Shown: one piece after another, positions 1 to 64,000 of the stretch
Numbering within the stretch: the first letter of the stretch is position 1
Layout of the letters: each line of letters starts with the position of its first letter
Virus record (IMG/VR): IMGVR_UViG_3300033067_002020
Span: 11,311 to 75,310 of that record
Origin: a virus
Lineage: Duplodnaviria; Caudoviricetes
Reading direction: 5' to 3' (one strand)
Length of the DNA: 64,000 nucleotides
Program-made: the position numbers and the translations under genes
Notes under the pieces: generated by a model
The model's database searches: none
Seen by the model: only the letters and a program-made list of their open reading frames with translations
What the model was told of the DNA's origin: nothing

Positions 1-165
1 TTTGACCTAAGAAGTGAAACTTGTGACGATATGATTCGAGGTGTTGAAGAGTTGGGTTGGCAAGTTCATTTCAATGATGGTGTTGTCTCAACGAGAGCAC
101 TATGTCCGGTGTGTGTTAAGAGAGCATCACAGCAGGGCGAAACTTTGCCCTCTGACGGCGGCTAG
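1..165 (+). CDS. 3' end of a hypothetical protein (runs in from before the window), CPVC motif
   Basis: Frame +1 is open from base 1 to TAG at 163-165 (FDLRSETC...ALCPVCVKR...DGG*). Not in the ORF track. Confidence 0.5.
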   Translation, partial: FDLRSETCDDMIRGVEELGWQVHFNDGVVSTRALCPVCVKRASQQGETLPSDGG

Positions 166-183
166 AATATTCGCGAGACAATA

Positions 184-441
184 ATGCAGTATCATTCACC
201 GGCCCGTGATGAATTATTTAGTGACAACGTGGGTGACCTACGTCAGACAACGTATGTGACGCCAGTGTTTATCAACATCGGTAGTCAAAAAGAAAGATTG
301 TTAGAAGGTGAGGTCTTCATAATCATACGACGACGTTTTAGTTCAAATATGTTTATTATTCTCACTAGGTTTGGTACACGATTGATTCTTGGCCATTTTG
401 TAAAAGACGATTCAATTGTCGTGACACATGTTGAAAAGTAA
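184..441 (+). CDS. small hypothetical protein, SH3/KOW-like paralog family
   Basis: GEVFIII...FIILTRFG motif shared with neighbours; overlaps next gene. Confidence 0.6.
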   Translation: MQYHSPARDELFSDNVGDLRQTTYVTPVFINIGSQKERLLEGEVFIIIRRRFSSNMFIILTRFGTRLILGHFVKDDSIVVTHVEK

Positions 442-673
442 CTTACTTTTAAGAAAAGGCGATTTATGTTGCGTCGTGGGTGACATGCCCTATGCAACAA
501 ATGCAAATTTATTTAGAACTGATGGCATGCCAGAAAGCATCATGGCGGGTGAACCTGTCATTTATGTCAGGTTCGATAACAATGTATCAGGCACTACTTA
601 TCATTACGTCTTATCAAAATTTGGATTGATGCGTATGGTAGATAGAAACATCACATATGCAAACATTTCGTAA
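428..673 (+). CDS. small hypothetical protein, SH3/KOW-like paralog family
   Basis: LRKGDLCC; GEPVIYV...YVLSKFG. Confidence 0.65.
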   Translation: MLKSNLLLRKGDLCCVVGDMPYATNANLFRTDGMPESIMAGEPVIYVRFDNNVSGTTYHYVLSKFGLMRMVDRNITYANIS

Positions 674-893
674 AGGAAAACTTTACTCTCTGGTGATTCA
701 TCAAGTCGCACAACGGTTCGATGAAGTCAACGCTCATTATGTTACTGAAAACGATGATGAACTTGAAGAAGGGGAATGTGTCATTTACATTAGATCGCAT
801 AGAGGAGGCTGTCCGTCAACGCTTTGGTGCTATGTGTTGACAAAATTTGGTATTCGTGAAATTCGTAAAGAATGTCTAAAAAAGGAAATCTAA
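657..893 (+). CDS. small hypothetical protein, SH3/KOW-like paralog family
   Basis: FRKGKLY; GECVIYI...YVLTKFG. Confidence 0.65.
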   Translation: MQTFRKGKLYSLVIHQVAQRFDEVNAHYVTENDDELEEGECVIYIRSHRGGCPSTLWCYVLTKFGIREIRKECLKKEI

Positions 894-1885
894 CAATGTT
901 TTTACCTTGGTTTGAGATTGCTAATTTTCATAACGTTCGACGCCTAGTTACACAATATCCACACCTTCTAAATGGTGATTCCAGACGCAAATATCGTGGA
1001 AAAATCAAATTGCATGGCACGTGTTCTGGCGTGCAGGTGACAAATATTTCCGTCACACCAATGTCGAGAAGTCAATTCCTGTCACCAGCAAACGGCATTG
1101 ATAATGCCGGATTTGGAAAGTGGGTCATTGACAATTTTGACAATTTTGCCAACATTGCTGTTGCAAGCGATTCAACACTGATCATTTATGGCGAATGGTG
1201 TGGTAAGGGAGTCCAGAGTGGTGTGGCCGCCAGCCAGTTGTCAGGAAAGATCTGGGCAGTCTTTGGAGCAAAATTGGTTTGTGGTGACGCAGTAGAGTTT
1301 ATTGACGATCCTCAACGTTTGAGTGAAATTGTTAGCGGAATTCCTGACACATACGTTCTTCCTTGGATAGAAAACTCTGAAATTATCATTGATTGGGCTT
1401 CATCAGCTGATGAATTAGAGCATGCAATTCAACCCATCAACGATCTCGTTTCACATGTCGAGGCATGTGATCCATGGATCTTAGAAAATTTTGGAATTCG
1501 AGGCGTCGGTGAGGGTGTGGTGTACTATCCGGTCGGAAATAACGTCGAAGATTTCAAAAATTTGGCCTTTAAGGCAAAAGGAGAGAAACATAAGGTTGTC
1601 GCAACAAAAAATGCTGTTGTCGTTTCTGCGACAGTGACAAAATCATGTGAAGATTTTGCAAAACTGGTGTTAGCACCCGCTAGACTTCAACAGGGGATTG
1701 ATGTAATCGGTGCAGCAACGTTTGAAATGAGTAAAATCGGAAACTTTTTGAAGTGGTGTCATCAAGACGTTGAAAAAGAGTGTCAAGCGGAGTTTGACGC
1801 CACACAAATTGACAAAAAACTATTAGAAAAAGCGTGTTCAACGTACGCTAGAGCATGGTATATCGAACAGTCAAAAAAGGTATGA
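872..1885 (+). CDS. RNA ligase, Rnl2-like family
   Basis: Nucleotidyltransferase motifs KIKLHGT (I), IYGEWCG (III), WAVFG (IIIa), GEGVV (IV), FKAK (V), plus Rnl2-type C-terminal domain. Start may be the ATG at 896. Confidence 0.8.
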   Translation: MSKKGNLTMFLPWFEIANFHNVRRLVTQYPHLLNGDSRRKYRGKIKLHGTCSGVQVTNISVTPMSRSQFLSPANGIDNAGFGKWVIDNFDNFANIAVASDSTLIIYGEWCGKGVQSGVAASQLSGKIWAVFGAKLVCGDAVEFIDDPQRLSEIVSGIPDTYVLPWIENSEIIIDWASSADELEHAIQPINDLVSHVEACDPWILENFGIRGVGEGVVYYPVGNNVEDFKNLAFKAKGEKHKVVATKNAVVVSATVTKSCEDFAKLVLAPARLQQGIDVIGAATFEMSKIGNFLKWCHQDVEKECQAEFDATQIDKKLLEKACSTYARAWYIEQSKKV

Positions 1886-1886
1886 T

Positions 1887-2090
1887 ATGTTGGAAATCGG
1901 CACTTTGTGCCAAACAATTCATGAAGACACCGTCCAAATCGGAGGAGGTAGATCAAACAATCAAATGGTCAACCTCCACAAAGATTCAATCGTGTTGATT
2001 TTAAAGTACAATAAAACAAATCATTTGTGTAACGTCATATCAACATCAGGTCTTGGTTGGATTTGGCCGAAAAATTTACGTCAGATGTAA
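1887..2090 (+). CDS. small hypothetical protein, SH3/KOW-like paralog family
   Basis: LEIGTLC; SIVLIL...NVISTSGLGWI. Confidence 0.6.
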   Translation: MLEIGTLCQTIHEDTVQIGGGRSNNQMVNLHKDSIVLILKYNKTNHLCNVISTSGLGWIWPKNLRQM

Positions 2091-2106
2091 TTAAGCAAAG
2101 AATAAC

Positions 2107-2388
2107 ATGAAAAAATATCGTTGTCGCGTGATGTTGCCAGAAGTCAGTGAATGGAAAACAATCGAACAACGTTCTGGTGTTATGGCGGCAAATGAATTCT
2201 TTTTTGTGTTTGATAATTTGCCTTGTGTTAGGTATAACAACGTAAATTACGCGACAATTGAAATTGAAGATGATAAACCAATCATCGTAAGTAATGCACG
2301 AGAACGACAAAGTTCTATCAAAATCGCTTCAAAAATAGAACTTTGTGTTCGACTGGCCTGTGACGAACAATTGAATTACAAATGTTAA
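2107..2388 (+). CDS. hypothetical protein
   Basis: Co-directional 93 aa ORF filling the gap between packed genes. Confidence 0.55.
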   Translation: MKKYRCRVMLPEVSEWKTIEQRSGVMAANEFFFVFDNLPCVRYNNVNYATIEIEDDKPIIVSNARERQSSIKIASKIELCVRLACDEQLNYKC

Positions 2389-2666
2389 ATTTAAGTCAAG
2401 GCGATTTGGTAAACATCAATCATCGTATGGGATATAAAAGTTTCCCTCGAGAACACGTTGTCCAATGGATGGGCGATGTTCGTCGAGGGATTGTTTTATC
2501 TGTTCAAGAAAACACAGATCTTGTTAGAATTTTGACTGCTACGGGAACTTGGTGGATCAATCACGTTCACCTCAACAGAATTAGATTATATGAGCCTGTC
2601 AGAGTATCAACGGGAGTCTTGCATCTTAAACAACGCAAGCATTCCAACGACTTTGAACATTCCTAA
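2382..2666 (+). CDS. small hypothetical protein, SH3/KOW-like paralog family
   Basis: LSQGDLV; GIVLSV...VRILTATGTWWI; 3' end overlaps the convergent PRTase gene by 60 nt. Confidence 0.6.
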   Translation: MLNLSQGDLVNINHRMGYKSFPREHVVQWMGDVRRGIVLSVQENTDLVRILTATGTWWINHVHLNRIRLYEPVRVSTGVLHLKQRKHSNDFEHS

Positions 2667-3467
2667 ATCTTCTAACGCTTTTGCAGCCTCTTGAAAAGTT
2701 GAACCTGTTGTCACGACGTCATCAACGATCACGACGTTATACATTTTAGAGTCTCCACCGAGAGCAACGTCAATGATTGAATCATTTGCAGCTTGCCAGT
2801 TCTGCACGGCAGACCTGAACGCAGGCTTTACGTATTTTCTGATGCTTGGTGTTGGGTCTGCTTTCATTCTCTCAAGACCTCTTGTCACTGACTTTTGAGT
2901 TGTCGGTGACATCTTGCTTAATTTTTCAGGATCGAATTGTGCATTTTTCAGTTGTTTCACAACGCCAGCTGGGACGAATTTTGCTCCTAGTTTTTGAGCG
3001 ATGACAGTGGCAAATATACTTGCGAGTTGGCTCCTCGATTGAGGACACGTCACGATATCAACTTTTTCTGTTATCCAACTTGCGGCTCGACCACCAAATT
3101 TTTGTGCAAGTTTTTCCTGAATTCCAGGTTCAATCACCATGTTGTGTTCTGAGGCATTTCCTAGTTTAATTGCTTCAACAACGTCTTCTGGAGAGAATTC
3201 AGGAATGTTTTTTGAGTATGCGCCAGCAAAGCTTTGTGCGACTTGAATCGGTGCGAGAACCTGTTGTCGATTTGAGGTTCCCTTGATGTAAGGTTTCCCA
3301 GGTGCCATGAACCCAAAGCCGTTTTCAGTGTTGCCACCGTCTGTCGAACCAGTAAACGTAACTTGCCACGTTCCAGGTGATTTTGGATCTGCGGCGACGT
3401 TTATTGCCTCAGACAGAGTTTGTCGTATCATCAATCGTAAACATTCTCTTAACGTATGATTAACCAT
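2607..3467 (-). CDS. type I phosphoribosyltransferase-family protein with virion-type N-terminal leader
   Basis: PRPP-binding loop VVIVDDVVTTGSTF and CPQSRSQLA. Preferred start is the ATG at 3467 (MVNHTLRECLRLMIRQTLSEAI), 5 nt after TATTTA; the ORF track extends it to 3524. Confidence 0.75.
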   Translation of the reverse strand: MVNHTLRECLRLMIRQTLSEAINVAADPKSPGTWQVTFTGSTDGGNTENGFGFMAPGKPYIKGTSNRQQVLAPIQVAQSFAGAYSKNIPEFSPEDVVEAIKLGNASEHNMVIEPGIQEKLAQKFGGRAASWITEKVDIVTCPQSRSQLASIFATVIAQKLGAKFVPAGVVKQLKNAQFDPEKLSKMSPTTQKSVTRGLERMKADPTPSIRKYVKPAFRSAVQNWQAANDSIIDVALGGDSKMYNVVIVDDVVTTGSTFQEAAKALEDLGMFKVVGMLALFKMQDSR

Positions 3468-3472
3468 AATGA

Positions 3473-3478
3473 TAAATA
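3473..3478 (-). promoter_or_regulatory. candidate late promoter, TANTTA type
   Basis: TATTTA 5 nt upstream of the PRTase ATG at 3467. Confidence 0.4.
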
Positions 3479-3515
3479 ATGTGCATATCAGCAAGATGAG
3501 AATTATAATTGTTTC

Positions 3516-3812
3516 ATGCTTCAAATAGTGTCAGATGGATTTCAAGGTCGATTGTGCAAAATCTTTTGGCACGATTCTAATCCTCTGTCACAATATCTTC
3601 GAAGTGATCCAACGTCTCCAGTGAATCAGATACCATGTTTCGCCTTTGCCGAAGATCCTCAAAACATTGGGCACAGACAACTCTTCCATCTTCAATTTAA
3701 CGATATTGTTATCATTCTTCAAAAACTACGTGGCAAAAAGCGTGTTCAAGTGCTAACTAAGTTTGGTGTTGGATGGGTGAGTATGGATTACTTACGTGGT
3801 ATCACTACTTAG
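3516..3812 (+). CDS. small hypothetical protein, SH3/KOW-like paralog family
   Basis: NDIVIIL...VQVLTKFGVGWV. Confidence 0.6.
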   Translation: MLQIVSDGFQGRLCKIFWHDSNPLSQYLRSDPTSPVNQIPCFAFAEDPQNIGHRQLFHLQFNDIVIILQKLRGKKRVQVLTKFGVGWVSMDYLRGITT

Positions 3813-3834
3813 TGCATTCTAGGGTATCTATACC

Positions 3835-4119
3835 ATGTCGACAAAGTTCCAAGTAAGTAGACTTTTTACGTACGTTGGTAAGAGTCGAATTAAGTTATTC
3901 AATTTTATTGAAGGTGACGATATAGTCGATCAAACAAAAGGTCAAGCACAATTTCTTTATCATAATGATAAAATAATCATTATTGATATTTCGCATATCA
4001 ATGTAACACTTGATATCATGTGGATCTCGTTTTTAACTTCTCGCGGTCACGTAGGAATGATTCAATTAGGAATTGATGATTCGCACAGAGTTTCATGTTT
4101 GTTCATACATGAAACGTGA
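3835..4119 (+). CDS. small hypothetical protein, SH3/KOW-like paralog family
   Basis: DKIIII...SFLTSRGHVGMI. Confidence 0.55.
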   Translation: MSTKFQVSRLFTYVGKSRIKLFNFIEGDDIVDQTKGQAQFLYHNDKIIIIDISHINVTLDIMWISFLTSRGHVGMIQLGIDDSHRVSCLFIHET

Positions 4120-4156
4120 TTATGTAACTTATGGCATTTTATGTTACCATTGATGC

Positions 4157-4405
4157 ATGGTAAACACATTTGAATGCCATAGTGTGTATCAATTTATTGG
4201 TCCTGAATCACATTATGTATCAAAAGGTTTGTTTGACGACACGTTCGTTGGGAACGTTCATGAAAATGATCTCATCTTTGTATTGAATGTCCTTGAAAGT
4301 GAAGATCGATATGCACTAAGAATTCTTTCATCGCAATATGGTTGTGGAATTATCGAAGTTGAAAAATCAGAAGTTGACTTGAAAACGTTCGTTCTAATAA
4401 CATGA
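4157..4405 (+). CDS. small hypothetical protein, SH3/KOW-like paralog family
   Basis: NDLIFVL...LRILSSQYGCGII. Confidence 0.6.
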   Translation: MVNTFECHSVYQFIGPESHYVSKGLFDDTFVGNVHENDLIFVLNVLESEDRYALRILSSQYGCGIIEVEKSEVDLKTFVLIT

Positions 4406-4698
4406 AAATCTCTGACAAAAATTTTGCTATAATCGGAAAAGTGTATCGTTTTTTTGGTGAAGCCGACGGCGACTGTTTTTGGTTCGCTAGGAATCGTGTT
4501 GATTATTCGTTAGGAAAGCTTGATGTACGTGTACAATGCGGTGATTTAATTACAGTGTTGGAACATCAGGTAAATTGGTGTGATGAAACAAGCGATTATG
4601 AAATTTCCGTCAAACTCTTGACTAAGAACGGATGTGGATACATCGTTGCAATGATGAATGATGTGAAATACATGCCTCAATTTATGGAAATCACATGA
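4402..4698 (+). CDS. small hypothetical protein, SH3/KOW-like paralog family
   Basis: GDLITVL...VKLLTKNGCGYI; ATGA coupling on both sides. Confidence 0.6.
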   Translation: MKISDKNFAIIGKVYRFFGEADGDCFWFARNRVDYSLGKLDVRVQCGDLITVLEHQVNWCDETSDYEISVKLLTKNGCGYIVAMMNDVKYMPQFMEIT

Positions 4699-4928
4699 AT
4701 GAAAAAATAGTAATCAATGAATTATTGACATTGTTATGTGAGTTTCTTCCTCAGTGCGTTGGAAATTGTGGTGAGGTTGCAACTCGTAGCACAAATTGTT
4801 CATGTCCAATGGGTGTCACTTATTATTGCGACGATTGTGATATTCCATTGACAAAGCTATCATCGTTCAAAGGTTGGGAAGATTTACCTTGGTCTACAAC
4901 CGTTAGAAACGCTAAAAAATTCAAATGA
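4695..4928 (+). CDS. small Cys-rich (possible zinc-binding) hypothetical protein
   Basis: CVGNC...CSC...YYCDDC; ATGA-coupled. Confidence 0.55.
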   Translation: MNEKIVINELLTLLCEFLPQCVGNCGEVATRSTNCSCPMGVTYYCDDCDIPLTKLSSFKGWEDLPWSTTVRNAKKFK

Positions 4929-5170
4929 AATTTAATAAAGGCGATCTAGTTGTCATTATCAATCATAACGGTGTGAAACCGCTTGATAAGACATTTGACA
5001 CAGGAACGTCTTTACGTGTTGCAGTTTATGACGATAACATGAAATATGCAACGCATCTAATAGCAAATCAACATGGAATTGTCATTGAAGATAATGACAC
5101 GATGTTAGTGAGCGTGATGTTTGAGTCAGGACGTTACTTGATTCAACGTAAATTTATAAAAAAGCAATAA
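4925..5170 (+). CDS. small KOW/SH3-like hypothetical protein
   Basis: MKFNKGDLVVI...GIVI...VSVMFESG. Confidence 0.65.
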   Translation: MKFNKGDLVVIINHNGVKPLDKTFDTGTSLRVAVYDDNMKYATHLIANQHGIVIEDNDTMLVSVMFESGRYLIQRKFIKKQ

Positions 5171-5178
5171 AAATTGCA

Positions 5179-5184
5179 TATTTA
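5179..5184 (+). promoter_or_regulatory. candidate late promoter, TANTTA type
   Basis: TATTTA 8 nt upstream of the kinase ATG; same motif class precedes several virion genes. Confidence 0.4.
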
Positions 5185-5192
5185 ACATTAGA

Positions 5193-5918
5193 ATGAAAGA
5201 AACTCTTAGACAATACATTTCCTTAGTTTTAGAAGCAATACATCAAGAGAGACCAGAGGGAACAACCTCAAGTAAGTTTCTATTCAATGAGTTTAAACAA
5301 CTAAAAGATCAAAATGAAAAAGTTCAATACGCCAAGCAACGTCTAAAATTGCTTGGCGAAGGCTCGTCACGAATCACGTTCATCTTTACGAACAGACACG
5401 TGCTAAAAATTGCAACTAACAAAGCTGGCTTTGCACAAAACATGGCTGAACTTGACGTTGCAACAAATCCTAACATGAAACCAGTCATTGCAGAATTGAA
5501 GGATTATGATCCTAACGGTTCTTGGCTAGTTGAAGAAATGGTTCGTGAAGTCGACGATCAAGAGTTTGAAGATTTGTCTGGCGTTCCATACGTATTTTTT
5601 ACCCAAATTATCCAGTCACATGTGAATGCGTCACCGTCAGCACAAAAACGGCTTATCAGCAGACTCGATCCAAAGGGTCAGCAGTGGATAAAAAATGTCA
5701 TTCATATGATTGAGACAGGAAATCTGATCGAGGCTGACTTTTTGAAAGTTGAACATTGGGGCAAGACAGGTTCAGGTCGTCTTGTCATCATGGATTATGG
5801 TTATACTGAAGACGTGTTCAATCGTCACTACGATAGTGGTACAGTCGCTCCAACACAAATTGCTGCAACAGAAAAAGCGCCCATAAGCCAACAACCCACA
5901 CGAAATATACAAAAATAA
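5193..5918 (+). CDS. protein kinase-like fold protein with virion-type N-terminal leader
   Basis: Gly loop LGEGSSR, VLKIA, helix-C QNMAE, catalytic ADFLKVEHWG, DFG-equivalent IMDYG; leader MKETLRQYISLVLEAI. Confidence 0.75.
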   Translation: MKETLRQYISLVLEAIHQERPEGTTSSKFLFNEFKQLKDQNEKVQYAKQRLKLLGEGSSRITFIFTNRHVLKIATNKAGFAQNMAELDVATNPNMKPVIAELKDYDPNGSWLVEEMVREVDDQEFEDLSGVPYVFFTQIIQSHVNASPSAQKRLISRLDPKGQQWIKNVIHMIETGNLIEADFLKVEHWGKTGSGRLVIMDYGYTEDVFNRHYDSGTVAPTQIAATEKAPISQQPTRNIQK

Positions 5919-5948
5919 GGTTTAGGTTACATTTGATTTTAGGTGACA

Positions 5949-6233
5949 ATGAAAAGTTTGAGACAAATGATTTTAGACGTGAAACGACGTACATCTCCAA
6001 CAGTATCTTCTGATGTTGATGAAATCATTGATCTAAAATCAAATCATGTAAAGCCTAGCACTTTGATTGGTATGTCAAAGCAGGACGCTGTGTCGTTGGT
6101 TTAAAAACAACAAATGTTAGCGCGAATCATCAGAGAAGATGATATCTGGTTTGTCGTGACTAGTGACTTGCATCACAATCGAATGAATCTTGAAATTCAA
6201 AAAGGAGTCGTGGTGAAAGCTGCGATTGGATAA
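5949..6233 (+). pseudogene. potato-I/I78-type protease-inhibitor-like paralog interrupted by an in-frame TAA at 6102-6104
   Basis: Manual translation from ATG 5949: MKSLRQ...TLIGMSKQDAVSLV*KQQMLARIIREDDIWFVVTSDLHHNRMNLEIQKGVVVKAAIG*. It aligns with the next gene on both sides of the stop. Confidence 0.6.
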
Positions 6234-6234
6234 A

Positions 6235-6417
6235 ATGAACGTAAAAAATGTCATTGGAATGAACGTTAATGAAGCTGTTAAACTTTTAAAAGAATCTGGT
6301 TTCACCGTAAATCAACATAATGAAGGAATGCCCCATTTGTTGACGTGTGATTATAGACTTGATAGAGTTACAATTGTTGTTACAAATAATATTGTAACCA
6401 ATGCTTCGTTAGGGTAA
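6235..6417 (+). CDS. small serine-protease-inhibitor-like protein (potato inhibitor I / I78-like)
   Basis: VIGMNVNEA...LTCDYRLDRVTIVV...V...LG pattern; ATG at 6235 directly follows the upstream TAA. Confidence 0.6.
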   Translation: MNVKNVIGMNVNEAVKLLKESGFTVNQHNEGMPHLLTCDYRLDRVTIVVTNNIVTNASLG

Positions 6418-6442
6418 TCTAAAAATGTAACAGAGGTGTAAC

Positions 6443-6628
6443 ATGTTTAATGTCAGTCGTTTTGTTCTTCCCACGTTGTCTGTCGGCGGGTCAGTTACGA
6501 TGATAACAGCAACTGTATGTTGTATGTTTTTTGGGCAAATTGCTGACGTTATATGTTTTGCTACAGTTACAGGATTACAAATTTACAGATCGTATCTTGA
6601 TGTTAATTCTCTAATAAAGGTAAAATAA
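6443..6628 (+). CDS. small membrane protein
   Basis: Two hydrophobic stretches; TAATG overlap with next gene. Confidence 0.5.
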   Translation: MFNVSRFVLPTLSVGGSVTMITATVCCMFFGQIADVICFATVTGLQIYRSYLDVNSLIKVK

Positions 6629-6894
6629 TGCAAAAATTGCAAATTGCTGTTGATTGTTTGTCAAATCCAATTTATATTGGCAGTAAAGTTGCGTATGCAA
6701 TAGGAACTTATGGTGGTGGCTCTGCTCTTAGAATTGGTGTGGTTTACGGCGTAGACATTAATGAAAAAAGAACTTTATTGCGAATTAAAGCCACAACAGC
6801 TAAAATGTGGGATTACGAGCAACATGATTACGTGACTAAAGAAGTGAATCGTAGTACTTCAAATCTAACAAAGTTAATTGTAATTACAACCTGA
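6628..6894 (+). CDS. hypothetical protein (KOW-like start)
   Basis: DCLSNPIYIGSKVAYA...RIGVV. Confidence 0.6.
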   Translation: MQKLQIAVDCLSNPIYIGSKVAYAIGTYGGGSALRIGVVYGVDINEKRTLLRIKATTAKMWDYEQHDYVTKEVNRSTSNLTKLIVITT

Positions 6895-6906
6895 AAGGAT
6901 ATTGTT

Positions 6907-7266
6907 TTGAAGAGTTCTGACTATCGCGCTAGATTGAATTTTGTTGTTTCTTCTTATGTTAAGTCTGGTATTTCTGATTCATTGATACGTAACAGTCACA
7001 TGAATCATTACGATGAAGAAACGATTGACTCAAACGTTGTCAAACAACACTTGTTAGCAATTGTTGATGATTTTTGTGAGTCATATCAGGGCAGCGACAA
7101 AATCATTGATGTGTTGAATGGTTTAACAAAGGTAACAAAAAAACATCAATTAGATTATGACGTCTATCGTCAAACCACGATTGATGCATATCTTGTTGAC
7201 TTTTTAAACTATTTTGCCATGAACTCTGGCGTTGATTTAGCGTTATATGTTGGCGATCTTTACTGA
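6907..7266 (+). CDS. hypothetical protein
   Basis: TTG start after AAGGA; followed by a terminator. Confidence 0.65.
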   Translation: MKSSDYRARLNFVVSSYVKSGISDSLIRNSHMNHYDEETIDSNVVKQHLLAIVDDFCESYQGSDKIIDVLNGLTKVTKKHQLDYDVYRQTTIDAYLVDFLNYFAMNSGVDLALYVGDLY

Positions 7267-7284
7267 CAGATAGTCTAACATGTG

Positions 7285-7309
7285 AAAAGGCCTGAAAACA
7301 GGCCTTTTT
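7285..7309. terminator. Rho-independent terminator, likely bidirectional
   Basis: Perfect stem AAAAGGCCTG / loop AAAA / CAGGCCTTTT then T, 18 nt after a stop codon. Confidence 0.8.
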
Positions 7310-7347
7310 CCGTTAAACAACGATAATCTATATTTTACAATTTTCAT

Positions 7348-7629
7348 ATGTCGTCTAACACAAAAAACGTCGTAGCTATCACATTAATTGGTGTTGGTAA
7401 AGTTTGTGGATTGTGTGGAATCATGTTGGGTTATACCAATCATAGAAATGTTGCCGCGTTACTTTTGTTGATTTATGGTTTGTTGATATTAACGTCAGTT
7501 TTGCTGTGCATTTCGTCATTGATCAATAACTTAAAAATTGAAAAATCTGATAAAGATGTGATTCGACGCCTTCATGAAGAAGGCGTGTTGAAACACTATT
7601 TATTAGAGGTATGTCAAAACGCAAACTGA
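7348..7629 (+). CDS. small two-TM membrane protein
   Basis: Two hydrophobic segments followed by a charged tail. Confidence 0.6.
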   Translation: MSSNTKNVVAITLIGVGKVCGLCGIMLGYTNHRNVAALLLLIYGLLILTSVLLCISSLINNLKIEKSDKDVIRRLHEEGVLKHYLLEVCQNAN

Positions 7630-8243
7630 TAACATTATTGTTAAGTGTCCTTGTGGGATGCGAATCACCTTCTTACGCTAATTCGTCAGATGCTTTCATA
7701 TCGTTACCAGATGTGAATGATAGTGTGATAGCTGACGTGTTAGACTCATCTAACGATACATCATTCGCTAAACAAACAAAAATTTTGTTAATAGGTGATT
7801 CACAAGCTGGTCGGTGTTCAACAAGAGTTGATCGTGTTAAAAAATCAAACGAAACGGTAGTTGTTGATTACAAGGTCAGCACAACAATCCAATATTGGAA
7901 TGACAAGAGATTTGTTACTTCAATTGATCGCTTTTCGCCTGACAAAGTTGTCATATTTCTTGGCACAAACAATTATCTTGATAAAGTTTTACCAAACATT
8001 GAATCAATTTTGACAACTGTCAAAAATAAATCGCTTGATTGCGTGTGGCTTGGACCGGTTGCCGTTCGTGGTGATAAAAACATTACAATCAATAAATTGT
8101 TGAAAAGAGCAGTTAGCGAAACTTGTGTTTATGTCGATTCAATTGATGCAAACATTCCATTAGAAGATGGAATACATCCTAGTTCATCAGGAATAGACAT
8201 ATGGTTGAACTTAGCATGGGACAATTTCAGAAAGCGCAATTAA
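7611..8243 (+). CDS. SGNH/GDSL hydrolase, predicted lipoprotein
   Basis: Blocks IGDSQ, IFLGTNN, DGIHPS; signal MSKRKLITLLLSVLVGC with LVG-C lipobox. Confidence 0.8.
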   Translation: MSKRKLITLLLSVLVGCESPSYANSSDAFISLPDVNDSVIADVLDSSNDTSFAKQTKILLIGDSQAGRCSTRVDRVKKSNETVVVDYKVSTTIQYWNDKRFVTSIDRFSPDKVVIFLGTNNYLDKVLPNIESILTTVKNKSLDCVWLGPVAVRGDKNITINKLLKRAVSETCVYVDSIDANIPLEDGIHPSSSGIDIWLNLAWDNFRKRN

Positions 8244-8479
8244 GATTGACACAATCTGGTATTGGTTTGTGTAAAGAATCAAATTGTCAGTATCATACTG
8301 ATGTATGGTTATCAACAAATAATGTGTTCATCATACTTGACATGTATGATAACAATGGGAAAAATGATTCTAGTTGTGAAAAGATTGCTAAAGTCATATC
8401 AAAGTTTGGTATGCATTGGATTCGTATTACACAATATCAACATGATTGGATAAACATGCATAGCAAGGACATAACATGA
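8201..8479 (+). CDS. small hypothetical protein, SH3/KOW-like paralog family (start uncertain)
   Basis: NVFIIL...KVISKFGMHWI matches the family; ATGA-type overlap with pth. Confidence 0.55.
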   Translation: MVELSMGQFQKAQLRLTQSGIGLCKESNCQYHTDVWLSTNNVFIILDMYDNNGKNDSSCEKIAKVISKFGMHWIRITQYQHDWINMHSKDIT

Positions 8480-9006
8480 ACATCTTGATCGTAGGCCTTG
8501 GTAACGTCGGTAAGGAATATTCACAAAATCGTCATAATATAGGTTGGCATGTGTTAGATTCTTTTCACAAAGAACAACAATTTTCAGATTGGAGAGATGC
8601 ATATCAAAATTGCAAAATTTCTTCTGGTGTTGCAACCAATCATAACATAACGTTATTGAAACCACTAACGATGATGAATCTTTCGGGAAACGCTGTAAAA
8701 AATTGTGTTGAATCGAACACTCCAGATAACGTGATAGTGATACATGATGAGATGGATATTCCATATGGCGATGTAAGAATGAAATTCGGTGGGTCTCGAG
8801 CGGACCATCGTGGGCTTCGAGACGTGGTCAGGGTGCTTGATACACATGACTTTCATAGAATCCGTTGTGGGATTGGGCGTCCTCCAAAAGATCGTAAAGT
8901 TCTTGATCACGTATTGTCTGATTTCACTCAAATTGAACTTGAAACAATGAATTGCTTTATTAACAATATTATGTGTTGTTTGAGTGAAACTTTAAATTCA
9001 TTGTGA
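8476..9006 (+). CDS. pth: peptidyl-tRNA hydrolase
   Basis: LIVGLGN, NRHNIG, LLKPLTMMNLSG, IHDEMD, HRGLRD, RIRCGIGRP. Confidence 0.92.
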   Translation: MNILIVGLGNVGKEYSQNRHNIGWHVLDSFHKEQQFSDWRDAYQNCKISSGVATNHNITLLKPLTMMNLSGNAVKNCVESNTPDNVIVIHDEMDIPYGDVRMKFGGSRADHRGLRDVVRVLDTHDFHRIRCGIGRPPKDRKVLDHVLSDFTQIELETMNCFINNIMCCLSETLNSL

Positions 9007-9028
9007 TTTTTAGTCCATACGTAAATTC

Positions 9029-9274
9029 ATGATCGATTACTTTTTTGAAGAAAAAAAAGCGAAAGGAAGATTAGTAGAAATACTAGAGGACGATCTTATT
9101 TGCGATCATAACACTACGTCAAAAATCAAAAAAGGAGACAAAGGAGTAATCATAAACGTAATCACAAAATATCCTGATGGAAACGAGTGCGCAATTGCAA
9201 AATATGTCATCTTGTTATCGTCAGGATGTGTTATCACGCTTGAATCAATAGGAGAGACTTTTTGGTTCATTTGA
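9029..9274 (+). CDS. small KOW/SH3-like hypothetical protein
   Basis: IKKGDKGVII...VILLSSG. Confidence 0.55.
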   Translation: MIDYFFEEKKAKGRLVEILEDDLICDHNTTSKIKKGDKGVIINVITKYPDGNECAIAKYVILLSSGCVITLESIGETFWFI

Positions 9275-9336
9275 TGATGTGAATATTGTAACATACTGTA
9301 GTAAACTAAACAAATGACCCAACATGAGGTGCAATA

Positions 9337-9921
9337 TTGACAACGATTATGCAACTGTCGGCTTACTTGACGGCAGCAATGATTTCTTGGATTCCTAACG
9401 CTGACGTTACTTGGTACGAATCTGTTGCCAACGACGTTGCGACTGTTGTCCTATCAGAAGAAGAACCTGAATTGTTCATTGATGATTTAAACAGAACAAA
9501 AACCGGTTTATTGATGATCAGCATCGCTCGGTTTGAAAGTAATTTCATCAAGCGAATTGACGAAGGCAAGTGCTATGCAAATGAATGCGATAATGGCAAC
9601 GCATTCTCGATGTGGCAGATTCATCCAATACACGGTATCGTGCTAACACCAACGTCATACATGTATTACACTCGTGAAGTTTCACATGATGAGAACATCA
9701 TTCGTGGAATCGATCTTGTGAAAAACAGACAACTCGCATGTAAAACTGCAATGCATTTTGCTAGAGTTTCATTGTTGAAATATAAATCGTTGTGTATGTA
9801 CACAGGTGAATCGTGTAAGACCGGTAGGCATCCAATGGCAGATGTCAGGTTGTCAACTGCGCTATCTTATGAAAAATCGCACCCGCTGCAATCGCTACCT
9901 GTTGACGTAAGCCTTAGATAA
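9337..9921 (+). CDS. lysozyme-like / lytic transglycosylase (SLT-like) protein
   Basis: IARFESNF (catalytic Glu-Ser) and AFSMWQI; TTG start 6 nt after GAGGT; hydrophobic N-terminus. Confidence 0.55.
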   Translation: MTTIMQLSAYLTAAMISWIPNADVTWYESVANDVATVVLSEEEPELFIDDLNRTKTGLLMISIARFESNFIKRIDEGKCYANECDNGNAFSMWQIHPIHGIVLTPTSYMYYTREVSHDENIIRGIDLVKNRQLACKTAMHFARVSLLKYKSLCMYTGESCKTGRHPMADVRLSTALSYEKSHPLQSLPVDVSLR

Positions 9922-9954
9922 TTTGTGTTTGTGAATAACTTGCGTCTTTAGGTT

Positions 9955-11139
9955 ATGATTAGATTCATGCTAAAGACGCAAGAATATTTAATGACGCATT
10001 CGTTACGTGATCTTCAAGAGCAACATGGTGTTTATGCAAAGGTTGCAAATGACGGTCGTAAATTTTCATTAAATTACGACATGATTGAATTTCAAAAAGG
10101 CGATCCGATTGCTGAACAGTGTCGTGGCTTGATTTTACGAGCATCGTTTGACATAACTCAATTTCCACACAAAATTGTTGGCGAAACAAAAGTCGTTGCA
10201 TATCCGTTTGACAAGTTTTACAATTCTTCAGAACCAGGTGTGGTGACTGTCGATTGGTCTTCTGCAAAAGTTCAAGAGAAACTAGACGGCACGTTGTGTA
10301 TCTTACATCATGATTCAACAAAGTGGTGTGTTGCGACTCGATCAGTTCCAGAAGCAAATCAAGAAATAGATGGCCGTCCTGAAATGACGTTTCGCAAGTT
10401 ATTTGAACTTGCAGTAAAGGAAACATTTGGCACGACGTTTGATGTATTTACAAGTTATCTGCCAACAGATAACACGTATTGTTTTGAATTGACGTCACCT
10501 TGGAATAGGGTTCATTGCGTTTACAACGGCTCAAAAATCACCTTAATCGGTGTAAGACGTAACGTGATGCCTTATAATGAGATTGACATCGACGCTTTTG
10601 TCAATTCTGTTTCCGCCCCAATCCCGACACCTAAAAAATGGTCACTTGCTAGCATTGAAGAGATTCAAGAATTGATGAATTCGTTATCACCAACAGAATT
10701 CGAAGGAGCGGTGATAGTCGATTCTAATTTTAATCGAATCAAGGTCAAAAATATAAATTGGGTCATTGGAAACAAATTACATACTCGTCTTGGATCATCG
10801 CCACGAAACGTTATGCGATGTATTCTAAATGACTCGATTGATGACGCTATACAATTTTTGCCCAAAGACGTGATTGATAACTTGGATAACATCAAAAGAA
10901 AATTATTCGTATTTTTCAATGATATCGACCAAAAAACAATCACATATAAAACCGTCGCCAATGGTGACAGAAAGGTTTTTGCAAAACTAGTCAATGAAAA
11001 TGTGAAATGGCCACAACCTTGTTATCAAATCTTTTCTGGTTGTATTTCATCAACACAAGAGTATGTGAAAAAATTAGCCAGTGATGGTAAATTGTCTCTG
11101 TCACAAATTGATTTTTTGATTGAAGTGACGCAAGGATAA
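9955..11139 (+). CDS. RNA ligase, T4 Rnl1-like
   Basis: CRGLIL, PFDKFYN, EKLDGT, CFELTSP, EGAVI, RIKVK. Confidence 0.85.
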   Translation: MIRFMLKTQEYLMTHSLRDLQEQHGVYAKVANDGRKFSLNYDMIEFQKGDPIAEQCRGLILRASFDITQFPHKIVGETKVVAYPFDKFYNSSEPGVVTVDWSSAKVQEKLDGTLCILHHDSTKWCVATRSVPEANQEIDGRPEMTFRKLFELAVKETFGTTFDVFTSYLPTDNTYCFELTSPWNRVHCVYNGSKITLIGVRRNVMPYNEIDIDAFVNSVSAPIPTPKKWSLASIEEIQELMNSLSPTEFEGAVIVDSNFNRIKVKNINWVIGNKLHTRLGSSPRNVMRCILNDSIDDAIQFLPKDVIDNLDNIKRKLFVFFNDIDQKTITYKTVANGDRKVFAKLVNENVKWPQPCYQIFSGCISSTQEYVKKLASDGKLSLSQIDFLIEVTQG

Positions 11140-11141
11140 AC

Positions 11142-12449
11142 ATGAACGTATTTCAAATTCTTGAACTGATTGAAACCACTCAAGGCACAAATGCAAAAGG
11201 CGAGATTCTAAACAAACATCGTGACAATGAATTACTAAAGAGAGTTTTATTTTTGACGTCCGATCCTTATACCAATTTTTGGGTTGCAAAGGTTCCGAAG
11301 GTCAAAACATTACCAAATGAATCATCAAGTGATGAGATGATGGGATTGTTGCTGTGCGCACTTGAAAAAACTATGGCGCGTGTCGTTACTGGAAATGCCG
11401 CGAAGGACATTATTACTAACGTATTGACTGGGATGTCGCAACTTGAATATAAGTGGGCATCAAGAATCATCTCAAGAAAGATGAGATTGGGAGTCGGAGA
11501 CTCTTCTATTGAGAAAGTTTGGCCAGGACTCGTTCCATCTTTCGAGCCGTCTCTTGCAAAAGAATGTGATTGGGTCATTGAAAATGACAATCTAAAATTG
11601 TTGACGCAATTCAAGTATCCTGTCAGAGTCGAACCTAAATGGGATGGATTTCGTTGTGTTGCTGTGAAAACAAAAGGTGTTGTCACATTGTTTGCTCGAA
11701 GTGGTAGAGAGTTTGATAGAGCTCCTGCTATCAAAGCGTTTCTTGAAAAGAACATGTGTGACGAATGTGTTCTTGATGGCGAAATAATCGGTGCAGAATG
11801 GAATGACACTGCATCAATCATCGGTTCTAGAAAAAATCATAAAGATGATGCGACACTTGCCTATCACGTGTTTGATTGTCTTCCTTTTTCAGTGTGGAAG
11901 GATCAAACTGAAAGTCTAAGTTTCGCCGCTCGATCGAATTTGATCCAATCGATAATTCCTTGTAAAGTTGGTGATCCTGTGCAGAAAGCTGCAGGAATAA
12001 TCGCAAACAACGAAGAGGAGATTCTTCAATATTACAGTGAAAATATTTCTGGGGGCCTTGAGGGGGTCATGATAAAGGATTTGGGAGCTCCATATTGTTT
12101 CAAACGTAGTGAAGCGATCCTAAAGCTAAAACCATTGACATCATGGGATTGTGTTGTTGTTGATGTCCTCCCAGCAAGGGAAGGAACAAAATGGGATGGA
12201 ATGTACACCATCCTAAGCGTTCAAGTCCCTGGGGGTGGAGTGACACGTGTCGGAACAGGTTTCTCAGATGAAGAAAGAGAATATCTTAACGCACAACGAT
12301 CTAACTTAATTGGCCGAGCGTGTGAAGTCGAAGGTCAACCACCTCTGACAGATGATGGTAAAATTCGATTTCCTCGATTCACACGTTGGCGAGAAGATTG
12401 GGACGTCTCGCCAGAAGTCAAGAGTTTGATCGAAGCAAACTCTAAATAA
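11142..12449 (+). CDS. lig: ATP-dependent DNA ligase
   Basis: EPKWDGFR, VLDGEI, YHVFD, EGVMIK, LKLKP, OB-fold VGTGF...RFPRF. Confidence 0.92.
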   Translation: MNVFQILELIETTQGTNAKGEILNKHRDNELLKRVLFLTSDPYTNFWVAKVPKVKTLPNESSSDEMMGLLLCALEKTMARVVTGNAAKDIITNVLTGMSQLEYKWASRIISRKMRLGVGDSSIEKVWPGLVPSFEPSLAKECDWVIENDNLKLLTQFKYPVRVEPKWDGFRCVAVKTKGVVTLFARSGREFDRAPAIKAFLEKNMCDECVLDGEIIGAEWNDTASIIGSRKNHKDDATLAYHVFDCLPFSVWKDQTESLSFAARSNLIQSIIPCKVGDPVQKAAGIIANNEEEILQYYSENISGGLEGVMIKDLGAPYCFKRSEAILKLKPLTSWDCVVVDVLPAREGTKWDGMYTILSVQVPGGGVTRVGTGFSDEEREYLNAQRSNLIGRACEVEGQPPLTDDGKIRFPRFTRWREDWDVSPEVKSLIEANSK

Positions 12450-12458
12450 TTTCAGTAA

Positions 12459-12728
12459 TTACAGTACACCCTCGACAACTACGTCAACTAACGTATGACC
12501 TGTCGGGGGTGGTGTGTTTTTTGTTGATCCTGTCCACACTTCAAATGTCGCGCCGGCAACGTAATATCCACGTAAACGATAAATGATGTCAGGGGTATAT
12601 GGAACGTTAAATATTCTAGTTGGTTGTCCTAACGTTGTCAAGTTTATAACTTGATTGCTTTGAATAGGCGATATTGTTGTGATCTTTTGCGGAGGATCAA
12701 CAAATTTCGTTAAATTATGTGCCATCAA
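12459..12728 (-). CDS. small hypothetical virion-module protein
   Basis: Last gene of the - strand structural run; overlaps upstream gene. Confidence 0.55.
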   Translation of the reverse strand: MMAHNLTKFVDPPQKITTISPIQSNQVINLTTLGQPTRIFNVPYTPDIIYRLRGYYVAGATFEVWTGSTKNTPPPTGHTLVDVVVEGVL

Positions 12729-13861
12729 GTACCTGTTTCTATTCGTCCAGATCTAGAATTTGAAATGTATCCGGGTGATGGTCCAGCCCAAGGAAAAACA
12801 AACTTTTGTGAAAGAATTACGTTAGAACCAATAACTAAACTTGAACTAGATGGTGAAACGGTTGGTGCGGGGGAACCATAACATAAACTGACGTTGACTA
12901 CAGTACCTAACATTCCAGTGTCTGTTCCGTCTTTTATACCGATGTAATAAGGAAACACTTCATAAGACGAAGACATGAATGTATTAAGATAATCATATGC
13001 TGTCTGCGTTTGATTTTGGCCAATCCCATAAAACGTGCATGTTTTTGTTCCATTTGTTGAATTCAACGTAGGAGTCGGAAATCCTCCTTCGTTGTCAGGC
13101 GAATACGCTCCAGCAGTAGCACCAACTGTTGTTGTGTAAAACACTGGCTCACCACCAAATGTGTCTCTAACAAACATAAAATATGGAACATCTAACAAAA
13201 CACCAGATCTTGGCAAAACAGGACCAAAATGAACGACTTTATACTTTCCAGGAGAGTTTCCAGCGTCCATTAACATTGTAAATGAATCTTCTGTCAGAAT
13301 TATATGCTGTCTTGTTGCAAACGATGTTGCAGGTGAAATTTTTACTTGATATTGCTTATTAGTTGCAAAAGCCCCGCCTGGCGCGTTTTGTCGGGGCCAT
13401 GTAGCAAGTCTTCCAGATGAATCAGTCTTAAAAACTGGTGTGCCAACAGTTCCTGACGTAAATGATCCTGATGAACCGTTCCATGGAACTGTCACGCTAC
13501 CAGAAACATGTGCTGAAATAGACAATCCAATCATTCCATATAATGGGTCTGACGTTGCAGTGTTTACGTTAAATGGAATAGACGTAATAGAACCAGTCGT
13601 ATAAGACAACACAAGATCAAATTGTCCGTATGATGACGATAAAAATCTAAAACAACCCCAAGCTCGAGGACCAACTTGATCAAATGTGTCTGTGTAGTTA
13701 AATCCCCTTCCATTTAAACCTCTGTTTAGTTCAACTGTTTTAATTCCAAGTTGAGCTGCATCAGAACTTGTTAAAAACTGAATGATATTGCAAAAAACTT
13801 CACTAGTGTTCTCCATTTGTGATGACGTTATGTAACAATCTGCTTTAACTTTTACTGTCAT
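12725..13861 (-). CDS. putative virion/tail-fibre-associated protein
   Basis: S/T/G-rich 378 aa ORF directly downstream of the fibre gene; AGGA RBS. Confidence 0.55.
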   Translation of the reverse strand: MTVKVKADCYITSSQMENTSEVFCNIIQFLTSSDAAQLGIKTVELNRGLNGRGFNYTDTFDQVGPRAWGCFRFLSSSYGQFDLVLSYTTGSITSIPFNVNTATSDPLYGMIGLSISAHVSGSVTVPWNGSSGSFTSGTVGTPVFKTDSSGRLATWPRQNAPGGAFATNKQYQVKISPATSFATRQHIILTEDSFTMLMDAGNSPGKYKVVHFGPVLPRSGVLLDVPYFMFVRDTFGGEPVFYTTTVGATAGAYSPDNEGGFPTPTLNSTNGTKTCTFYGIGQNQTQTAYDYLNTFMSSSYEVFPYYIGIKDGTDTGMLGTVVNVSLCYGSPAPTVSPSSSSLVIGSNVILSQKFVFPWAGPSPGYISNSRSGRIETGT

Positions 13862-13874
13862 GTGAAAGCGTCCT

Positions 13875-16800
13875 CTATGTCCATTCTATATCTAATCTTG
13901 CGTTTTTAACTACAGACTGATTTCCAAGCCCGTCAACCCACATCCTCGCTTCAAGAATGCCAGAACCTGTCACAAGTAAAAATGCGTCCGAAACATCAGC
14001 TTCATATTGACCCAAAGATTGACTATAGTTTGTTATGATAGACCCTGAAACCTGTCCAGGGTACCCTAGAATGATTCCAGAATAATCGTACATATCTAGA
14101 TGAGCAACACCTAAGCTGATATTGTTTGGCGCAAATATACCTCTAAAGAAATATCTAACAGTCCCGATTGATGTGTTTAGTTTTGAAGGATCAAAATAAT
14201 TCATTCCAAGCGAGTCTTTAGAATCGACGTCCTGCGCAGACTGTTTTGTTCCAATGAACAACGGTATAGACTCCATACGTCTTATTGCAGAACCTGTAGT
14301 AAACCCTGCACCACCCGAGCCAGACGCATGAATGATGATAGAACCATTGCTTTGAGACAAAATGGTGACGTTATTGCCAGCAACAATGAACGGTGAACCA
14401 TCAAATAAAGACGTCATTGATCCGGTGAAACCACTTATTGACGTCACTGAACCTGTTATCAATAATGATGACGTTGTTTGAAGAATGTTTCCTAAGTCAT
14501 TCCAACCGTTTGGTCCAGAAGGCCCAATTGGAGACGTTCCACTTATTGTTGCTTCAGACGAAATGACAACTTGACCGTTTGATTGTGATGAAATTTTTAT
14601 AAATTCGCCAGCAACTAAATACGATAATCCCGATGGAAGTTTTTGGACTGACCCTTGTACACCTGTTTCAAATATTCCAGAACCACTGACGTAAACATCA
14701 CCACCAAATACAGATGTTTTTTTGTCTACGCCAACTCCACCAATAGAGCCTGAAACATAAAAGAACACATCAGTTCCAATTTGACTTACGCTTCTATTTT
14801 GCGAATCAATTGAAACAGAACCAGTTGTGACGAATGAATTGATTAAATCACGCCAAGTTCCTGTAACCGGTTGTTTATTCGCAATTACAATCTGACCATT
14901 TGATTGAGAAGTGACTGTTGTGTTTGCACCAGCGACAAGATACGATAAACCAGTTGGCAATTTTGACAAAGAACCTGTCAATCCTGCTAACGCTTCAACA
15001 GGTCCCGTAAATCTCGATCCTGTAATCATTGCAACAATGTTATCATTGACTGCGAATGTTACGTTTCCACCAGGACCTCCGTCTGTCAATCTAAGACCTG
15101 TACCAGCAGCTAACGCTCTTTCATTGTCAAGAGATGCAGTAGTTGCCATCACAACGTACGATGCAAAAGCATCTGCGCCTGCACCACCAACACCTGCAAG
15201 ATTTGCCTTAATAACAACTTGCCCGTTTGACTGTGAAGTTACTGTGATGTTGTCACCTGCAACAATGTAAGACAACCCAGCAGAAACTTGTTGAATCGAA
15301 CCTGTTGCTCCCCCGCTGAAAATTGTCGGTCCGGTAAATGTTGCTCCTGTCGTTCTTGCAACAGTTGAAGAAACTGCGACCGTAAATGTTGAACCAACAC
15401 CAGCGTCAGTAAATGTTATGCCAGAACCAGCAGTTAAAGCTCTTTCATTAGCAAGTGACGATGTCACACCAACCACGAGATATGATGCGCTAGGATCACT
15501 GTTCGCAGAACCAATATCAAGAGAATTGATGATTATTTGTCCATTTGAAGCTGTAACGACTTGAATGCCAGTTCCGCCTGCTATGAATGAAATTCCGCTT
15601 GATAACGTAGAATGTGATCCTGTGAATCCACCAGTTGATTTTACTGGTCCGTAAAATGAAGAACCAGACAACGTTGCAACAATGTTATCATTCACTGACA
15701 GCGTGACAGATGACCCTACACCACCGTCTAACAATTTGACGCCAGTGCCAGCCGTCAAAACTCTTTCATTTGGCAATGATGACGTTGATGTCAGAACAAC
15801 ATAGCTAGCTTCTTGATCTGCACCAGAACCTGCGGAGCCTGAAGCAAATGACGAAATAATGACTTGACCGTTTGAACCAGTTGAAATTACAACGTTTTGT
15901 CCTGCAGCAAAAGCTGGTTGACCAGACGGTAATTGAGTTAATGAGCCTGTAAGCCCAGCATTGAATTTTACTGGACCGAAAAATGAAGATCCTGAAAGAG
16001 TTGCTACAACGTTATCTTTTATTCCAAGGATTACGCCATTGTTTGAACCGCTGTCAAATAAAACAATACCAGTACCAGCAGTAAGCGTTCTTTCATTTGG
16101 TAACGAAGATGTTGACGCAATGACAATGTATGAAGCATCTGGATCTGCACCATTTGCAAACACAAGTGATGACGTAACGTTTGATGTGATAATAACTTGA
16201 CCGTTAGAAGCTGTTAGAATGTCAATTCCAGAGCCAGCGGCCAAATAACTCAACCCATTTGTTAGTTTTGATAATGTTCCAGATAAACCTGCATTAAATT
16301 TTGTAACACCTGTAAATGTCGTTCCAGAAACAGTTGCAACGATTCCATCATTTATTGACAACGTTGCGTTGCCTCCTGCACCTCCATCAGTAAGACGAAC
16401 GCCAGTTCCAGCAGTCAACGCTCTTTCGTTTGCTAACGATGAAGTTACTCCCATCACTAAATAAGAAGCACCCGCGTCAGCGCCCAGCGACGCTGTTATT
16501 CCAGACGTAGCTGAAATAATAACTTGACCAATAGAAGATGTGGTGATATTAACATAATCACCAGCAACAAGATAACTGACTCCATTAACAAGTTTTGTTA
16601 AAGAACCTGAAAGTCCAGCATTAAATTTTGGCGCACCATTGAATATGCTACCAGACAAAGTTGCAACAACTCTATCGTCAACATTAACAATGTAATTTCC
16701 TCCCGGCCCTATGTCACTGCCAGTAAGACCCAATCCTAACGTAAATTTTCTATGATTTGCTAATGATGAAGTTGCCGCTAATAACAAATATTGAGCGCCA

Positions 16801-17975
16801 GGATCTCCGCCACCACCACTTCCACCTACACCAGAACCACTCAATAAATCAGTTAATGTGACACCTCCAACGTGATTTCCATCATAGAAATACATGTTAT
16901 TCGAGGTTCTTGCAATACGCGTATTTGCATCAAATCTAACTGAACCTTGGAATGTCACGTCACCAGAAAAAGTTGAACCTGACGTTGTTGCAACAATATT
17001 GTCATTTATTGCAAATGTCACAGATGAACCAGCACCAGAATCAGTTAATCTTAGACCAGTTCCTGCTGAAAGCGCTCTTTCATTTGGCAAAGATGACGTG
17101 TTATTGAGCGTCACGTATGACGCGCCTTTATCTGCACCAGTTTCCTGGACTGTCGCAGATATGGTCACAGAACCCCCTGGACCGCCATCAGAAATATTTA
17201 TCCCAGATCCAGCAGTTAGAACCCTTTCATTTGGTAGGGCGCTTTCTGGATTTATCGACACATATGACGCAGTACCTGGTGCAGCAGATCCCGTAGTTAT
17301 TGCAGTTATTCTACCTTGCGAATCAACTGTTAGTTGAGGAGTGTTGTACGTGCCTGCAACGACGCCAGTATCAGACAACTTTATTTCAATTGTTGAGTTA
17401 GGCCCATTGTCTGTGATCACTAAACTACTGTCAGTGTCAAGATTTCTTTCTTGCGACAATCCAGTTTCAGAATTTACTGTGATATAAGATGCACTTGATG
17501 GTGCAAATATTCCACCAGTACCGCCTCTAGCAATTGTGACCCATTGTTCACCGTTATAGATGATGATAAATGATCCATAATTGTCGTTAATTGTGATTCC
17601 GGCCATTTGATTATCAATCAAAACGCCAGATGCTCCGACAACTTGTATTGGATATTGTTGGGCTGTACCTGCAACATCCTTTACAATATACATTTTTCCC
17701 TTATTGGGAATTTTTGGCAAATAGATTGTTGTTTGAACAATCGGTGCTGAAACACAAACAACAATTTCTTCGCTTGATAACGTAAAAGATGGATTTACAG
17801 GATTTAGACGCACAACTCTTGAGGTTATCTCAAGACCACCTGTCAAAATGAGTGTTGCTTCGTTACCTTGAAATCCTACCTGAAAATCGCCTGTATTTAT
17901 AACCTTTCGAACGTTCCCTTGAGGATCTTTTATAACGACATTGACACTTTTTTTTGCTTCGGCGACTGTAGTCAT
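13875..17975 (-). CDS. repeat-containing tail fibre / virion fibre protein
   Basis: 1366 aa G/S/T-rich; nine ASYxxxxxTSSLxNERxLxAGxG repeats; TVDSQGRIT fibre motif; position next to baseplate genes. Confidence 0.75.
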   Translation of the reverse strand: MTTVAEAKKSVNVVIKDPQGNVRKVINTGDFQVGFQGNEATLILTGGLEITSRVVRLNPVNPSFTLSSEEIVVCVSAPIVQTTIYLPKIPNKGKMYIVKDVAGTAQQYPIQVVGASGVLIDNQMAGITINDNYGSFIIIYNGEQWVTIARGGTGGIFAPSSASYITVNSETGLSQERNLDTDSSLVITDNGPNSTIEIKLSDTGVVAGTYNTPQLTVDSQGRITAITTGSAAPGTASYVSINPESALPNERVLTAGSGINISDGGPGGSVTISATVQETGADKGASYVTLNNTSSLPNERALSAGTGLRLTDSGAGSSVTFAINDNIVATTSGSTFSGDVTFQGSVRFDANTRIARTSNNMYFYDGNHVGGVTLTDLLSGSGVGGSGGGGDPGAQYLLLAATSSLANHRKFTLGLGLTGSDIGPGGNYIVNVDDRVVATLSGSIFNGAPKFNAGLSGSLTKLVNGVSYLVAGDYVNITTSSIGQVIISATSGITASLGADAGASYLVMGVTSSLANERALTAGTGVRLTDGGAGGNATLSINDGIVATVSGTTFTGVTKFNAGLSGTLSKLTNGLSYLAAGSGIDILTASNGQVIITSNVTSSLVFANGADPDASYIVIASTSSLPNERTLTAGTGIVLFDSGSNNGVILGIKDNVVATLSGSSFFGPVKFNAGLTGSLTQLPSGQPAFAAGQNVVISTGSNGQVIISSFASGSAGSGADQEASYVVLTSTSSLPNERVLTAGTGVKLLDGGVGSSVTLSVNDNIVATLSGSSFYGPVKSTGGFTGSHSTLSSGISFIAGGTGIQVVTASNGQIIINSLDIGSANSDPSASYLVVGVTSSLANERALTAGSGITFTDAGVGSTFTVAVSSTVARTTGATFTGPTIFSGGATGSIQQVSAGLSYIVAGDNITVTSQSNGQVVIKANLAGVGGAGADAFASYVVMATTASLDNERALAAGTGLRLTDGGPGGNVTFAVNDNIVAMITGSRFTGPVEALAGLTGSLSKLPTGLSYLVAGANTTVTSQSNGQIVIANKQPVTGTWRDLINSFVTTGSVSIDSQNRSVSQIGTDVFFYVSGSIGGVGVDKKTSVFGGDVYVSGSGIFETGVQGSVQKLPSGLSYLVAGEFIKISSQSNGQVVISSEATISGTSPIGPSGPNGWNDLGNILQTTSSLLITGSVTSISGFTGSMTSLFDGSPFIVAGNNVTILSQSNGSIIIHASGSGGAGFTTGSAIRRMESIPLFIGTKQSAQDVDSKDSLGMNYFDPSKLNTSIGTVRYFFRGIFAPNNISLGVAHLDMYDYSGIILGYPGQVSGSIITNYSQSLGQYEADVSDAFLLVTGSGILEARMWVDGLGNQSVVKNARLDIEWT

Positions 17976-17994
17976 TTTAATCTTAATTAATATA

Positions 17995-20900
17995 TCAAGT
18001 TACAGAAGACAATTCAAGACTAGAAACATTTATCGGATTTTCCCTATTTTTAACATCACCATCAAAATATGGAAGCGACGAAGAACATTCAAAGTGAAGA
18101 TTTGACGAGTATGTAAATTCCGGTCTTGTCTGTTCACCTTTATAATTGACAAATCTTACGTTTACAGCTCCTGGCGTCGGTCCAGTTGACTCATAAAATT
18201 TTGTGTCGACTCTTTGTTCTAACATGTCTCTAAATTGACCAAACTTGTCATGTCTAAAGATACACTTGCTAAATTGTGCAAAGCCATTTATCAAACCATA
18301 TTTCCAACCTCTGATAACCGCACCACGATTTGCTGGAGTTCTTGGGCAAGTCGTTGTTGTGCTACCAGAATAATGCAAAATCGTTCTAGGTTGTGGAGCG
18401 TTGGTGCAACCAAAAATTCTGTTTGTCGTTGAAGGGACGACGTTATCACTACAGTTGCTTGCAATTTGTGATTCTTGTAATCTTTGTGGGTAAGTGTTTG
18501 AATCACCGAACCCATACACAAGTTTTACAATTGTGTCAGGTCTTACACCGTTTGTGACGTTATAAAAATTAGACGTTTCACCAGCCCAACGTGACGTGAG
18601 TGTATGATTTACAAGTGATCTTGCCGCGCGATATTCATCAATATTTCCTGCGTTATTATAAACTTGCAAATATCCACAACCATATGCGATTGTTTTTCTT
18701 GAGTATGTTGTATGCTCAATTTGTCTTGACACAGTAGAATACTTTGCTTCGAACGGATATGACTTTGTCCAGTGAATATTGGACGAATACATCGAGTCTT
18801 GATAGTCGTAATTTTGTGCTGACGCATCATTTGTGTTTATGTCAAAGTTAATGTAAACGACTGGTAATCCACGTGGCATTGGAAATGAACACGGCAAATA
18901 AAGGTATTGAACACCATAAACAAACGCAGAATCTGCTTTGAATATACCGTCAAGAGACGGCACCATGCTGTCGTAAAATCTTTCATGTGATGATGCTAGT
19001 TGTATAAATCTTTGAAATGAAAACTTTTCTTTCTTTACAGTGTTGTAATCGCTGTAAGAAATAACTTCGTTTTCAGTGCCTATGTTTTTATTGAAAATTT
19101 CAACATTTTGATAATACGTATTTTTATCTGTTTTGTCTGCAACAAGTTTTCTATTACCTGTCGTAATGACATTTGATGAATCAATACCAACTAAAGAACC
19201 TGTAAGATAATCAGATAAAAATGAACCAGCATGTGTTGATGTATACTCTACGTTAAAATCATCTAAAATAGGTTCTCCACCAATAATTTCATGTATTTCG
19301 TTTGTTTCTAAACGTTGATTTAACGTGTCGTGATATTCTCTCTCTTGAGAAATTAGAGATCCATATAACGTAATGTTTATCGTTCCAGTAAACATTGCGA
19401 CGTCATGCGAACCTGTCAACAACCAAGGTCCGTCAATATCGTTATTTAATGCGTAAATATTTTTTGTCGCTACTGGTCTGTGTTTAGACGCAAATAATAT
19501 TACTTTGTCATTTGGAAACAGAACATAAGGTGAATATGCACCTTGTTCGTAATTGTAAATTTTTGCGTCTCGATAAGGAGCACCATCAGGCGAACCTGTG
19601 ATCTGACCAAAAAGTCTTGTGTTGACACTTCTGATTGATGTATCTTGTGGCATCATAAATTCTCTGCCAACATATGATCTGCCAGAAGGAACGCCTGACA
19701 TATTGCGTCCAAAAGGATTCACAGCTATGATATATGAATCTTTTACTGTTCCATCGTGATCAGAAGAACTTAAAAGATCATTATACGTAATTGCACCATT
19801 TGAAACAGCTGGGATCATGTTCATTGTAACAGATCCTGTAAAAAAGCCGTTTTCGTTATCTTTTACAATACCAGCGGGTGTTGCATATGATGAAAATCCC
19901 CATACAAATCGGTTCCAATCACCTACTTGAGGATGTTTTTCTATCACTTGAAATGATACGTTATCTTTATCTGGAATTATTGTTCCTGAAATTATGACAT
20001 CTCGCGTTCTTGTTGCGAGTTGATTCATAAGACCAATTGTTATAGCAGGCCCACCGATATCTAATGTGTCATTTGCAGTACCACTGATATAATCAAGCTT
20101 TTTAATACGTGTTTGATCTCTTGTCCACCCTGGTCCTGCCTTGATCGGCATGTCAATGACCATTTTCTCCAAAAGAAATGGTTGATTTATCAATTTTGAC
20201 ATATCGATCACTTGTGACGTTGAAGGTTCAAAATTTGCATTCAACGTAACATTTGAAGGATCTGATAATAACAAGCTTGCTTCTAAAATGTTATTTTTAA
20301 CATACTTTGGAGCGTGAGAAGTAAAAACATCAGTATACAGGTTCGGCAATAATGAACCACTGATTACATTATTGCCGAACGCGCCAAATAATTTAGCATC
20401 AGCAAAGACATCAATGCATCGTGTCAAACCATCGTCTTCTGAAAATGAGACAGATTTTCTACCTTTTCCAATAGGAGGCTCAAGATCACCAACCTGTTCC
20501 CATTTTTGACGTTTTGAATTGTAATACATCAAACTAGCTGTTGTTGCATTCCAGGTAGTGATGCTACGAACCGGTAATGACAAACGAATTTGTGTTTTGC
20601 TGCCTAAATTTGAACTGAATCCAAATCCAACGTTTCCTACGTCACTTCCCGTTGCATAAAATGCTGAAGTTTTATCAAGATTTTGTTCAAAAAGCTTATT
20701 TTCACTAAATGGAACAAACTTTTCTGTGTTTGTTGATGCAACAATCCAATTTTCTATGGCATTTTTTGATACGCTTGATGTTATTTGAATGTCACTAGAC
20801 ATTCCTGTCTTTAGAAAGCGACTTGCGACTGGTAACGTTGTTGGAAATGACACGACGCTCGATGTTATAAACATCACAACATCAGTATCATCAAAAAATA

Positions 20901-21021
20901 TATTATTGTTACCTTTTCGACCACGATCACCAGTTCTAGCAATCGTTGGATAACTTCCTGCAAGTCTATCTTGCTTTCGTAGTTCTAGCTTTGGTAATAC
21001 ATGTCGTATTTTAGATGCCAT
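17995..21021 (-). CDS. large hypothetical virion (baseplate/tail) protein
   Basis: 1008 aa ORF within the structural run. Confidence 0.6.
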   Translation of the reverse strand: MASKIRHVLPKLELRKQDRLAGSYPTIARTGDRGRKGNNNIFFDDTDVVMFITSSVVSFPTTLPVASRFLKTGMSSDIQITSSVSKNAIENWIVASTNTEKFVPFSENKLFEQNLDKTSAFYATGSDVGNVGFGFSSNLGSKTQIRLSLPVRSITTWNATTASLMYYNSKRQKWEQVGDLEPPIGKGRKSVSFSEDDGLTRCIDVFADAKLFGAFGNNVISGSLLPNLYTDVFTSHAPKYVKNNILEASLLLSDPSNVTLNANFEPSTSQVIDMSKLINQPFLLEKMVIDMPIKAGPGWTRDQTRIKKLDYISGTANDTLDIGGPAITIGLMNQLATRTRDVIISGTIIPDKDNVSFQVIEKHPQVGDWNRFVWGFSSYATPAGIVKDNENGFFTGSVTMNMIPAVSNGAITYNDLLSSSDHDGTVKDSYIIAVNPFGRNMSGVPSGRSYVGREFMMPQDTSIRSVNTRLFGQITGSPDGAPYRDAKIYNYEQGAYSPYVLFPNDKVILFASKHRPVATKNIYALNNDIDGPWLLTGSHDVAMFTGTINITLYGSLISQEREYHDTLNQRLETNEIHEIIGGEPILDDFNVEYTSTHAGSFLSDYLTGSLVGIDSSNVITTGNRKLVADKTDKNTYYQNVEIFNKNIGTENEVISYSDYNTVKKEKFSFQRFIQLASSHERFYDSMVPSLDGIFKADSAFVYGVQYLYLPCSFPMPRGLPVVYINFDINTNDASAQNYDYQDSMYSSNIHWTKSYPFEAKYSTVSRQIEHTTYSRKTIAYGCGYLQVYNNAGNIDEYRAARSLVNHTLTSRWAGETSNFYNVTNGVRPDTIVKLVYGFGDSNTYPQRLQESQIASNCSDNVVPSTTNRIFGCTNAPQPRTILHYSGSTTTTCPRTPANRGAVIRGWKYGLINGFAQFSKCIFRHDKFGQFRDMLEQRVDTKFYESTGPTPGAVNVRFVNYKGEQTRPEFTYSSNLHFECSSSLPYFDGDVKNRENPINVSSLELSSVT

Positions 21022-21043
21022 ATTGTTTGTATTGTATTACATA

Positions 21044-22630
21044 TCACGTAAGTGAATATTTCAAAGATGCATATTTCTTGTATGAATCACGTTCATCAGA
21101 ATCAAAAGACGTATTTGTGATTCCATACTCGGCAATGTTTCCATAAAAAGGATATACTGGATCGTTTAAGTGCAAATAACGATTTGAATTTACTATCAAG
21201 CCCGTTGCCGCCGTTGAAATCTCTGATTCTCTATTTTTTGAAATTGTCAGTCTTCCATTTTCAAGTCTACACTCAATTAACATCCATGTGTCAAGAGAAA
21301 TTGCGACTTCAACAGTTGTTAAGACAGCTGATGCGTTTACGTACCATAATTGAAGTTTATTTCCACCACTTGTAGATGCTGATAATCCTACCATTTGAGA
21401 ACTGTAAAATCCAACATCTCCCCAAATTCTATCGTTTATTCTTGGATCTGAATTTGACGTTGTTATTTGTGTAATTTTCAATACGATGTATACATCAAAA
21501 AAACTACGAGACGTTATTGACAATATTCCGTTACTAGAGTAAAGCACACCTGGTGTTGAAGCATCAAATCGTATACTTTGATTTTCGTTTATTGTTTCAC
21601 CTTCACTTGGCGCACCGTAATTTCCAATTTTATAATCAAACTTATATCCAGACAAATCAAGCCAGCGACTGACGCTTCTTGGGTTTGCTGAATCAGAATA
21701 AATCGTTGATTCTCTGTACCAACCAACCCACGGTAAAACTGTCGGATCGAAAGAAAACACAGTCGAATCATATCTTTCAAACGTTTCAACGATTCGCTCT
21801 GACAACGTTCCTGATCTGTACGTTAGATTTCCATATGCAATTGAATCGGATCTTGGTGAACCAATGACATTTTCGTAATCAGTACCAACAACACTTCTTG
21901 TGTAATTTTTTGGTAAATAATTGTCAGTTGCTGGCGTCATATTTGTCAACGTTCCAACAATAGATTCAGACATTTTTTCACTAACAATCACGCCAGACTT
22001 GATTTGTTCATCTTCGTAAGGTGAAATAACTTTGGATGTGTTGGGAAAATACCCTAAATTTATAGGTGAACCGTTGAAGTTATCAATATTATCTTCAAAT
22101 AGATGAATGCCTCTTGTCACATCTGAGTTCTTTTGAACATCAACAACCCTGTCTGAGTTTATGTAACTGTTGTAGTTACCAGACTCTAAGTTGCCTTTAA
22201 CTGAATGTGCTTCAAACGGTGCATCAATTGATGAAAACATCGCAACGTGTCTAATGGCAAAAGGTTCAACAATTCCATCAAGTACATTTGCTGCTTTCAA
22301 TATTGAATGTTGAAAAACAATAGGATACGTCAATCCAGATTTTTTTGTGCCACTTTTTCCTTCAATGTACGTCAAAGGATTGAAATAATCAACATCAACA
22401 AACAATTTTTGTTCAATTATTTCATCAGATTGTTCACCAAATTGTGTCTGAGGCAACGTATGTCGTGGATAACCAGCATGAATTTTAACAAGTCCTAGAC
22501 AATGAAACTTGTCTTCTGTTAGTTCGATTCCTTGTCTAAAAGGATCTATGAATTTTGTGTTAATGCTTCCAGATTTTGTCAGATGAATCTTGGGACCAAG
22601 AGGTCCTTCACTAAATGGCGCAAAACTCAT
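21044..22630 (-). CDS. hypothetical virion protein with C-terminal lectin/LamG-like domain
   Basis: SRWLDLSG...FYGNIAEYGI pattern typical of concanavalin-like modules. Confidence 0.55.
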   Translation of the reverse strand: MSFAPFSEGPLGPKIHLTKSGSINTKFIDPFRQGIELTEDKFHCLGLVKIHAGYPRHTLPQTQFGEQSDEIIEQKLFVDVDYFNPLTYIEGKSGTKKSGLTYPIVFQHSILKAANVLDGIVEPFAIRHVAMFSSIDAPFEAHSVKGNLESGNYNSYINSDRVVDVQKNSDVTRGIHLFEDNIDNFNGSPINLGYFPNTSKVISPYEDEQIKSGVIVSEKMSESIVGTLTNMTPATDNYLPKNYTRSVVGTDYENVIGSPRSDSIAYGNLTYRSGTLSERIVETFERYDSTVFSFDPTVLPWVGWYRESTIYSDSANPRSVSRWLDLSGYKFDYKIGNYGAPSEGETINENQSIRFDASTPGVLYSSNGILSITSRSFFDVYIVLKITQITTSNSDPRINDRIWGDVGFYSSQMVGLSASTSGGNKLQLWYVNASAVLTTVEVAISLDTWMLIECRLENGRLTISKNRESEISTAATGLIVNSNRYLHLNDPVYPFYGNIAEYGITNTSFDSDERDSYKKYASLKYSLT

Positions 22631-22645
22631 AATATGTTCTTTCTA

Positions 22646-25600
22646 TTAGTAACGCACACAAGTTCCCACAATTTGTTGAACTAGCAAAGTGTCTCTTTGA
22701 TGATGTCTGTCACTTTCAACTAAGTAAATGTCAGAATAATTGTGTTCAAATTTCGGTCTTTCTAACATATGTGATTCAATCACAAAGTTTGTTCCATAAA
22801 ACTTTGTCTTGCGTGGAATCAATTGTTCGATAAACCCGCCTATAGAAGTATCAAACCATCTAAAAAAGTCAAAAAACGATTTTATGTTGATTTTATCAGT
22901 AAGACGTTTGAAATAAATTTCACGTAACGTTTCTAACGTTGGATAATCTTGAGAAAACACAAGTTCTGGATTTCCCAATGCATTTTCTAATGAATCTAGA
23001 GTTGAAAATATCAATATGATATCTCTGTTTAACGCATCAATTATTGAAAATTCAATTGCAAATCTAGTATCATCCGTTGGCGCTTCACTAGGTCTAATTT
23101 GATAGACAGGTGCTATTTCAGCCCATGGTGTGTCTTTTGCCAATTCATAATCTTGAAAGCTACGAATACGAACTTTTTCATTTGTAGCTGCTTCATCAAA
23201 TACTGGTGATATTGAATTTTGTGAAAATGATGAATTTTTAAAGACGTTTGTGTTTGAGACGAAACTTCCAGAAAAATGACAATTATTTTGAGAAAAATCA
23301 AATATTTTCAAAAATCCATTTGAATCAGTGATTAATTCTTGTTGATCCATTGACAGATCACATCTCAATCTTTCCCATGAACCAGATCTGACAGTTTCAA
23401 AATTGAAATTCTTTGTCGGATCGTTGACACCGAGTGATTGAAAGTTTCGAATGTGTTCTTTGATTTCTGTTATTGAAAGATCTTTTGTCCAAAATCTCAC
23501 CTTTGAAACTTGACCATTGAAATTTGTTGTTCTAGAAGTCAATGATGTATTTGCAGAATTCAAAAACGAGCCAGTAGAGATTGAAAGTGATGAGCTACCA
23601 ATTTTAAGTGTTGGTCCAAAAACGTTATCATTTGTAACATTTTGTAAGACGTTATGAGAAACGTCAACATTACCTGTTTCATTCCAAAAAGATTGAACAG
23701 ACGTTATGTTTGTGATCTCTCCTGCTTGTTGGTTTCCAACTGTCAAAAAATATGAAGATGAAACAGCTGAATTTATTGCATCGTTTCTGGTCCTACCAAC
23801 TATGACATTCCAAGGCTTACCATCAAAAACGTCAACTGAATCAATGCTTAATTCTAGTGGAGAAACGTTTGGTTGATTACAAACACCAAAGTATGCTTTG
23901 ATTCCAACTGAAGAACCTGTTGTGGCAACAACATTCATAACAAGATTGTCAACGTTATTTGAATTTTTGACAAACATCTGAACAAGACTTTGTGTCAAAC
24001 CTGACAATTGCCTACCCACTGGAAATCTGTAAATCGCTTCGTACGTCCAAGAACCACTAGTGTAGAGACCGTCCGAACGGTTGTTAGAAATTCCATGATA
24101 ATTTGTGGATATTCCCTTATTGAATTGCCCAGAAGGCGCAGGAAAGCCCACCTCGGCCCTTGATGAGCTCAAATATGGTGAAGTTAGTTTTCCATTTCCA
24201 ACAAAGTCAAGAAACCGTCCTGAAACAAGTCTTGATTCTCGAGCATGTTCAAGTTGACGTTTTGTTGGACCGCCAAATTCTCTGATACGAAAACTATTGT
24301 CTGGATCAATACCAACAGTTCTCATGAATGCTTTTACGCTATGTTGTGTTCCTTTAGATTTCACAATTTCAGTTATGTTTGTCAACACTCGTCTCATAAT
24401 TTGATTTTGAACAAATTGTAAAGACTGTTCGTCAGAACTAATCACAGGTTGAATGTTTTCACCATCAATATATTGTTCAATTGATGAATCTAAGAAAAAT
24501 GGAGGAGCATCAAATCCAAATTGTTTCATCAAAACAGGCAAAAAATGATCTGGAATTGATTTCTTTGCGTTGTAATCAACGAAATTCAAATCACTAAAAG
24601 CATCAATGTAAAGTTTTAGTTCATCAAAAAATTTTGCCCAAACATACAAGAACGATAACATCAATTGTGTTGTTCCGAGTTTTCCATCTTCAGTAATTTC
24701 CCTGTTGATGGTTCCATTATCACTGTCAAGACCTTCGTATTGACGGCCATCGACGAAATAATGTGAAGGAATCAATCTTGTTATGAGATTGGGATTTGCT
24801 TGATCATAAACTGATGCACTATGTAATAGTTTTGAGTTTAACGCATATACTTCGTCAAATCCAGGAAACAAAACAGGACATAACGATTGTTTTTCTAACG
24901 TCAGTGGATTTTCTAAAATAGTTCCACGTAATGATGGATCATATGACTGTTCAGAAATATATGAATGTAAAGAATTTCCAGAACTATCCAAAACTATGCG
25001 ATTTATTGAATCGTTTTCATCTGATGAAAACCAACCATTCGGTTCATTGAACTTGTAATACAGTTTTAGTTCAGGAATAGAGTAAATAGATTTTTTTGCA
25101 AACGTATTTATCTGTTCAATCGTTCTTGCTTTATGAAAAAACCTAAATTCATCAAGAGCTCCAGATAACGTTTGTGTTGGTGTGAGTGTTGATCCGTTGA
25201 CAGTAAGTTGACTGCCACTTCCAATGTAGAAAGTAGTTGCCTCAATTCCCAATAGACCGAAATTTATCGATTTTTCAGTCTCTGACAGAACGTTTCCATT
25301 AACAATGATTGATGACTTGTTTTTTGCATTTTTCTTATCATGAACCAAACACACATGATTGAACTTTCCCTTGTCAAGGGTTGCTGAAGTTATTAAACTG
25401 ACGCTGCCAGAGACAATTGCAAATGCTATTTCACAATTATTTACATTTGATGTTGGTTTGATAAACGATGAAAATCCATGTGTTGGATCTGATAATTTTT
25501 GACAAATAACTTGCATTGAATTTGCTTTATCAGCCAAAAACAAATGCATTTCTATAGTGAACGAACCTAACGTTGGATCCAGAACAGATTTTCCTGATTT

Positions 25601-26077
25601 GTTTTTTGACAACGTTTGAACGGGACCACCTGCATAATCAGTCACTGAAATAAACGTTCCTAACGTTCCGTTGGTATCTTCGTTAGGTTGCGTTCCAGAA
25701 AACAAAAGAAATCCAGAATTTTTTGGAAATTGATCATACACCCATTTTTCAAATCCGGTCAAACGTTCAAAAAATAGTTCGTGTTCTTTTCTTGTTCCAT
25801 CAAACGGGAAATTATTGATGATTTGATCAAACACAACATTGACGTTTACTTCTGCAGAATTAAAAAACGTATGATTTTCAAATTTTGACCAATCAACATT
25901 TAGTTGTTGTGTTGATTTAAGACCAAGTGCTGGTGGATCATAAAAAAATGATGACGAGCTTTGAACGTTTGTGTCAACTCGATCTTGACCCGTCATTTGA
26001 ACGAGTCGATTAGCCTCCAACAACGATTTAATGCTTTTACCTGGAACGTAGGTAGGCTTTAGCGAGTTATTGTTCAT
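22646..26077 (-). CDS. baseplate/tail protein with two LamG (concanavalin A-like) domains
   Basis: FTIEMHL...FNHVCLV...SGALDEFRFF...LYYKFNE; second FNGQVSKVRFW; KSKGTQHSVKAFMRTVG tail-protein-I-like segment. Confidence 0.7.
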   Translation of the reverse strand: MNNNSLKPTYVPGKSIKSLLEANRLVQMTGQDRVDTNVQSSSSFFYDPPALGLKSTQQLNVDWSKFENHTFFNSAEVNVNVVFDQIINNFPFDGTRKEHELFFERLTGFEKWVYDQFPKNSGFLLFSGTQPNEDTNGTLGTFISVTDYAGGPVQTLSKNKSGKSVLDPTLGSFTIEMHLFLADKANSMQVICQKLSDPTHGFSSFIKPTSNVNNCEIAFAIVSGSVSLITSATLDKGKFNHVCLVHDKKNAKNKSSIIVNGNVLSETEKSINFGLLGIEATTFYIGSGSQLTVNGSTLTPTQTLSGALDEFRFFHKARTIEQINTFAKKSIYSIPELKLYYKFNEPNGWFSSDENDSINRIVLDSSGNSLHSYISEQSYDPSLRGTILENPLTLEKQSLCPVLFPGFDEVYALNSKLLHSASVYDQANPNLITRLIPSHYFVDGRQYEGLDSDNGTINREITEDGKLGTTQLMLSFLYVWAKFFDELKLYIDAFSDLNFVDYNAKKSIPDHFLPVLMKQFGFDAPPFFLDSSIEQYIDGENIQPVISSDEQSLQFVQNQIMRRVLTNITEIVKSKGTQHSVKAFMRTVGIDPDNSFRIREFGGPTKRQLEHARESRLVSGRFLDFVGNGKLTSPYLSSSRAEVGFPAPSGQFNKGISTNYHGISNNRSDGLYTSGSWTYEAIYRFPVGRQLSGLTQSLVQMFVKNSNNVDNLVMNVVATTGSSVGIKAYFGVCNQPNVSPLELSIDSVDVFDGKPWNVIVGRTRNDAINSAVSSSYFLTVGNQQAGEITNITSVQSFWNETGNVDVSHNVLQNVTNDNVFGPTLKIGSSSLSISTGSFLNSANTSLTSRTTNFNGQVSKVRFWTKDLSITEIKEHIRNFQSLGVNDPTKNFNFETVRSGSWERLRCDLSMDQQELITDSNGFLKIFDFSQNNCHFSGSFVSNTNVFKNSSFSQNSISPVFDEAATNEKVRIRSFQDYELAKDTPWAEIAPVYQIRPSEAPTDDTRFAIEFSIIDALNRDIILIFSTLDSLENALGNPELVFSQDYPTLETLREIYFKRLTDKINIKSFFDFFRWFDTSIGGFIEQLIPRKTKFYGTNFVIESHMLERPKFEHNYSDIYLVESDRHHQRDTLLVQQIVGTCVRY

Positions 26078-26084
26078 GTAATTC

Positions 26085-26090
26085 TAAGTA
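26085..26090 (-). promoter_or_regulatory. candidate late promoter, TANTTA type
   Basis: ATACTTA 7 nt upstream of the LamG baseplate gene ATG. Confidence 0.45.
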
Positions 26091-26099
26091 TCGATAGTA

Positions 26100-27620
26100 C
26101 TATATCTCAACGACTTTGAATATAGGAGATGCATCACGATAAATCTGACGATTGCCATTTTCAATTACGAGAATATCAATAACATATGTTCTGCCAGGAA
26201 CTAACGATTCGCACCATAGGTTAAAATACATTGTTTTTTGATTGTTTGACAACTTTGTAGAATTGTATAACTCATCAAAAGGTATTACTGTTTTGTTTGT
26301 TATTGCATCTCTTACTGAGTAATAAACATTTTCTAATATTACACTCGGTGTTTCAAATGGTGTTTTTGACATCTTGACATATGCTTGCGAATTGTCAAAA
26401 ATGTAAACATTCAATTTTGCAACATCAGTGTTCAGGTATTCGCTAAACAAGTTTGTTATGTTAACAAAATATTGTTTTGAATATGATGCAACGTTTGTTG
26501 GATAGACAGTTAGCGACCCACTTTGATACGATACAGTTCCATCAAATGACGACCAGATTTTATCAAATTTTACCGATCCAGATTGGATCAACTTTGTTGA
26601 ATAAAATTGATCTGTTGAATCAAGCGTAAATTTTGCAAAATAAGTGCCAGTGACGTATTGATTTCCGATCTTATATTGTGATGCAGTGACGTAATTTTCG
26701 TAATTAATAAATCCAGCTGACGTTGAAACTGGCGTCACTAACTTAAGCAACATACAATTGTCACCCATAATTTCAGTGCGAGCGCTACCAGATAAGACGT
26801 TAGTGAGATTACCTCTGACGGAATTATGCATGAATATCGAACCAGGATAGTCAAAAACAAAGTTCAAATCATTGCTTGTGATTGCGTCATCATATCGAAC
26901 AATTAATTTCGGTCTAGAATATGGATCGCTTGCTTGACTTGACCCGAATCGTTTTACAAAACGTGTTTTTTGATCTTGTTCTTGCGATTCAGTGAAGGAC
27001 ACCCTAAAACCGTTATCTGGTAAAATTCCACACAAAGTTGATGATACAATATGTGTTACATTCACATCTAAATTTTCTGTGCCATTCTTGAAGCTTTGAA
27101 TGGCATTAAAATTGAGTCCATTTCCATTAGACGTAACTACGTCTATGTTAGAACTACCTAAAACTCCCTTTGAATTTGCGCCGCTTGCAAACCATAAATT
27201 TGTTTCACCAGCGGCGTACGATCTTGTCAAAAAATTTGCGTTATCTGTGTCTTGATAAAACACGACATCTTGTCCAATACCTTCATCCCATGATGATGAC
27301 AATGGTAACACTTCAATTGAAAAATCAGTTGGTGTTGTTTGACCGCCAAAGACATCAATTAGGTTTAAAGACACATTAAAGTTTTCATCATTTATGTCAA
27401 TGATCCCATTTCTAAAATCATCTTTTAACGATGTCAAATCAAATTTTATTAAAATTCTTGACAACTCATTGTTTGGATTGCTTCCAGAAGAAGTCACACC
27501 ATATAATTTAAACAAATCTAGCGTACCAGCTTGTCCAACGTTTGCATTATAAGTTCTTTTTTTTCGAATCACTCTATCGGTGATGTATGTGTCAGCGGAT
27601 GTTTTTAAGATTCTGTACAT
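26100..27620 (-). CDS. hypothetical baseplate-associated structural protein
   Basis: 506 aa between gp6-like and LamG genes; RILIKFDL...WDEGIG...RPKL. Confidence 0.6.
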   Translation of the reverse strand: MYRILKTSADTYITDRVIRKKRTYNANVGQAGTLDLFKLYGVTSSGSNPNNELSRILIKFDLTSLKDDFRNGIIDINDENFNVSLNLIDVFGGQTTPTDFSIEVLPLSSSWDEGIGQDVVFYQDTDNANFLTRSYAAGETNLWFASGANSKGVLGSSNIDVVTSNGNGLNFNAIQSFKNGTENLDVNVTHIVSSTLCGILPDNGFRVSFTESQEQDQKTRFVKRFGSSQASDPYSRPKLIVRYDDAITSNDLNFVFDYPGSIFMHNSVRGNLTNVLSGSARTEIMGDNCMLLKLVTPVSTSAGFINYENYVTASQYKIGNQYVTGTYFAKFTLDSTDQFYSTKLIQSGSVKFDKIWSSFDGTVSYQSGSLTVYPTNVASYSKQYFVNITNLFSEYLNTDVAKLNVYIFDNSQAYVKMSKTPFETPSVILENVYYSVRDAITNKTVIPFDELYNSTKLSNNQKTMYFNLWCESLVPGRTYVIDILVIENGNRQIYRDASPIFKVVEI

Positions 27621-27623
27621 GTA

Positions 27624-29468
27624 TCAAACCGCTCTTCCCAAAATGTCAATGTCTGGATACCTGATTTCAAATATTCCACCAGCTTGTGGGATCAACAACC
27701 CTTTTGTTGTCTGAGATTTTACGTCCAAGTAAACATCACTATATTGTCTATTTGCAACATTTCCAGTGACACTATCAAATTTAAAGTTATTGACCGAAAT
27801 AACACCTACAGTGTTGAATATGATGTTTGAAACATCTGACAACATGATTGGTTGATCAATTTGAAAATTCTTGATATCAAAGTACTTCTTTAGTTTTTTG
27901 ATTATTTGTTGTAAAACTAATCGATTGTTCAATGTTGGATCTGCTATAATCTCAAATTGTAGTTTGAGATTTATGACAGGAGCATCAAGAATGTCAATTG
28001 CATCAGAAATCATGCGATAGTCATTCAAAAATTTTCTCAGATTTTGCTTTAGCGCATCAGGTGCAATTACAAGTTTTGATTGCGAATCTCGACTGATTAT
28101 GAACAACTGTGATGATAAAGGATTATTTGGGTTCGACCTTACACCAGCCCTGAAAACCCTTCCAAAGTTAGAAGGCATCATATAAACTCTAGAAATTAAA
28201 TCACTCTTTGAAACAATTCTAGATTGTGAATTTCTAGCTGGCGCAATTTGTTCTTTCAAATCATCTATCGTAGGAGCATCGTCTCCACCAACAGCTGGTT
28301 TGATGTTTCTTGTTTCGATTGTAGATCTAATTGCAGATGCAAGAGAAGGTTGCGGATTTGACGGAAATCGTAATTGCAACGTTTTGATTGAACGAATTGA
28401 ATCTGGTTCGGCATTATGATTTAATCCACCACCATACCTGTAGTTAACTGTGAGTGTTGTGTTTGGAGCGATAACACCAAGTGTTTTTGTGTTTAATAAT
28501 TGTTGTGGATTTATGCTCAATCTTGAAAACGTTGTTTTTCCATACAACGGCAACGCAAATTCACTCGGATCTGGAATTACATCATCTTCCATCGTGTCAG
28601 CTGACCCACCACCGAATTTTAATGTAGTTGTTCTAGTGTCAAGATTTACTTTTTTTGTGAATCTATAAGGTGCTGGGATGACTTCTAAACTTTCTTTCAC
28701 AAGTTCATTATCATCGTTTAAATTAGGAACGCCTCTATACACAACATCTTGTGCAAGACTCCCAACTTCAAAGTACGTATTACCGTACGAATCATACACT
28801 GATTGAATTTCAGTAACGTCAGGATTTGATAATGACAACTCAAGAAAAGGAACAAACGAACCTATGTTAAACGATTCTTGTGTTTGAAATCCTGACACAC
28901 ACATTCCGCTTTGAACTAAAATAAACGTTTGTGGGACACCACTGTCATCAACATTTCCAACCACGACTTCGCATTTTAATTCACCATTTTGTTTTTTTTC
29001 AGTAAAATCAACTGGTTCAAGTAAAATGTATTCAATGCCAGATTCTGAAATAACGACAGTTCCATCATCAATAACACAGATCGCTTCAGACATAGGAATC
29101 GAAACACCGTTGGTTTTTACAGCAGGTATTTCTACATAAAAAGTTTGATTTACAACAGACGGCGAGGCTCCAGTTATATCAACTCCTGAATTTTTCAGCA
29201 TTCTCTCTATGTTTAGAGTTTCGACAGCTGTTTCTGGATTTAGCTCCGTGAATTGATGATCAAGATAAAATGACATCACATCGCCAACATATGATGCAAA
29301 ATCAAGAAACACGCCTCCTAAGCTTGCGTCTGAAAAATCGTTAATACGCTCTTTATAGAACGTTTTTGCGTATTCTAGAAGATCACCTCTAAACGCATCA
29401 AATTCTTTGTTAAGGTATTTACGATGTCGAACTGCTCGTAAAACATCTTTTTTTGTATCACTTGCCAT
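27624..29468 (-). CDS. baseplate wedge protein (T4 gp6 / baseplate J-like)
   Basis: FSDASLGGVFLDFASYVGDVMSFYLD, LKFGGG, YRYGGG, AVGGDDA...QSRIVSKSD; adjacent to gp25-like gene. Confidence 0.85.
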   Translation of the reverse strand: MASDTKKDVLRAVRHRKYLNKEFDAFRGDLLEYAKTFYKERINDFSDASLGGVFLDFASYVGDVMSFYLDHQFTELNPETAVETLNIERMLKNSGVDITGASPSVVNQTFYVEIPAVKTNGVSIPMSEAICVIDDGTVVISESGIEYILLEPVDFTEKKQNGELKCEVVVGNVDDSGVPQTFILVQSGMCVSGFQTQESFNIGSFVPFLELSLSNPDVTEIQSVYDSYGNTYFEVGSLAQDVVYRGVPNLNDDNELVKESLEVIPAPYRFTKKVNLDTRTTTLKFGGGSADTMEDDVIPDPSEFALPLYGKTTFSRLSINPQQLLNTKTLGVIAPNTTLTVNYRYGGGLNHNAEPDSIRSIKTLQLRFPSNPQPSLASAIRSTIETRNIKPAVGGDDAPTIDDLKEQIAPARNSQSRIVSKSDLISRVYMMPSNFGRVFRAGVRSNPNNPLSSQLFIISRDSQSKLVIAPDALKQNLRKFLNDYRMISDAIDILDAPVINLKLQFEIIADPTLNNRLVLQQIIKKLKKYFDIKNFQIDQPIMLSDVSNIIFNTVGVISVNNFKFDSVTGNVANRQYSDVYLDVKSQTTKGLLIPQAGGIFEIRYPDIDILGRAV

Positions 29469-29482
29469 TTGTTATCTTTTCA

Positions 29483-29488
29483 TAAGTA
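29483..29488 (-). promoter_or_regulatory. candidate late promoter, TANTTA type
   Basis: ATACTTA 14 nt upstream of the gp6-like gene ATG. Confidence 0.45.
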
Positions 29489-29495
29489 TGAATCG

Positions 29496-29957
29496 TTATA
29501 TGATACGCAAAACAATTTCAAGTGCTTTGTTAACAACATTCAAAATTGGGATGTCGTATGTTATTTTAAATCTAACGTAATTTCCAGCATTTTCCTGATC
29601 TAGTTGTGGTTCAAATTCGTTCAATGACACAAATGGCATCCATTTTGATACAGCTGAGTTTATTCGAACAACAGCTTCATTATCAAAATCTTCTCTGCTG
29701 GCATATTCAGTCGTAAGTTCTTTTAAATTTGCACCAAAATCATATGATCCAAGTCTTTCACCCCAATTTGTCAAAATCAAATTTCGTAAATTATCGTGTA
29801 TTTGATCTGCTAGTGAAAAATGCATGGCAAAAAGACCTTCACTGCTTTCACCAACTCGTAATGGTGTTTTAATGCCAATAGGTGTAGGTGTTTCTTTTAA
29901 CGATTCTTTTTGTAGCGTTTCAATTGTCTTTCCAACGCTTTTAAACGAAATTGCCAT
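29496..29957 (-). CDS. baseplate wedge subunit, gp25/GPW-like
   Basis: NLRNLILTNWGERLGSYDFGANL...KWMPFV. Confidence 0.88.
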   Translation of the reverse strand: MAISFKSVGKTIETLQKESLKETPTPIGIKTPLRVGESSEGLFAMHFSLADQIHDNLRNLILTNWGERLGSYDFGANLKELTTEYASREDFDNEAVVRINSAVSKWMPFVSLNEFEPQLDQENAGNYVRFKITYDIPILNVVNKALEIVLRII

Positions 29958-29964
29958 AATTTAA

Positions 29965-30960
29965 CTATGCCAAACCAATAAGTGTAGATACAATTTTAAC
30001 CAACGCGCCGGTGCCAAGTAGTGAACCAATTATTACACACAATAACATTCCTGTCATGTTTTTGATGATAACCATCAATGATGACAACAACAACTTTGGT
30101 ACACCGACTATCATTCCTAGTTTTTCAAGTATCGACAATACCATTTTCACAATCAATTCTATGATTTTTGTAAATAAATCCATAGGATCAATTGAAATGC
30201 TTGTTATCAATGTTATTAATTGAGGCAATAAATCAAGTGGAATCTTGAACAATCCCAATACTAAATCTGGCATGATAAAACTAGGAATTCCTGACGATGG
30301 TAACGGTGGAATTGGAATTTCTGGTATCACTATAATCGGAGGAAGAGGTATTGGTGGCGCTAACACTAATTGTATTAGATCTAAAATCTTTAGATCACTA
30401 ATACCATAATCAAGAGCCAACTTGATTTTTGCTGCAGGCATTGTTGGTAATCCAGGTGCCGCAAGATTTGCTTGAATTATTATTTCAGCCAACAAAGAAG
30501 GAATGTCTGGCAATTTTATGTTAGCAAACTTTGGTTTTGATAAATCTACAAAAATTGTTGGGTCAAACACTGGTCCAAGTGATGTCTTTCCACTGACATT
30601 CAACATTCCACATAAAGGTTCATAAACCTTATCAATTATGAGTTTTTGATATTCTTTTTGTGGATCAAGAACAACAGGTGTGCTTGCTAACGCAATAAGT
30701 GGATCTGGTTTAAACCAAAAAAAATCTTCGCCACTTGGGTTTGTTATTGAAATTGCAACTTTTGGTCCTGGAACTGGGAACACAGGAAGAGGCAACGGTG
30801 GAACCGTATGTAAAAGTCCCATTCCATTTTCGTTACCGTTTGCCATGATCGACAACACGTCAACACAAAATTTATCACGTGCTGATTTCGTTAGTTTTCC
30901 GTTTGAATCTAACAATCCAGCGCCAGCAGGCCCGAGAATTTTATCAGTTCCTACAGCCAT
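29965..30960 (-). CDS. proline-rich hypothetical baseplate-region protein
   Basis: Between gp5-like and gp25-like genes; PPIPLPPIIVIPEIPIPP. Confidence 0.6.
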   Translation of the reverse strand: MAVGTDKILGPAGAGLLDSNGKLTKSARDKFCVDVLSIMANGNENGMGLLHTVPPLPLPVFPVPGPKVAISITNPSGEDFFWFKPDPLIALASTPVVLDPQKEYQKLIIDKVYEPLCGMLNVSGKTSLGPVFDPTIFVDLSKPKFANIKLPDIPSLLAEIIIQANLAAPGLPTMPAAKIKLALDYGISDLKILDLIQLVLAPPIPLPPIIVIPEIPIPPLPSSGIPSFIMPDLVLGLFKIPLDLLPQLITLITSISIDPMDLFTKIIELIVKMVLSILEKLGMIVGVPKLLLSSLMVIIKNMTGMLLCVIIGSLLGTGALVKIVSTLIGLA

Positions 30961-32363
30961 TATTTGATCAAAACTTTTGTAGAAAACTTGCCATGAGCAC
31001 TACCAGGTCCTACACCCAATATTCCACCCATTGTCGTTACTAATGGTGGCGATGTAACTTTGCCACCTGCTGAACTTGCGCCAACGTCAAGACATAATAT
31101 AGCTGACGTTGCGTCTTCACCACCAAGTTTGATTACTTGAGAATCAGACGGTATAAAAACGATTTCACCGTTATCTTTGATGACAACACCCGCACACTCT
31201 GATTCAGGTGAATCGAATTTTGGTTGAACAAGAAATTTGATTGACTTTCTTGCAATTATTCTGATATGATCAACTTTTATGACACCAACACAGTCTTCAG
31301 AACCAGATTTGTCAATTCCACTTAGATTGACATTGAAATTTTTGTCAACGTCAGATTTCATGCTTAGGTAGATACGACCAAGGTCTGTCTCGAAGTCAGG
31401 ATCACCCTCAGATTTTTTTTCATCATTTAGTGATTTGCTAACTTCTTTCTTTGACAGGGAATTATCTACAACGTTCTTGGGCTTTGTTTTATCGCCTGCA
31501 CCTCGTCCAACGACAAGATCAATGGCGCCTGCTTTGCCTTTTTTGTCTTTGTTAGGTTTCCCCTTGACAGAATTACCTTTTTTGTCATTAACAGAATAAT
31601 CTGCAACTGGCCCAGTCCTGTCAGTTCCAAGAGAGATCAAGGTATTATTCGAACCTTGCATAACGTAATCACCAGGACGTTTTTTGTATCGTGGTACATC
31701 TTCCATTTCTGAAATTTTACCAGAGTCAGAATCATTTATGATTTTTTCGTATGCTTTTTCACCACCAAGAGCAGAAGCTGTTATTCCGTCAATTACTTTT
31801 CCGTCTTTTGATTTTCTTGTTGCGCCGTTATCAAATCCAGGCGTCTTACTTGAAGTTCCTTCAGCTTTTTCAATTGTGCTACTCTTTTGTTCAAGGTGGA
31901 ACTTTCTATCTGCGTGTGTATGATTTACATCATCAATGTCTCTGGGTTCTGTGATTCTTGATATCCAAAACCCATACAAATTTTCTTTGTTAGGTTCATA
32001 AAATACCCACACATGCTCGCCTGCTTTGATAGGCAACATCATGTGTTGTGAAAAGAATGGGAAAAAATACTGTGGTGAATTTTCACCAGTGTCAGTACCA
32101 TCAAGAACTCGTCTGCCTAAAATCGTATTAACAGGCAATTTTCTAACAAAAGACGTATCACGTAACCCGTAAGTTTTTATCAAATACTCAATTCTTTTAT
32201 CATCGTATGAAGTTGGATCGAACACAACCTCTTCAACAACAACACGTTGAAACGTTTGTGAATTGCTATGCACATCTCCAGTGATAGAAGATCTGCTTAA
32301 TACGTCTATTGCAGAACCTTCTGTTGCTGCTTTAGCTCCAAACGTTTTTGTGTATTCTGACAT
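30960..32363 (-). CDS. baseplate hub/spike protein (gp5/VgrG-like)
   Basis: OB-fold motif LPIKAGEHVWV; PGDYVMQGSNNTLISLG; upstream of gp25-like gene. Confidence 0.65.
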   Translation of the reverse strand: MSEYTKTFGAKAATEGSAIDVLSRSSITGDVHSNSQTFQRVVVEEVVFDPTSYDDKRIEYLIKTYGLRDTSFVRKLPVNTILGRRVLDGTDTGENSPQYFFPFFSQHMMLPIKAGEHVWVFYEPNKENLYGFWISRITEPRDIDDVNHTHADRKFHLEQKSSTIEKAEGTSSKTPGFDNGATRKSKDGKVIDGITASALGGEKAYEKIINDSDSGKISEMEDVPRYKKRPGDYVMQGSNNTLISLGTDRTGPVADYSVNDKKGNSVKGKPNKDKKGKAGAIDLVVGRGAGDKTKPKNVVDNSLSKKEVSKSLNDEKKSEGDPDFETDLGRIYLSMKSDVDKNFNVNLSGIDKSGSEDCVGVIKVDHIRIIARKSIKFLVQPKFDSPESECAGVVIKDNGEIVFIPSDSQVIKLGGEDATSAILCLDVGASSAGGKVTSPPLVTTMGGILGVGPGSAHGKFSTKVLIK

Positions 32364-32759
32364 TTATTTCTTTTGTATTTGCTTATAAATTTCTTCAGTG
32401 TCCATAGGTTCATCATCGTCGTCATTTTCTAACTCTTCAGCATTCTGTATCAATTCGGCAAGACGAATAATTTGATCGTTTGCCTTTGCCATGCATGCAA
32501 TGTACTTGTTGATATTAGGACCATGAATTGCGTGTTCAGTAGAGTTAGTGATGACGGTTCCCATTAAAGCTGTCATTAAAATACTTGAGTTATTTCGATC
32601 GATAATTGCATTACTGTAAATGTCAATCCACAACCTCTTCTTTTTTTCAGACAATGTTTTGAGACCGTCCAACAAACACGAAAAATCGCGTATTTTTTGA
32701 TCTGGAGTGGTGTTCTCCTCTTTGGTCAATTCATGTTCAAGGTTTGTTTTGGGCATCAT
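32364..32759 (-). CDS. hypothetical helical protein
   Basis: 131 aa, overlaps the sigma-factor gene. Confidence 0.6.
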   Translation of the reverse strand: MMPKTNLEHELTKEENTTPDQKIRDFSCLLDGLKTLSEKKKRLWIDIYSNAIIDRNNSSILMTALMGTVITNSTEHAIHGPNINKYIACMAKANDQIIRLAELIQNAEELENDDDDEPMDTEEIYKQIQKK

Positions 32760-33510
32760 ATCTGCTCTTGACGTAATGTTTCTTGATAATTTGCATTGCC
32801 GCTGTCAACTGCTTTGGTGATAGACCTGTAAGCTCTCTCATATATAACAACACGGCGCTTTTATTTAGCAAATCAACTTTATCAATGTCTTTAAAAATAG
32901 ATTTGATTGCGTTCATACACACTTCTTCATGTTCACCGTGAACTTTGTGATGAACTTCATATAACAAATTGCTGATGTCAGCTGTTTGATTTAAAGTTTC
33001 TAAAATTGCTTCTTGAGATTGTAACGTTGTGTGATCTTCAATTAATTCAATATCTGATTGTGTTAGCAAATCTAAATCATCAATACTAACATTTCTCTTC
33101 ATTCTTAATGATTTTTGTTTTGTTCTTACGATTAACCAATTTTTTGCGACAACATTGAAATATGAAAATGCTGCAGTTCCTCTAGATGCATCGAACTTAA
33201 AAATTGTTTCAAACAAAAAATTGACGCAATCATTTTTCAAATCATCAAATGAATCAAATAATCCAGTGAACTTGTGAATATTGATTAGATTTTCGACGAG
33301 TTTTGAAAATGCAGGTAATATTTCAGTGACATACAACGTGTCTCGTTCTTTTTTTGTTGTAGCACTTTGATACGCAACAATTGCAGCTTGCGTATTTTCA
33401 TTGAAATATAGTTTTGGGCTATTGGGATTTGACCCATTTTTTCGTCGGCGTCTAATCTTAACTTTAGGCATCACTGGCGGAGGTGATTGATCGTTTGAAT
33501 TGTCACTCAT
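32737..33510 (-). CDS. phage RNA polymerase sigma factor (sigma70 region 2 / gp55-like)
   Basis: DDLKNDCVNFLFETIFKFDASRGTAAFSYFNVVAKN region 2.2-2.4 pattern. Confidence 0.75.
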   Translation of the reverse strand: MSDNSNDQSPPPVMPKVKIRRRRKNGSNPNSPKLYFNENTQAAIVAYQSATTKKERDTLYVTEILPAFSKLVENLINIHKFTGLFDSFDDLKNDCVNFLFETIFKFDASRGTAAFSYFNVVAKNWLIVRTKQKSLRMKRNVSIDDLDLLTQSDIELIEDHTTLQSQEAILETLNQTADISNLLYEVHHKVHGEHEEVCMNAIKSIFKDIDKVDLLNKSAVLLYMRELTGLSPKQLTAAMQIIKKHYVKSRYDAQNKP

Positions 33511-33796
33511 CTTTTTCTTCGCTTTCCCAACCTTCTGTTATCTGATTTGCAATGACTAAAATTGCTTCTTGTGATCTTTTGATTTCATTAATCACGCCTT
33601 TTATATATGGATCGTCACTACCTATTGGTGTTTCTAACACCTTACCAATGTTGACATATGATGTGTTTAGAACATCTAATGATTCATTGATTGCATCTTC
33701 CATATTGAGAACAATTTTTGCCAGTCTAAAACAATGGTAACAACAAAAAACCAGCAATGCAACTAAAATAACGATAATAATTACACAAACGATCAT
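33503..33796 (-). CDS. small protein with N-terminal TM helix
   Basis: MIVCVIIIVILVALLVF then amphipathic helix. Confidence 0.6.
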   Translation of the reverse strand: MIVCVIIIVILVALLVFCCYHCFRLAKIVLNMEDAINESLDVLNTSYVNIGKVLETPIGSDDPYIKGVINEIKRSQEAILVIANQITEGWESEEKDE

Positions 33797-34962
33797 ATAA
33801 TTCCCTTGAGTACATCATCATATTTCTTCATGATTGTCTGAATGTTGTAATTCTCAAGAATCAATGGCTTCAATTCTGATGCCCATCTTTTTGGAGCTTC
33901 GTAATTTGAATGCAGTTTTTTGATTTTTCGTTTAAAACACTCTTCAGAAGGAGCTGCCCACTTTGAATCTTTCATAAAAATCTGATTATCAACTCTTGAA
34001 GGATGAATCTCAACAAGCCGACTATCAATATCAATGTATTTTCCTAAACCAAGAAATTCAGTGTGCGCCGACCAGTTTGTTGCGACAACTGGCAAACCCG
34101 CGGCAGCAGCTTCAAGAATTGGCAATCCAAATCCTTCGCCTCTTGTTAATGCAACTAAAGCTTTGATAGATTCATTATGCATTAACGCATGAACTTCGTT
34201 ATCTGTCATATCACCATGTAATAGGTGAACCTTTGGAAATTCAGAAGTCTGTCGAACTTCTTTTAGTAAAGTCGTAAAAACATTCTTCATCATGCTTCTG
34301 TCAAAGTGACTGCTTTTTCCACCGTTTGTTTTGACAACGATACCGACATCTTTGTTTCCTGCAAATGTGTCGCACAACCATTTAATCGTATAGAAAATAT
34401 TTTTGCGATCGTTTTCTGGATTGTTGCCTGTAAGTTGTCCAAAGACTAGAAAATTGAATGGCGTGTCAAATCCAAAATCAACGTCTTCAATCACATCTTT
34501 AGAGTACACTACAGGAAACGCTTCTGGGACCACTTTTGAAGGCGTCAAGAGCGTTCCAGATTTTTTTATTGACTTCAAAGAGTGTTCTGAAGGAACAATA
34601 ACTAATTGCATCTTGTTGCAAGCTGTGACCCATTCAGGGTTACATCTATCTGTTTCAACACCAGCGGTCATACCTACGTTGTAGGTCGCCATTGCAGTTG
34701 ACCATTCATTTGGCAATTTCAATTGTAACGAAACGTCATACTTGGGAAGAGGCGGAACTGTCCTCTTCATGACTTCTCCAATAAGACCATCTTTATTTGC
34801 TGGATTTACGTGCCATGATGTGTCGCCCCAAGGCACCACTTGAACGTGAAGCTTGATTCTTCCTTGTTTTTCTGCGTTAAGGAGATATTGAAAAACTTGT
34901 TGTGCATGAACGCCATAACCACTTTGAGTCAACACTGGTGCGCTAAAAAGAACTGTTTTCAT
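33793..34962 (-). CDS. glycosyltransferase, GT-B (GT4-like)
   Basis: SGYG N-terminal motif; RGEGFGLPILEA (Ex7E); AAGGA RBS. Confidence 0.9.
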   Translation of the reverse strand: MKTVLFSAPVLTQSGYGVHAQQVFQYLLNAEKQGRIKLHVQVVPWGDTSWHVNPANKDGLIGEVMKRTVPPLPKYDVSLQLKLPNEWSTAMATYNVGMTAGVETDRCNPEWVTACNKMQLVIVPSEHSLKSIKKSGTLLTPSKVVPEAFPVVYSKDVIEDVDFGFDTPFNFLVFGQLTGNNPENDRKNIFYTIKWLCDTFAGNKDVGIVVKTNGGKSSHFDRSMMKNVFTTLLKEVRQTSEFPKVHLLHGDMTDNEVHALMHNESIKALVALTRGEGFGLPILEAAAAGLPVVATNWSAHTEFLGLGKYIDIDSRLVEIHPSRVDNQIFMKDSKWAAPSEECFKRKIKKLHSNYEAPKRWASELKPLILENYNIQTIMKKYDDVLKGII

Positions 34963-34977
34963 TATGTTTCCTTATAA

Positions 34978-37407
34978 TCAGATTTTGATTGATTCCCAGC
35001 GCTTATACGAAGATTTCCAATTTTGCAACGTATTTGTTATGGTATCATCCCATGTTTGTATCAATCGTGGCAAAGAAAATTCTTGATGTGCATACAACAT
35101 TGCTTTTTGACCGATATTACGTCTTTGTTCGTCACCAAGTTCATACATTTTCATTAATGTCTTTGCTTTAGTCTCATTTGTGACGTGATCTTCATAAATT
35201 CCTGGAACTTGCTGACTTCCAGTTAGTGTCTTGAATTCAACTGGCAATGCTAATCCATTCTCTGAACCATCACGATAATCAATAACTTGTCTCTCGAGGC
35301 CACCAGTTTTAACTGCAATGATTGGTTTTGCACAATACATTGCTTCTAGTGTTGCAAGTCCAAAGCCTTCGGCGCAGTTGTGCACAGTACACCCAGGTAA
35401 TGAATATGTGTGATCGTCTTCAACGTCAAAATTATAAACTTCGCCTGAAGCTGTTGAATCGAACGATACACTATGAACTCTTGAAACAATATGACCATTT
35501 ATATTCCAAGAACGACACGATCCGTTATTTGTTCTCTTGCGTTCGTTCCATTCAATTGTCCAAATTTTATTTTTTGCAAATCCACCATTTTCACTATAAT
35601 AAGCATTTGGACAATACCCAAGATGTATCAATAAAGTTTTTGTGCCATACGCTAATTGATGTGACACTGTTCGAATACGATTTTTTTTATTTCCGTATTG
35701 TGGGTGTGTCAATTCACAACCATCACCATCAAAATAACCTTTCAAGAATGCTTTTCGAATGTCATTGTTAGAATTTAGAATTTCATTTGGCACTTTTTTT
35801 CCATGTGAATACATTCCACAAACATTATTAAAAAATTCAACAAGAACAGCTGATTCTTTAATGGAAACACCAATTCGATTGTTTTTGTTCTTGTAAAAAG
35901 ATTCTTTATTGAAAACACGCTTAATTTTTTCTTGTAATTGATGTGCAAGTTCTTCTTCTGTAAGTCCGTTTAAACAAAATACAACAGAATTTGTTGTTCC
36001 ATCAGCGCACCACAAACCTAAAATATACGCTAAATCTTCATCTAGTTTTAGAAATCTATCACATACTTGTCTGCCTGAATTAGTGTAACCTGCATAGATG
36101 TATGAATCATCAGCAGAATATTGATTACAAGTTGTTTGTTCATTATAAGAAATTTTTCTATCTTTTACGTAATCAAACAAATCAAACGTAAATGAATCGC
36201 AATCAGACAATTTTTGGTTATCATAAACAACATAATCGCCAACTTTTATATCAGATGCTTTTACCCACGTAACTAAATCTAGCATTTTATCAAGATTTTC
36301 ATTAATCAAAAAATTAACATCTGACTTACGAATCACTCGAAATGGATGTTCTGGTGTTACAACAACTTTGTCTGTGTTAGTTACACCAAAAGTATAAAGA
36401 CCTTCATTTGGTTGAAGATTACGACACGATTTATTTTGAACACGTTTATAGTGACCTTCGTGTGTCAACACTAACTCACCAACATTTACATCAGCAATTT
36501 GCTTGTATCCTTTATCTGTCACAACTAATTGAGTCCCTGGAAAACAACTATAGTTTATAACAGTATCGGCAATATTATACAGTTGATTCATTTCCTCAAA
36601 CATCGGTTTCGATCTACTGAAAACAACTTTGTCTTTAATTCCGAGTGCTTCAACAATCACGTTTAGATTGGGTCCTTCTGGATCTAACGGATCAGTGTGC
36701 ATAATAAGTGTTGCTTTAGAATGACCGTGTTTTTCTTGCAAATTATCAAGAAACATTTTCCAAGAAACTAAAACATCGCCTGGCATCTTGCGTCTGGCGT
36801 TTCTATTCACCCACAAAACAACAAATTCATCATCAGGTCTTCCTGATAACAACTTGCGTTTATGTTTCAGTTGCTCTTCAACAGAAAGGGGATGAAATAA
36901 TTCTTGAGGCAATGCATGTGGTGCCCAATTCACTTTATTGGGATACTTTTCTTCAGGATACATCTTTTTTAGAAAATCATACGTCGGTCTATTGATGCAA
37001 TTCAATAAATCGACAGAATCATAAATCTCTTTGTTATATGTCGGTGCATATTCACATTGATCCCATAAGTGATTATAAAGAATGGGACATACTTGATGAA
37101 CCTCATCTGACATCGCAAAGATGTGCATGAAGAATCTAGGATCAGTAAACAACAGAAGGCCATCAGGACGCTCAGTCGCCAACAGCACTCGAATCATATC
37201 TTGGTTACCAAACCCATCAATGGGTTTGATTATGAAATCTTCGTTAACAGCGACAGTTTCATATGATTCATGTCGAATTGCTCCACCCAAAACTCTAAAT
37301 GAATATTTTCCAGTGTTAATCAAACCGTGAATCAAATACCTCGCTTGACAGCCTACCCCGGAGCTTGATAACGGGTGATCTGAAAACATTAGAATTTTCT
37401 TCTTCAT
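34978..37407 (-). CDS. glycosyltransferase, GT-B (GT4-like), intein-containing
   Basis: SSGVG; VNRNARRK; exteins rejoin as TVINYS|CAEGFGLATLEA. Confidence 0.9.
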   Translation of the reverse strand: MKKKILMFSDHPLSSSGVGCQARYLIHGLINTGKYSFRVLGGAIRHESYETVAVNEDFIIKPIDGFGNQDMIRVLLATERPDGLLLFTDPRFFMHIFAMSDEVHQVCPILYNHLWDQCEYAPTYNKEIYDSVDLLNCINRPTYDFLKKMYPEEKYPNKVNWAPHALPQELFHPLSVEEQLKHKRKLLSGRPDDEFVVLWVNRNARRKMPGDVLVSWKMFLDNLQEKHGHSKATLIMHTDPLDPEGPNLNVIVEALGIKDKVVFSRSKPMFEEMNQLYNIADTVINYSCFPGTQLVVTDKGYKQIADVNVGELVLTHEGHYKRVQNKSCRNLQPNEGLYTFGVTNTDKVVVTPEHPFRVIRKSDVNFLINENLDKMLDLVTWVKASDIKVGDYVVYDNQKLSDCDSFTFDLFDYVKDRKISYNEQTTCNQYSADDSYIYAGYTNSGRQVCDRFLKLDEDLAYILGLWCADGTTNSVVFCLNGLTEEELAHQLQEKIKRVFNKESFYKNKNNRIGVSIKESAVLVEFFNNVCGMYSHGKKVPNEILNSNNDIRKAFLKGYFDGDGCELTHPQYGNKKNRIRTVSHQLAYGTKTLLIHLGYCPNAYYSENGGFAKNKIWTIEWNERKRTNNGSCRSWNINGHIVSRVHSVSFDSTASGEVYNFDVEDDHTYSLPGCTVHNCAEGFGLATLEAMYCAKPIIAVKTGGLERQVIDYRDGSENGLALPVEFKTLTGSQQVPGIYEDHVTNETKAKTLMKMYELGDEQRRNIGQKAMLYAHQEFSLPRLIQTWDDTITNTLQNWKSSYKRWESIKI
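35377..36546 (-). mobile_element. intein (390 aa) with LAGLIDADG homing endonuclease
   Basis: N-terminal CFPGTQLV, block B VTPEHPF, LAGLIDADG blocks LGLWCADG and LKGYFDGDG, C-terminal VYNFDVEDDHTY...VHN followed by +1 Cys. Confidence 0.93.
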
Positions 37408-37442
37408 GACTCTATATTACTTTCTTACGTAAAAACGTATAA

Positions 37443-38969
37443 CTACACATCAATTATAAATTTATGTTTTACACAACCGTAAATTTTATACATTTTACGT
37501 TCTGTAATTTCATTTTGTTGTGTTATTTGTTGATGTGAAAAACGTTGATTTTTATCTGTTAACCAGAACTTAACATCTGTGTCATCTAATTGCTTAAATC
37601 CTATTTTCATATATGACAATCCAGAACCAATTCTTGCATCTACACATGTTATGATTTGCGTATACTCATGCATTTTAGCCCATGTCTTTACGAATGTCAT
37701 TAATTTTGACAAGCCGCCAGTTACACAAATAAATTGTTTTGTTGCGAATCTTACAATTTCAATTATATTTCCGTGTTCACTAAAAGATTTACGTAAACTA
37801 ATAGCGGCAACAATTTCGTTTTTATATGTCAATCCAAACGAAATTATCGATTCTGCGTCACCATCGAGATGATTGTTAGAAAAAAATTCTTTCTTTTCAT
37901 CGTTCTTTAAAACAACAATATTACACTTTCTAGCGCCAACTTTGACACTTTTCTTTAAACGATGCAAAATCATTGATTTGCAAATATCAATTTTGTTTTC
38001 CCATTCATCTTCAAAAAATGATAAAAATTCTACTTGTTGTTGTAAACAGTTTTTACGTTTATTTTCTTTGTCATTTTTAGATGAAAATAATTCAGAGTGC
38101 CAATACAAACCATCAAATTCAATCGCCAATTGATCTGGAACTAACACATCAATTTCCAACGGAGAAATAAACGTTCTGTTATTCAACAACACTGGTACAT
38201 TTAATGATTTCACATAATTGAAAATTTCAATTTGCGATCTTGAAGGTGTTGAATCAAATCCACAATTTTTACAACGTAATTGATTATCATATCTTATTAG
38301 ATTGTAGGCACTCGACTTATGTTCATAGGCACAAGTTTTACACTTTACAATTAATAGATGATCAATGTTTGTGTTTCGATTATCAAAATTTTGTAAACCA
38401 TCAATAATTTCAAATTTATCTTGAATTACTAAATTCAAGCGTTGAATAAAAACATCATATGACATCCGTAACGGATTGTTTTTTACACAATAATTCTTCT
38501 TACGTGTTTGTGATATTGATCTTCTAATTTCTTCGCTTTTGTCAGTTGACATCCACATGACAACTTCACCAGTTTGAATTTTATTTTTCATTGTAACAGA
38601 ACGTTTTTGTGATGCTTTCTTAACAATTTCTACGTTCTGTTCTTTTGTTGACCAATGTTTCCAGTCTGATGATTGTGTTGTTTGTAAACGACTTTTTACA
38701 ATTTTTTGAATTATTTCATCAGTTGTATGACCATGAGCAAGCTTTCCAAACCCATAATTCCAACCTGACCAACGTGTATAATTTTCACAATCATTTTTAC
38801 AAGAACACTTCGGTCTGATATTGTTACAAAACAACATAACATAAAATTCTTCAGAACTAATATTGTGTTGTTTTGCGTGTAATCCTAACGATCTTGAATA
38901 ACCAGTAATGTGCAAATTGCAAATAGGACATTTCACATCGTATGTTTTAAGCCGAGATTTTTTTCTCAT
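37443..38969 (-). CDS. free-standing homing-endonuclease-like protein (Hef-like / DUF559-Vsr nuclease) with Zn fingers and a C-terminal GNAT/Mom-like domain
   Basis: CPIC, CSC..C, CKTC/CKNC; EIDVLV...AIEFDGLYWHS...FFEDEW; C-terminal RFA...GGLSKL...D...G..Y...GF. Confidence 0.7.
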   Translation of the reverse strand: MRKKSRLKTYDVKCPICNLHITGYSRSLGLHAKQHNISSEEFYVMLFCNNIRPKCSCKNDCENYTRWSGWNYGFGKLAHGHTTDEIIQKIVKSRLQTTQSSDWKHWSTKEQNVEIVKKASQKRSVTMKNKIQTGEVVMWMSTDKSEEIRRSISQTRKKNYCVKNNPLRMSYDVFIQRLNLVIQDKFEIIDGLQNFDNRNTNIDHLLIVKCKTCAYEHKSSAYNLIRYDNQLRCKNCGFDSTPSRSQIEIFNYVKSLNVPVLLNNRTFISPLEIDVLVPDQLAIEFDGLYWHSELFSSKNDKENKRKNCLQQQVEFLSFFEDEWENKIDICKSMILHRLKKSVKVGARKCNIVVLKNDEKKEFFSNNHLDGDAESIISFGLTYKNEIVAAISLRKSFSEHGNIIEIVRFATKQFICVTGGLSKLMTFVKTWAKMHEYTQIITCVDARIGSGLSYMKIGFKQLDDTDVKFWLTDKNQRFSHQQITQQNEITERKMYKIYGCVKHKFIIDV

Positions 38970-38970
38970 T

Positions 38971-40584
38971 TCATCTCTTCTTCACAAGTAACTTATGCTC
39001 AGGAAAATATAGGTAATCAATTTGTGTCTTCATAAAGCAATTAATCGCATGAATTGGTTCTTCGACGATTGGCTCTCTGTCATTGAATGACGTATTCAAC
39101 AAAATAGGAACGCCTGTTCGTTGATACCATTTTGTCAAAAATGCGTGATACCATTCGTTGTCTTCTTTTCTGACAGTTTGTAGTCTGCCAGTTCCATCAA
39201 AGTGAACGACGGCAGGAACTTTTGATTTCACTTCATCTTTAAACGGTAAGACGAAGTTCATATACGGACTTTCTACGTCAGAATATACCTGAAACCATTC
39301 ACGAACATGTTCATACAAAATTGACGGTGCAAATGGTCTAAACGATTGACGGTGTTTGACTTTCTGGTTGATCATGTCCTTCATTTGCGGATTTCTAGGA
39401 TCAGCAATGATTGATCTGTTACCCAGAGCCCTTCTCCCGGACTCCGCCCTCTCGTTGAACACAGAAATAATCGAACCATTTGACAGTAGTTCTATCACAA
39501 AATTGTCATCCGAATTTTCTACCACCGCTTGAGGGCAACTTTCCAGAGCATCTAACACTTGTTTTTTAGAATATGACTTCCCAAGATATGATGATGCGTT
39601 TTTGTTCCAATCGACTCTTTGGTTACCCAAAACGTGATGCCAAGTGTGTTGGGCAGAACCTATTGTTAGGCCCGCATCATACGGGACGGGTGGAATATAA
39701 ACATCGTACATGTTTGATAACATTCCCATGGCAACTGAATTTAAAGCAACACCACCAGAAATACAAATGTTGCCAATTCTAAGTTCCTGTACAGCGTCTC
39801 CAACAATGCCCAAGATCAATTCTTGTGTCGCCATTTGCAACGCACCAGCCATGTCAAACTTAGCTTGCTCATCGTTTTGTGCGATGTCACGCCATTTTCC
39901 AAGGAATGGATGCCGAGGTTCTCTTGGATCTTTAACAGACATACCTGTAATATGACCAGGAGCTCTTGCGACAGTTTTCGCTAAGTTATCTGTCATAAAA
40001 GACCTAAAATCTTTTAGATACTTTTCTGGGTTTTTTGCCAGCGCCGCAAGTGCCATTGTTGTTCCACACTGATTTCCGTATGGATATCCAGATTCATATC
40101 CAAAAACGCAGCGTGTCACTCTTGACCAAACACCACCAATATTGATCTGTGATAATGGAATGTATTTGACGGCTTTTAGTTTTGTATCATCACCTTTCCA
40201 AACTGTGACGCCAGTAGTGAATCCTGTCTCGTCTTCAATGCCACCACCATCTATTGTGATGATAATCGCAGATTTGAAATTGCTGGAATAAAATGCATTT
40301 GACGCATGCGATTGATGATGTCCAACGACGTAAAGTGGTGCAATACCAGAGATTTTATCCCATGATTGTTTGTACTCTTTGATTCCGTTATCAAGATGAC
40401 ATGTTGATAAACCAATGATATCACTTACATCACCATGATGGTCAAAGAACAATTTAATGCTATCATAAGGAGGTTCTTTTACACGAAGGTGTCTTTCTGC
40501 CTCTGTGTGCAGTTCAATTTTACCATCGTTTAAAACACAAAATGATGCATCGTGCCCACTCCAAAGACCTAAAATCTTTTTCAT
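38971..40584 (-). CDS. carbamoyltransferase, NodU/CmcH family
   Basis: GHDAS, HHQSHA, IDGGG, SGGVALN, DAG, RALGNRS, FRPFAPS, HFDGTGRLQTV, LNTSFN. Confidence 0.93.
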   Translation of the reverse strand: MKKILGLWSGHDASFCVLNDGKIELHTEAERHLRVKEPPYDSIKLFFDHHGDVSDIIGLSTCHLDNGIKEYKQSWDKISGIAPLYVVGHHQSHASNAFYSSNFKSAIIITIDGGGIEDETGFTTGVTVWKGDDTKLKAVKYIPLSQINIGGVWSRVTRCVFGYESGYPYGNQCGTTMALAALAKNPEKYLKDFRSFMTDNLAKTVARAPGHITGMSVKDPREPRHPFLGKWRDIAQNDEQAKFDMAGALQMATQELILGIVGDAVQELRIGNICISGGVALNSVAMGMLSNMYDVYIPPVPYDAGLTIGSAQHTWHHVLGNQRVDWNKNASSYLGKSYSKKQVLDALESCPQAVVENSDDNFVIELLSNGSIISVFNERAESGRRALGNRSIIADPRNPQMKDMINQKVKHRQSFRPFAPSILYEHVREWFQVYSDVESPYMNFVLPFKDEVKSKVPAVVHFDGTGRLQTVRKEDNEWYHAFLTKWYQRTGVPILLNTSFNDREPIVEEPIHAINCFMKTQIDYLYFPEHKLLVKKR

Positions 40585-40585
40585 G

Positions 40586-40753
40586 TTACAATTTTACCCT
40601 TGTTCCGTCGCAAATTATACGCAAAAAGGGACGAAATTTTCCGTCCCAATCTACTATTCCTGATAGTATTTGTTGATCGTATGGATGTTTTCTGTATTCT
40701 TTACCACAAATCTGACAAACACAATCTCCAGACGCTCTAATAAAATCAATCAT
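40586..40753 (-). CDS. 55 aa Cys-rich hypothetical protein (missed by the ORF track)
   Basis: MIDFIRASGDCVCQICGKEYRKHP...FLRIICDGTRVKL*; ATGA overlap with the nuclease stop, and TAA lies 1 nt before the carbamoyltransferase ATG. Confidence 0.75.
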   Translation of the reverse strand: MIDFIRASGDCVCQICGKEYRKHPYDQQILSGIVDWDGKFRPFLRIICDGTRVKL

Positions 40754-41559
40754 TTGCAATGTTCGGTGTCTTTATAGTCACAATATTTACATGATTCTTT
40801 ATTTTTCAATGAAAATCCACGTTTGATGCAAGACAGTGAATTTCCAAGAATCTTAAGTGATCTATCAATTGTGACATCGCCAACAGACACTGGAATTGAG
40901 TAACAAATCTTTCCAGGTTTTCCAGACTTCAACAGAATAAGAAAGGCGCATCTAACATCTTTTAATGGAATGTTATGTTTTGTTGCCCAAAATTTCTTGT
41001 ATAAGACAAGCTGAGCTCGCTTTTTAACATCACCAATTGCATCTCGATTCCATGGTCTATTTGCAGTCTTGAAGTCAATGATCCAATATAGAAATTGTCC
41101 AGGCTTTTTTCCAGGAACTTTTATGACGCAATCTATGAATCCTTTAAAATTCAAACCGTCATGTTTTTCAAAGAAAACTTTCAAGTCTTCAAACAATGCT
41201 TCTTCAGAAGCAATCATTTCCCAATTTGGGAAAGTATCATCTAAAAATTTTGGCAATTCATTCATGATATTTTGAATTGATTGCACTAATTTTTCTTTAT
41301 TGCTTTCTTGAAAGCTTTCTGAAGTACCAAACTTTTCAAATCCTTCATCAAGAATTTTTTTTGCAGTGTCTAGATTTACTTCTTTGTTTTTCAAAAAATG
41401 TTCTGCAGCCGCGTGGACTGCAGAACCGAAAACTAAATGAATACTGGGTTTTGACAAATCAATTTTCTTGACATGTCTAAGATAATGACGATAAGAACAA
41501 TCCCACCAATCCTTAAGTTCAGAAAAAGAAATGTGAGGTTTTCCGGTGGGTAATATCAT
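40750..41559 (-). CDS. PD-(D/E)XK RecB/Cas4-like nuclease
   Basis: HISFSE..DC; GFIDC, IIDFKT, QLVLY; C-terminal CKYC......C. Start set at ATG 41559 after AGGA. Confidence 0.85.
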   Translation of the reverse strand: MILPTGKPHISFSELKDWWDCSYRHYLRHVKKIDLSKPSIHLVFGSAVHAAAEHFLKNKEVNLDTAKKILDEGFEKFGTSESFQESNKEKLVQSIQNIMNELPKFLDDTFPNWEMIASEEALFEDLKVFFEKHDGLNFKGFIDCVIKVPGKKPGQFLYWIIDFKTANRPWNRDAIGDVKKRAQLVLYKKFWATKHNIPLKDVRCAFLILLKSGKPGKICYSIPVSVGDVTIDRSLKILGNSLSCIKRGFSLKNKESCKYCDYKDTEHCK

Positions 41560-41561
41560 GA

Positions 41562-41978
41562 TTATTTTCCTAAGAAACACAAACCAGTAAGAATGCAAGC
41601 CAATCCAATCACTTTTGCAGAAGTAATTGTTTCATTGAAAATGAAAATAGAAAGAATGAACGTAACCATCGGATACGCAGACGTCAATCCTACAACCTTT
41701 GACACACTTTCAGTTCTTAGTGAAAACGTAAATGCTAACGTGGCCATCGCACCACACAAGGCTCCAATTAGAGCATAACAATTACCTTTGAAATTTGAAT
41801 CAAACGAATGATTTGAAATTTTCAACATGTACAAGTAAATTGGAATTGTTATTCCGCTGCCGAGAGCCGCAATCAATGATACTTGTACTGGATAGATTCG
41901 TAATTGGGCTGCTTTATTAAAGATCCCCCAAAGACCCCAACACAAAATCGCAATTGCGATTAAAATGTTACTATTCAC
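41562..41978 (-). CDS. EamA/DMT-family half-size membrane transporter
   Basis: About five TM helices; WGLWGIFNK, SLR...VS.V...TS.YP...F...IF.E pattern. Confidence 0.8.
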   Translation of the reverse strand: MNSNILIAIAILCWGLWGIFNKAAQLRIYPVQVSLIAALGSGITIPIYLYMLKISNHSFDSNFKGNCYALIGALCGAMATLAFTFSLRTESVSKVVGLTSAYPMVTFILSIFIFNETITSAKVIGLACILTGLCFLGK

Positions 41979-42202
41979 GGGACCATCAATGCTTGAATAG
42001 CAGTGATAACTCTATTTTTCAAATCATCTGGTAGAACCGAAAGTTGCACATACTCTTCTTGAACCATTCCACCACTTGAATACCCGCCAGTATGCAATTG
42101 ATTTGGTCTCGGTGACAAGGTACGAATAAACAAAGGTCTTGTTGAATCAGTCGAAGTAATTGGTAATGTTAGTGTGACAACTGTTTGATCAGAAACATTC
42201 AT
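41975..42202 (-). CDS. hypothetical protein
   Basis: AGGAGA RBS; GTGA coupling to the EamA gene. Confidence 0.6.
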   Translation of the reverse strand: MNVSDQTVVTLTLPITSTDSTRPLFIRTLSPRPNQLHTGGYSSGGMVQEEYVQLSVLPDDLKNRVITAIQALMVP

Positions 42203-42226
42203 GTGAATTCTCCTAAAAAGAGACTG

Positions 42227-42258
42227 ACACTTGCAAAGGTAAATCTTATTGCAAGTGT
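42227..42258. promoter_or_regulatory. intergenic inverted repeat (terminator or operator)
   Basis: ACACTTGCAA (42227-42236), 12 nt spacer, TTGCAAGTGT (42249-42258). Confidence 0.45.
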
Positions 42259-42282
42259 TAGTTTTATACAGTAAAAACTACA

Positions 42283-42510
42283 TCAACCGTAATAATGAGT
42301 TTCTAGAAGACGCAAAAGAGTTCTTGCTTCGTGACCATTTAGTTCCACAGTCACACCGCCTCTAGACAAAAGAAAGTTTGTTGCGTTGTTGGTCGACGTT
42401 TGTGCAACTGCAACAAGACTCCCAGGATCACGACGATCAGTGTAAGTCTCACGGGCATGAAGTGTATGAACGTTGACATTAGAAACGATACGTGCATTAC
42501 GATTGCTCAT
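42283..42510 (-). CDS. hypothetical protein
   Basis: GGAG RBS; co-directional with neighbours. Confidence 0.6.
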   Translation of the reverse strand: MSNRNARIVSNVNVHTLHARETYTDRRDPGSLVAVAQTSTNNATNFLLSRGGVTVELNGHEARTLLRLLETHYYG

Positions 42511-42576
42511 TTATTTTCTCCAGTATTGTTTGAGTGTTTCGTTACTTTTTTACAGTACCATCTACTAAACTTATGT

Positions 42577-42900
42577 TCAAGAAGTGCAAAGAAATTGTTT
42601 CGCCTCTTCAACAAACAATTCCATATCTTCCAGTGACATAATCAAAGGAATTTCAACCGTATCAACTCTAAGCGTGTAATAAGATGTCTTTGTAGCCTCG
42701 TCTTGTTTTAAGACGATTTCTAATGCTCTTGAAGACCTAAGACAATAAACAACTTTTGCCGTCATTACCATATCTCTGGTAAAACGTAAAGTTAACACGC
42801 CATTGTCATCGAGTGATACGACACTTACATCATCTATTACTTGTTCTTGACTTTTAATAAAGTCGCCAACATTCACTGTTCTAACAAAAATTTGTTTCAT
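42577..42900 (-). CDS. hypothetical protein
   Basis: ATGA-coupled to the methyltransferase gene. Confidence 0.55.
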   Translation of the reverse strand: MKQIFVRTVNVGDFIKSQEQVIDDVSVVSLDDNGVLTLRFTRDMVMTAKVVYCLRSSRALEIVLKQDEATKTSYYTLRVDTVEIPLIMSLEDMELFVEEAKQFLCTS

Positions 42901-43502
42901 TGTGACTCCTTGAGTTTAGCTAACGATTCTCTAACGTCAAGACCATCTAATTCATTTCCAGTGCAAGTCCAACCTTCTGTGTGTCGTCTCGCGAACAATT
43001 CAAGTTTCTTTGCATCAGGAAACATTAAATTGAATGAATTATGCAAGTTTTGTGGTTTCTTACTGTGCATCTCGTTTAAAGCAAGCTCAAAATCAGGTGG
43101 CAAATCTTCATCAACAATGAGTGATCTTTGCGATTTATTTTGAAGATTTGCATATGGTTTACCGCATGTTCCAATCAACGCAATTTCATGAGAACCTCTA
43201 AACATTCGACCCATGCCGAATTCAATTTTTCCTGATTTTGTGGTTTTACCCCAAACGTATGTTGTTGTTTGTCGAAATCCCCACGATGTCATTGTCCTAA
43301 GTCCATCAGATAACATCGATGAAGGAACCCATAATGCTAAAACTCCCCAATCACCAACGATAGATTGCACGTCAATATTGACAATGTCATCCACGGATAA
43401 AACACCTTTATATTGAGATTCTGCTCCTCTTTTGACAGAACTCATTGTCAATTTATCATCAAATTTCCACGGCGGATCAGCGATTATTACGTTAAATTTC
43501 AT
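42897..43502 (-). CDS. MT-A70 family N6-adenine methyltransferase
   Basis: IIADPPW, LALWV, WGF...YVWGK, GMG..FR..HE, HSKKP, LELFAR. Confidence 0.9.
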   Translation of the reverse strand: MKFNVIIADPPWKFDDKLTMSSVKRGAESQYKGVLSVDDIVNIDVQSIVGDWGVLALWVPSSMLSDGLRTMTSWGFRQTTTYVWGKTTKSGKIEFGMGRMFRGSHEIALIGTCGKPYANLQNKSQRSLIVDEDLPPDFELALNEMHSKKPQNLHNSFNLMFPDAKKLELFARRHTEGWTCTGNELDGLDVRESLAKLKESQ

Positions 43503-44171
43503 TCAACATCTCCTAATTTCACCGCTTAAACGTACTAAAGAATACTCAATTTGACAAAAACTAATGTCAATTTGTTTGTTTAAAACATGATACGTAAAAA
43601 TTGTCTCTGGTCTGAATTGTGCAACGTTTTTACATAAATCGTCAAATTGATCATAAAGTTCAAAGTAAGATTTCATCACAGAAACATCACCAAAAGCAAA
43701 ATAATCATGTAATGTTCCGTTTGGCGTTTTAACGTTTCCTGGTAAAAACAACACTTTTTCTCTACTTGACAAGATAACATCTTCATGAAATAACATGTCA
43801 GGTCTGACTGACACAATTACATCATATTTAATTTCACTTTGTTGTGATAACTCAAAACTTTTTTTAGCAGAGTACCACTTACTTTTTACGTTATGTGGTG
43901 GGGTTCTTGCGTATAAAAAACAATCATGATTTTCCAAGTCAAATTGAATTTGTGGTTCAATCATTAATGTTTTGATTTTACATAACGCATTTAATGATGC
44001 ATCGTCTATTGGCGACAAACCGCCAACGTCTTCTTTTCTTGTGGTACCTTTGACGTCCCAAGTATGCATAAAAACATCACAGTCATACTTGTCAAGTAAG
44101 TGTTGACGAATAGACTGTGATGTTTTTTCAAACGTTCTTACGTGTCCAGAAAAGCAAACGGCAACTTTCAT
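43503..44171 (-). CDS. putative glycosyltransferase-like protein
   Basis: KVAVCFSGHVRTF, DVFMHTW, RPDM, DYFAFG pattern common in phage sugar loci. Confidence 0.55.
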   Translation of the reverse strand: MKVAVCFSGHVRTFEKTSQSIRQHLLDKYDCDVFMHTWDVKGTTRKEDVGGLSPIDDASLNALCKIKTLMIEPQIQFDLENHDCFLYARTPPHNVKSKWYSAKKSFELSQQSEIKYDVIVSVRPDMLFHEDVILSSREKVLFLPGNVKTPNGTLHDYFAFGDVSVMKSYFELYDQFDDLCKNVAQFRPETIFTYHVLNKQIDISFCQIEYSLVRLSGEIRRC

Positions 44172-44455
44172 AGCAATCTTTTAAATTCTGTTACAATTTC
44201 CAAATCAATTTGACACAAAACACACACATAATCTTTAATTTCAAATCTAGATTCTATTACGTGGTCGCAATAACAACATACTGAATTACAAGCTTTTGTT
44301 TGTAACCATAAATCTCTTAATTCAGTATGTTCATTAAGATCTAGCCAAGGACTCAATGCCCAATAAACAGGAAATTTTTTAACTTCACCTGTTTGTAAAA
44401 CAAATTTAAGATATGACCCTTCTATGTATGAACTTACAACTTTCATTTTCTTCAC
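44168..44455 (-). CDS. hypothetical protein (CxxC pairs)
   Basis: CCYCD...CVLC; ATGA coupling. Confidence 0.55.
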   Translation of the reverse strand: MKKMKVVSSYIEGSYLKFVLQTGEVKKFPVYWALSPWLDLNEHTELRDLWLQTKACNSVCCYCDHVIESRFEIKDYVCVLCQIDLEIVTEFKRLL

Positions 44456-44482
44456 AACGTATTACGTCAACTACTCGATAGT

Positions 44483-45676
44483 TCACTGAACCAATCCCCA
44501 TGTGGAAATGGCTTCATCATACTCTTTACCATGTTGGCGATCAATAGCTTGTCTCATGGCTCGAGCACCATTGACTGTGCCTCCCGGATGGCCATGGATC
44601 GCTCCCCCACAATTTAGAAGCAGTTCATTACCTAACTTTCCTCTAATATATTCTACAAGGCCTGGGTGCATTCCACAACTAAGCGCTGGCATTGTACCAT
44701 GAGATTGTAAGATCTCGACAGTTTTCTTCAATTCACTTTCATCGTCTGATGAATACCCGCCTAACATTCCATTGTGAATGAAATCGGCACCCATCATTCC
44801 AGCTAATTTACAAACAACGCTCCAATCAATGTGAAAAGCATGTTTCTTTGAAGTGAAAATCTTGTCACCACTCTTTTGAAAGTGTAAAAACAAAGGCAAA
44901 TCAAGCTTACGGATGCTATTGTAAACACCCAAACCAGACCAGAAATTTACATGAACACCATTAACACCAGCTTCATGAACTTGCTTTACTCTATCAAGAA
45001 CGTTATGTGGATCTGCGTTAATACAAACACAATACACAACATTTTGTGTTGAAAGATATTGTGCTAGTTTTGGCAGTCTTTTTTCAAGAGTACAACATGA
45101 TGGATTTGCCATAATCTCATCTTCTTTTATGAAATTGACGCCACCGTCGACCAAAGCTTTGACAAGATCTAACAAAATGTCTTCATTCATACAAACTTTT
45201 GGTTTGACAATTCCACCAAGAAGAGGCTTGTCATAAACACCAGTGTACTTTCTAATTCCTTGAATCCCAAATTTTGGTCCAAGAAAAGTGTTCTTAACAC
45301 TATCTGGAAATTGCACATCTAAAACATGACATTTCACAATACTATCAATGTCAAGCTGACCACCCATGATGTGGCACAAAAATTGTGACATACCATCAGA
45401 CAAAAAATCAATGTTTGACAAAGGAAATGCAATTTTTACAGTTCCAGATTTACGTTGAAGTTTTTTGCTACCACGTTGTTCTAACACAATGCAAGAATGC
45501 TTGGCGAATAGTTCATCAGACTCCCAAGCATTTCTAACGTTAGGATTTCCAACGCTTTGACCTATTGCTAAATTCCATGCAGCGTTTTCAAGACTTTTTG
45601 TTGACGACAATTTGTACGTCACAACAAAATAATCAGTTGTGTCAAAATCAGGTTGAAATACTTCAAATTGTGTCAT
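44483..45676 (-). CDS. rlp: RuBisCO-like protein (form IV)
   Basis: GPKFGIQGIR, GGIVKPK (K175/K177), FIKEDE (K201/D203/E204), GADFIH (H327), LSCG, CGGAIHGHP. By-eye alignment gives E60G, N123G, H294Q and K334Y, so not a carboxylase. Confidence 0.92.
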   Translation of the reverse strand: MTQFEVFQPDFDTTDYFVVTYKLSSTKSLENAAWNLAIGQSVGNPNVRNAWESDELFAKHSCIVLEQRGSKKLQRKSGTVKIAFPLSNIDFLSDGMSQFLCHIMGGQLDIDSIVKCHVLDVQFPDSVKNTFLGPKFGIQGIRKYTGVYDKPLLGGIVKPKVCMNEDILLDLVKALVDGGVNFIKEDEIMANPSCCTLEKRLPKLAQYLSTQNVVYCVCINADPHNVLDRVKQVHEAGVNGVHVNFWSGLGVYNSIRKLDLPLFLHFQKSGDKIFTSKKHAFHIDWSVVCKLAGMMGADFIHNGMLGGYSSDDESELKKTVEILQSHGTMPALSCGMHPGLVEYIRGKLGNELLLNCGGAIHGHPGGTVNGARAMRQAIDRQHGKEYDEAISTWGLVQ

Positions 45677-45986
45677 ACTTGTCTCCTGGAACGCTTGGTG
45701 TTTTCACAACAACTAACTCACAATCTTCTAAAAAGATTGGGTCGCCAATCTCACTTGGTTCAACAACAAAAATATCGCCAGAATTTAATTCTTGACCTTG
45801 AAATAACATTTTTCCCTTTACAAGAAAATTTATTTCAGTGGCAATTCGATGTATATGAGGTGCCCAAAATTCACCTTTTTGATGAATCTTGTAACTCACT
45901 TCACATGCTTCTGTGACATGTGCAGAAGGTGAAAAGTTTCCAACGAACCATCCACCTTTCATCTGTTCAAATTTGTAAATCTTCAT
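45663..45986 (-). CDS. cupin-fold protein
   Basis: KGGWFVGNF, HIHRIATEINF, GDIFVVEP, VVVKTPS; overlaps the RLP start by 14 nt. Confidence 0.8.
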   Translation of the reverse strand: MKIYKFEQMKGGWFVGNFSPSAHVTEACEVSYKIHQKGEFWAPHIHRIATEINFLVKGKMLFQGQELNSGDIFVVEPSEIGDPIFLEDCELVVVKTPSVPGDKYDTI

Positions 45987-46708
45987 TTTATTGTTGATCT
46001 CGAAAGATATTTTTGCAAATCTTCTGGCGTTCCAATTGGGTGATGTTGAAAAATTGGGTAAATTTCAACAAGACCACCACGAGAAATTGTTTCATTGTAG
46101 ACAGGACAAACATAAAACTCATTGTTTGTACGAATGTTTTTTCTGATCATGTTTGATGCGTCAGAGACAAAATCAGAGCCTTTTCGCCAATAGTAAAGAC
46201 CAGTTGTTGCGCAATTACTGATGACTTCTTTTTCAGCAACACGAGACACTCTGTATTTTAAAGGATCGTTTACATCAATTTCAGCGTAACTGTTCTTGAC
46301 ATCATTTGAATGATACGTCACAATAATGCCATCAGCTGTCGATGTAGAAACACAATTCATAAATTGTTGTGGAGTCCAATCCTCAATTTGATCACAATTT
46401 GCAATCAACAAACTATCATCTTGAATGTAATCTTTTGCTAACAAACAAGTTTCAGCCGCACCACGTGTCAAATGACTTGTTGTAATGACTTTGCATCCCG
46501 GCTTCAGTGACGACAACAACAAAATTAGGCGATGATAATCTGGTGCATCTTCTCTAACAACAAACACGTACTTTCCAATATTACCAAGATTATCAAGTAC
46601 TCTGACAATCATTGGTAGACCGTTGACGTCAATTAGTGGCTTTGAATCTTTATATCCATTTTGAGAAAACCTTGTACCACCACCAGCCATCGGAATCAAT
46701 ATATTCAT
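45983..46708 (-). CDS. sugar-phosphate nucleotidyltransferase (NTP_transferase family)
   Basis: LIPMAGGGTRF, KPLIDVNG, TRGAAET, IANCDQ, EKEVIS. Confidence 0.85.
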   Translation of the reverse strand: MNILIPMAGGGTRFSQNGYKDSKPLIDVNGLPMIVRVLDNLGNIGKYVFVVREDAPDYHRLILLLSSLKPGCKVITTSHLTRGAAETCLLAKDYIQDDSLLIANCDQIEDWTPQQFMNCVSTSTADGIIVTYHSNDVKNSYAEIDVNDPLKYRVSRVAEKEVISNCATTGLYYWRKGSDFVSDASNMIRKNIRTNNEFYVCPVYNETISRGGLVEIYPIFQHHPIGTPEDLQKYLSRSTIK

Positions 46709-47529
46709 GTGATGATTTTATTCTTTTGCATGGTCAATGTATTCCAACGATCAGCTTGATATAGCCAAAATTGTGCAAAAGGGTCATCTGCTGGTTTAAC
46801 ACTAGAACCTTTCATGTGAGTTAAAAATGGTTCATTTTCATAATGAAATTCTTGACCAGTTCCTAACCGCGTTGGCTTTGTAAAATTAAAACAAAACCCA
46901 TCAAGACCGTATGGTCGTAATTTCATAGGAAACTCATAGCCAACATCAAGATAAATTCTTGATCCCTTGGGCCGCCCGTATGATAACGCTTGTTCTTTTG
47001 TTACAATTTCGTGCGCGCCCTTATCAGGATGAGGCATAAATGAAATATTGTGTTTTTTCATCAAATTATGTCTAAACATTGCAACAATCAATGCTGGGAA
47101 GTTAACATACTTTGGTAAATTACTGTCTTTAAAATAATCTGTGCCACAAATGACAGTCTTATCAGTTAGCTTTGAAACCATGATTTGGTCCCAATTTTTA
47201 CGCAACATCATGACATCGCAATCCGCAATCAGACAATAATCAGCATCAACATCATCATATAACGATTGAAGAACAAGCGCATGGCCAACTGACCCAGGTT
47301 CTGTTTCAGTATCCACTGATTTGATTTTTAGTTCTGCATGTTGATTAACAAATTCAACATGTGAATATTCAAATTGTGGAAAATTGTTTAATCCAAGTGA
47401 AAATGTTAAATCATATTCACCAGAACAAGTTTCCAACGCAGATTTCATATACTTTGCAACAAACTTGTCAGAATTTTGTCCACATGGAATAATGACTTCA
47501 ATTTTTTCTTTATTCATTCGCAAATCCAA
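46705..47529 (-). CDS. putative GT-A fold glycosyltransferase
   Basis: GHA, IADCDV (DxD), THMKGS; context. Confidence 0.5.
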   Translation of the reverse strand: MDLRMNKEKIEVIIPCGQNSDKFVAKYMKSALETCSGEYDLTFSLGLNNFPQFEYSHVEFVNQHAELKIKSVDTETEPGSVGHALVLQSLYDDVDADYCLIADCDVMMLRKNWDQIMVSKLTDKTVICGTDYFKDSNLPKYVNFPALIVAMFRHNLMKKHNISFMPHPDKGAHEIVTKEQALSYGRPKGSRIYLDVGYEFPMKLRPYGLDGFCFNFTKPTRLGTGQEFHYENEPFLTHMKGSSVKPADDPFAQFWLYQADRWNTLTMQKNKIIT

Positions 47530-48053
47530 TTAGTTTTCAACATGTACATACAAATTTCATCATGATATTCGTTATCACGAAATAATGATTGAACGTGTCT
47601 ACCTTCTTCAAGAAATCCTAGTTTCTTATAGACTTTTTTTGCAATATCGTTATAATCTGCAGTTGTTAGACTTACTCGATGTAAACTTAGTCCTGGGTAT
47701 GTTTTATCAAAACAATAATCAAGCATCAACTTCCACATCGTTATGGCATGTCCCTTACCACGATGTTGAGGATGTATGTCAGCACCTAAAATGCAATTAT
47801 TGTTATTCTTGTCAATGTTGTAAAACTTACAGAATCCAACATTTTCATCATTGACACAAAAAATGAGTCTTTTTTCAGTTTGTGAATTGTTTATTCTATT
47901 CCACCAATTCATATGACTTTTAAAATCAATTGGTGTTGGATCTGTTATATTGCGTAATGTTGTTTGATCATTATGCAATTCAACTAACCACTGATGATCA
48001 TCATCTGACACATATCTTAAACAAGCGTTATCGTATTTTCTTACACATGTCAT
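47514..48053 (-). CDS. GNAT N-acetyltransferase (PseH-like)
   Basis: HMNWW, GADIHPQHRGKG, YKKLGF.EEG; directly downstream of the aminotransferase. Confidence 0.8.
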   Translation of the reverse strand: MTCVRKYDNACLRYVSDDDHQWLVELHNDQTTLRNITDPTPIDFKSHMNWWNRINNSQTEKRLIFCVNDENVGFCKFYNIDKNNNNCILGADIHPQHRGKGHAITMWKLMLDYCFDKTYPGLSLHRVSLTTADYNDIAKKVYKKLGFLEEGRHVQSLFRDNEYHDEICMYMLKTNWICE

Positions 48054-49180
48054 CTACATAACTCAATAACTCTACGAGCAATGTGTTCAATATCTTTTGA
48101 TTTAAGCCACCAACCAACAGGTAAACACAATTGTTGTTTAGAAAATTGTCTCACTCCTGGTAAGTCTGCTTTGAATTTATTAAAACAGGTATATGTGTCA
48201 TTTGGAACGTGAACAACACCTGCTTTAATTCCTTCTGAATTAAGTTTTTGCAATAATTGATCACGTGTTATAGGTGAATTATCAGAAAGCGTAATTCCGT
48301 ACACCCAATGACTTGACAATGCTTTTGGGTGTCTGATCAGTGGATTTACATTACGTAACATTGCATCATAGATTGTTGCATTTTGTCTATGAGCGTCAAT
48401 GATCCCATCAATTCGCCACAAGTTTGCAAGCCCAATTGCAGCTGAAACATTATTCATGTTATGTTTCCAACCTGCTTCAAGAATGTCAACGTCCCACTGT
48501 TGACCTTTCCAGTTTCCAACTTCATCTTTTGATTTGTCTCTATCAAGACCAAACCATTTTAGCGCTTTTGCACGCTCAAAGGTTTCGTTATCAGAACAAA
48601 CAAGTGCGCCCCCATCGCCCGTCGTAAAATGCTTGATGGCTTGAAAGCTATAACAAGTGAAGTCTACAAATTCTGACACAGGTTTGCCCTCAAATAGGGC
48701 TCCAAAGGCATGTGCTGCATCGAGGATTAGTTTTATAGAATGCTTCTTGCAAATATTCTGGACGCTGATTAGGTCAGGTGGTGTACCGCCCCAAGCAACA
48801 ACAACAACTGCTTTTGTTTTTGGTGTTATTTTTGCCTCAATCATCTCTGGTTCTGGCATTCCACTGTGAGGATTAATGTCAGTCCAGACAATGTTCGCAC
48901 CTAAGTTAACAATTGGCGTGTTCGTTGCAACACAAGTCATCGGCGTAGAAACAACATCATCACCAAATCCGACGCCAGAAAGTTGTAATGCCAACGTCAG
49001 TGCAGATGTACAACTATTTGTTAATAACAATTGTTTTGAACCAAGTTTTACTTGCAACGCCTGGGTCAATTCAGTGACTTGAACACCTTCATTTATAAAT
49101 CCTGAATTAAAAACATTTTCAATTTCTTTAAGGGCATGCAAGTTACTGACACCAACACGAAATAATGAATACTCTTTCAT
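48050..49180 (-). CDS. DegT/DnrJ/EryC1/StrS sugar aminotransferase (PseC-like)
   Basis: NSCTSAL, DAAHA, SFQAIKHFTTGDGG (PLP lysine). Confidence 0.92.
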   Translation of the reverse strand: MKEYSLFRVGVSNLHALKEIENVFNSGFINEGVQVTELTQALQVKLGSKQLLLTNSCTSALTLALQLSGVGFGDDVVSTPMTCVATNTPIVNLGANIVWTDINPHSGMPEPEMIEAKITPKTKAVVVVAWGGTPPDLISVQNICKKHSIKLILDAAHAFGALFEGKPVSEFVDFTCYSFQAIKHFTTGDGGALVCSDNETFERAKALKWFGLDRDKSKDEVGNWKGQQWDVDILEAGWKHNMNNVSAAIGLANLWRIDGIIDAHRQNATIYDAMLRNVNPLIRHPKALSSHWVYGITLSDNSPITRDQLLQKLNSEGIKAGVVHVPNDTYTCFNKFKADLPGVRQFSKQQLCLPVGWWLKSKDIEHIARRVIELCR

Positions 49181-50226
49181 GTTGTTGAAATTTCCTCAAT
49201 TTTTTGACCTGAAAATTGATCAAGTTTCATGTCAAACACGTTCAATTTGATTAGGTGTTTTTTAAGTTCTTCTTTTGTTAGAACTTTCATCGAACTGTCA
49301 TAAGATTGAACTTCACGAGAACAAGTTGTTGAAAACACTGGTTCGATTACGTAATTTTTAGCTTTTGAACTCTTGTAATCACAAATTTTTCTTGTTCTTG
49401 TTGCTTCGGATGTGTTGATTAAATCTTCATGTAATTTTTCACCAGGGCGTGAGCCAACAATTCTAATTTTCTTTCCTGATATTTCAGAAAACAATTCAGC
49501 TAAATCACCAATTTTCATTGCTGGTATGACTGGAATCCACGTTTCCCCAGATGCACCATTTACGATGGTTTTGCATATTAGATCAACGCTATCATCAAGC
49601 GTCATTACAAATCTTGTCATTTCAGGATTCGTAACTGTCAAGCAATCATTTTTTTCTGATTGATACTTGAATAGTGGAATTATACTTCCTCGCGACTCAA
49701 GCACATTTCCATATCGAGTACACACAAATGCAACATTATCTTTACGCTCAGTCGATGCTTGACTAGTTATCAACCGTTCAGATATTGCTTTGCACATTCC
49801 ATATGTGTTTATTGGAGATGATGCCTTGTCTGTGCTAACGTATAAAACTGTTTCAAGTCTCTTTGAATGAACGTCATTAATTGCATTTATGACATTTTGC
49901 GTGCCGTGAACATTTGTTTGAATACTTTCCCAAGGCGAAAGTTCACATGTATCAACTTGTTTAAGGGCTGCAGCAAGAATGATAATGTTTGGTTTGACTT
50001 GTCGTATTACGTCTTTGACTCTATTGTAGTCTCTAACATCTCCAACGTAAAATTTGGGTTGTTCAATAGAATATCCTTTGATTGACAGATCGTTTTTAAG
50101 AGTCCACTGTTTTAATTCATCACGTGAATATACACTAATTGAATTGTTATCTGACAATCTATCAATTAGCTTTTTACCAAGTGAACCTGTGCCACCAAAT
50201 ATCAAAATTGACTTGCCTTTGATCAT
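49177..50226 (-). CDS. UDP-GlcNAc 4,6-dehydratase (PseB/FlaA1/CapD-like)
   Basis: GGTGSLG, SRDELKQ, AAALKQV, STDKA, YGMCK, RYGNV..SRGS, RPGEKLHE; no TM domain. Confidence 0.9.
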   Translation of the reverse strand: MIKGKSILIFGGTGSLGKKLIDRLSDNNSISVYSRDELKQWTLKNDLSIKGYSIEQPKFYVGDVRDYNRVKDVIRQVKPNIIILAAALKQVDTCELSPWESIQTNVHGTQNVINAINDVHSKRLETVLYVSTDKASSPINTYGMCKAISERLITSQASTERKDNVAFVCTRYGNVLESRGSIIPLFKYQSEKNDCLTVTNPEMTRFVMTLDDSVDLICKTIVNGASGETWIPVIPAMKIGDLAELFSEISGKKIRIVGSRPGEKLHEDLINTSEATRTRKICDYKSSKAKNYVIEPVFSTTCSREVQSYDSSMKVLTKEELKKHLIKLNVFDMKLDQFSGQKIEEISTT

Positions 50227-51068
50227 TTTGTTCCTTGAAAAATTTGAATCAAATCGTCTTTGACGTCAACTATGAAATCACTGCGAGTTTCTCTATAACC
50301 GATAGAATTTCCATTCTGGACATAACTTCCCATCAAAACAGATTCTGGGGTGTTACCTAACTTTGAATGGAAAATTCCACCGTCTAAAATCGCAGATTGT
50401 TTATGATATTCATGATATAATCTTTGAAAAGTCATCTCATTAAATGACTCTAATTTTGCAAGTTTTTCAAAAATTTCATACATCACTTCAAGACGACTTA
50501 CAGTTGGTATTTTAGCTAAAAAATTGGTTTTGTATATTTTTGCCTTTTCATCAGCAATATCAAACCAAACTCGCTCTCTTGTCAAAAAATTATTCTGTAC
50601 ACACCATGCATATTGTCTTGAATCGACACAAGGTCGTTGTTTATCGTATAGATGACGCTGATTTACGAAAAATTCTTCAACTCTAACAAATCCAACTTTT
50701 CCATTTTCATCTAGAAAATGTTCAACATCTTCTAGACGTTTAAAAGCATCATCTGTATGAATCAAATCTGATTCAATCACATAAAGATATTTGTATTGTC
50801 TTCCTAAAATTGTTTGGTAGTTACGTAACACCCATCGAATCGCACTCCAAAATCCAACGTTGTGTTTGCTTTTTACCACATTTAAAAAATTACTTGTTAG
50901 TATCGTATCAGACTCTGCGATCGTTGATGCATTGTCAAATACGATCATGTGATGTAAAAAATCTTGATCTTCAAATGATTTCAGATTTTGCACAACTTGT
51001 TCAAGAACATTAAATCTTGTTTTTTCTAACGAACAAGTAACTAACAGATACAGAATATCGTTTGTCAT
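50223..51068 (-). CDS. putative GT-A glycosyltransferase-like protein
   Basis: VFDNAS, NVGFW, IESD; context. Confidence 0.55.
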   Translation of the reverse strand: MTNDILYLLVTCSLEKTRFNVLEQVVQNLKSFEDQDFLHHMIVFDNASTIAESDTILTSNFLNVVKSKHNVGFWSAIRWVLRNYQTILGRQYKYLYVIESDLIHTDDAFKRLEDVEHFLDENGKVGFVRVEEFFVNQRHLYDKQRPCVDSRQYAWCVQNNFLTRERVWFDIADEKAKIYKTNFLAKIPTVSRLEVMYEIFEKLAKLESFNEMTFQRLYHEYHKQSAILDGGIFHSKLGNTPESVLMGSYVQNGNSIGYRETRSDFIVDVKDDLIQIFQGTK

Positions 51069-52171
51069 GCTAACCTGTCAAGAAAATCTGACCAATTTTT
51101 CCAATATTGTTCATTGAAAATACGACGTTTCATCTCTAACATGCCATGACGTAAACTTTCAGCAAACTCATGATCATTTTCAATTTTAAGAACTGCAGTG
51201 ACAGCATCTTGAGGAGTGTTCACTAACACACAATTGAATCCATCAATCAAGTATTTTTGTGAACATGATTGTTGTACGTATGATTCAGTTGTAATCATAG
51301 GCGTTCCAGTATTCAATGCATGGAAAAAACACCCGCCGCCCCAATCTGTTTGTTTAAAATGAACTATTGCTTTCAACGTTGATATGAATGCTAGACAGTC
51401 TTTTGGAGATAAAGTTGGAAAGTTTCCTGTCGGCCCATTTTTATGATACCTGATATCAGCACCCATCGAACGAATGTTTCCACCGTAATTTGTGACCGAC
51501 ATTGAATGTTCATTTAACAAATGATTCATTTCAACGAAAAGTCTGTAATCCCTTGGTTGTCTGATTTCAAAGTTATGATTAAACGAAGCAAAACCGTGTC
51601 TACGTTGTTGTGGCGTTACGCCTAACAAATTCAATTCAATTTCATGACACATAATTGTGCATGAATTACTTGATGTTTTAGCGTTTTCATAGCTTGCAGG
51701 AATAATCTTTGCAATGTTTGGTGCCATGACACCACCTGGAGAGATATCCCATGCATTAAGTGTTGATGAAACCCATTTAGCTGAAGGAAAGTGCTCTCTG
51801 GTTATCTGAACATACTTTGAAAGGTATCTTTCACCACCTCGAAGGGTGTGATAAATGTCGATATCATATTTTTGTTGTGTCAAATCAACTATATCACATA
51901 TCAAATCAGTGTTAGACTCGACTGTTTGTTGAGTCAAAAAATAATCTTCACCAAACAAATCATCTTGTGTTCTATCAAATCCATGAATGTCAAAGTTTTT
52001 TTTGCCATCTGAATTTCGACACAACAACATTGGCCACGTAGCAATTTTCGACCATTCAAGACCTAAAGTGCCGTGTTTTGGTAAAAACACGTTATGACCC
52101 AACAATCTATAGTGATAGATGATTGAAAGTTGTCCAGACCTATCATCTGTTGGGAAAATAAACACGTTCAT
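51065..52171 (-). CDS. putative GT-B glycosyltransferase
   Basis: C-terminal ALNTGTPMIT...LIDGFNCVLV. Confidence 0.65.
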   Translation of the reverse strand: MNVFIFPTDDRSGQLSIIYHYRLLGHNVFLPKHGTLGLEWSKIATWPMLLCRNSDGKKNFDIHGFDRTQDDLFGEDYFLTQQTVESNTDLICDIVDLTQQKYDIDIYHTLRGGERYLSKYVQITREHFPSAKWVSSTLNAWDISPGGVMAPNIAKIIPASYENAKTSSNSCTIMCHEIELNLLGVTPQQRRHGFASFNHNFEIRQPRDYRLFVEMNHLLNEHSMSVTNYGGNIRSMGADIRYHKNGPTGNFPTLSPKDCLAFISTLKAIVHFKQTDWGGGCFFHALNTGTPMITTESYVQQSCSQKYLIDGFNCVLVNTPQDAVTAVLKIENDHEFAESLRHGMLEMKRRIFNEQYWKNWSDFLDRLA

Positions 52172-52626
52172 CGTGAAGACTCAAGATAATCGCTACAATA
52201 GCCAGAACACCTGTTTTCAAATAACTTATACGAATCTTTTTCAAGTTTGACAATGACTGATTTTTGTGTGACAGGTTTTCCTGGATAAGTCCAGATGTAT
52301 CCTTTTGATGTTAGCGTATGATCGTCATTTTCATGCCAAAAACAATGAATGTTATTTTCAAGCAAAAATTGCAATGCTTGATGATTTTTTGCATGAACCC
52401 AAATTTTGTCATTTTTCAAAAAATCAACATCAATTTTATATGTCGGTGTGTCATGTCCGAGATACAAACCATTGTAAGGCTCATATTGCTGTGAATCGTC
52501 AATCCAGACATCAACTTCAATATCAAATCCAGCTTGCAAAGCTTCTAACAAATAGTCAGGATGATTTTCCCACTTTGTCTTTCCACACATATTTCCACGA
52601 TGAGCAATCAAATGAAATTCAGACAT
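52168..52626 (-). CDS. GDPD/PI-PLC-like phosphodiesterase-fold protein
   Basis: IAHRGN, DIEVDV, LGHD, WVHAKN, CSD. Confidence 0.75.
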   Translation of the reverse strand: MSEFHLIAHRGNMCGKTKWENHPDYLLEALQAGFDIEVDVWIDDSQQYEPYNGLYLGHDTPTYKIDVDFLKNDKIWVHAKNHQALQFLLENNIHCFWHENDDHTLTSKGYIWTYPGKPVTQKSVIVKLEKDSYKLFENRCSGYCSDYLESSR

Positions 52627-53503
52627 TTAAACTCCTCACATACTCTCTAACAGGATCATCAATTTTACGTTGAATACGTTTCACACCAAACAAAAAATCA
52701 CGATCATATAACTGTTGTTGTTTTTCAAACAACCTACGTTCAAGACAGTATTCTGTTGGTGTTGTAATGTTTCGTACTTGGTCAATCAAATTGTTGTCAA
52801 TCGACACTCTTGGCCATGACATCACTTCACTAAACACATATGGAAACGTTATTTGTGTAGAAAGTTGTTTTGCAAGAGTCGGGTAATAGACTTCTTCTCT
52901 TGCGTATAGAGTGTTGTTGTGATCGTTATCATTTTTTGTTTGATATGATTTGATCTTATCTCTTGCGAAAAACAAATCAATGACTCGAGTCATTTCTTCA
53001 AACAACGTAACATCATAAAAAGTGCCCTCTGGTTGAGAACAACAGATTGAATCTGACCCTACGTAATTTAACATGTCACGTAGTTGATCATCATGTTCAG
53101 CTCTACGTCTGGGGGTCCATTGCATGTCTTTATGAGTCACAAACGTATTAACACCACAATGATGTGAATTAATGTATGATTCAACACCAGACCTAACGAA
53201 CAAATCATTACTAGCATGCAAACAAAACTTGTCGAATCCTTGACCTAGTTGTTGTTTGGCGTACCTAAAGTTAGAATTGTGAGCCTGTATTAGATCGGCC
53301 CAGCCAACGGCTAGAAAATTCTCGTTAATTAGAACACTAGAATCTATTGCATATTCAATGATTAATCTCGGGTCACCTGAGAAGCATCTGTTTATATGAA
53401 CAATTGTAATAGAATTTGGAACGAACTTTCTTATGTTCTGAAGCTGATCAATAACAACAAGAGGTTGTTCATGAACTAACAATGAAATAACAATGGGTTT
53501 CAT
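52619..53503 (-). CDS. hypothetical protein, possible glycosyltransferase
   Basis: LLVHE...VHIN...HASNDLFV...EEVYYPT...KRI; context only. Confidence 0.45.
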   Translation of the reverse strand: MKPIVISLLVHEQPLVVIDQLQNIRKFVPNSITIVHINRCFSGDPRLIIEYAIDSSVLINENFLAVGWADLIQAHNSNFRYAKQQLGQGFDKFCLHASNDLFVRSGVESYINSHHCGVNTFVTHKDMQWTPRRRAEHDDQLRDMLNYVGSDSICCSQPEGTFYDVTLFEEMTRVIDLFFARDKIKSYQTKNDNDHNNTLYAREEVYYPTLAKQLSTQITFPYVFSEVMSWPRVSIDNNLIDQVRNITTPTEYCLERRLFEKQQQLYDRDFLFGVKRIQRKIDDPVREYVRSLNV

Positions 53504-54894
53504 AACAAATTTACGTTCTTCGTAAGATCTTCAGGTGTTCCAAGTCCTAACATTTTATCACATTGAAATATGACGATTTTCTTTCCATCTGCGATTGCTT
53601 CATTGTAAACTGGACAAACATAAAACTCATTGTTTGTGCGAATGTCTTTTTGGATCATCTGTTTAGCATATTTGACATAATCACTACCTTTACGCCAAAA
53701 ATAAATGCCTACGGTTGCGTTATCAGAAATTTGTTGTTTTTCTGCAACTTCAACAACAACGTCAGAAAATTCATTCTGTGTTTTTGCATATGACCATTTA
53801 TCGTCGTTGGCTTTAAACGTAACAATTCCACCGTCGATTTGATTTTTTATTGCTTGAGTCATAAACCTGTTATGATCCCATTCAATGTATTGATCTGAAT
53901 TAATGATGAACAAAGGATCATCATTATTGATGTAATTTTCTGCGTAAAGTGTCGTAGAAACAGTGCCATTTGTCACGGAATCAATTGAAACAGTGACATC
54001 ACCATGATTCAACAGTTCTGCAAAACACCGTTGATATTTTACTAAATGTTCTTGAAGCGCACAATAAACGTATTTCCCAGGAATTCCAACGCTGTCAATT
54101 GACACTTGTACCATTGATTTTCCACGAACGTCAATAAACGGTTTTGGAATTGTGTACCCAGAATTTACAAATCGTTGGCCACGTCCTGCCATTGGTACGA
54201 GAACATTTACGTTTTCTAAACCATGTAAAATGGTCGCATCAAATTGATTAAATCGACAGTTTCTTTCTGCATTTCTAATTTCTCTGATAACATTTCCAAT
54301 GTTTACTTCATCAACAGATTTAACTTTTACAAGATGTGCACCAGAATCTAATGCAGCTTTTTGACCGACTACTGTGTCTTCAAATATGATTGTTTCTGTG
54401 GGACAAACACCACAATCTGACATTATTTGAAGATACGTTTGAGCGTTTGGTTTTTGATATTTGATCTTATCACCACCAACGACAATGTCAACATATTGCC
54501 TAATTTGCATTTTTGTCAAAATTTCATTGACATATACGTCACTTGAATTTGATGCGACACATATCTTTACATCATGATAAAACTTCAATTTTGAAAATAA
54601 AAATGATTTCTCATTATCTTGTTCAATTTCAAAATTGATCATATCAAGTGTATGACGTCTTTTTGAAGTTAAAATTCTACCATGTAGTTCTTTAGGAAAC
54701 CCTTTTTCTTTTGTTAGAATTTCTAATTTCTTAGACGATGAAATTCCATCATACGACTCATACCATTCTTCTGATACTTGAAATGTAGGATTTATTTCTT
54801 CAAGTGCTCTATTAAGAGCGACAAAATGAATATATTTTGAATCAGATATGACTCCATCAAGATCGAAAATTACACACTTAATCCAAGATCTCAT
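53500..54894 (-). CDS. fusion: HAD phosphatase (beta-PGM/CbbY-like) + sugar-phosphate nucleotidyltransferase
   Basis: IFDLDGV, ASNS, KP, IFEDT..G; then VPMAGRGQRF, KPFIDV, INSDQ. Confidence 0.88.
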   Translation of the reverse strand: MRSWIKCVIFDLDGVISDSKYIHFVALNRALEEINPTFQVSEEWYESYDGISSSKKLEILTKEKGFPKELHGRILTSKRRHTLDMINFEIEQDNEKSFLFSKLKFYHDVKICVASNSSDVYVNEILTKMQIRQYVDIVVGGDKIKYQKPNAQTYLQIMSDCGVCPTETIIFEDTVVGQKAALDSGAHLVKVKSVDEVNIGNVIREIRNAERNCRFNQFDATILHGLENVNVLVPMAGRGQRFVNSGYTIPKPFIDVRGKSMVQVSIDSVGIPGKYVYCALQEHLVKYQRCFAELLNHGDVTVSIDSVTNGTVSTTLYAENYINNDDPLFIINSDQYIEWDHNRFMTQAIKNQIDGGIVTFKANDDKWSYAKTQNEFSDVVVEVAEKQQISDNATVGIYFWRKGSDYVKYAKQMIQKDIRTNNEFYVCPVYNEAIADGKKIVIFQCDKMLGLGTPEDLTKNVNLL

Positions 54895-55911
54895 TTAAAC
54901 ACCAATTCCAAATAATTCTCTTCTAAAACGATTAAACCCACCATTTGATATTAATAACGATGAAACGTTTTCATAATTAGCGTTTATTACACTTTCGTCA
55001 ATCATTGACAAAGATTCATTGTAATCAACGTCAGTACGTAAAATACATTTATCATGTAACAATCCATCTTGAGCAAGACCCACATAATGTGACAAAATAG
55101 GTGTTCGAGTGGCCGCACATTCTGGAATTGCTAATGGGCCACCTTCGACACGAGACGTTACTAGATACAAATCAAGACAACTATACAATTCATTGACGGC
55201 TTCAAATGACAGTCTTAGATTTGTGTTAAAATGTGAATGACTAATATTATGTTTTTTAAGTTGTTCAACAACAAATCTGCGTCGCCATGGTGTTAACACA
55301 ACATGTACATCTTTTTTGATTGACTTTGTCACGTCAACAAGAATATCTGGGCCTTTTTCAAGTTTTGGTGCAGAAGACTCACCTTCACTATCTCTTTGAA
55401 AACTGCCAACAAGAAACTTGTCTTGAGGTAATCCATACTTCCGTCGTAAAGATTGAATATTCGCTGCTTTTTTCCACAAACTATCGTTTATCCAAAATGG
55501 AATGTCAATGATTGGTTTTGGTGTTAGGCGAAGTTTATCAAAAATTGTTTCTAGTTGCCATTTAGTATGTTTACAAGGGGTATGATACAATGATGTGATT
55601 TCATGTCTAATGATAAATTTGTTTACTTCTGAAATGTTGTTGAAGAATTTTTCAGAAACCTTTTTATCTGTGTTAATTTGTTGTGTTGTATTAATCAATA
55701 ATGGCGACGTTATGTGATGAACAGTTGTTATCACTTTCTTGGATTTAAGAACAGTGTAAGGAACATGATCAATACACCAATCAGCGCATAACCATATCGT
55801 ATCACAATGATCATAATGTCCCACAGCAATGTCTGAATTGTGTTCATTCCACTCATTCACCAATCTATCAACACACCAATCTTCATGTGGTTGAACTGTG
55901 TAAATTTTCAT
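54895..55911 (-). CDS. glycosyltransferase, GT-B (GT4-like)
   Basis: EKGPD; SRVEGGPLAIPE (Ex7E). Confidence 0.85.
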   Translation of the reverse strand: MKIYTVQPHEDWCVDRLVNEWNEHNSDIAVGHYDHCDTIWLCADWCIDHVPYTVLKSKKVITTVHHITSPLLINTTQQINTDKKVSEKFFNNISEVNKFIIRHEITSLYHTPCKHTKWQLETIFDKLRLTPKPIIDIPFWINDSLWKKAANIQSLRRKYGLPQDKFLVGSFQRDSEGESSAPKLEKGPDILVDVTKSIKKDVHVVLTPWRRRFVVEQLKKHNISHSHFNTNLRLSFEAVNELYSCLDLYLVTSRVEGGPLAIPECAATRTPILSHYVGLAQDGLLHDKCILRTDVDYNESLSMIDESVINANYENVSSLLISNGGFNRFRRELFGIGV

Positions 55912-55993
55912 TACTATTCAAAATATAACAAAAATTTACGTTGTTTAAACGTCAAACGGCACGTAAAGTGCCGTTAAACTTACACAAAATACT

Positions 55994-56968
55994 TCAAATA
56001 TTCATCGTTTTGCCACCACCAGAACCAAATGCAGTCCACAGTGATTTAAACATCGAACCAATTGTTCTTGGTGTTTTTGAAACATTCAACAAAAATTCAA
56101 CGTCAACATCTGCCACGACAAATTGATTGAATCTCTCAAAATATGCCCTTAGTTGATCTACTGATTTTCTCATTAAAACTTCTATGATTTCTTCAATAGA
56201 AACAAATTTTTGAAATCCCGGTGTCTTTGTCGCCAACGTTTGTGTAACGATTCGTTGAAACTGACCAAACAATCCGTTACCTTTTTTAGAAAGATTTTTT
56301 GTGATATGACCCTTCAAAGAATCATTTGAAAAATCATACTTGACTAACGCTGAACGAAGATTGATACTGGAAAGTTCATCTCTGTCAAGAGAGCTAAGAA
56401 TTGCCTCCATTTCACTTCTATCTTCACCAGTAAATAAGTCTGCAAGTGCCATGCAACCCCTAAAAATAATTGCAAAATCCGCAAAAACTTTCATGAATTG
56501 ATCTCTTGATTTTGAAACTTCTGGACTCATTTTCAATCCAGTTTTCTGAACATCAACACCAGCTTCAACGTTTTTAATGTCTTCGTACAGATCGTTTAAA
56601 AGTTCAATTCCTTGAGTTCGTAATGTTTCTACTTTTGACGCAAGAGACGAACCAACAAACCATTTTACAATGATATTTGCTGCACGAACCATTGAGCGAA
56701 AGTTTTTTTGAACTTCATAAAAGTTTTTATCAGAAACACCTTCAATGACAAGCAATCTCTCTAATTTTTGAGCTTCACGCAAAATCTGAGAATTAATTTT
56801 TGCAGAATCACTCTCTGTCAATTTTCCTTCTGACATTAGAAACAACAAAGTCGATAATTTTTGTGTCGATTTTTGTCGATTTTCACAAATTTTATCAGCA
56901 TCTGTAGAAGAGATAAATTTGATTTTTTTACACAAGTCTTCATTGATAAGGGGAAATGTTTTATGCAT
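55994..56968 (-). CDS. hypothetical helical protein, possibly virion-associated
   Basis: No sugar-enzyme motif; ILREAQKLERLLVIEG; TAATTA upstream. Confidence 0.6.
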   Translation of the reverse strand: MHKTFPLINEDLCKKIKFISSTDADKICENRQKSTQKLSTLLFLMSEGKLTESDSAKINSQILREAQKLERLLVIEGVSDKNFYEVQKNFRSMVRAANIIVKWFVGSSLASKVETLRTQGIELLNDLYEDIKNVEAGVDVQKTGLKMSPEVSKSRDQFMKVFADFAIIFRGCMALADLFTGEDRSEMEAILSSLDRDELSSINLRSALVKYDFSNDSLKGHITKNLSKKGNGLFGQFQRIVTQTLATKTPGFQKFVSIEEIIEVLMRKSVDQLRAYFERFNQFVVADVDVEFLLNVSKTPRTIGSMFKSLWTAFGSGGGKTMNI

Positions 56969-56991
56969 CGTAGATAACAGTAATTAGTTTC

Positions 56992-57915
56992 TCAAGAAAC
57001 GACTTGTTTAAAAATGTCAATATATTGTTGCGCCACACTTTTAATATCTAGTTTTGATGCATCAACTTTAATATTAGGCAAACTGTTCACTTGTAAGACG
57101 TCAATATTGGGTGGATTATCGTAATCAAACAATTCATAATTGTATTGTTGCTTCTCTTTTAGCACTAAACCGTTACTTTCAACAAGTTCTTTTGTACCAC
57201 CAGATTCAGAACAAATTACAGGACACCCTTGTGATAACGCTTCACATACTACATTGGGAGAGTGATCTAAATATGCTAAATGCAACATCCAATCTGAAAT
57301 TGAGTATATTTCAAGACACGTTTCATGAGGAACAGAACCTGTATAGTAGATGTTCATATCAGAAACAATTTTATCAGGACCGTTTCCCATGACAATTAAA
57401 CATGAAAATGGTTCGATTGTGCTACGAATATGCTCAAATAATTCAATATTATTGTTAAGACGTTTTTGAGGGTGCCAATTTGCAGAACATACAAATACTT
57501 TTTTATACCTATCATGAATGTGCAGTAATGCTTCACTTTTTGTTTTGACTTTTTGTAATTTTATTCCATTACGAACAACATGACCAGATCTGTGATTTCC
57601 CCACCAATTTTGAATCATGTTTTTATCAAAATCAGACTGGAAAACGACAGAAGAAGCGTTATAATATGTCGATTGAATATTTACGTTGCGAGTAGCAAAC
57701 TCTTGTGGTTTAAACCAAATTCCATCAAGACGCTGAACAAATGGCTTTTTAGTATTAAGACGCTGCGTCTTTTCAATAAAAACTAAAGCAACATCATAAT
57801 CATCACAATCTGCAATCACATGACCTTGCAATGACAATTCTTGTGCAAGTCTTGTCGCAAATGTATGCGGTCCAGAACTACTGTCAAAGTTTACGTTATC
57901 AAAATAAATTTTCAT
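56992..57915 (-). CDS. glycosyltransferase, GT-B (GT4-like)
   Basis: SGP; HPQKRL; DHSPNVVCEALSQGCPVI. Confidence 0.85.
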   Translation of the reverse strand: MKIYFDNVNFDSSSGPHTFATRLAQELSLQGHVIADCDDYDVALVFIEKTQRLNTKKPFVQRLDGIWFKPQEFATRNVNIQSTYYNASSVVFQSDFDKNMIQNWWGNHRSGHVVRNGIKLQKVKTKSEALLHIHDRYKKVFVCSANWHPQKRLNNNIELFEHIRSTIEPFSCLIVMGNGPDKIVSDMNIYYTGSVPHETCLEIYSISDWMLHLAYLDHSPNVVCEALSQGCPVICSESGGTKELVESNGLVLKEKQQYNYELFDYDNPPNIDVLQVNSLPNIKVDASKLDIKSVAQQYIDIFKQVVS

Positions 57916-57916
57916 C

Positions 57917-58222
57917 TTATTCGACCGGAATTATCTCTATTATTGCATTTATCAGTTTACATGCGCCCAATGACACTTGCAATGGTACTTCATCATGAAA
58001 GATAGTTCTAACGTTAGGCGTGTAATTTGTTGATTCAACAAGACAAGGCAAATATCCCGCTTCTGATAACGACATTGCGACAACAATTGCATGTTTTTTA
58101 AACTTTAACGCATACTCAATTTTTACGTATTGTTTTTCAATGTTGTCGCGTACAATTTTGCTAGTTTTATCATCGATAATAAGAGGTTGTCGTATCAATA
58201 CGACAGAATCTGTATTTTTCAC
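57917..58222 (-). CDS. hypothetical protein
   Basis: Coupled ORF. Confidence 0.55.
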   Translation of the reverse strand: MKNTDSVVLIRQPLIIDDKTSKIVRDNIEKQYVKIEYALKFKKHAIVVAMSLSEAGYLPCLVESTNYTPNVRTIFHDEVPLQVSLGACKLINAIIEIIPVE

Positions 58223-58626
58223 GGAGCCCTACGACGTAATTCTCCTGCAATTATGTGAGCAAAATCAGCATCGCTAAACAATGATCCAATCGTCCTCAAT
58301 TCATCAATAGGCAAATCAGAAACACTGATTGAATCATAAATCTTCGGCGCACTAATTGCATTTTGTGAATCACTTGTAAAAATAAGCTCTGGCTTTCCAA
58401 TTTTAATGCTTGAATACAATTGTTGTGAAATCCATTCTTTTGTTTTTGATGTGAAATTTAGCTTTGATTTACCAAACGTTTCATCAACTGTCTGTCTAAC
58501 ATAGACGTAAATTTCACCCAAAAGTTGTTTGGTCATTGATTCACCAACATATTTTTGTAATCCACGATTGATGTAATGCGTCAAAACGTCAGCAAATCGT
58601 GTGTTAGCTCTGTAATTTTCTTCCAT
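58219..58626 (-). CDS. hypothetical protein
   Basis: Coupled ORF. Confidence 0.6.
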   Translation of the reverse strand: MEENYRANTRFADVLTHYINRGLQKYVGESMTKQLLGEIYVYVRQTVDETFGKSKLNFTSKTKEWISQQLYSSIKIGKPELIFTSDSQNAISAPKIYDSISVSDLPIDELRTIGSLFSDADFAHIIAGELRRRAP

Positions 58627-58627
58627 G

Positions 58628-59524
58628 TTAAACCCTTTCTATGATTGTTTTTACATATGATTCAATACAAGTTCGCCAATCTGTTGGCACAAACGACGTA
58701 TTTTGTGTGTAGTTTTTTGACAACAAAATCTTCTCTAATTCGGTAATGTCATCATATGAATGATCTTTACCTGTAAACTCAACAGCACCACCACCAGCAA
58801 TCCACGAATACGTTGGTAAACCACAAGACAACGCTTCAATTACGTGATTCGGTCCCGGATCTGCATATGTTGCTGTAACATACACATCATGCTTTGTTAG
58901 TTCGTCACCAAGTTCTTTTCCGTGTAATGGTTGAACGTGTACTGAATTTTTAAATTGATACTTTGATCTTCCAATAAACGTGTATGTGAAATCTTGATTG
59001 TTAGCGACAAACTGATCAAGCCATGCATGTGCATCTTGACCTTTTTTCTCGTTATCACTCCAATGATGTGTCACAATGCTAATTTTTTTGTTTGTTCTGG
59101 TTGTTGGACAAAACACATCTTTATCAACACCATTGTAAATCACAGAATTACTAGAGCAATTCCAAACTTTTGATTGGTGATATCCTAAAGTCCAATTGGA
59201 AACAAAAAACGCATGTGTAAGATGAGAACTACACATTTGTAACAAAGGATCGATATCAGTCGTACCTTTTCTTGCGTCACATTCATTGATTCGTTGAAAG
59301 ATTTTAATCTTCGGCATTAAGTGTCGATATGCTAAGATTTCGTTAATTGACAGTCGCAATTCATCATATCGTGGATCGACAATTAAAACAGCATCAGGTC
59401 TTGTTGAAAAACTAGTAACTGGGGTGACACCAAACTCTGGTGCATATTTAAAAAATGCTTGTACCCATGCGTTCCCGCCACCCCATGGGCCATTTACTGG
59501 TCGACGATTGACAAGTATTTTCAT
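58628..59524 (-). CDS. glycosyltransferase, GT-B (GT4-like)
   Basis: GPWGGG; KKG; DPGPNHVIEALSCGLP. Confidence 0.85.
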   Translation of the reverse strand: MKILVNRRPVNGPWGGGNAWVQAFFKYAPEFGVTPVTSFSTRPDAVLIVDPRYDELRLSINEILAYRHLMPKIKIFQRINECDARKGTTDIDPLLQMCSSHLTHAFFVSNWTLGYHQSKVWNCSSNSVIYNGVDKDVFCPTTRTNKKISIVTHHWSDNEKKGQDAHAWLDQFVANNQDFTYTFIGRSKYQFKNSVHVQPLHGKELGDELTKHDVYVTATYADPGPNHVIEALSCGLPTYSWIAGGGAVEFTGKDHSYDDITELEKILLSKNYTQNTSFVPTDWRTCIESYVKTIIERV

Positions 59525-59754
59525 GATTCGATACCAATATGATCATTGATCAAATCTTCAATACGCATTGAAACAATGTCTTGACACAAATTTAACATCG
59601 CCAAAAGTGCTAATTCAAATTCATCTGTTGTTTTTGATAACAGACGACGATGTTTACGAATGTATTTTGAAACTCTAACGATGTCATCATCAGGAACCGA
59701 CAATCGTCTAACTTTATCAATACAATCAAACACTTCTTTTAAATTGTCAATCAT
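59521..59754 (-). CDS. hypothetical protein
   Basis: ATGA-coupled ORF. Confidence 0.55.
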   Translation of the reverse strand: MIDNLKEVFDCIDKVRRLSVPDDDIVRVSKYIRKHRRLLSKTTDEFELALLAMLNLCQDIVSMRIEDLINDHIGIES

Positions 59755-59784
59755 TGTTAAATCTTAATCTATACGCAGTTAGTT

Positions 59785-60519
59785 TTATCTTACAAATCCT
59801 CTACTACGAAGAAATTGTGCTTCTAACGCTTGAAATTTAGCATCACGACTTTGAAAAGTTTCAGGTTTTTGTGAACAACGATAGGCATAAAAAGGCAATG
59901 GAACGTACGTATATTCTCTAGCTTTTTTAAGCGCTGGCAGCATAAAAACCTGATCACCAATACGTTGAAAGTAATTCCCATATTGATTACGGTAATTCTC
60001 GTCTTTCACGTCATTTAATAATGATTTTCTAAATGACTTTAAATGCGAAGAAACCCACTGATGTTCATAAGGATCAACGCCTTTTTGTAACGGACCAGAA
60101 ATATTTCTAAACGTTAATTCGTCATCATAAAACCATCGATGAGCGCTCCAAACAACGTCTAATTGCGTATTTGATTCATAAATTTGATTCAATATCTCTA
60201 ATGCTTGATTATCAATCAAAAAATCATCAAGATCAAGACGTAAAACAACATCATTGTCTGAACAATGTGACAATCCAATTAACGTGTTTTCAACTTCCCA
60301 TTTCTTACAATGATTTTTAATCAACGTCAATTTGTCTTTGTTGCCACTAAGTTCAAACAAACTTTGAACACATTCACTTGTTTGATCATCTGAACAATCG
60401 TCGATAACGATCATTTTCCAATCATGATAAGATTGTGCAAAAACAGAAAACAAAGACTGTTTTAATGTTTTTGAAGAATTATACGTTGGGACAACAAAGA
60501 CAAATTGAGTCTGTTTCAT
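59785..60519 (-). CDS. glycosyltransferase family 2
   Basis: VVPTYN, IDDCSDD, RLDLDD. Confidence 0.9.
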   Translation of the reverse strand: MKQTQFVFVVPTYNSSKTLKQSLFSVFAQSYHDWKMIVIDDCSDDQTSECVQSLFELSGNKDKLTLIKNHCKKWEVENTLIGLSHCSDNDVVLRLDLDDFLIDNQALEILNQIYESNTQLDVVWSAHRWFYDDELTFRNISGPLQKGVDPYEHQWVSSHLKSFRKSLLNDVKDENYRNQYGNYFQRIGDQVFMLPALKKAREYTYVPLPFYAYRCSQKPETFQSRDAKFQALEAQFLRSRGFVR

Positions 60520-60520
60520 G

Positions 60521-61258
60521 TTACCACCGATCAGAAATCTTTTCTGTACGTGTCAATAGGACTTGACCATAGTCAATCTTATCGTCAGTCATACCGCGGT
60601 CGTCATTAAACATTCGTCGATCAAGAATAATAAGTTGTTTTTGAACTCCAGGAACTTCAATCTTGTCAATGACTTGAGAACACTCAATGTCAGCTTCTTT
60701 TTTTGTTGGCAGATGATAATCATCAAAGAGACAAAAGACGTCCCATTTGTCTTTGAGAAGATCCCAATCTGATTGGGTGGCTTCTGCACGGTGATCACCA
60801 TCAATATAAACAAAGTCAAATTTATGTTCTGAAGGAATCTTTGGTAACAAGTCTTGTGATGTTCCTTTTGCAAATTGAATACGTTCAATCCATTCTCTTG
60901 GAAAGACTTGAGAAATTAACTTTGCATTGTTTTCATCAAACTGAGGATCAATTGTAATAACATGACCTTGTGCACCAATTTCACACAATGCTTTTGCGGC
61001 ACAAATGGCTGAATAACCACGACCGTATCCAATTTCGATGTATGATTGAATCTTATAACGACGAATTAACTCATGAATCAAGATTCCACGTTCATAAGCA
61101 GGCCTAAAAAAAGCACCGTGTGACTTCCACTGTGGTGACTTCTGATCTCTCATTTTCTTTGCTGTGTATTCACCAATGTAATCAAAGTCACCAAGATTAA
61201 TCAGAGACACGTCAATATCATGAGAGATCAGAAAATCATCAATCCTAATTTTTTCCAT
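60521..61258 (-). CDS. class I SAM-dependent methyltransferase (Methyltransf_24-like, probably sugar O-methylation)
   Basis: IEIGYGRGYS, TIDP, YIDGDH, FDDY. Confidence 0.85.
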   Translation of the reverse strand: MEKIRIDDFLISHDIDVSLINLGDFDYIGEYTAKKMRDQKSPQWKSHGAFFRPAYERGILIHELIRRYKIQSYIEIGYGRGYSAICAAKALCEIGAQGHVITIDPQFDENNAKLISQVFPREWIERIQFAKGTSQDLLPKIPSEHKFDFVYIDGDHRAEATQSDWDLLKDKWDVFCLFDDYHLPTKKEADIECSQVIDKIEVPGVQKQLIILDRRMFNDDRGMTDDKIDYGQVLLTRTEKISDRW

Positions 61259-61297
61259 GCCTTAAACAAACAACTTTACAACAAAATGTATCAATTT

Positions 61298-61795
61298 TTA
61301 TTCATCTTTTGAAGAAGCGACTGACATTATTGGAGTCACTTTGATCAATTCATCAACTAATTTTGGGTAGTTTACTCTACGTTTACTACAAAGCATCAGA
61401 TGAGCTAAAAGAATATTTCCATCAGCCTCTAATAACGCTTGTCGCCATTCCGCATCATGTTTTGCTTCTTTATTTTCGTGTATAGCCCAAGCTTCCTCTG
61501 ACCACAATTCACGTTTTGGTGTTTGAACATTATATTTAACACGAATATCTGATAATTCCATCTCTTTAGGCTCGATGGCGACGACCTTACCTCCGGAGAT
61601 AACAACCCAATCGTCTTCACCGTGATTTGAGTAAGAGTCATAAACATTATCAAGTAAATAACCTTGCCCTGGCCAATCTGGGTCCACGTAGGAACCCACA
61701 TCGTCACCTACTTTGTAAATCTGACACTCATCCATTCCACATTTAATCTGTAGTTCACGACCATCAGGATGAATTATTGACGTATACATTCCCAT
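61298..61795 (-). CDS. hypothetical protein
   Basis: MGMYTSI start after GAGGA RBS. Confidence 0.7.
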   Translation of the reverse strand: MGMYTSIIHPDGRELQIKCGMDECQIYKVGDDVGSYVDPDWPGQGYLLDNVYDSYSNHGEDDWVVISGGKVVAIEPKEMELSDIRVKYNVQTPKRELWSEEAWAIHENKEAKHDAEWRQALLEADGNILLAHLMLCSKRRVNYPKLVDELIKVTPIMSVASSKDE

Positions 61796-61913
61796 TTAAT
61801 CCTCTTTCAAACTTTGACACAGAGTGCGATGACAGTGACTAACACATTTATCTGATAAAGCCAGTGCCAAAAACATGAAAATTTATCTTGCAGTGACCGA
61901 GCAGGTATAGTGC

Positions 61914-63812
61914 TTATCGTGACATGATTTGTGGAGGTGACTTGTTTATTGACACCCACGGTGTGATTCTTCCGTCCCATTTATGATGCCAGATCCAACC
62001 TCCCATTGAAGCAAACTCTTTAGCACGAGCTTCAATCATTTCTTCAGTGACTTCGCTCCATGGTTTATCAAACATCATATTTGATTTTGCGCTATCAACG
62101 TATTTCTCACCACTAATGTCAACCCAATGTTTAGTCCAGTAATCACGATAAGTTTTAATCTTACGAACAATATCAAACCAACTATAATGAAATACACCAG
62201 GAATTTTATCAGCTACTTCGTTCAACCAATTTTCGTATATTTGTAATGATTTTTTGTCGCCATGAAGTGCTGAAATTCTTACATTTTCAACATCTCTAGT
62301 CATGAAATTAACAAATGGGACAGGTTGAAATGACACAGAATAAATCAGGTCACACCCATCTGAACCTGGTGCAGAAAATAACAACCCATTACTATCAAAT
62401 TTTCTAAGGGCGACTGGGATGCCATGGGTGATATGTGGAAGGTTGCGGCTCAAACGCCATTTCCAAGGATTGACATCAACTCTTACTTTGTCGTATCCTC
62501 CCCAATATTCAATCACTGGAAGGGCGACTGATTCGACGTTTTTTGGAAGTTCTTTGACAAGTGTTTTAATCTTGACATAATCGTCTTCGTGAACAATTTC
62601 ATCACTATCTTGTTGCCAACAAAAGTCACCTGTACAGTGTCGTCTAGCTTCTGCTTTTTGTTGACCATCTGCGACAGAAAACCTGACTTTTTCAAAGTCA
62701 ATTGGATTGATGTATATTTTCAAAGAATCAAATTCATTTTGCAATTCTTGCAATTTTTGAACTGTGTCATCAGTTGAATCTCCGTCAACAACAACAACTT
62801 CGTCACAAAAAGCAAGCAATGAACGAATTGATTGGATAAACGGGTATTCTTGCTTGACACAATTATACGTCGTCATATATCCAGAAATCGTAAACTGTTT
62901 CTTTGCTAGTCTTGAAATTTCATTCCAGAAAACACTAGGTCTAGACTTGAGATACTCTCTAATAGATTTAATATCGTCATTATGAAACCATGACTCATTT
63001 GAGTGTTGGACGTGTTCATTCAAGATGAGTTGACAACCTAACAATTTTGCTTCAATCACCATTCTAGGACAAGTGTCAGCACCGTTTGGAAGATAGACAA
63101 ACCCTTGTGAAGAAGCCAATTTTTCAAGCAACTGGAAATATGGAACATTCCATACGACTTCATACTCTTTGTTGTTTTGTTTGCACCAGTCTTCAGCTAG
63201 ATTAAATCCCTTAACCCACGACTGAGATCCCAGAACGATCCATTTGTTTGTCTTGTTACTTTGATTTAGTGAAGAAATTTTCTCTAGTGTTAGATCGTCA
63301 AAGACAGAAGATAGAACGATGTTTTTTCTTGTGCTAAGTTCTGGAATTGACTTGAAGTGTTGATTCATTTGATCAGATGACATCCAGAACCTGGTGTCAG
63401 CTGCATATAAGAACGATGCAATCAACATTCCAAAATTGGATTTATTGCAATCACACTTAACATGCTCTACATCGTAGTGTTTTTCTTGAGATCGATACTT
63501 GCAAAACTTATAATCATACTCAACGACTGAGTAATTCAAGTATGTAATTATGTCTGGAATCAGTTGGAAATCTATGTTTGAAACATTCCCAAATATCCAG
63601 TACTTGTCAGCATTCTCTTTCACAAGAGAATGCGTTACATCTTTGGAATGTAATTTAAATACCTTCAAAGGAGAATTGGAAATCAGAGCTTGAGATGTTA
63701 ACTCAGCACCTCCCGTATAATCTTCGACAAACAAATCTGACACAAATATTACTTCAGTGCCTTTTGGCACTGAAATTGTGGAATAACTAAACAAAGATTG
63801 AGTATTAAACAT
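61914..63812 (-). CDS. bifunctional glycosyltransferase (N-terminal GT-B-like + C-terminal GT2)
   Basis: DTCPRMVIEAKLLGC; VVVVDGDSTD, QQDSDE. ATG at 63812 preferred over GTG at 63821. Confidence 0.85.
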   Translation of the reverse strand: MFNTQSLFSYSTISVPKGTEVIFVSDLFVEDYTGGAELTSQALISNSPLKVFKLHSKDVTHSLVKENADKYWIFGNVSNIDFQLIPDIITYLNYSVVEYDYKFCKYRSQEKHYDVEHVKCDCNKSNFGMLIASFLYAADTRFWMSSDQMNQHFKSIPELSTRKNIVLSSVFDDLTLEKISSLNQSNKTNKWIVLGSQSWVKGFNLAEDWCKQNNKEYEVVWNVPYFQLLEKLASSQGFVYLPNGADTCPRMVIEAKLLGCQLILNEHVQHSNESWFHNDDIKSIREYLKSRPSVFWNEISRLAKKQFTISGYMTTYNCVKQEYPFIQSIRSLLAFCDEVVVVDGDSTDDTVQKLQELQNEFDSLKIYINPIDFEKVRFSVADGQQKAEARRHCTGDFCWQQDSDEIVHEDDYVKIKTLVKELPKNVESVALPVIEYWGGYDKVRVDVNPWKWRLSRNLPHITHGIPVALRKFDSNGLLFSAPGSDGCDLIYSVSFQPVPFVNFMTRDVENVRISALHGDKKSLQIYENWLNEVADKIPGVFHYSWFDIVRKIKTYRDYWTKHWVDISGEKYVDSAKSNMMFDKPWSEVTEEMIEARAKEFASMGGWIWHHKWDGRITPWVSINKSPPQIMSR

Positions 63813-63870
63813 ACAAATCACCTAAGACTATCTTACATAGAACTAGTCTGATGTTTAACGTTTGTATCAT

Positions 63871-63907
63871 GTTAAATTAAGACGAGGGAACCGAGTCTTA
63901 ATTTAAC
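63871..63907. repeat. perfect 13-bp inverted repeat
   Basis: GTTAAATTAAGAC (63871-63883), 11 nt loop, GTCTTAATTTAAC (63895-63907). Confidence 0.85.
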
Positions 63908-63914
63908 TGGATAT

Positions 63915-64000
63915 TCTAGTCTGATCTAGTCTGATCTAGTCTGATCTAGTCTGATCTAGTCTGATCTAGTCTGATCTAGTCTGATCTAGTCTGATCTAGT
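63915..64000. repeat. perfect 10-bp tandem repeat (CTGATCTAGT)n, truncated by the window edge
   Basis: Eight full units at 63921-64000 plus partial TCTAGT at 63915-63920; an isolated rotated unit CTAGTCTGAT at 63843-63852. Confidence 0.95.

What the first reader, a model, noticed from the sequence alone, without database searches (positions are those of the whole stretch)
44483..46708. Phage RuBisCO-like protein coupled to a cupin and a nucleotidyltransferase: candidate new nucleotide-sugar pathway
Seen: three overlapping genes in the order NTase, cupin, RLP, in the middle of a GT island. By-eye alignment to form I numbering shows the enolisation machinery kept (K175, K177, carbamylation/Mg motif K201-x-D203-E204, H327, S379, G381, G403-G404). 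Residues needed for carboxylation are changed (E60G, N123G, H294Q, R295K, K334Y). Established: form IV RLPs catalyse enediolate chemistry on keto-sugar phosphates (tautomerase or isomerase in methionine salvage, carboxyl transfer or decarboxylation in apionate catabolism), and RuBisCO misprotonation yields xylulose-1,5-bisphosphate. No methionine-salvage genes are in the window. Inference: the RLP works biosynthetically as an epimerase, isomerase or branching enzyme making an unusual pentulose or branched sugar phosphate. The cupin, HAD phosphatase and NTases would convert it to an NDP-sugar donor for virion glycosylation. I know of no characterised RuBisCO-family enzyme with this role, nor a characterised phage one.
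Basis: partly seen in the sequence, partly recalled or inferred. Interest (0 to 1): 0.92.

Follow-up and report, generated by a model that had tools for sequence, protein, structure and literature searches.

The report
Phage RuBisCO-like sugar-activation gene cassette
A T4-like phage carries an intact RuBisCO relative that cannot fix CO2 and is locked, here and in phages, SAR11 and tiny archaea, to a sugar-activating enzyme, a small cupin and a miniature phosphodiesterase; its nearest cousins sit in sugar-breakdown operons, so it probably reshapes a keto-sugar phosphate into an unusual activated glycan unit.

Summary
Three overlapping minus-strand genes encode a nucleotidyltransferase (45983-46708), a 107-aa metal-type cupin (45663-45986) and a 397-aa RuBisCO-like protein (RLP, 44483-45676) inside a glycosyltransferase island of a T4-like phage fragment. 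The RLP keeps K175, K177, K201-x-D203-E204, S379, G381 and G403/G404. It has lost E60, N123, H294, R295 and K334.

The link to the nucleotidyltransferase is strong. Of 45 dereplicated viral loci, 39 have one within three genes, and fusions exist in both orders. Cellular loci in SAR11, Verrucomicrobiae and Nanoarchaeota show the same pairing.

The HAD domain is not conserved.

In my tree the clade lies outside the groups I labelled form III-like, MtnW/YkrW-like and OiaX-like. Its sister is an actinobacterial subfamily in sugar catabolic operons with kinase, cupins, transketolase or aldolase-type genes and transporters. That points to a ketose phosphate as substrate.

The phage clade was already reported as 'form IV-like' with unknown function (Jaffe et al., bioRxiv 10.1101/386292). 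This scan has also met the cassette before, on other DNA from at least 36 genomes. The chemistry and the glycan target remain untested.

The parts
44483..45676 (-). RuBisCO-like protein (RLP), 397 aa, 'form IV-like' phage-type clade
   Evidence: PF00016 4.2e-30. Best PDB hits at about 30% identity: 2oej, 4nas, 2cwx. Below every NCBIfam equivalog cut-off. Active-site map. Trees.
45663..45986 (-). Small metal-type monocupin, 107 aa, with invariant H-x-H-x4-E
   Evidence: Alignment A2. AF2 pLDDT 87. Foldseek top hits are the Thermococcus small phosphomannose isomerases 7zvm/7zvy and KdgF 5fq0. Within three genes of the RLP in 33 of 45 dereplicated loci. Fused to the NTase in 6 viral loci.
45983..46708 (-). 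Sugar-phosphate nucleotidyltransferase (type A), 241 aa
   Evidence: NTP_transf_3 and NTP_transferase. Best PDB hit 4evw, an NDP-sugar pyrophosphorylase, 7e-12. Within three genes of the RLP in 39 of 45 loci. Fused to the RLP in both orders: P0016, P0074, P0122.
52168..52626 (-). Mini glycerophosphodiesterase (GDPD)-like phosphodiesterase, 152 aa
   Evidence: Invariant H9, R10, E20, N21, E37, D39, H58. Profile against PDB GDPD 7e0v gives 2.4e-4. AF2 pLDDT 94. Foldseek's strongest hits (ranks 1-7, 10, 12, 13) are GDPDs, TM about 0.5. Within three genes of the RLP in 39 of 45 loci. Full-length Pfam GDPD stands in its place in the cellular loci L098 and L099.
53500..54894 (-). HAD (beta-phosphoglucomutase/CbbY-like) fused to a second nucleotidyltransferase (type B), 464 aa
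   Evidence: HAD_2 3e-22 plus NTP_transferase. PDB hits 4evw, beta-PGM and CbbY. The type B NTase alone sits next to the RLP in cupin-less loci. The HAD part is rare.
52619..53503 (-). Unknown 294-aa protein, translationally coupled between the mini-GDPD and the HAD-NTase
   Evidence: Overlaps both neighbours. No Pfam, NCBIfam or PHROG hit. Membership is inferred from position only.
43503..44171 (-). DUF7796-like protein, 222 aa, a candidate transferase for the product
   Evidence: PF25072 N-terminus 4e-6. phrog_13607 1e-21. Atlas neighbours are viral DUF7796 and 'capsular polysaccharide biosynthesis' clusters. Found in 22 of 80 loci. Fused to the mini-GDPD in L012. Pfam DUF7796 lies next to the cassette in L098.
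44168..44455 (-). Unknown 95-aa ORF between the RLP and the DUF7796-like gene
   Evidence: ORF only. No family hit. Not conserved in other loci.
47514..50226 (-). Accessory genes: PseB-like 4,6-dehydratase, DegT aminotransferase and GNAT (amino-sugar branch of the island)
   Evidence: Polysacc_synt_2 4e-80, DegT 8e-82, GNAT 5e-15. These travel with the RLP in only about 5 of 80 loci, so they are not part of the core.

Best explanation
The RLP is a catalytic, Mg2+- and carbamate-dependent enolising enzyme, an isomerase or 3-epimerase that works through a 2,3-enediolate. It acts on a ketose phosphate or bisphosphate and cannot carboxylate. It belongs to a mobile biosynthetic cassette of RLP, nucleotidyltransferase and GDPD-like phosphodiesterase, usually with a small metal cupin (probably an aldose-ketose or keto-enol isomerase), and often with O-methyltransferases and a DUF7796-type protein that I take to be a transferase.

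The RLP, with the cupin, would turn a common sugar phosphate into an unusual one. The nucleotidyltransferase would then make the NDP- or CDP-activated donor. The unit would be installed on a surface glycan, possibly as a phosphodiester-linked keto-sugar or polyol phosphate that the GDPD-like enzyme supplies, trims or uncovers.

Shown here: homology, active-site pattern, synteny, fusions, clade position and the catabolic sister group. Inferred: substrate class, order of steps, nucleotide used, and target.
For: 1. The RLP is intact and under selection. The KPK, KEDE and GQSxGNP motifs, Q267-x-S-G (the FQKSG block), GGY and SCG are invariant across 44 sequences from phages and MAGs. The P1 phosphate loops G381 and G403/G404 are kept.

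2. Linkage. In 45 viral loci dereplicated at 90% identity, an NTase lies within three genes in 39, a mini-GDPD in 39 and a cupin in 33, in about 28 different arrangements.

3. Fusions: NTase-RLP (P0016, P0074) and RLP-NTase (P0122); NTase-cupin in 6 loci and GDPD-DUF7796 in 1.

4. Cellular loci.
- A complete Verrucomicrobiae chromosome has a bare RLP-NTase-cupin trio among housekeeping genes.
- A SAR11 MAG has miniGDPD-x-RLP-NTase-GT61.
- A Nanoarchaeota MAG and another contig have RLP-NTase with a full-length Pfam GDPD, methyltransferases and SDR enzymes. The Nanoarchaeota locus also has DUF7796; the other contig also has GT2 and a Wzx-type flippase.

5. Methyltransferases of sugar O-MT types (CmcI/Methyltransf_24, FkbM, TylF) often follow the RLP directly.

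6. Tree. A group with 100/99 support joins the NTase-linked clade with an actinobacterial sister subfamily. Four sister contexts were read. All hold a regulator (SorC or GntR) and one or two cupins. Three also hold an FGGY or PfkB kinase. Split transketolase (two), class II FBP aldolase (one), a GatZ/KbaZ-like gene (one) and sugar transporters (three) occur variably. None has an NTase. This puts the substrate class at ketose phosphates.

7. The cupin's nearest folds are small phosphomannose isomerases and KdgF. NTase plus cupin is the architecture of bifunctional PMI/GMP enzymes (own knowledge).
Against: - No enzyme of this clade has been assayed, so the substrate, product and nucleotide are unknown.
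- Two of the three distal-phosphate residues are altered (R295K, H298D; H327 is kept in most), so a RuBP-like bisphosphate is not assured.
- The order of NTase and RLP cannot be told from synteny or fusions; the RLP might act on the NDP-linked compound.
- The cupins beside the catabolic sister RLPs are not specifically related to the phage cupin (hhalign probability about 1%). The RLP-cupin pairing may therefore be convergent.
- The cupin is missing from about a quarter of loci and from the SAR11 and DPANN loci.
- The role of a phosphodiesterase in a biosynthetic cassette is unexplained.
- The contexts of the sister subfamily come from only four places in MAGs and metagenome contigs.
Confidence: 0.6

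Rival explanations
1. The RLP acts on the nucleotide-linked compound itself, for example an NDP- or CDP-ketose made first by the nucleotidyltransferase. The conserved P1 glycine loops would hold the diphosphate, and the remodelled N-terminal motif (GQSVGNPNVR, invariant R48) would make a new anion or nucleotide site. It would be the first RuBisCO-fold enzyme that edits a nucleotide sugar.
For: Fusions of NTase and RLP occur in both orders. The N-domain residues that close the RuBisCO active site are all replaced by a new invariant motif. Two of the three distal-phosphate residues are altered (R295K, H298D).
Against: The sister subfamily works without any NTase, in kinase-containing catabolic operons, so the ancestral substrate is a free sugar phosphate. 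Fusions are equally expected for consecutive steps in either order.
Confidence: 0.2
2. The RLP serves salvage of SAM by-products, either a methionine-salvage-like enolase (MtnW) or an MTRu-1P 1,3-isomerase. The cupin would then act as an acireductone dioxygenase or methylsulfurylase, and the HAD as an MtnX-like phosphatase, supporting the many SAM-dependent methyltransferases of the island.
For: The best solved relative by sequence is the Geobacillus DK-MTP-1P enolase 2oej (3e-36). Known pathways pair an RLP with a cupin (DeepYkr RLP with the cupin methylsulfurylase RPA2169/RPA2170; PMC5893883) or with a HAD and a cupin (MtnW, MtnX, MtnD; abstract of PMC3698126). Methyltransferases are frequent neighbours.
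Against: - Scores are far below the MtnW equivalog cut-offs (166 against 409 bits; 138 against 513.6).
- The clade is separated from the MtnW/YkrW-like group with 100/99 support.
- The position that is Lys in the MtnW-like references (equivalent to N123) is Gly here. That Lys as catalytic base is own knowledge.
- No MtnA, MtnB or ARD in the 75-kb record.
- The universal partner is an NTase, which has no role in these pathways.
- Methyltransferases release SAH, not MTA (own knowledge).
Confidence: 0.05
3. The RLP has lost catalysis and serves as a scaffold or regulator of the nucleotidyltransferase, or is a decaying passenger gene.
For: Many canonical catalytic residues are replaced. No activity is known for the clade.
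Against: The Mg and carbamate triad, K175/K177 and the phosphate loops are invariant over sequences only 38-60% identical. The gene has full family length. More than 2,700 homologues were found, and 188 IMG/VR stretches encode relatives.
Confidence: 0.05
4. The cassette is catabolic or scavenging in the phage too. It would break down a host glycerophosphodiester or sugar phosphate (GDPD, then RLP and cupin) to feed nucleotide-sugar pools, and would not make a new sugar.
For: The sister subfamily is catabolic. GDPDs are normally hydrolytic supply enzymes, as with GlpQ feeding the Lic1 phosphocholine pathway (own knowledge).
Against: In cellular genomes the cassette sits inside Wzx, GT and methyltransferase polysaccharide loci, not transport or kinase operons. 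The tight NTase fusions argue for a dedicated product.
Confidence: 0.1

Closest known systems
'Form IV-like' RuBisCO-related proteins of phages and Beckwithbacteria (Jaffe, Castelle, Dupont, Banfield; bioRxiv 10.1101/386292, also PMC6389311)
   Same: Same kind of sequences: divergent RLPs on myovirus-type contigs from IMG/VR, grouping with Beckwithbacteria sequences and lying outside the other RLP clades, with divergent key residues. A Beckwithbacteria MAG homologue at 53% identity was recovered here.
   Different: That paper left the function open. In the text I searched it does not mention a nucleotidyltransferase or glycosyl genes; its Figure S1 of gene context is not held. Added here: the cassette, the fusions, the cellular glycan loci and the catabolic sister subfamily.
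DeepYkr RLP (MTRu-1P 1,3-isomerase) with the adjacent cupin MTXu-5P methylsulfurylase in the MTA-isoprenoid shunt of R. rubrum and R. palustris (PMC5893883)
   Same: An RLP gene next to a cupin gene. The RLP moves protons on a ketose 1-phosphate through an enediolate.
   Different: Not the same clade as the MtnW/YkrW-like group that I could label. No MtnP or MtnA partners. The partner here is an NTase, inside glycan loci. Homology of the phage cupin to the methylsulfurylase could not be tested because no reference sequence was available.
MtnW (DK-MTP-1P enolase), MtnX (HAD phosphatase) and MtnD (cupin dioxygenase) of Bacillus methionine salvage (abstract of PMC3698126)
   Same: The same three folds occur together (RLP, HAD, cupin). 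The best PDB sequence hit is the Geobacillus enolase 2oej.
   Different: About 30% identity, far below the equivalog cut-offs. The Lys base is missing. K177 and H327 are kept as in true RuBisCO. The HAD is not conserved. The cupin is 107 aa, not of ARD size.
Bifunctional type II phosphomannose isomerase / GDP-mannose pyrophosphorylase (ManC, AlgA type; own knowledge)
   Same: An N-terminal NTP_transferase followed by a C-terminal metal cupin, the architecture of the 352-aa NTase-cupin fusions in 6 viral loci. The cupin's nearest folds are small PMIs.
   Different: No Pfam MannoseP_isomer hit. An RLP and a GDPD-like enzyme are added. The sugar is unknown.
CDP-polyol and CDP-ketose routes and the phosphocholine route (TarI/TarJ CDP-ribitol, AbpA/AbpB CDP-xylulose to CDP-arabinitol, GlpQ with LicC/LicD; own knowledge)
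   Same: An NTP_transf_3-type NTase acting on a primary phosphate ester, SDR reductases nearby, and phosphodiester chemistry with a GDPD.
   Different: None of these uses a RuBisCO-fold enzyme. The match is by logic only and was not tested.
Apiose and apionate catabolic RLPs (OiaX, OiaC) and the apulose-4-phosphate transketolase route (Carter et al. 2018; own knowledge)
   Same: RLPs in sugar catabolic operons with kinases and split transketolases, as in the sister subfamily P0138/P0293.
   Different: NF042437 (OiaX) scores 138 against a cut-off of 700. The OiaX-like group is a separate clade.

Membership tests
RuBisCO large-subunit superfamily (PF00016/PF02788) | Homology to the catalytic TIM-barrel domain | tested here: met
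   PF00016 4.2e-30, 105.5 bits against a cut-off of 30.1. 99 PDB sequences matched.
RuBisCO large-subunit superfamily (PF00016/PF02788) | N-terminal alpha/beta domain | tested here: inconclusive
   PF02788 scores 20.3 bits against a cut-off of 20.7. The alignment to 2oej starts at residue 18.
Bona fide RuBisCO (forms I-III) | Complete set of carboxylation residues (E60, N123, H294, K334 as well as K175, K201, D203, E204) | tested here: not met
   E60G, N123G, H294Q and K334Y are conserved substitutions across the clade. TIGR03326 scores 171 against a cut-off of 497.
Bona fide RuBisCO (forms I-III) | Carbamylatable Lys with Mg ligands (K201-x-D203-E204) and K175 | tested here: met
   KEDE and KPK are invariant in 44 sequences.
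MtnW/YkrW DK-MTP-1P enolase | Scores above the equivalog cut-off and groups with the clade | tested here: not met
   NF007095 scores 166 against 409; TIGR03332 scores 138 against 513.6. Separated from the P0207, P0215, P0246, P0164 group by branches with 100/99 support.
MtnW/YkrW DK-MTP-1P enolase | Lys general base at the position of N123, and methionine-salvage gene context | tested here: not met
   Gly at that position here, where P0207 and P0215 have Lys. No IF-2B, Aldolase_II or ARD genes in the record.
DeepYkr MTRu-1P 1,3-isomerase | Groups with the R. rubrum or R. palustris RLP1 | not testable with these tools
   No labelled reference sequence could be fetched. The context (MtnP, MtnA) is absent.
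OiaX/OiaC apionate RLPs | Scores above the equivalog cut-off and groups with the clade | tested here: not met
   NF042437 scores 138 against 700. The OiaX-like P0201 and P0225 form a separate clade.
'Form IV-like' phage/Beckwithbacteria clade (Jaffe et al.) | Divergent RLP on myovirus-type phage contigs, grouping with Beckwithbacteria sequences and lying outside the other RLP clades | tested here: met
   T4-like markers are present: baseplate wedge, RNA ligases and DNA ligase. 188 IMG/VR stretches encode relatives. A Beckwithbacteria MAG homologue has 53% identity. The clade has 99-100% support apart from all others.
Glycerophosphodiester phosphodiesterase (GDPD), for the 152-aa partner | HRG...EN...ExD...HD catalytic and metal motif at the N-terminus | tested here: met
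   H9, R10, E20, N21, E37, D39 and H58 are invariant. The profile aligns to PDB 7e0v residues 13-63 at 2.4e-4.
Glycerophosphodiester phosphodiesterase (GDPD), for the 152-aa partner | Full TIM-barrel of about 230-250 aa and a Pfam PF03009 match | tested here: not met
   The protein is 152 aa. PF03009 matched 1 of 36 members, at E 0.033. Foldseek TM is about 0.5 to GDPDs. Full-length GDPDs take its place in L098 and L099.

The most novel reading that the evidence does not exclude
This RuBisCO-fold clade has been recruited from ketose-phosphate catabolism into biosynthesis. It would work as a 3-epimerase or isomerase, the 'misfire' chemistry of RuBisCO made useful. Its product is nucleotide-activated and installed, perhaps as a phosphodiester-linked keto-sugar or polyol phosphate, on the surface glycans of T4-like phages, SAR11, Verrucomicrobia and DPANN archaea. 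That would be a sugar-building role and a glycan residue not yet described.
Probability: 0.35. Interest if true: 0.85.

Novelty: new variant of a known kind. Interest (0 to 1): 0.72.

Why it matters
All characterised RuBisCO-like proteins that I know of work in salvage or catabolism. A biosynthetic member wired to nucleotide activation would add a new role to one of the best-studied enzyme folds.

The cassette is abundant. More than 2,700 homologues were found, most of the closest ones from metagenomes and several from Tara Oceans, and 188 IMG/VR stretches encode relatives. It also sits in the glycan island of a SAR11 MAG. Its product may therefore be a common, unrecognised part of marine and freshwater cell or virion surfaces, and may matter for phage-host recognition.

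The catabolic sister subfamily offers a practical way to find the substrate class.

Tried and rejected
- Complex prediction of RLP (A4) with NTase (A5): no verdict. It counts neither for nor against binding.
- tblastn of the RLP and megablast of 20 kb against 50,697 GenBank phage records: no match. PHROGs has no family for the RLP.
- Pfam on 36 mini-GDPD members singly: not informative. The profile search against PDB and the fold search were needed.
- hhalign of the phage cupin profile against the cupins beside the catabolic RLPs: probability about 1%. I dropped the idea that the cupin pairing is inherited.
- hhalign of the DUF7796-like profile (A3) against the 242-aa family that follows the RLP in cupin-less loci (A6): probability 31%, over one motif only. 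Inconclusive.
- The listing of cluster members named only one of ten outgroup clusters. Clades were labelled with NCBIfam scores instead.
- Carbon-fixation AMG reading: rejected on residues. AMP-pathway reading (form III with R15P isomerase): rejected because no IF-2B gene is present.
- No tRNA genes in the window.
Full report
WHAT IS THERE

The window is 64 kb of a 75-kb IMG/VR virus record that CheckV estimates at about 20% complete. It is a T4-like tailed phage. It has a baseplate wedge protein, two RNA ligases including the tail-fibre attachment type, and an ATP-dependent DNA ligase.

From about 33.8 kb to the end, all genes run on the minus strand and form a glycan island. The island holds:
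- GT4-, GT1- and GT2-type transferases and a Methyltransf_24 O-methyltransferase;
- a carbamoyltransferase and an EamA half-transporter;
- a PseB-like dehydratase, a DegT aminotransferase and a GNAT;
- a HAD-nucleotidyltransferase fusion.

THE RLP

The 397-aa protein matches the RuBisCO large-chain catalytic domain (4.2e-30). Its best solved relatives share about 30% identity: the Geobacillus DK-MTP-1P enolase 2oej, the Alicyclobacillus RLP 4nas and the form III enzyme 2cwx. It lies far below every NCBIfam equivalog cut-off for form III, form II, MtnW and OiaX.

I aligned it with form III-like references that carry the canonical motifs.
- Kept: K175 and K177 (IVKPK), the carbamate and Mg triad (KEDE), H327 in most members, S379, G381, G403/G404.
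- Replaced: E60G, T65N, W66P, N123G, H294Q, R295K, H298D, K334Y, G380C.

The replacements are conserved, not decay. GQSxGNP, GGQxDI, Q267-x-S-G (the FQKSG block), GGY and SCG are invariant in 44 sequences that share only 38-60% identity. From established RuBisCO mechanism, this pattern keeps proton abstraction by the carbamate and binding of the phosphate next to the carbonyl. It removes CO2 addition and hydration.

A LARGE, DISCRETE CLADE

The word-indexed search found more than 2,700 homologues at E<=1e-10. Most are about 395 aa and about 60% identical, and they come from metagenome collections including Tara Oceans. The exhaustive search of 50%-identity representatives shows roughly 25 full-length clusters above about 200 bits, then scores that fall to about 165 bits and below for the rest of the superfamily.

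A first tree gave the clade 99-100% support. I labelled outgroup clades with NCBIfam scores:
- P0157 and P0177 are form III-like;
- P0207, P0246 and P0164 are MtnW/YkrW-like;
- P0201 is OiaX-like.

The phage clade nests in none of them.

THE CLADE IS NOT NEW AS A SEQUENCE GROUP

Jaffe et al. reported about 90 phage 'form IV-like' RLPs from IMG/VR, some on Myoviridae contigs. They grouped with Beckwithbacteria and lay outside the other RLPs, with function unclear. I recovered a Beckwithbacteria MAG homologue at 53% identity. In the text I searched, that paper does not mention a nucleotidyltransferase or glycosyl genes, and two further literature searches found no description of the cassette.

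This scan itself has met the cassette before, on other DNA from at least 36 genomes, and reached similar readings. I treated those notes as leads and tested the points myself.

THE NEIGHBOURHOOD

IMG/VR holds 188 stretches that encode a relative, and 80 loci were fetched. I called ORFs and searched them with the window's proteins. The NTase-cupin-RLP order recurs, very often followed by a homologue of the window's 152-aa ORF at 52168-52626.

After dereplication at 90% RLP identity, and requiring 3 kb on both sides, 45 loci remain. An NTase lies within three genes in 39, the 152-aa protein in 39 and the cupin in 33, in about 28 different arrangements. Persistence through shuffling of gene order argues for function, not inheritance of one block.

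Fusions say the same thing:
- NTase-RLP (P0016, P0074) and RLP-NTase (P0122);
- NTase-cupin of about 352 aa in six loci, one of them a giant-virus MAG;
- one fusion of the 152-aa protein to a DUF7796-like protein.

There are two cassette forms:
- NTase(A)-cupin-RLP-(methyltransferase)-152aa;
- 152aa-NTase(B)-RLP-(242-aa protein), without a cupin.

The window has the first form at 44.5-46.7 kb. It also has the 152-aa gene, an unknown 294-aa gene and a HAD-NTase(B) fusion at 52.2-54.9 kb. The HAD part is rare elsewhere, so it is not core.

Genes directly after the RLP are often sugar-type O-methyltransferases (CmcI/Methyltransf_24, FkbM, TylF). A UDP-GlcNAc 2-epimerase also occurs.

THE PARTNERS

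The 152-aa protein has invariant H-R, E-N, E-x-D and H-D motifs. Its profile matches the N-terminal catalytic half of the Pyrococcus GDPD 7e0v (2.4e-4). The AF2 model is confident (pLDDT 94), and its strongest Foldseek hits (ranks 1-7, 10, 12, 13) are glycerophosphodiesterases at TM about 0.5. It is therefore a miniature GDPD-like phosphodiesterase. In two cellular loci a full-length, Pfam-recognised GDPD stands in its place, which supports that reading.

The cupin has the invariant H-x-H-x4-E metal motif. Its closest folds are the small Thermococcus phosphomannose isomerases and KdgF.

The NTase's best solved relative is the uncharacterised Vibrio NDP-sugar pyrophosphorylase 4evw.

The DUF7796-like protein (43503-44171) resembles viral 'capsular polysaccharide biosynthesis' clusters. 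I take it as a candidate transferase.

CELLULAR LOCI

- A complete Verrucomicrobiae chromosome carries a bare RLP-NTase-cupin trio. Its neighbours are a lactonase-like propeller, an outer-membrane barrel, a fatty-acid desaturase, a flavoprotein and an RNA methyltransferase. The trio can thus stand alone in a cell.
- A SAR11 MAG contig that also carries gyrB has miniGDPD-x-RLP-NTase-GT61-DUF4422.
- A Nanoarchaeota MAG has RLP-NTase with GDPD, DUF7796, methyltransferases and SDR enzymes.
- Another long contig has RLP-NTase with GDPD, methyltransferases, GT2 and a Wzx-type flippase.
- Deep branches of the clade (P0133, P0135) keep RLP, a 111-aa ORF and an NTase.

THE NEW CLUE: A CATABOLIC SISTER SUBFAMILY

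A careful tree joins the NTase-linked clade (28 rows, 100/99) with an actinobacterial subfamily (P0138, P0293-P0298; 7 rows, 100/99). The joint group has 100/99 support and excludes all other forms.

P0138 is 39% identical to the window's RLP. It shares the KEDE, GQS, Q294 and GGY hallmarks but keeps R295 and G380.

Its genes sit in sugar catabolic operons. Four contexts were read.
- All four hold a SorC or GntR regulator and one or two cupins (cPGI type PF06560, or Cupin_2).
- Three hold an FGGY or PfkB/Khk kinase.
- Two hold a split transketolase; one of these also has a class II FBP aldolase, and a third holds a GatZ/KbaZ-like protein.
- Three hold sugar transporters, and one a glycoside hydrolase.
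- None holds an NTase.

A kinase followed by an RLP and then a transketolase or aldolase-type enzyme implies that the RLP handles a ketose phosphate. A plausible job is to give it the configuration those enzymes accept. That is a 3-epimerisation or isomerisation through the enediolate, which RuBisCO itself performs as a side reaction (XuBP formation; own knowledge).

The cupins in these operons are not specifically related to the phage cupin. I claim only an analogous pairing, not an inherited one.

MECHANISM PROPOSED

- Shown: homology, the retained enolisation core, loss of the carboxylation residues, linkage and fusion to an NTase, linkage to a GDPD-like enzyme, a cupin and methyltransferases, placement in glycan loci, and the catabolic sister.
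- Inferred: the RLP, helped by the cupin, converts a common ketose or aldose phosphate into an unusual isomer.
- Inferred: the NTase activates that isomer.
- Inferred: methyltransferases and SDR enzymes tailor it, and a transferase (perhaps the DUF7796-like protein) installs it.
- Inferred: the GDPD-like enzyme points to phosphodiester chemistry, such as a polyol- or ketose-phosphate decoration, or supply from a glycerophosphodiester.
- Open: the order of RLP and NTase, the nucleotide, and whether the target is the virion or the host surface.

RIVALS

- Action on the NDP-linked substrate remains quite possible.
- SAM by-product salvage is unlikely on scores, tree, residues and context. The fold trio RLP, HAD and cupin does mirror MtnW, MtnX and MtnD, and an RLP-cupin gene pair is known from the MTA-isoprenoid shunt.
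- A non-catalytic role is unlikely given the invariant catalytic core.

VERDICT

The sequence clade is known, and this scan has already noted its wiring into a nucleotide-activation cassette several times. The functional reading is still untested. The catabolic sister group gives a concrete way to find the substrate.

Noticed in passing
window 34978-37407 (-): The 809-aa GT4-type glycosyltransferase has internal PHROG hits to segments of ribonucleotide reductase, an endonuclease and a helicase at residues about 261-571. This fits an intein with a homing endonuclease inserted in the GT, as other notes of this scan say.
   Followed up: partly
protein P0218 (583 aa): A TIR domain is fused to the N-terminus of a full RuBisCO-like protein (TIR_2 3e-13 plus RuBisCO_large 1e-45). 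It lies outside the phage clade and may be related to defence.
   Followed up: no
proteins P0166 and P0179 (726 and 742 aa): An IF-2B family domain, the family of ribose-1,5-bisphosphate isomerase, is fused to a form III-type RuBisCO. Jaffe et al. already describe a fusion of RuBisCO to that isomerase for the AMP pathway.
   Followed up: no
window 47514-50226 (-): A PseB-like dehydratase, a DegT aminotransferase and a GNAT lie in pathway order. No NeuB/PseI-type synthase or CMP-transferase turned up in the Pfam scans of the ORFs from 37 to 64 kb.
   Followed up: no
window 45983-46708 and 53500-54894 (-): There are two paralogous nucleotidyltransferases 7 kb apart, and the second is fused to a beta-phosphoglucomutase/CbbY-like HAD domain. 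In other loci either type sits beside the RLP.
   Followed up: partly
L012:8206-9276 (+): A single 356-aa protein fuses the mini-GDPD to a DUF7796-like domain. This suggests that the two work together.
   Followed up: partly
L083 (Pelagibacteraceae single-cell genome AG-343-D15, 6.3-kb contig): An NTase-RLP pair 56% identical to the window's RLP lies on a short contig of a SAR11 single-amplified genome. It could be host DNA or an infecting phage, so it is only a possible hint to the host.
   Followed up: no
window 38971-40584, 41562-41978, 42897-43502 (-): A NodU/CmcH-type carbamoyltransferase, a 138-aa single EamA-domain transporter and an MT-A70 adenine methyltransferase lie just downstream of the cassette.
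   Followed up: no
L089 and L094: Radical SAM (SPASM) genes lie a few genes upstream of deep-branch RLP cassettes, at about 2.7 kb in a Sphingobacteriales MAG and about 0.8 kb in a phage-like contig.
   Followed up: no
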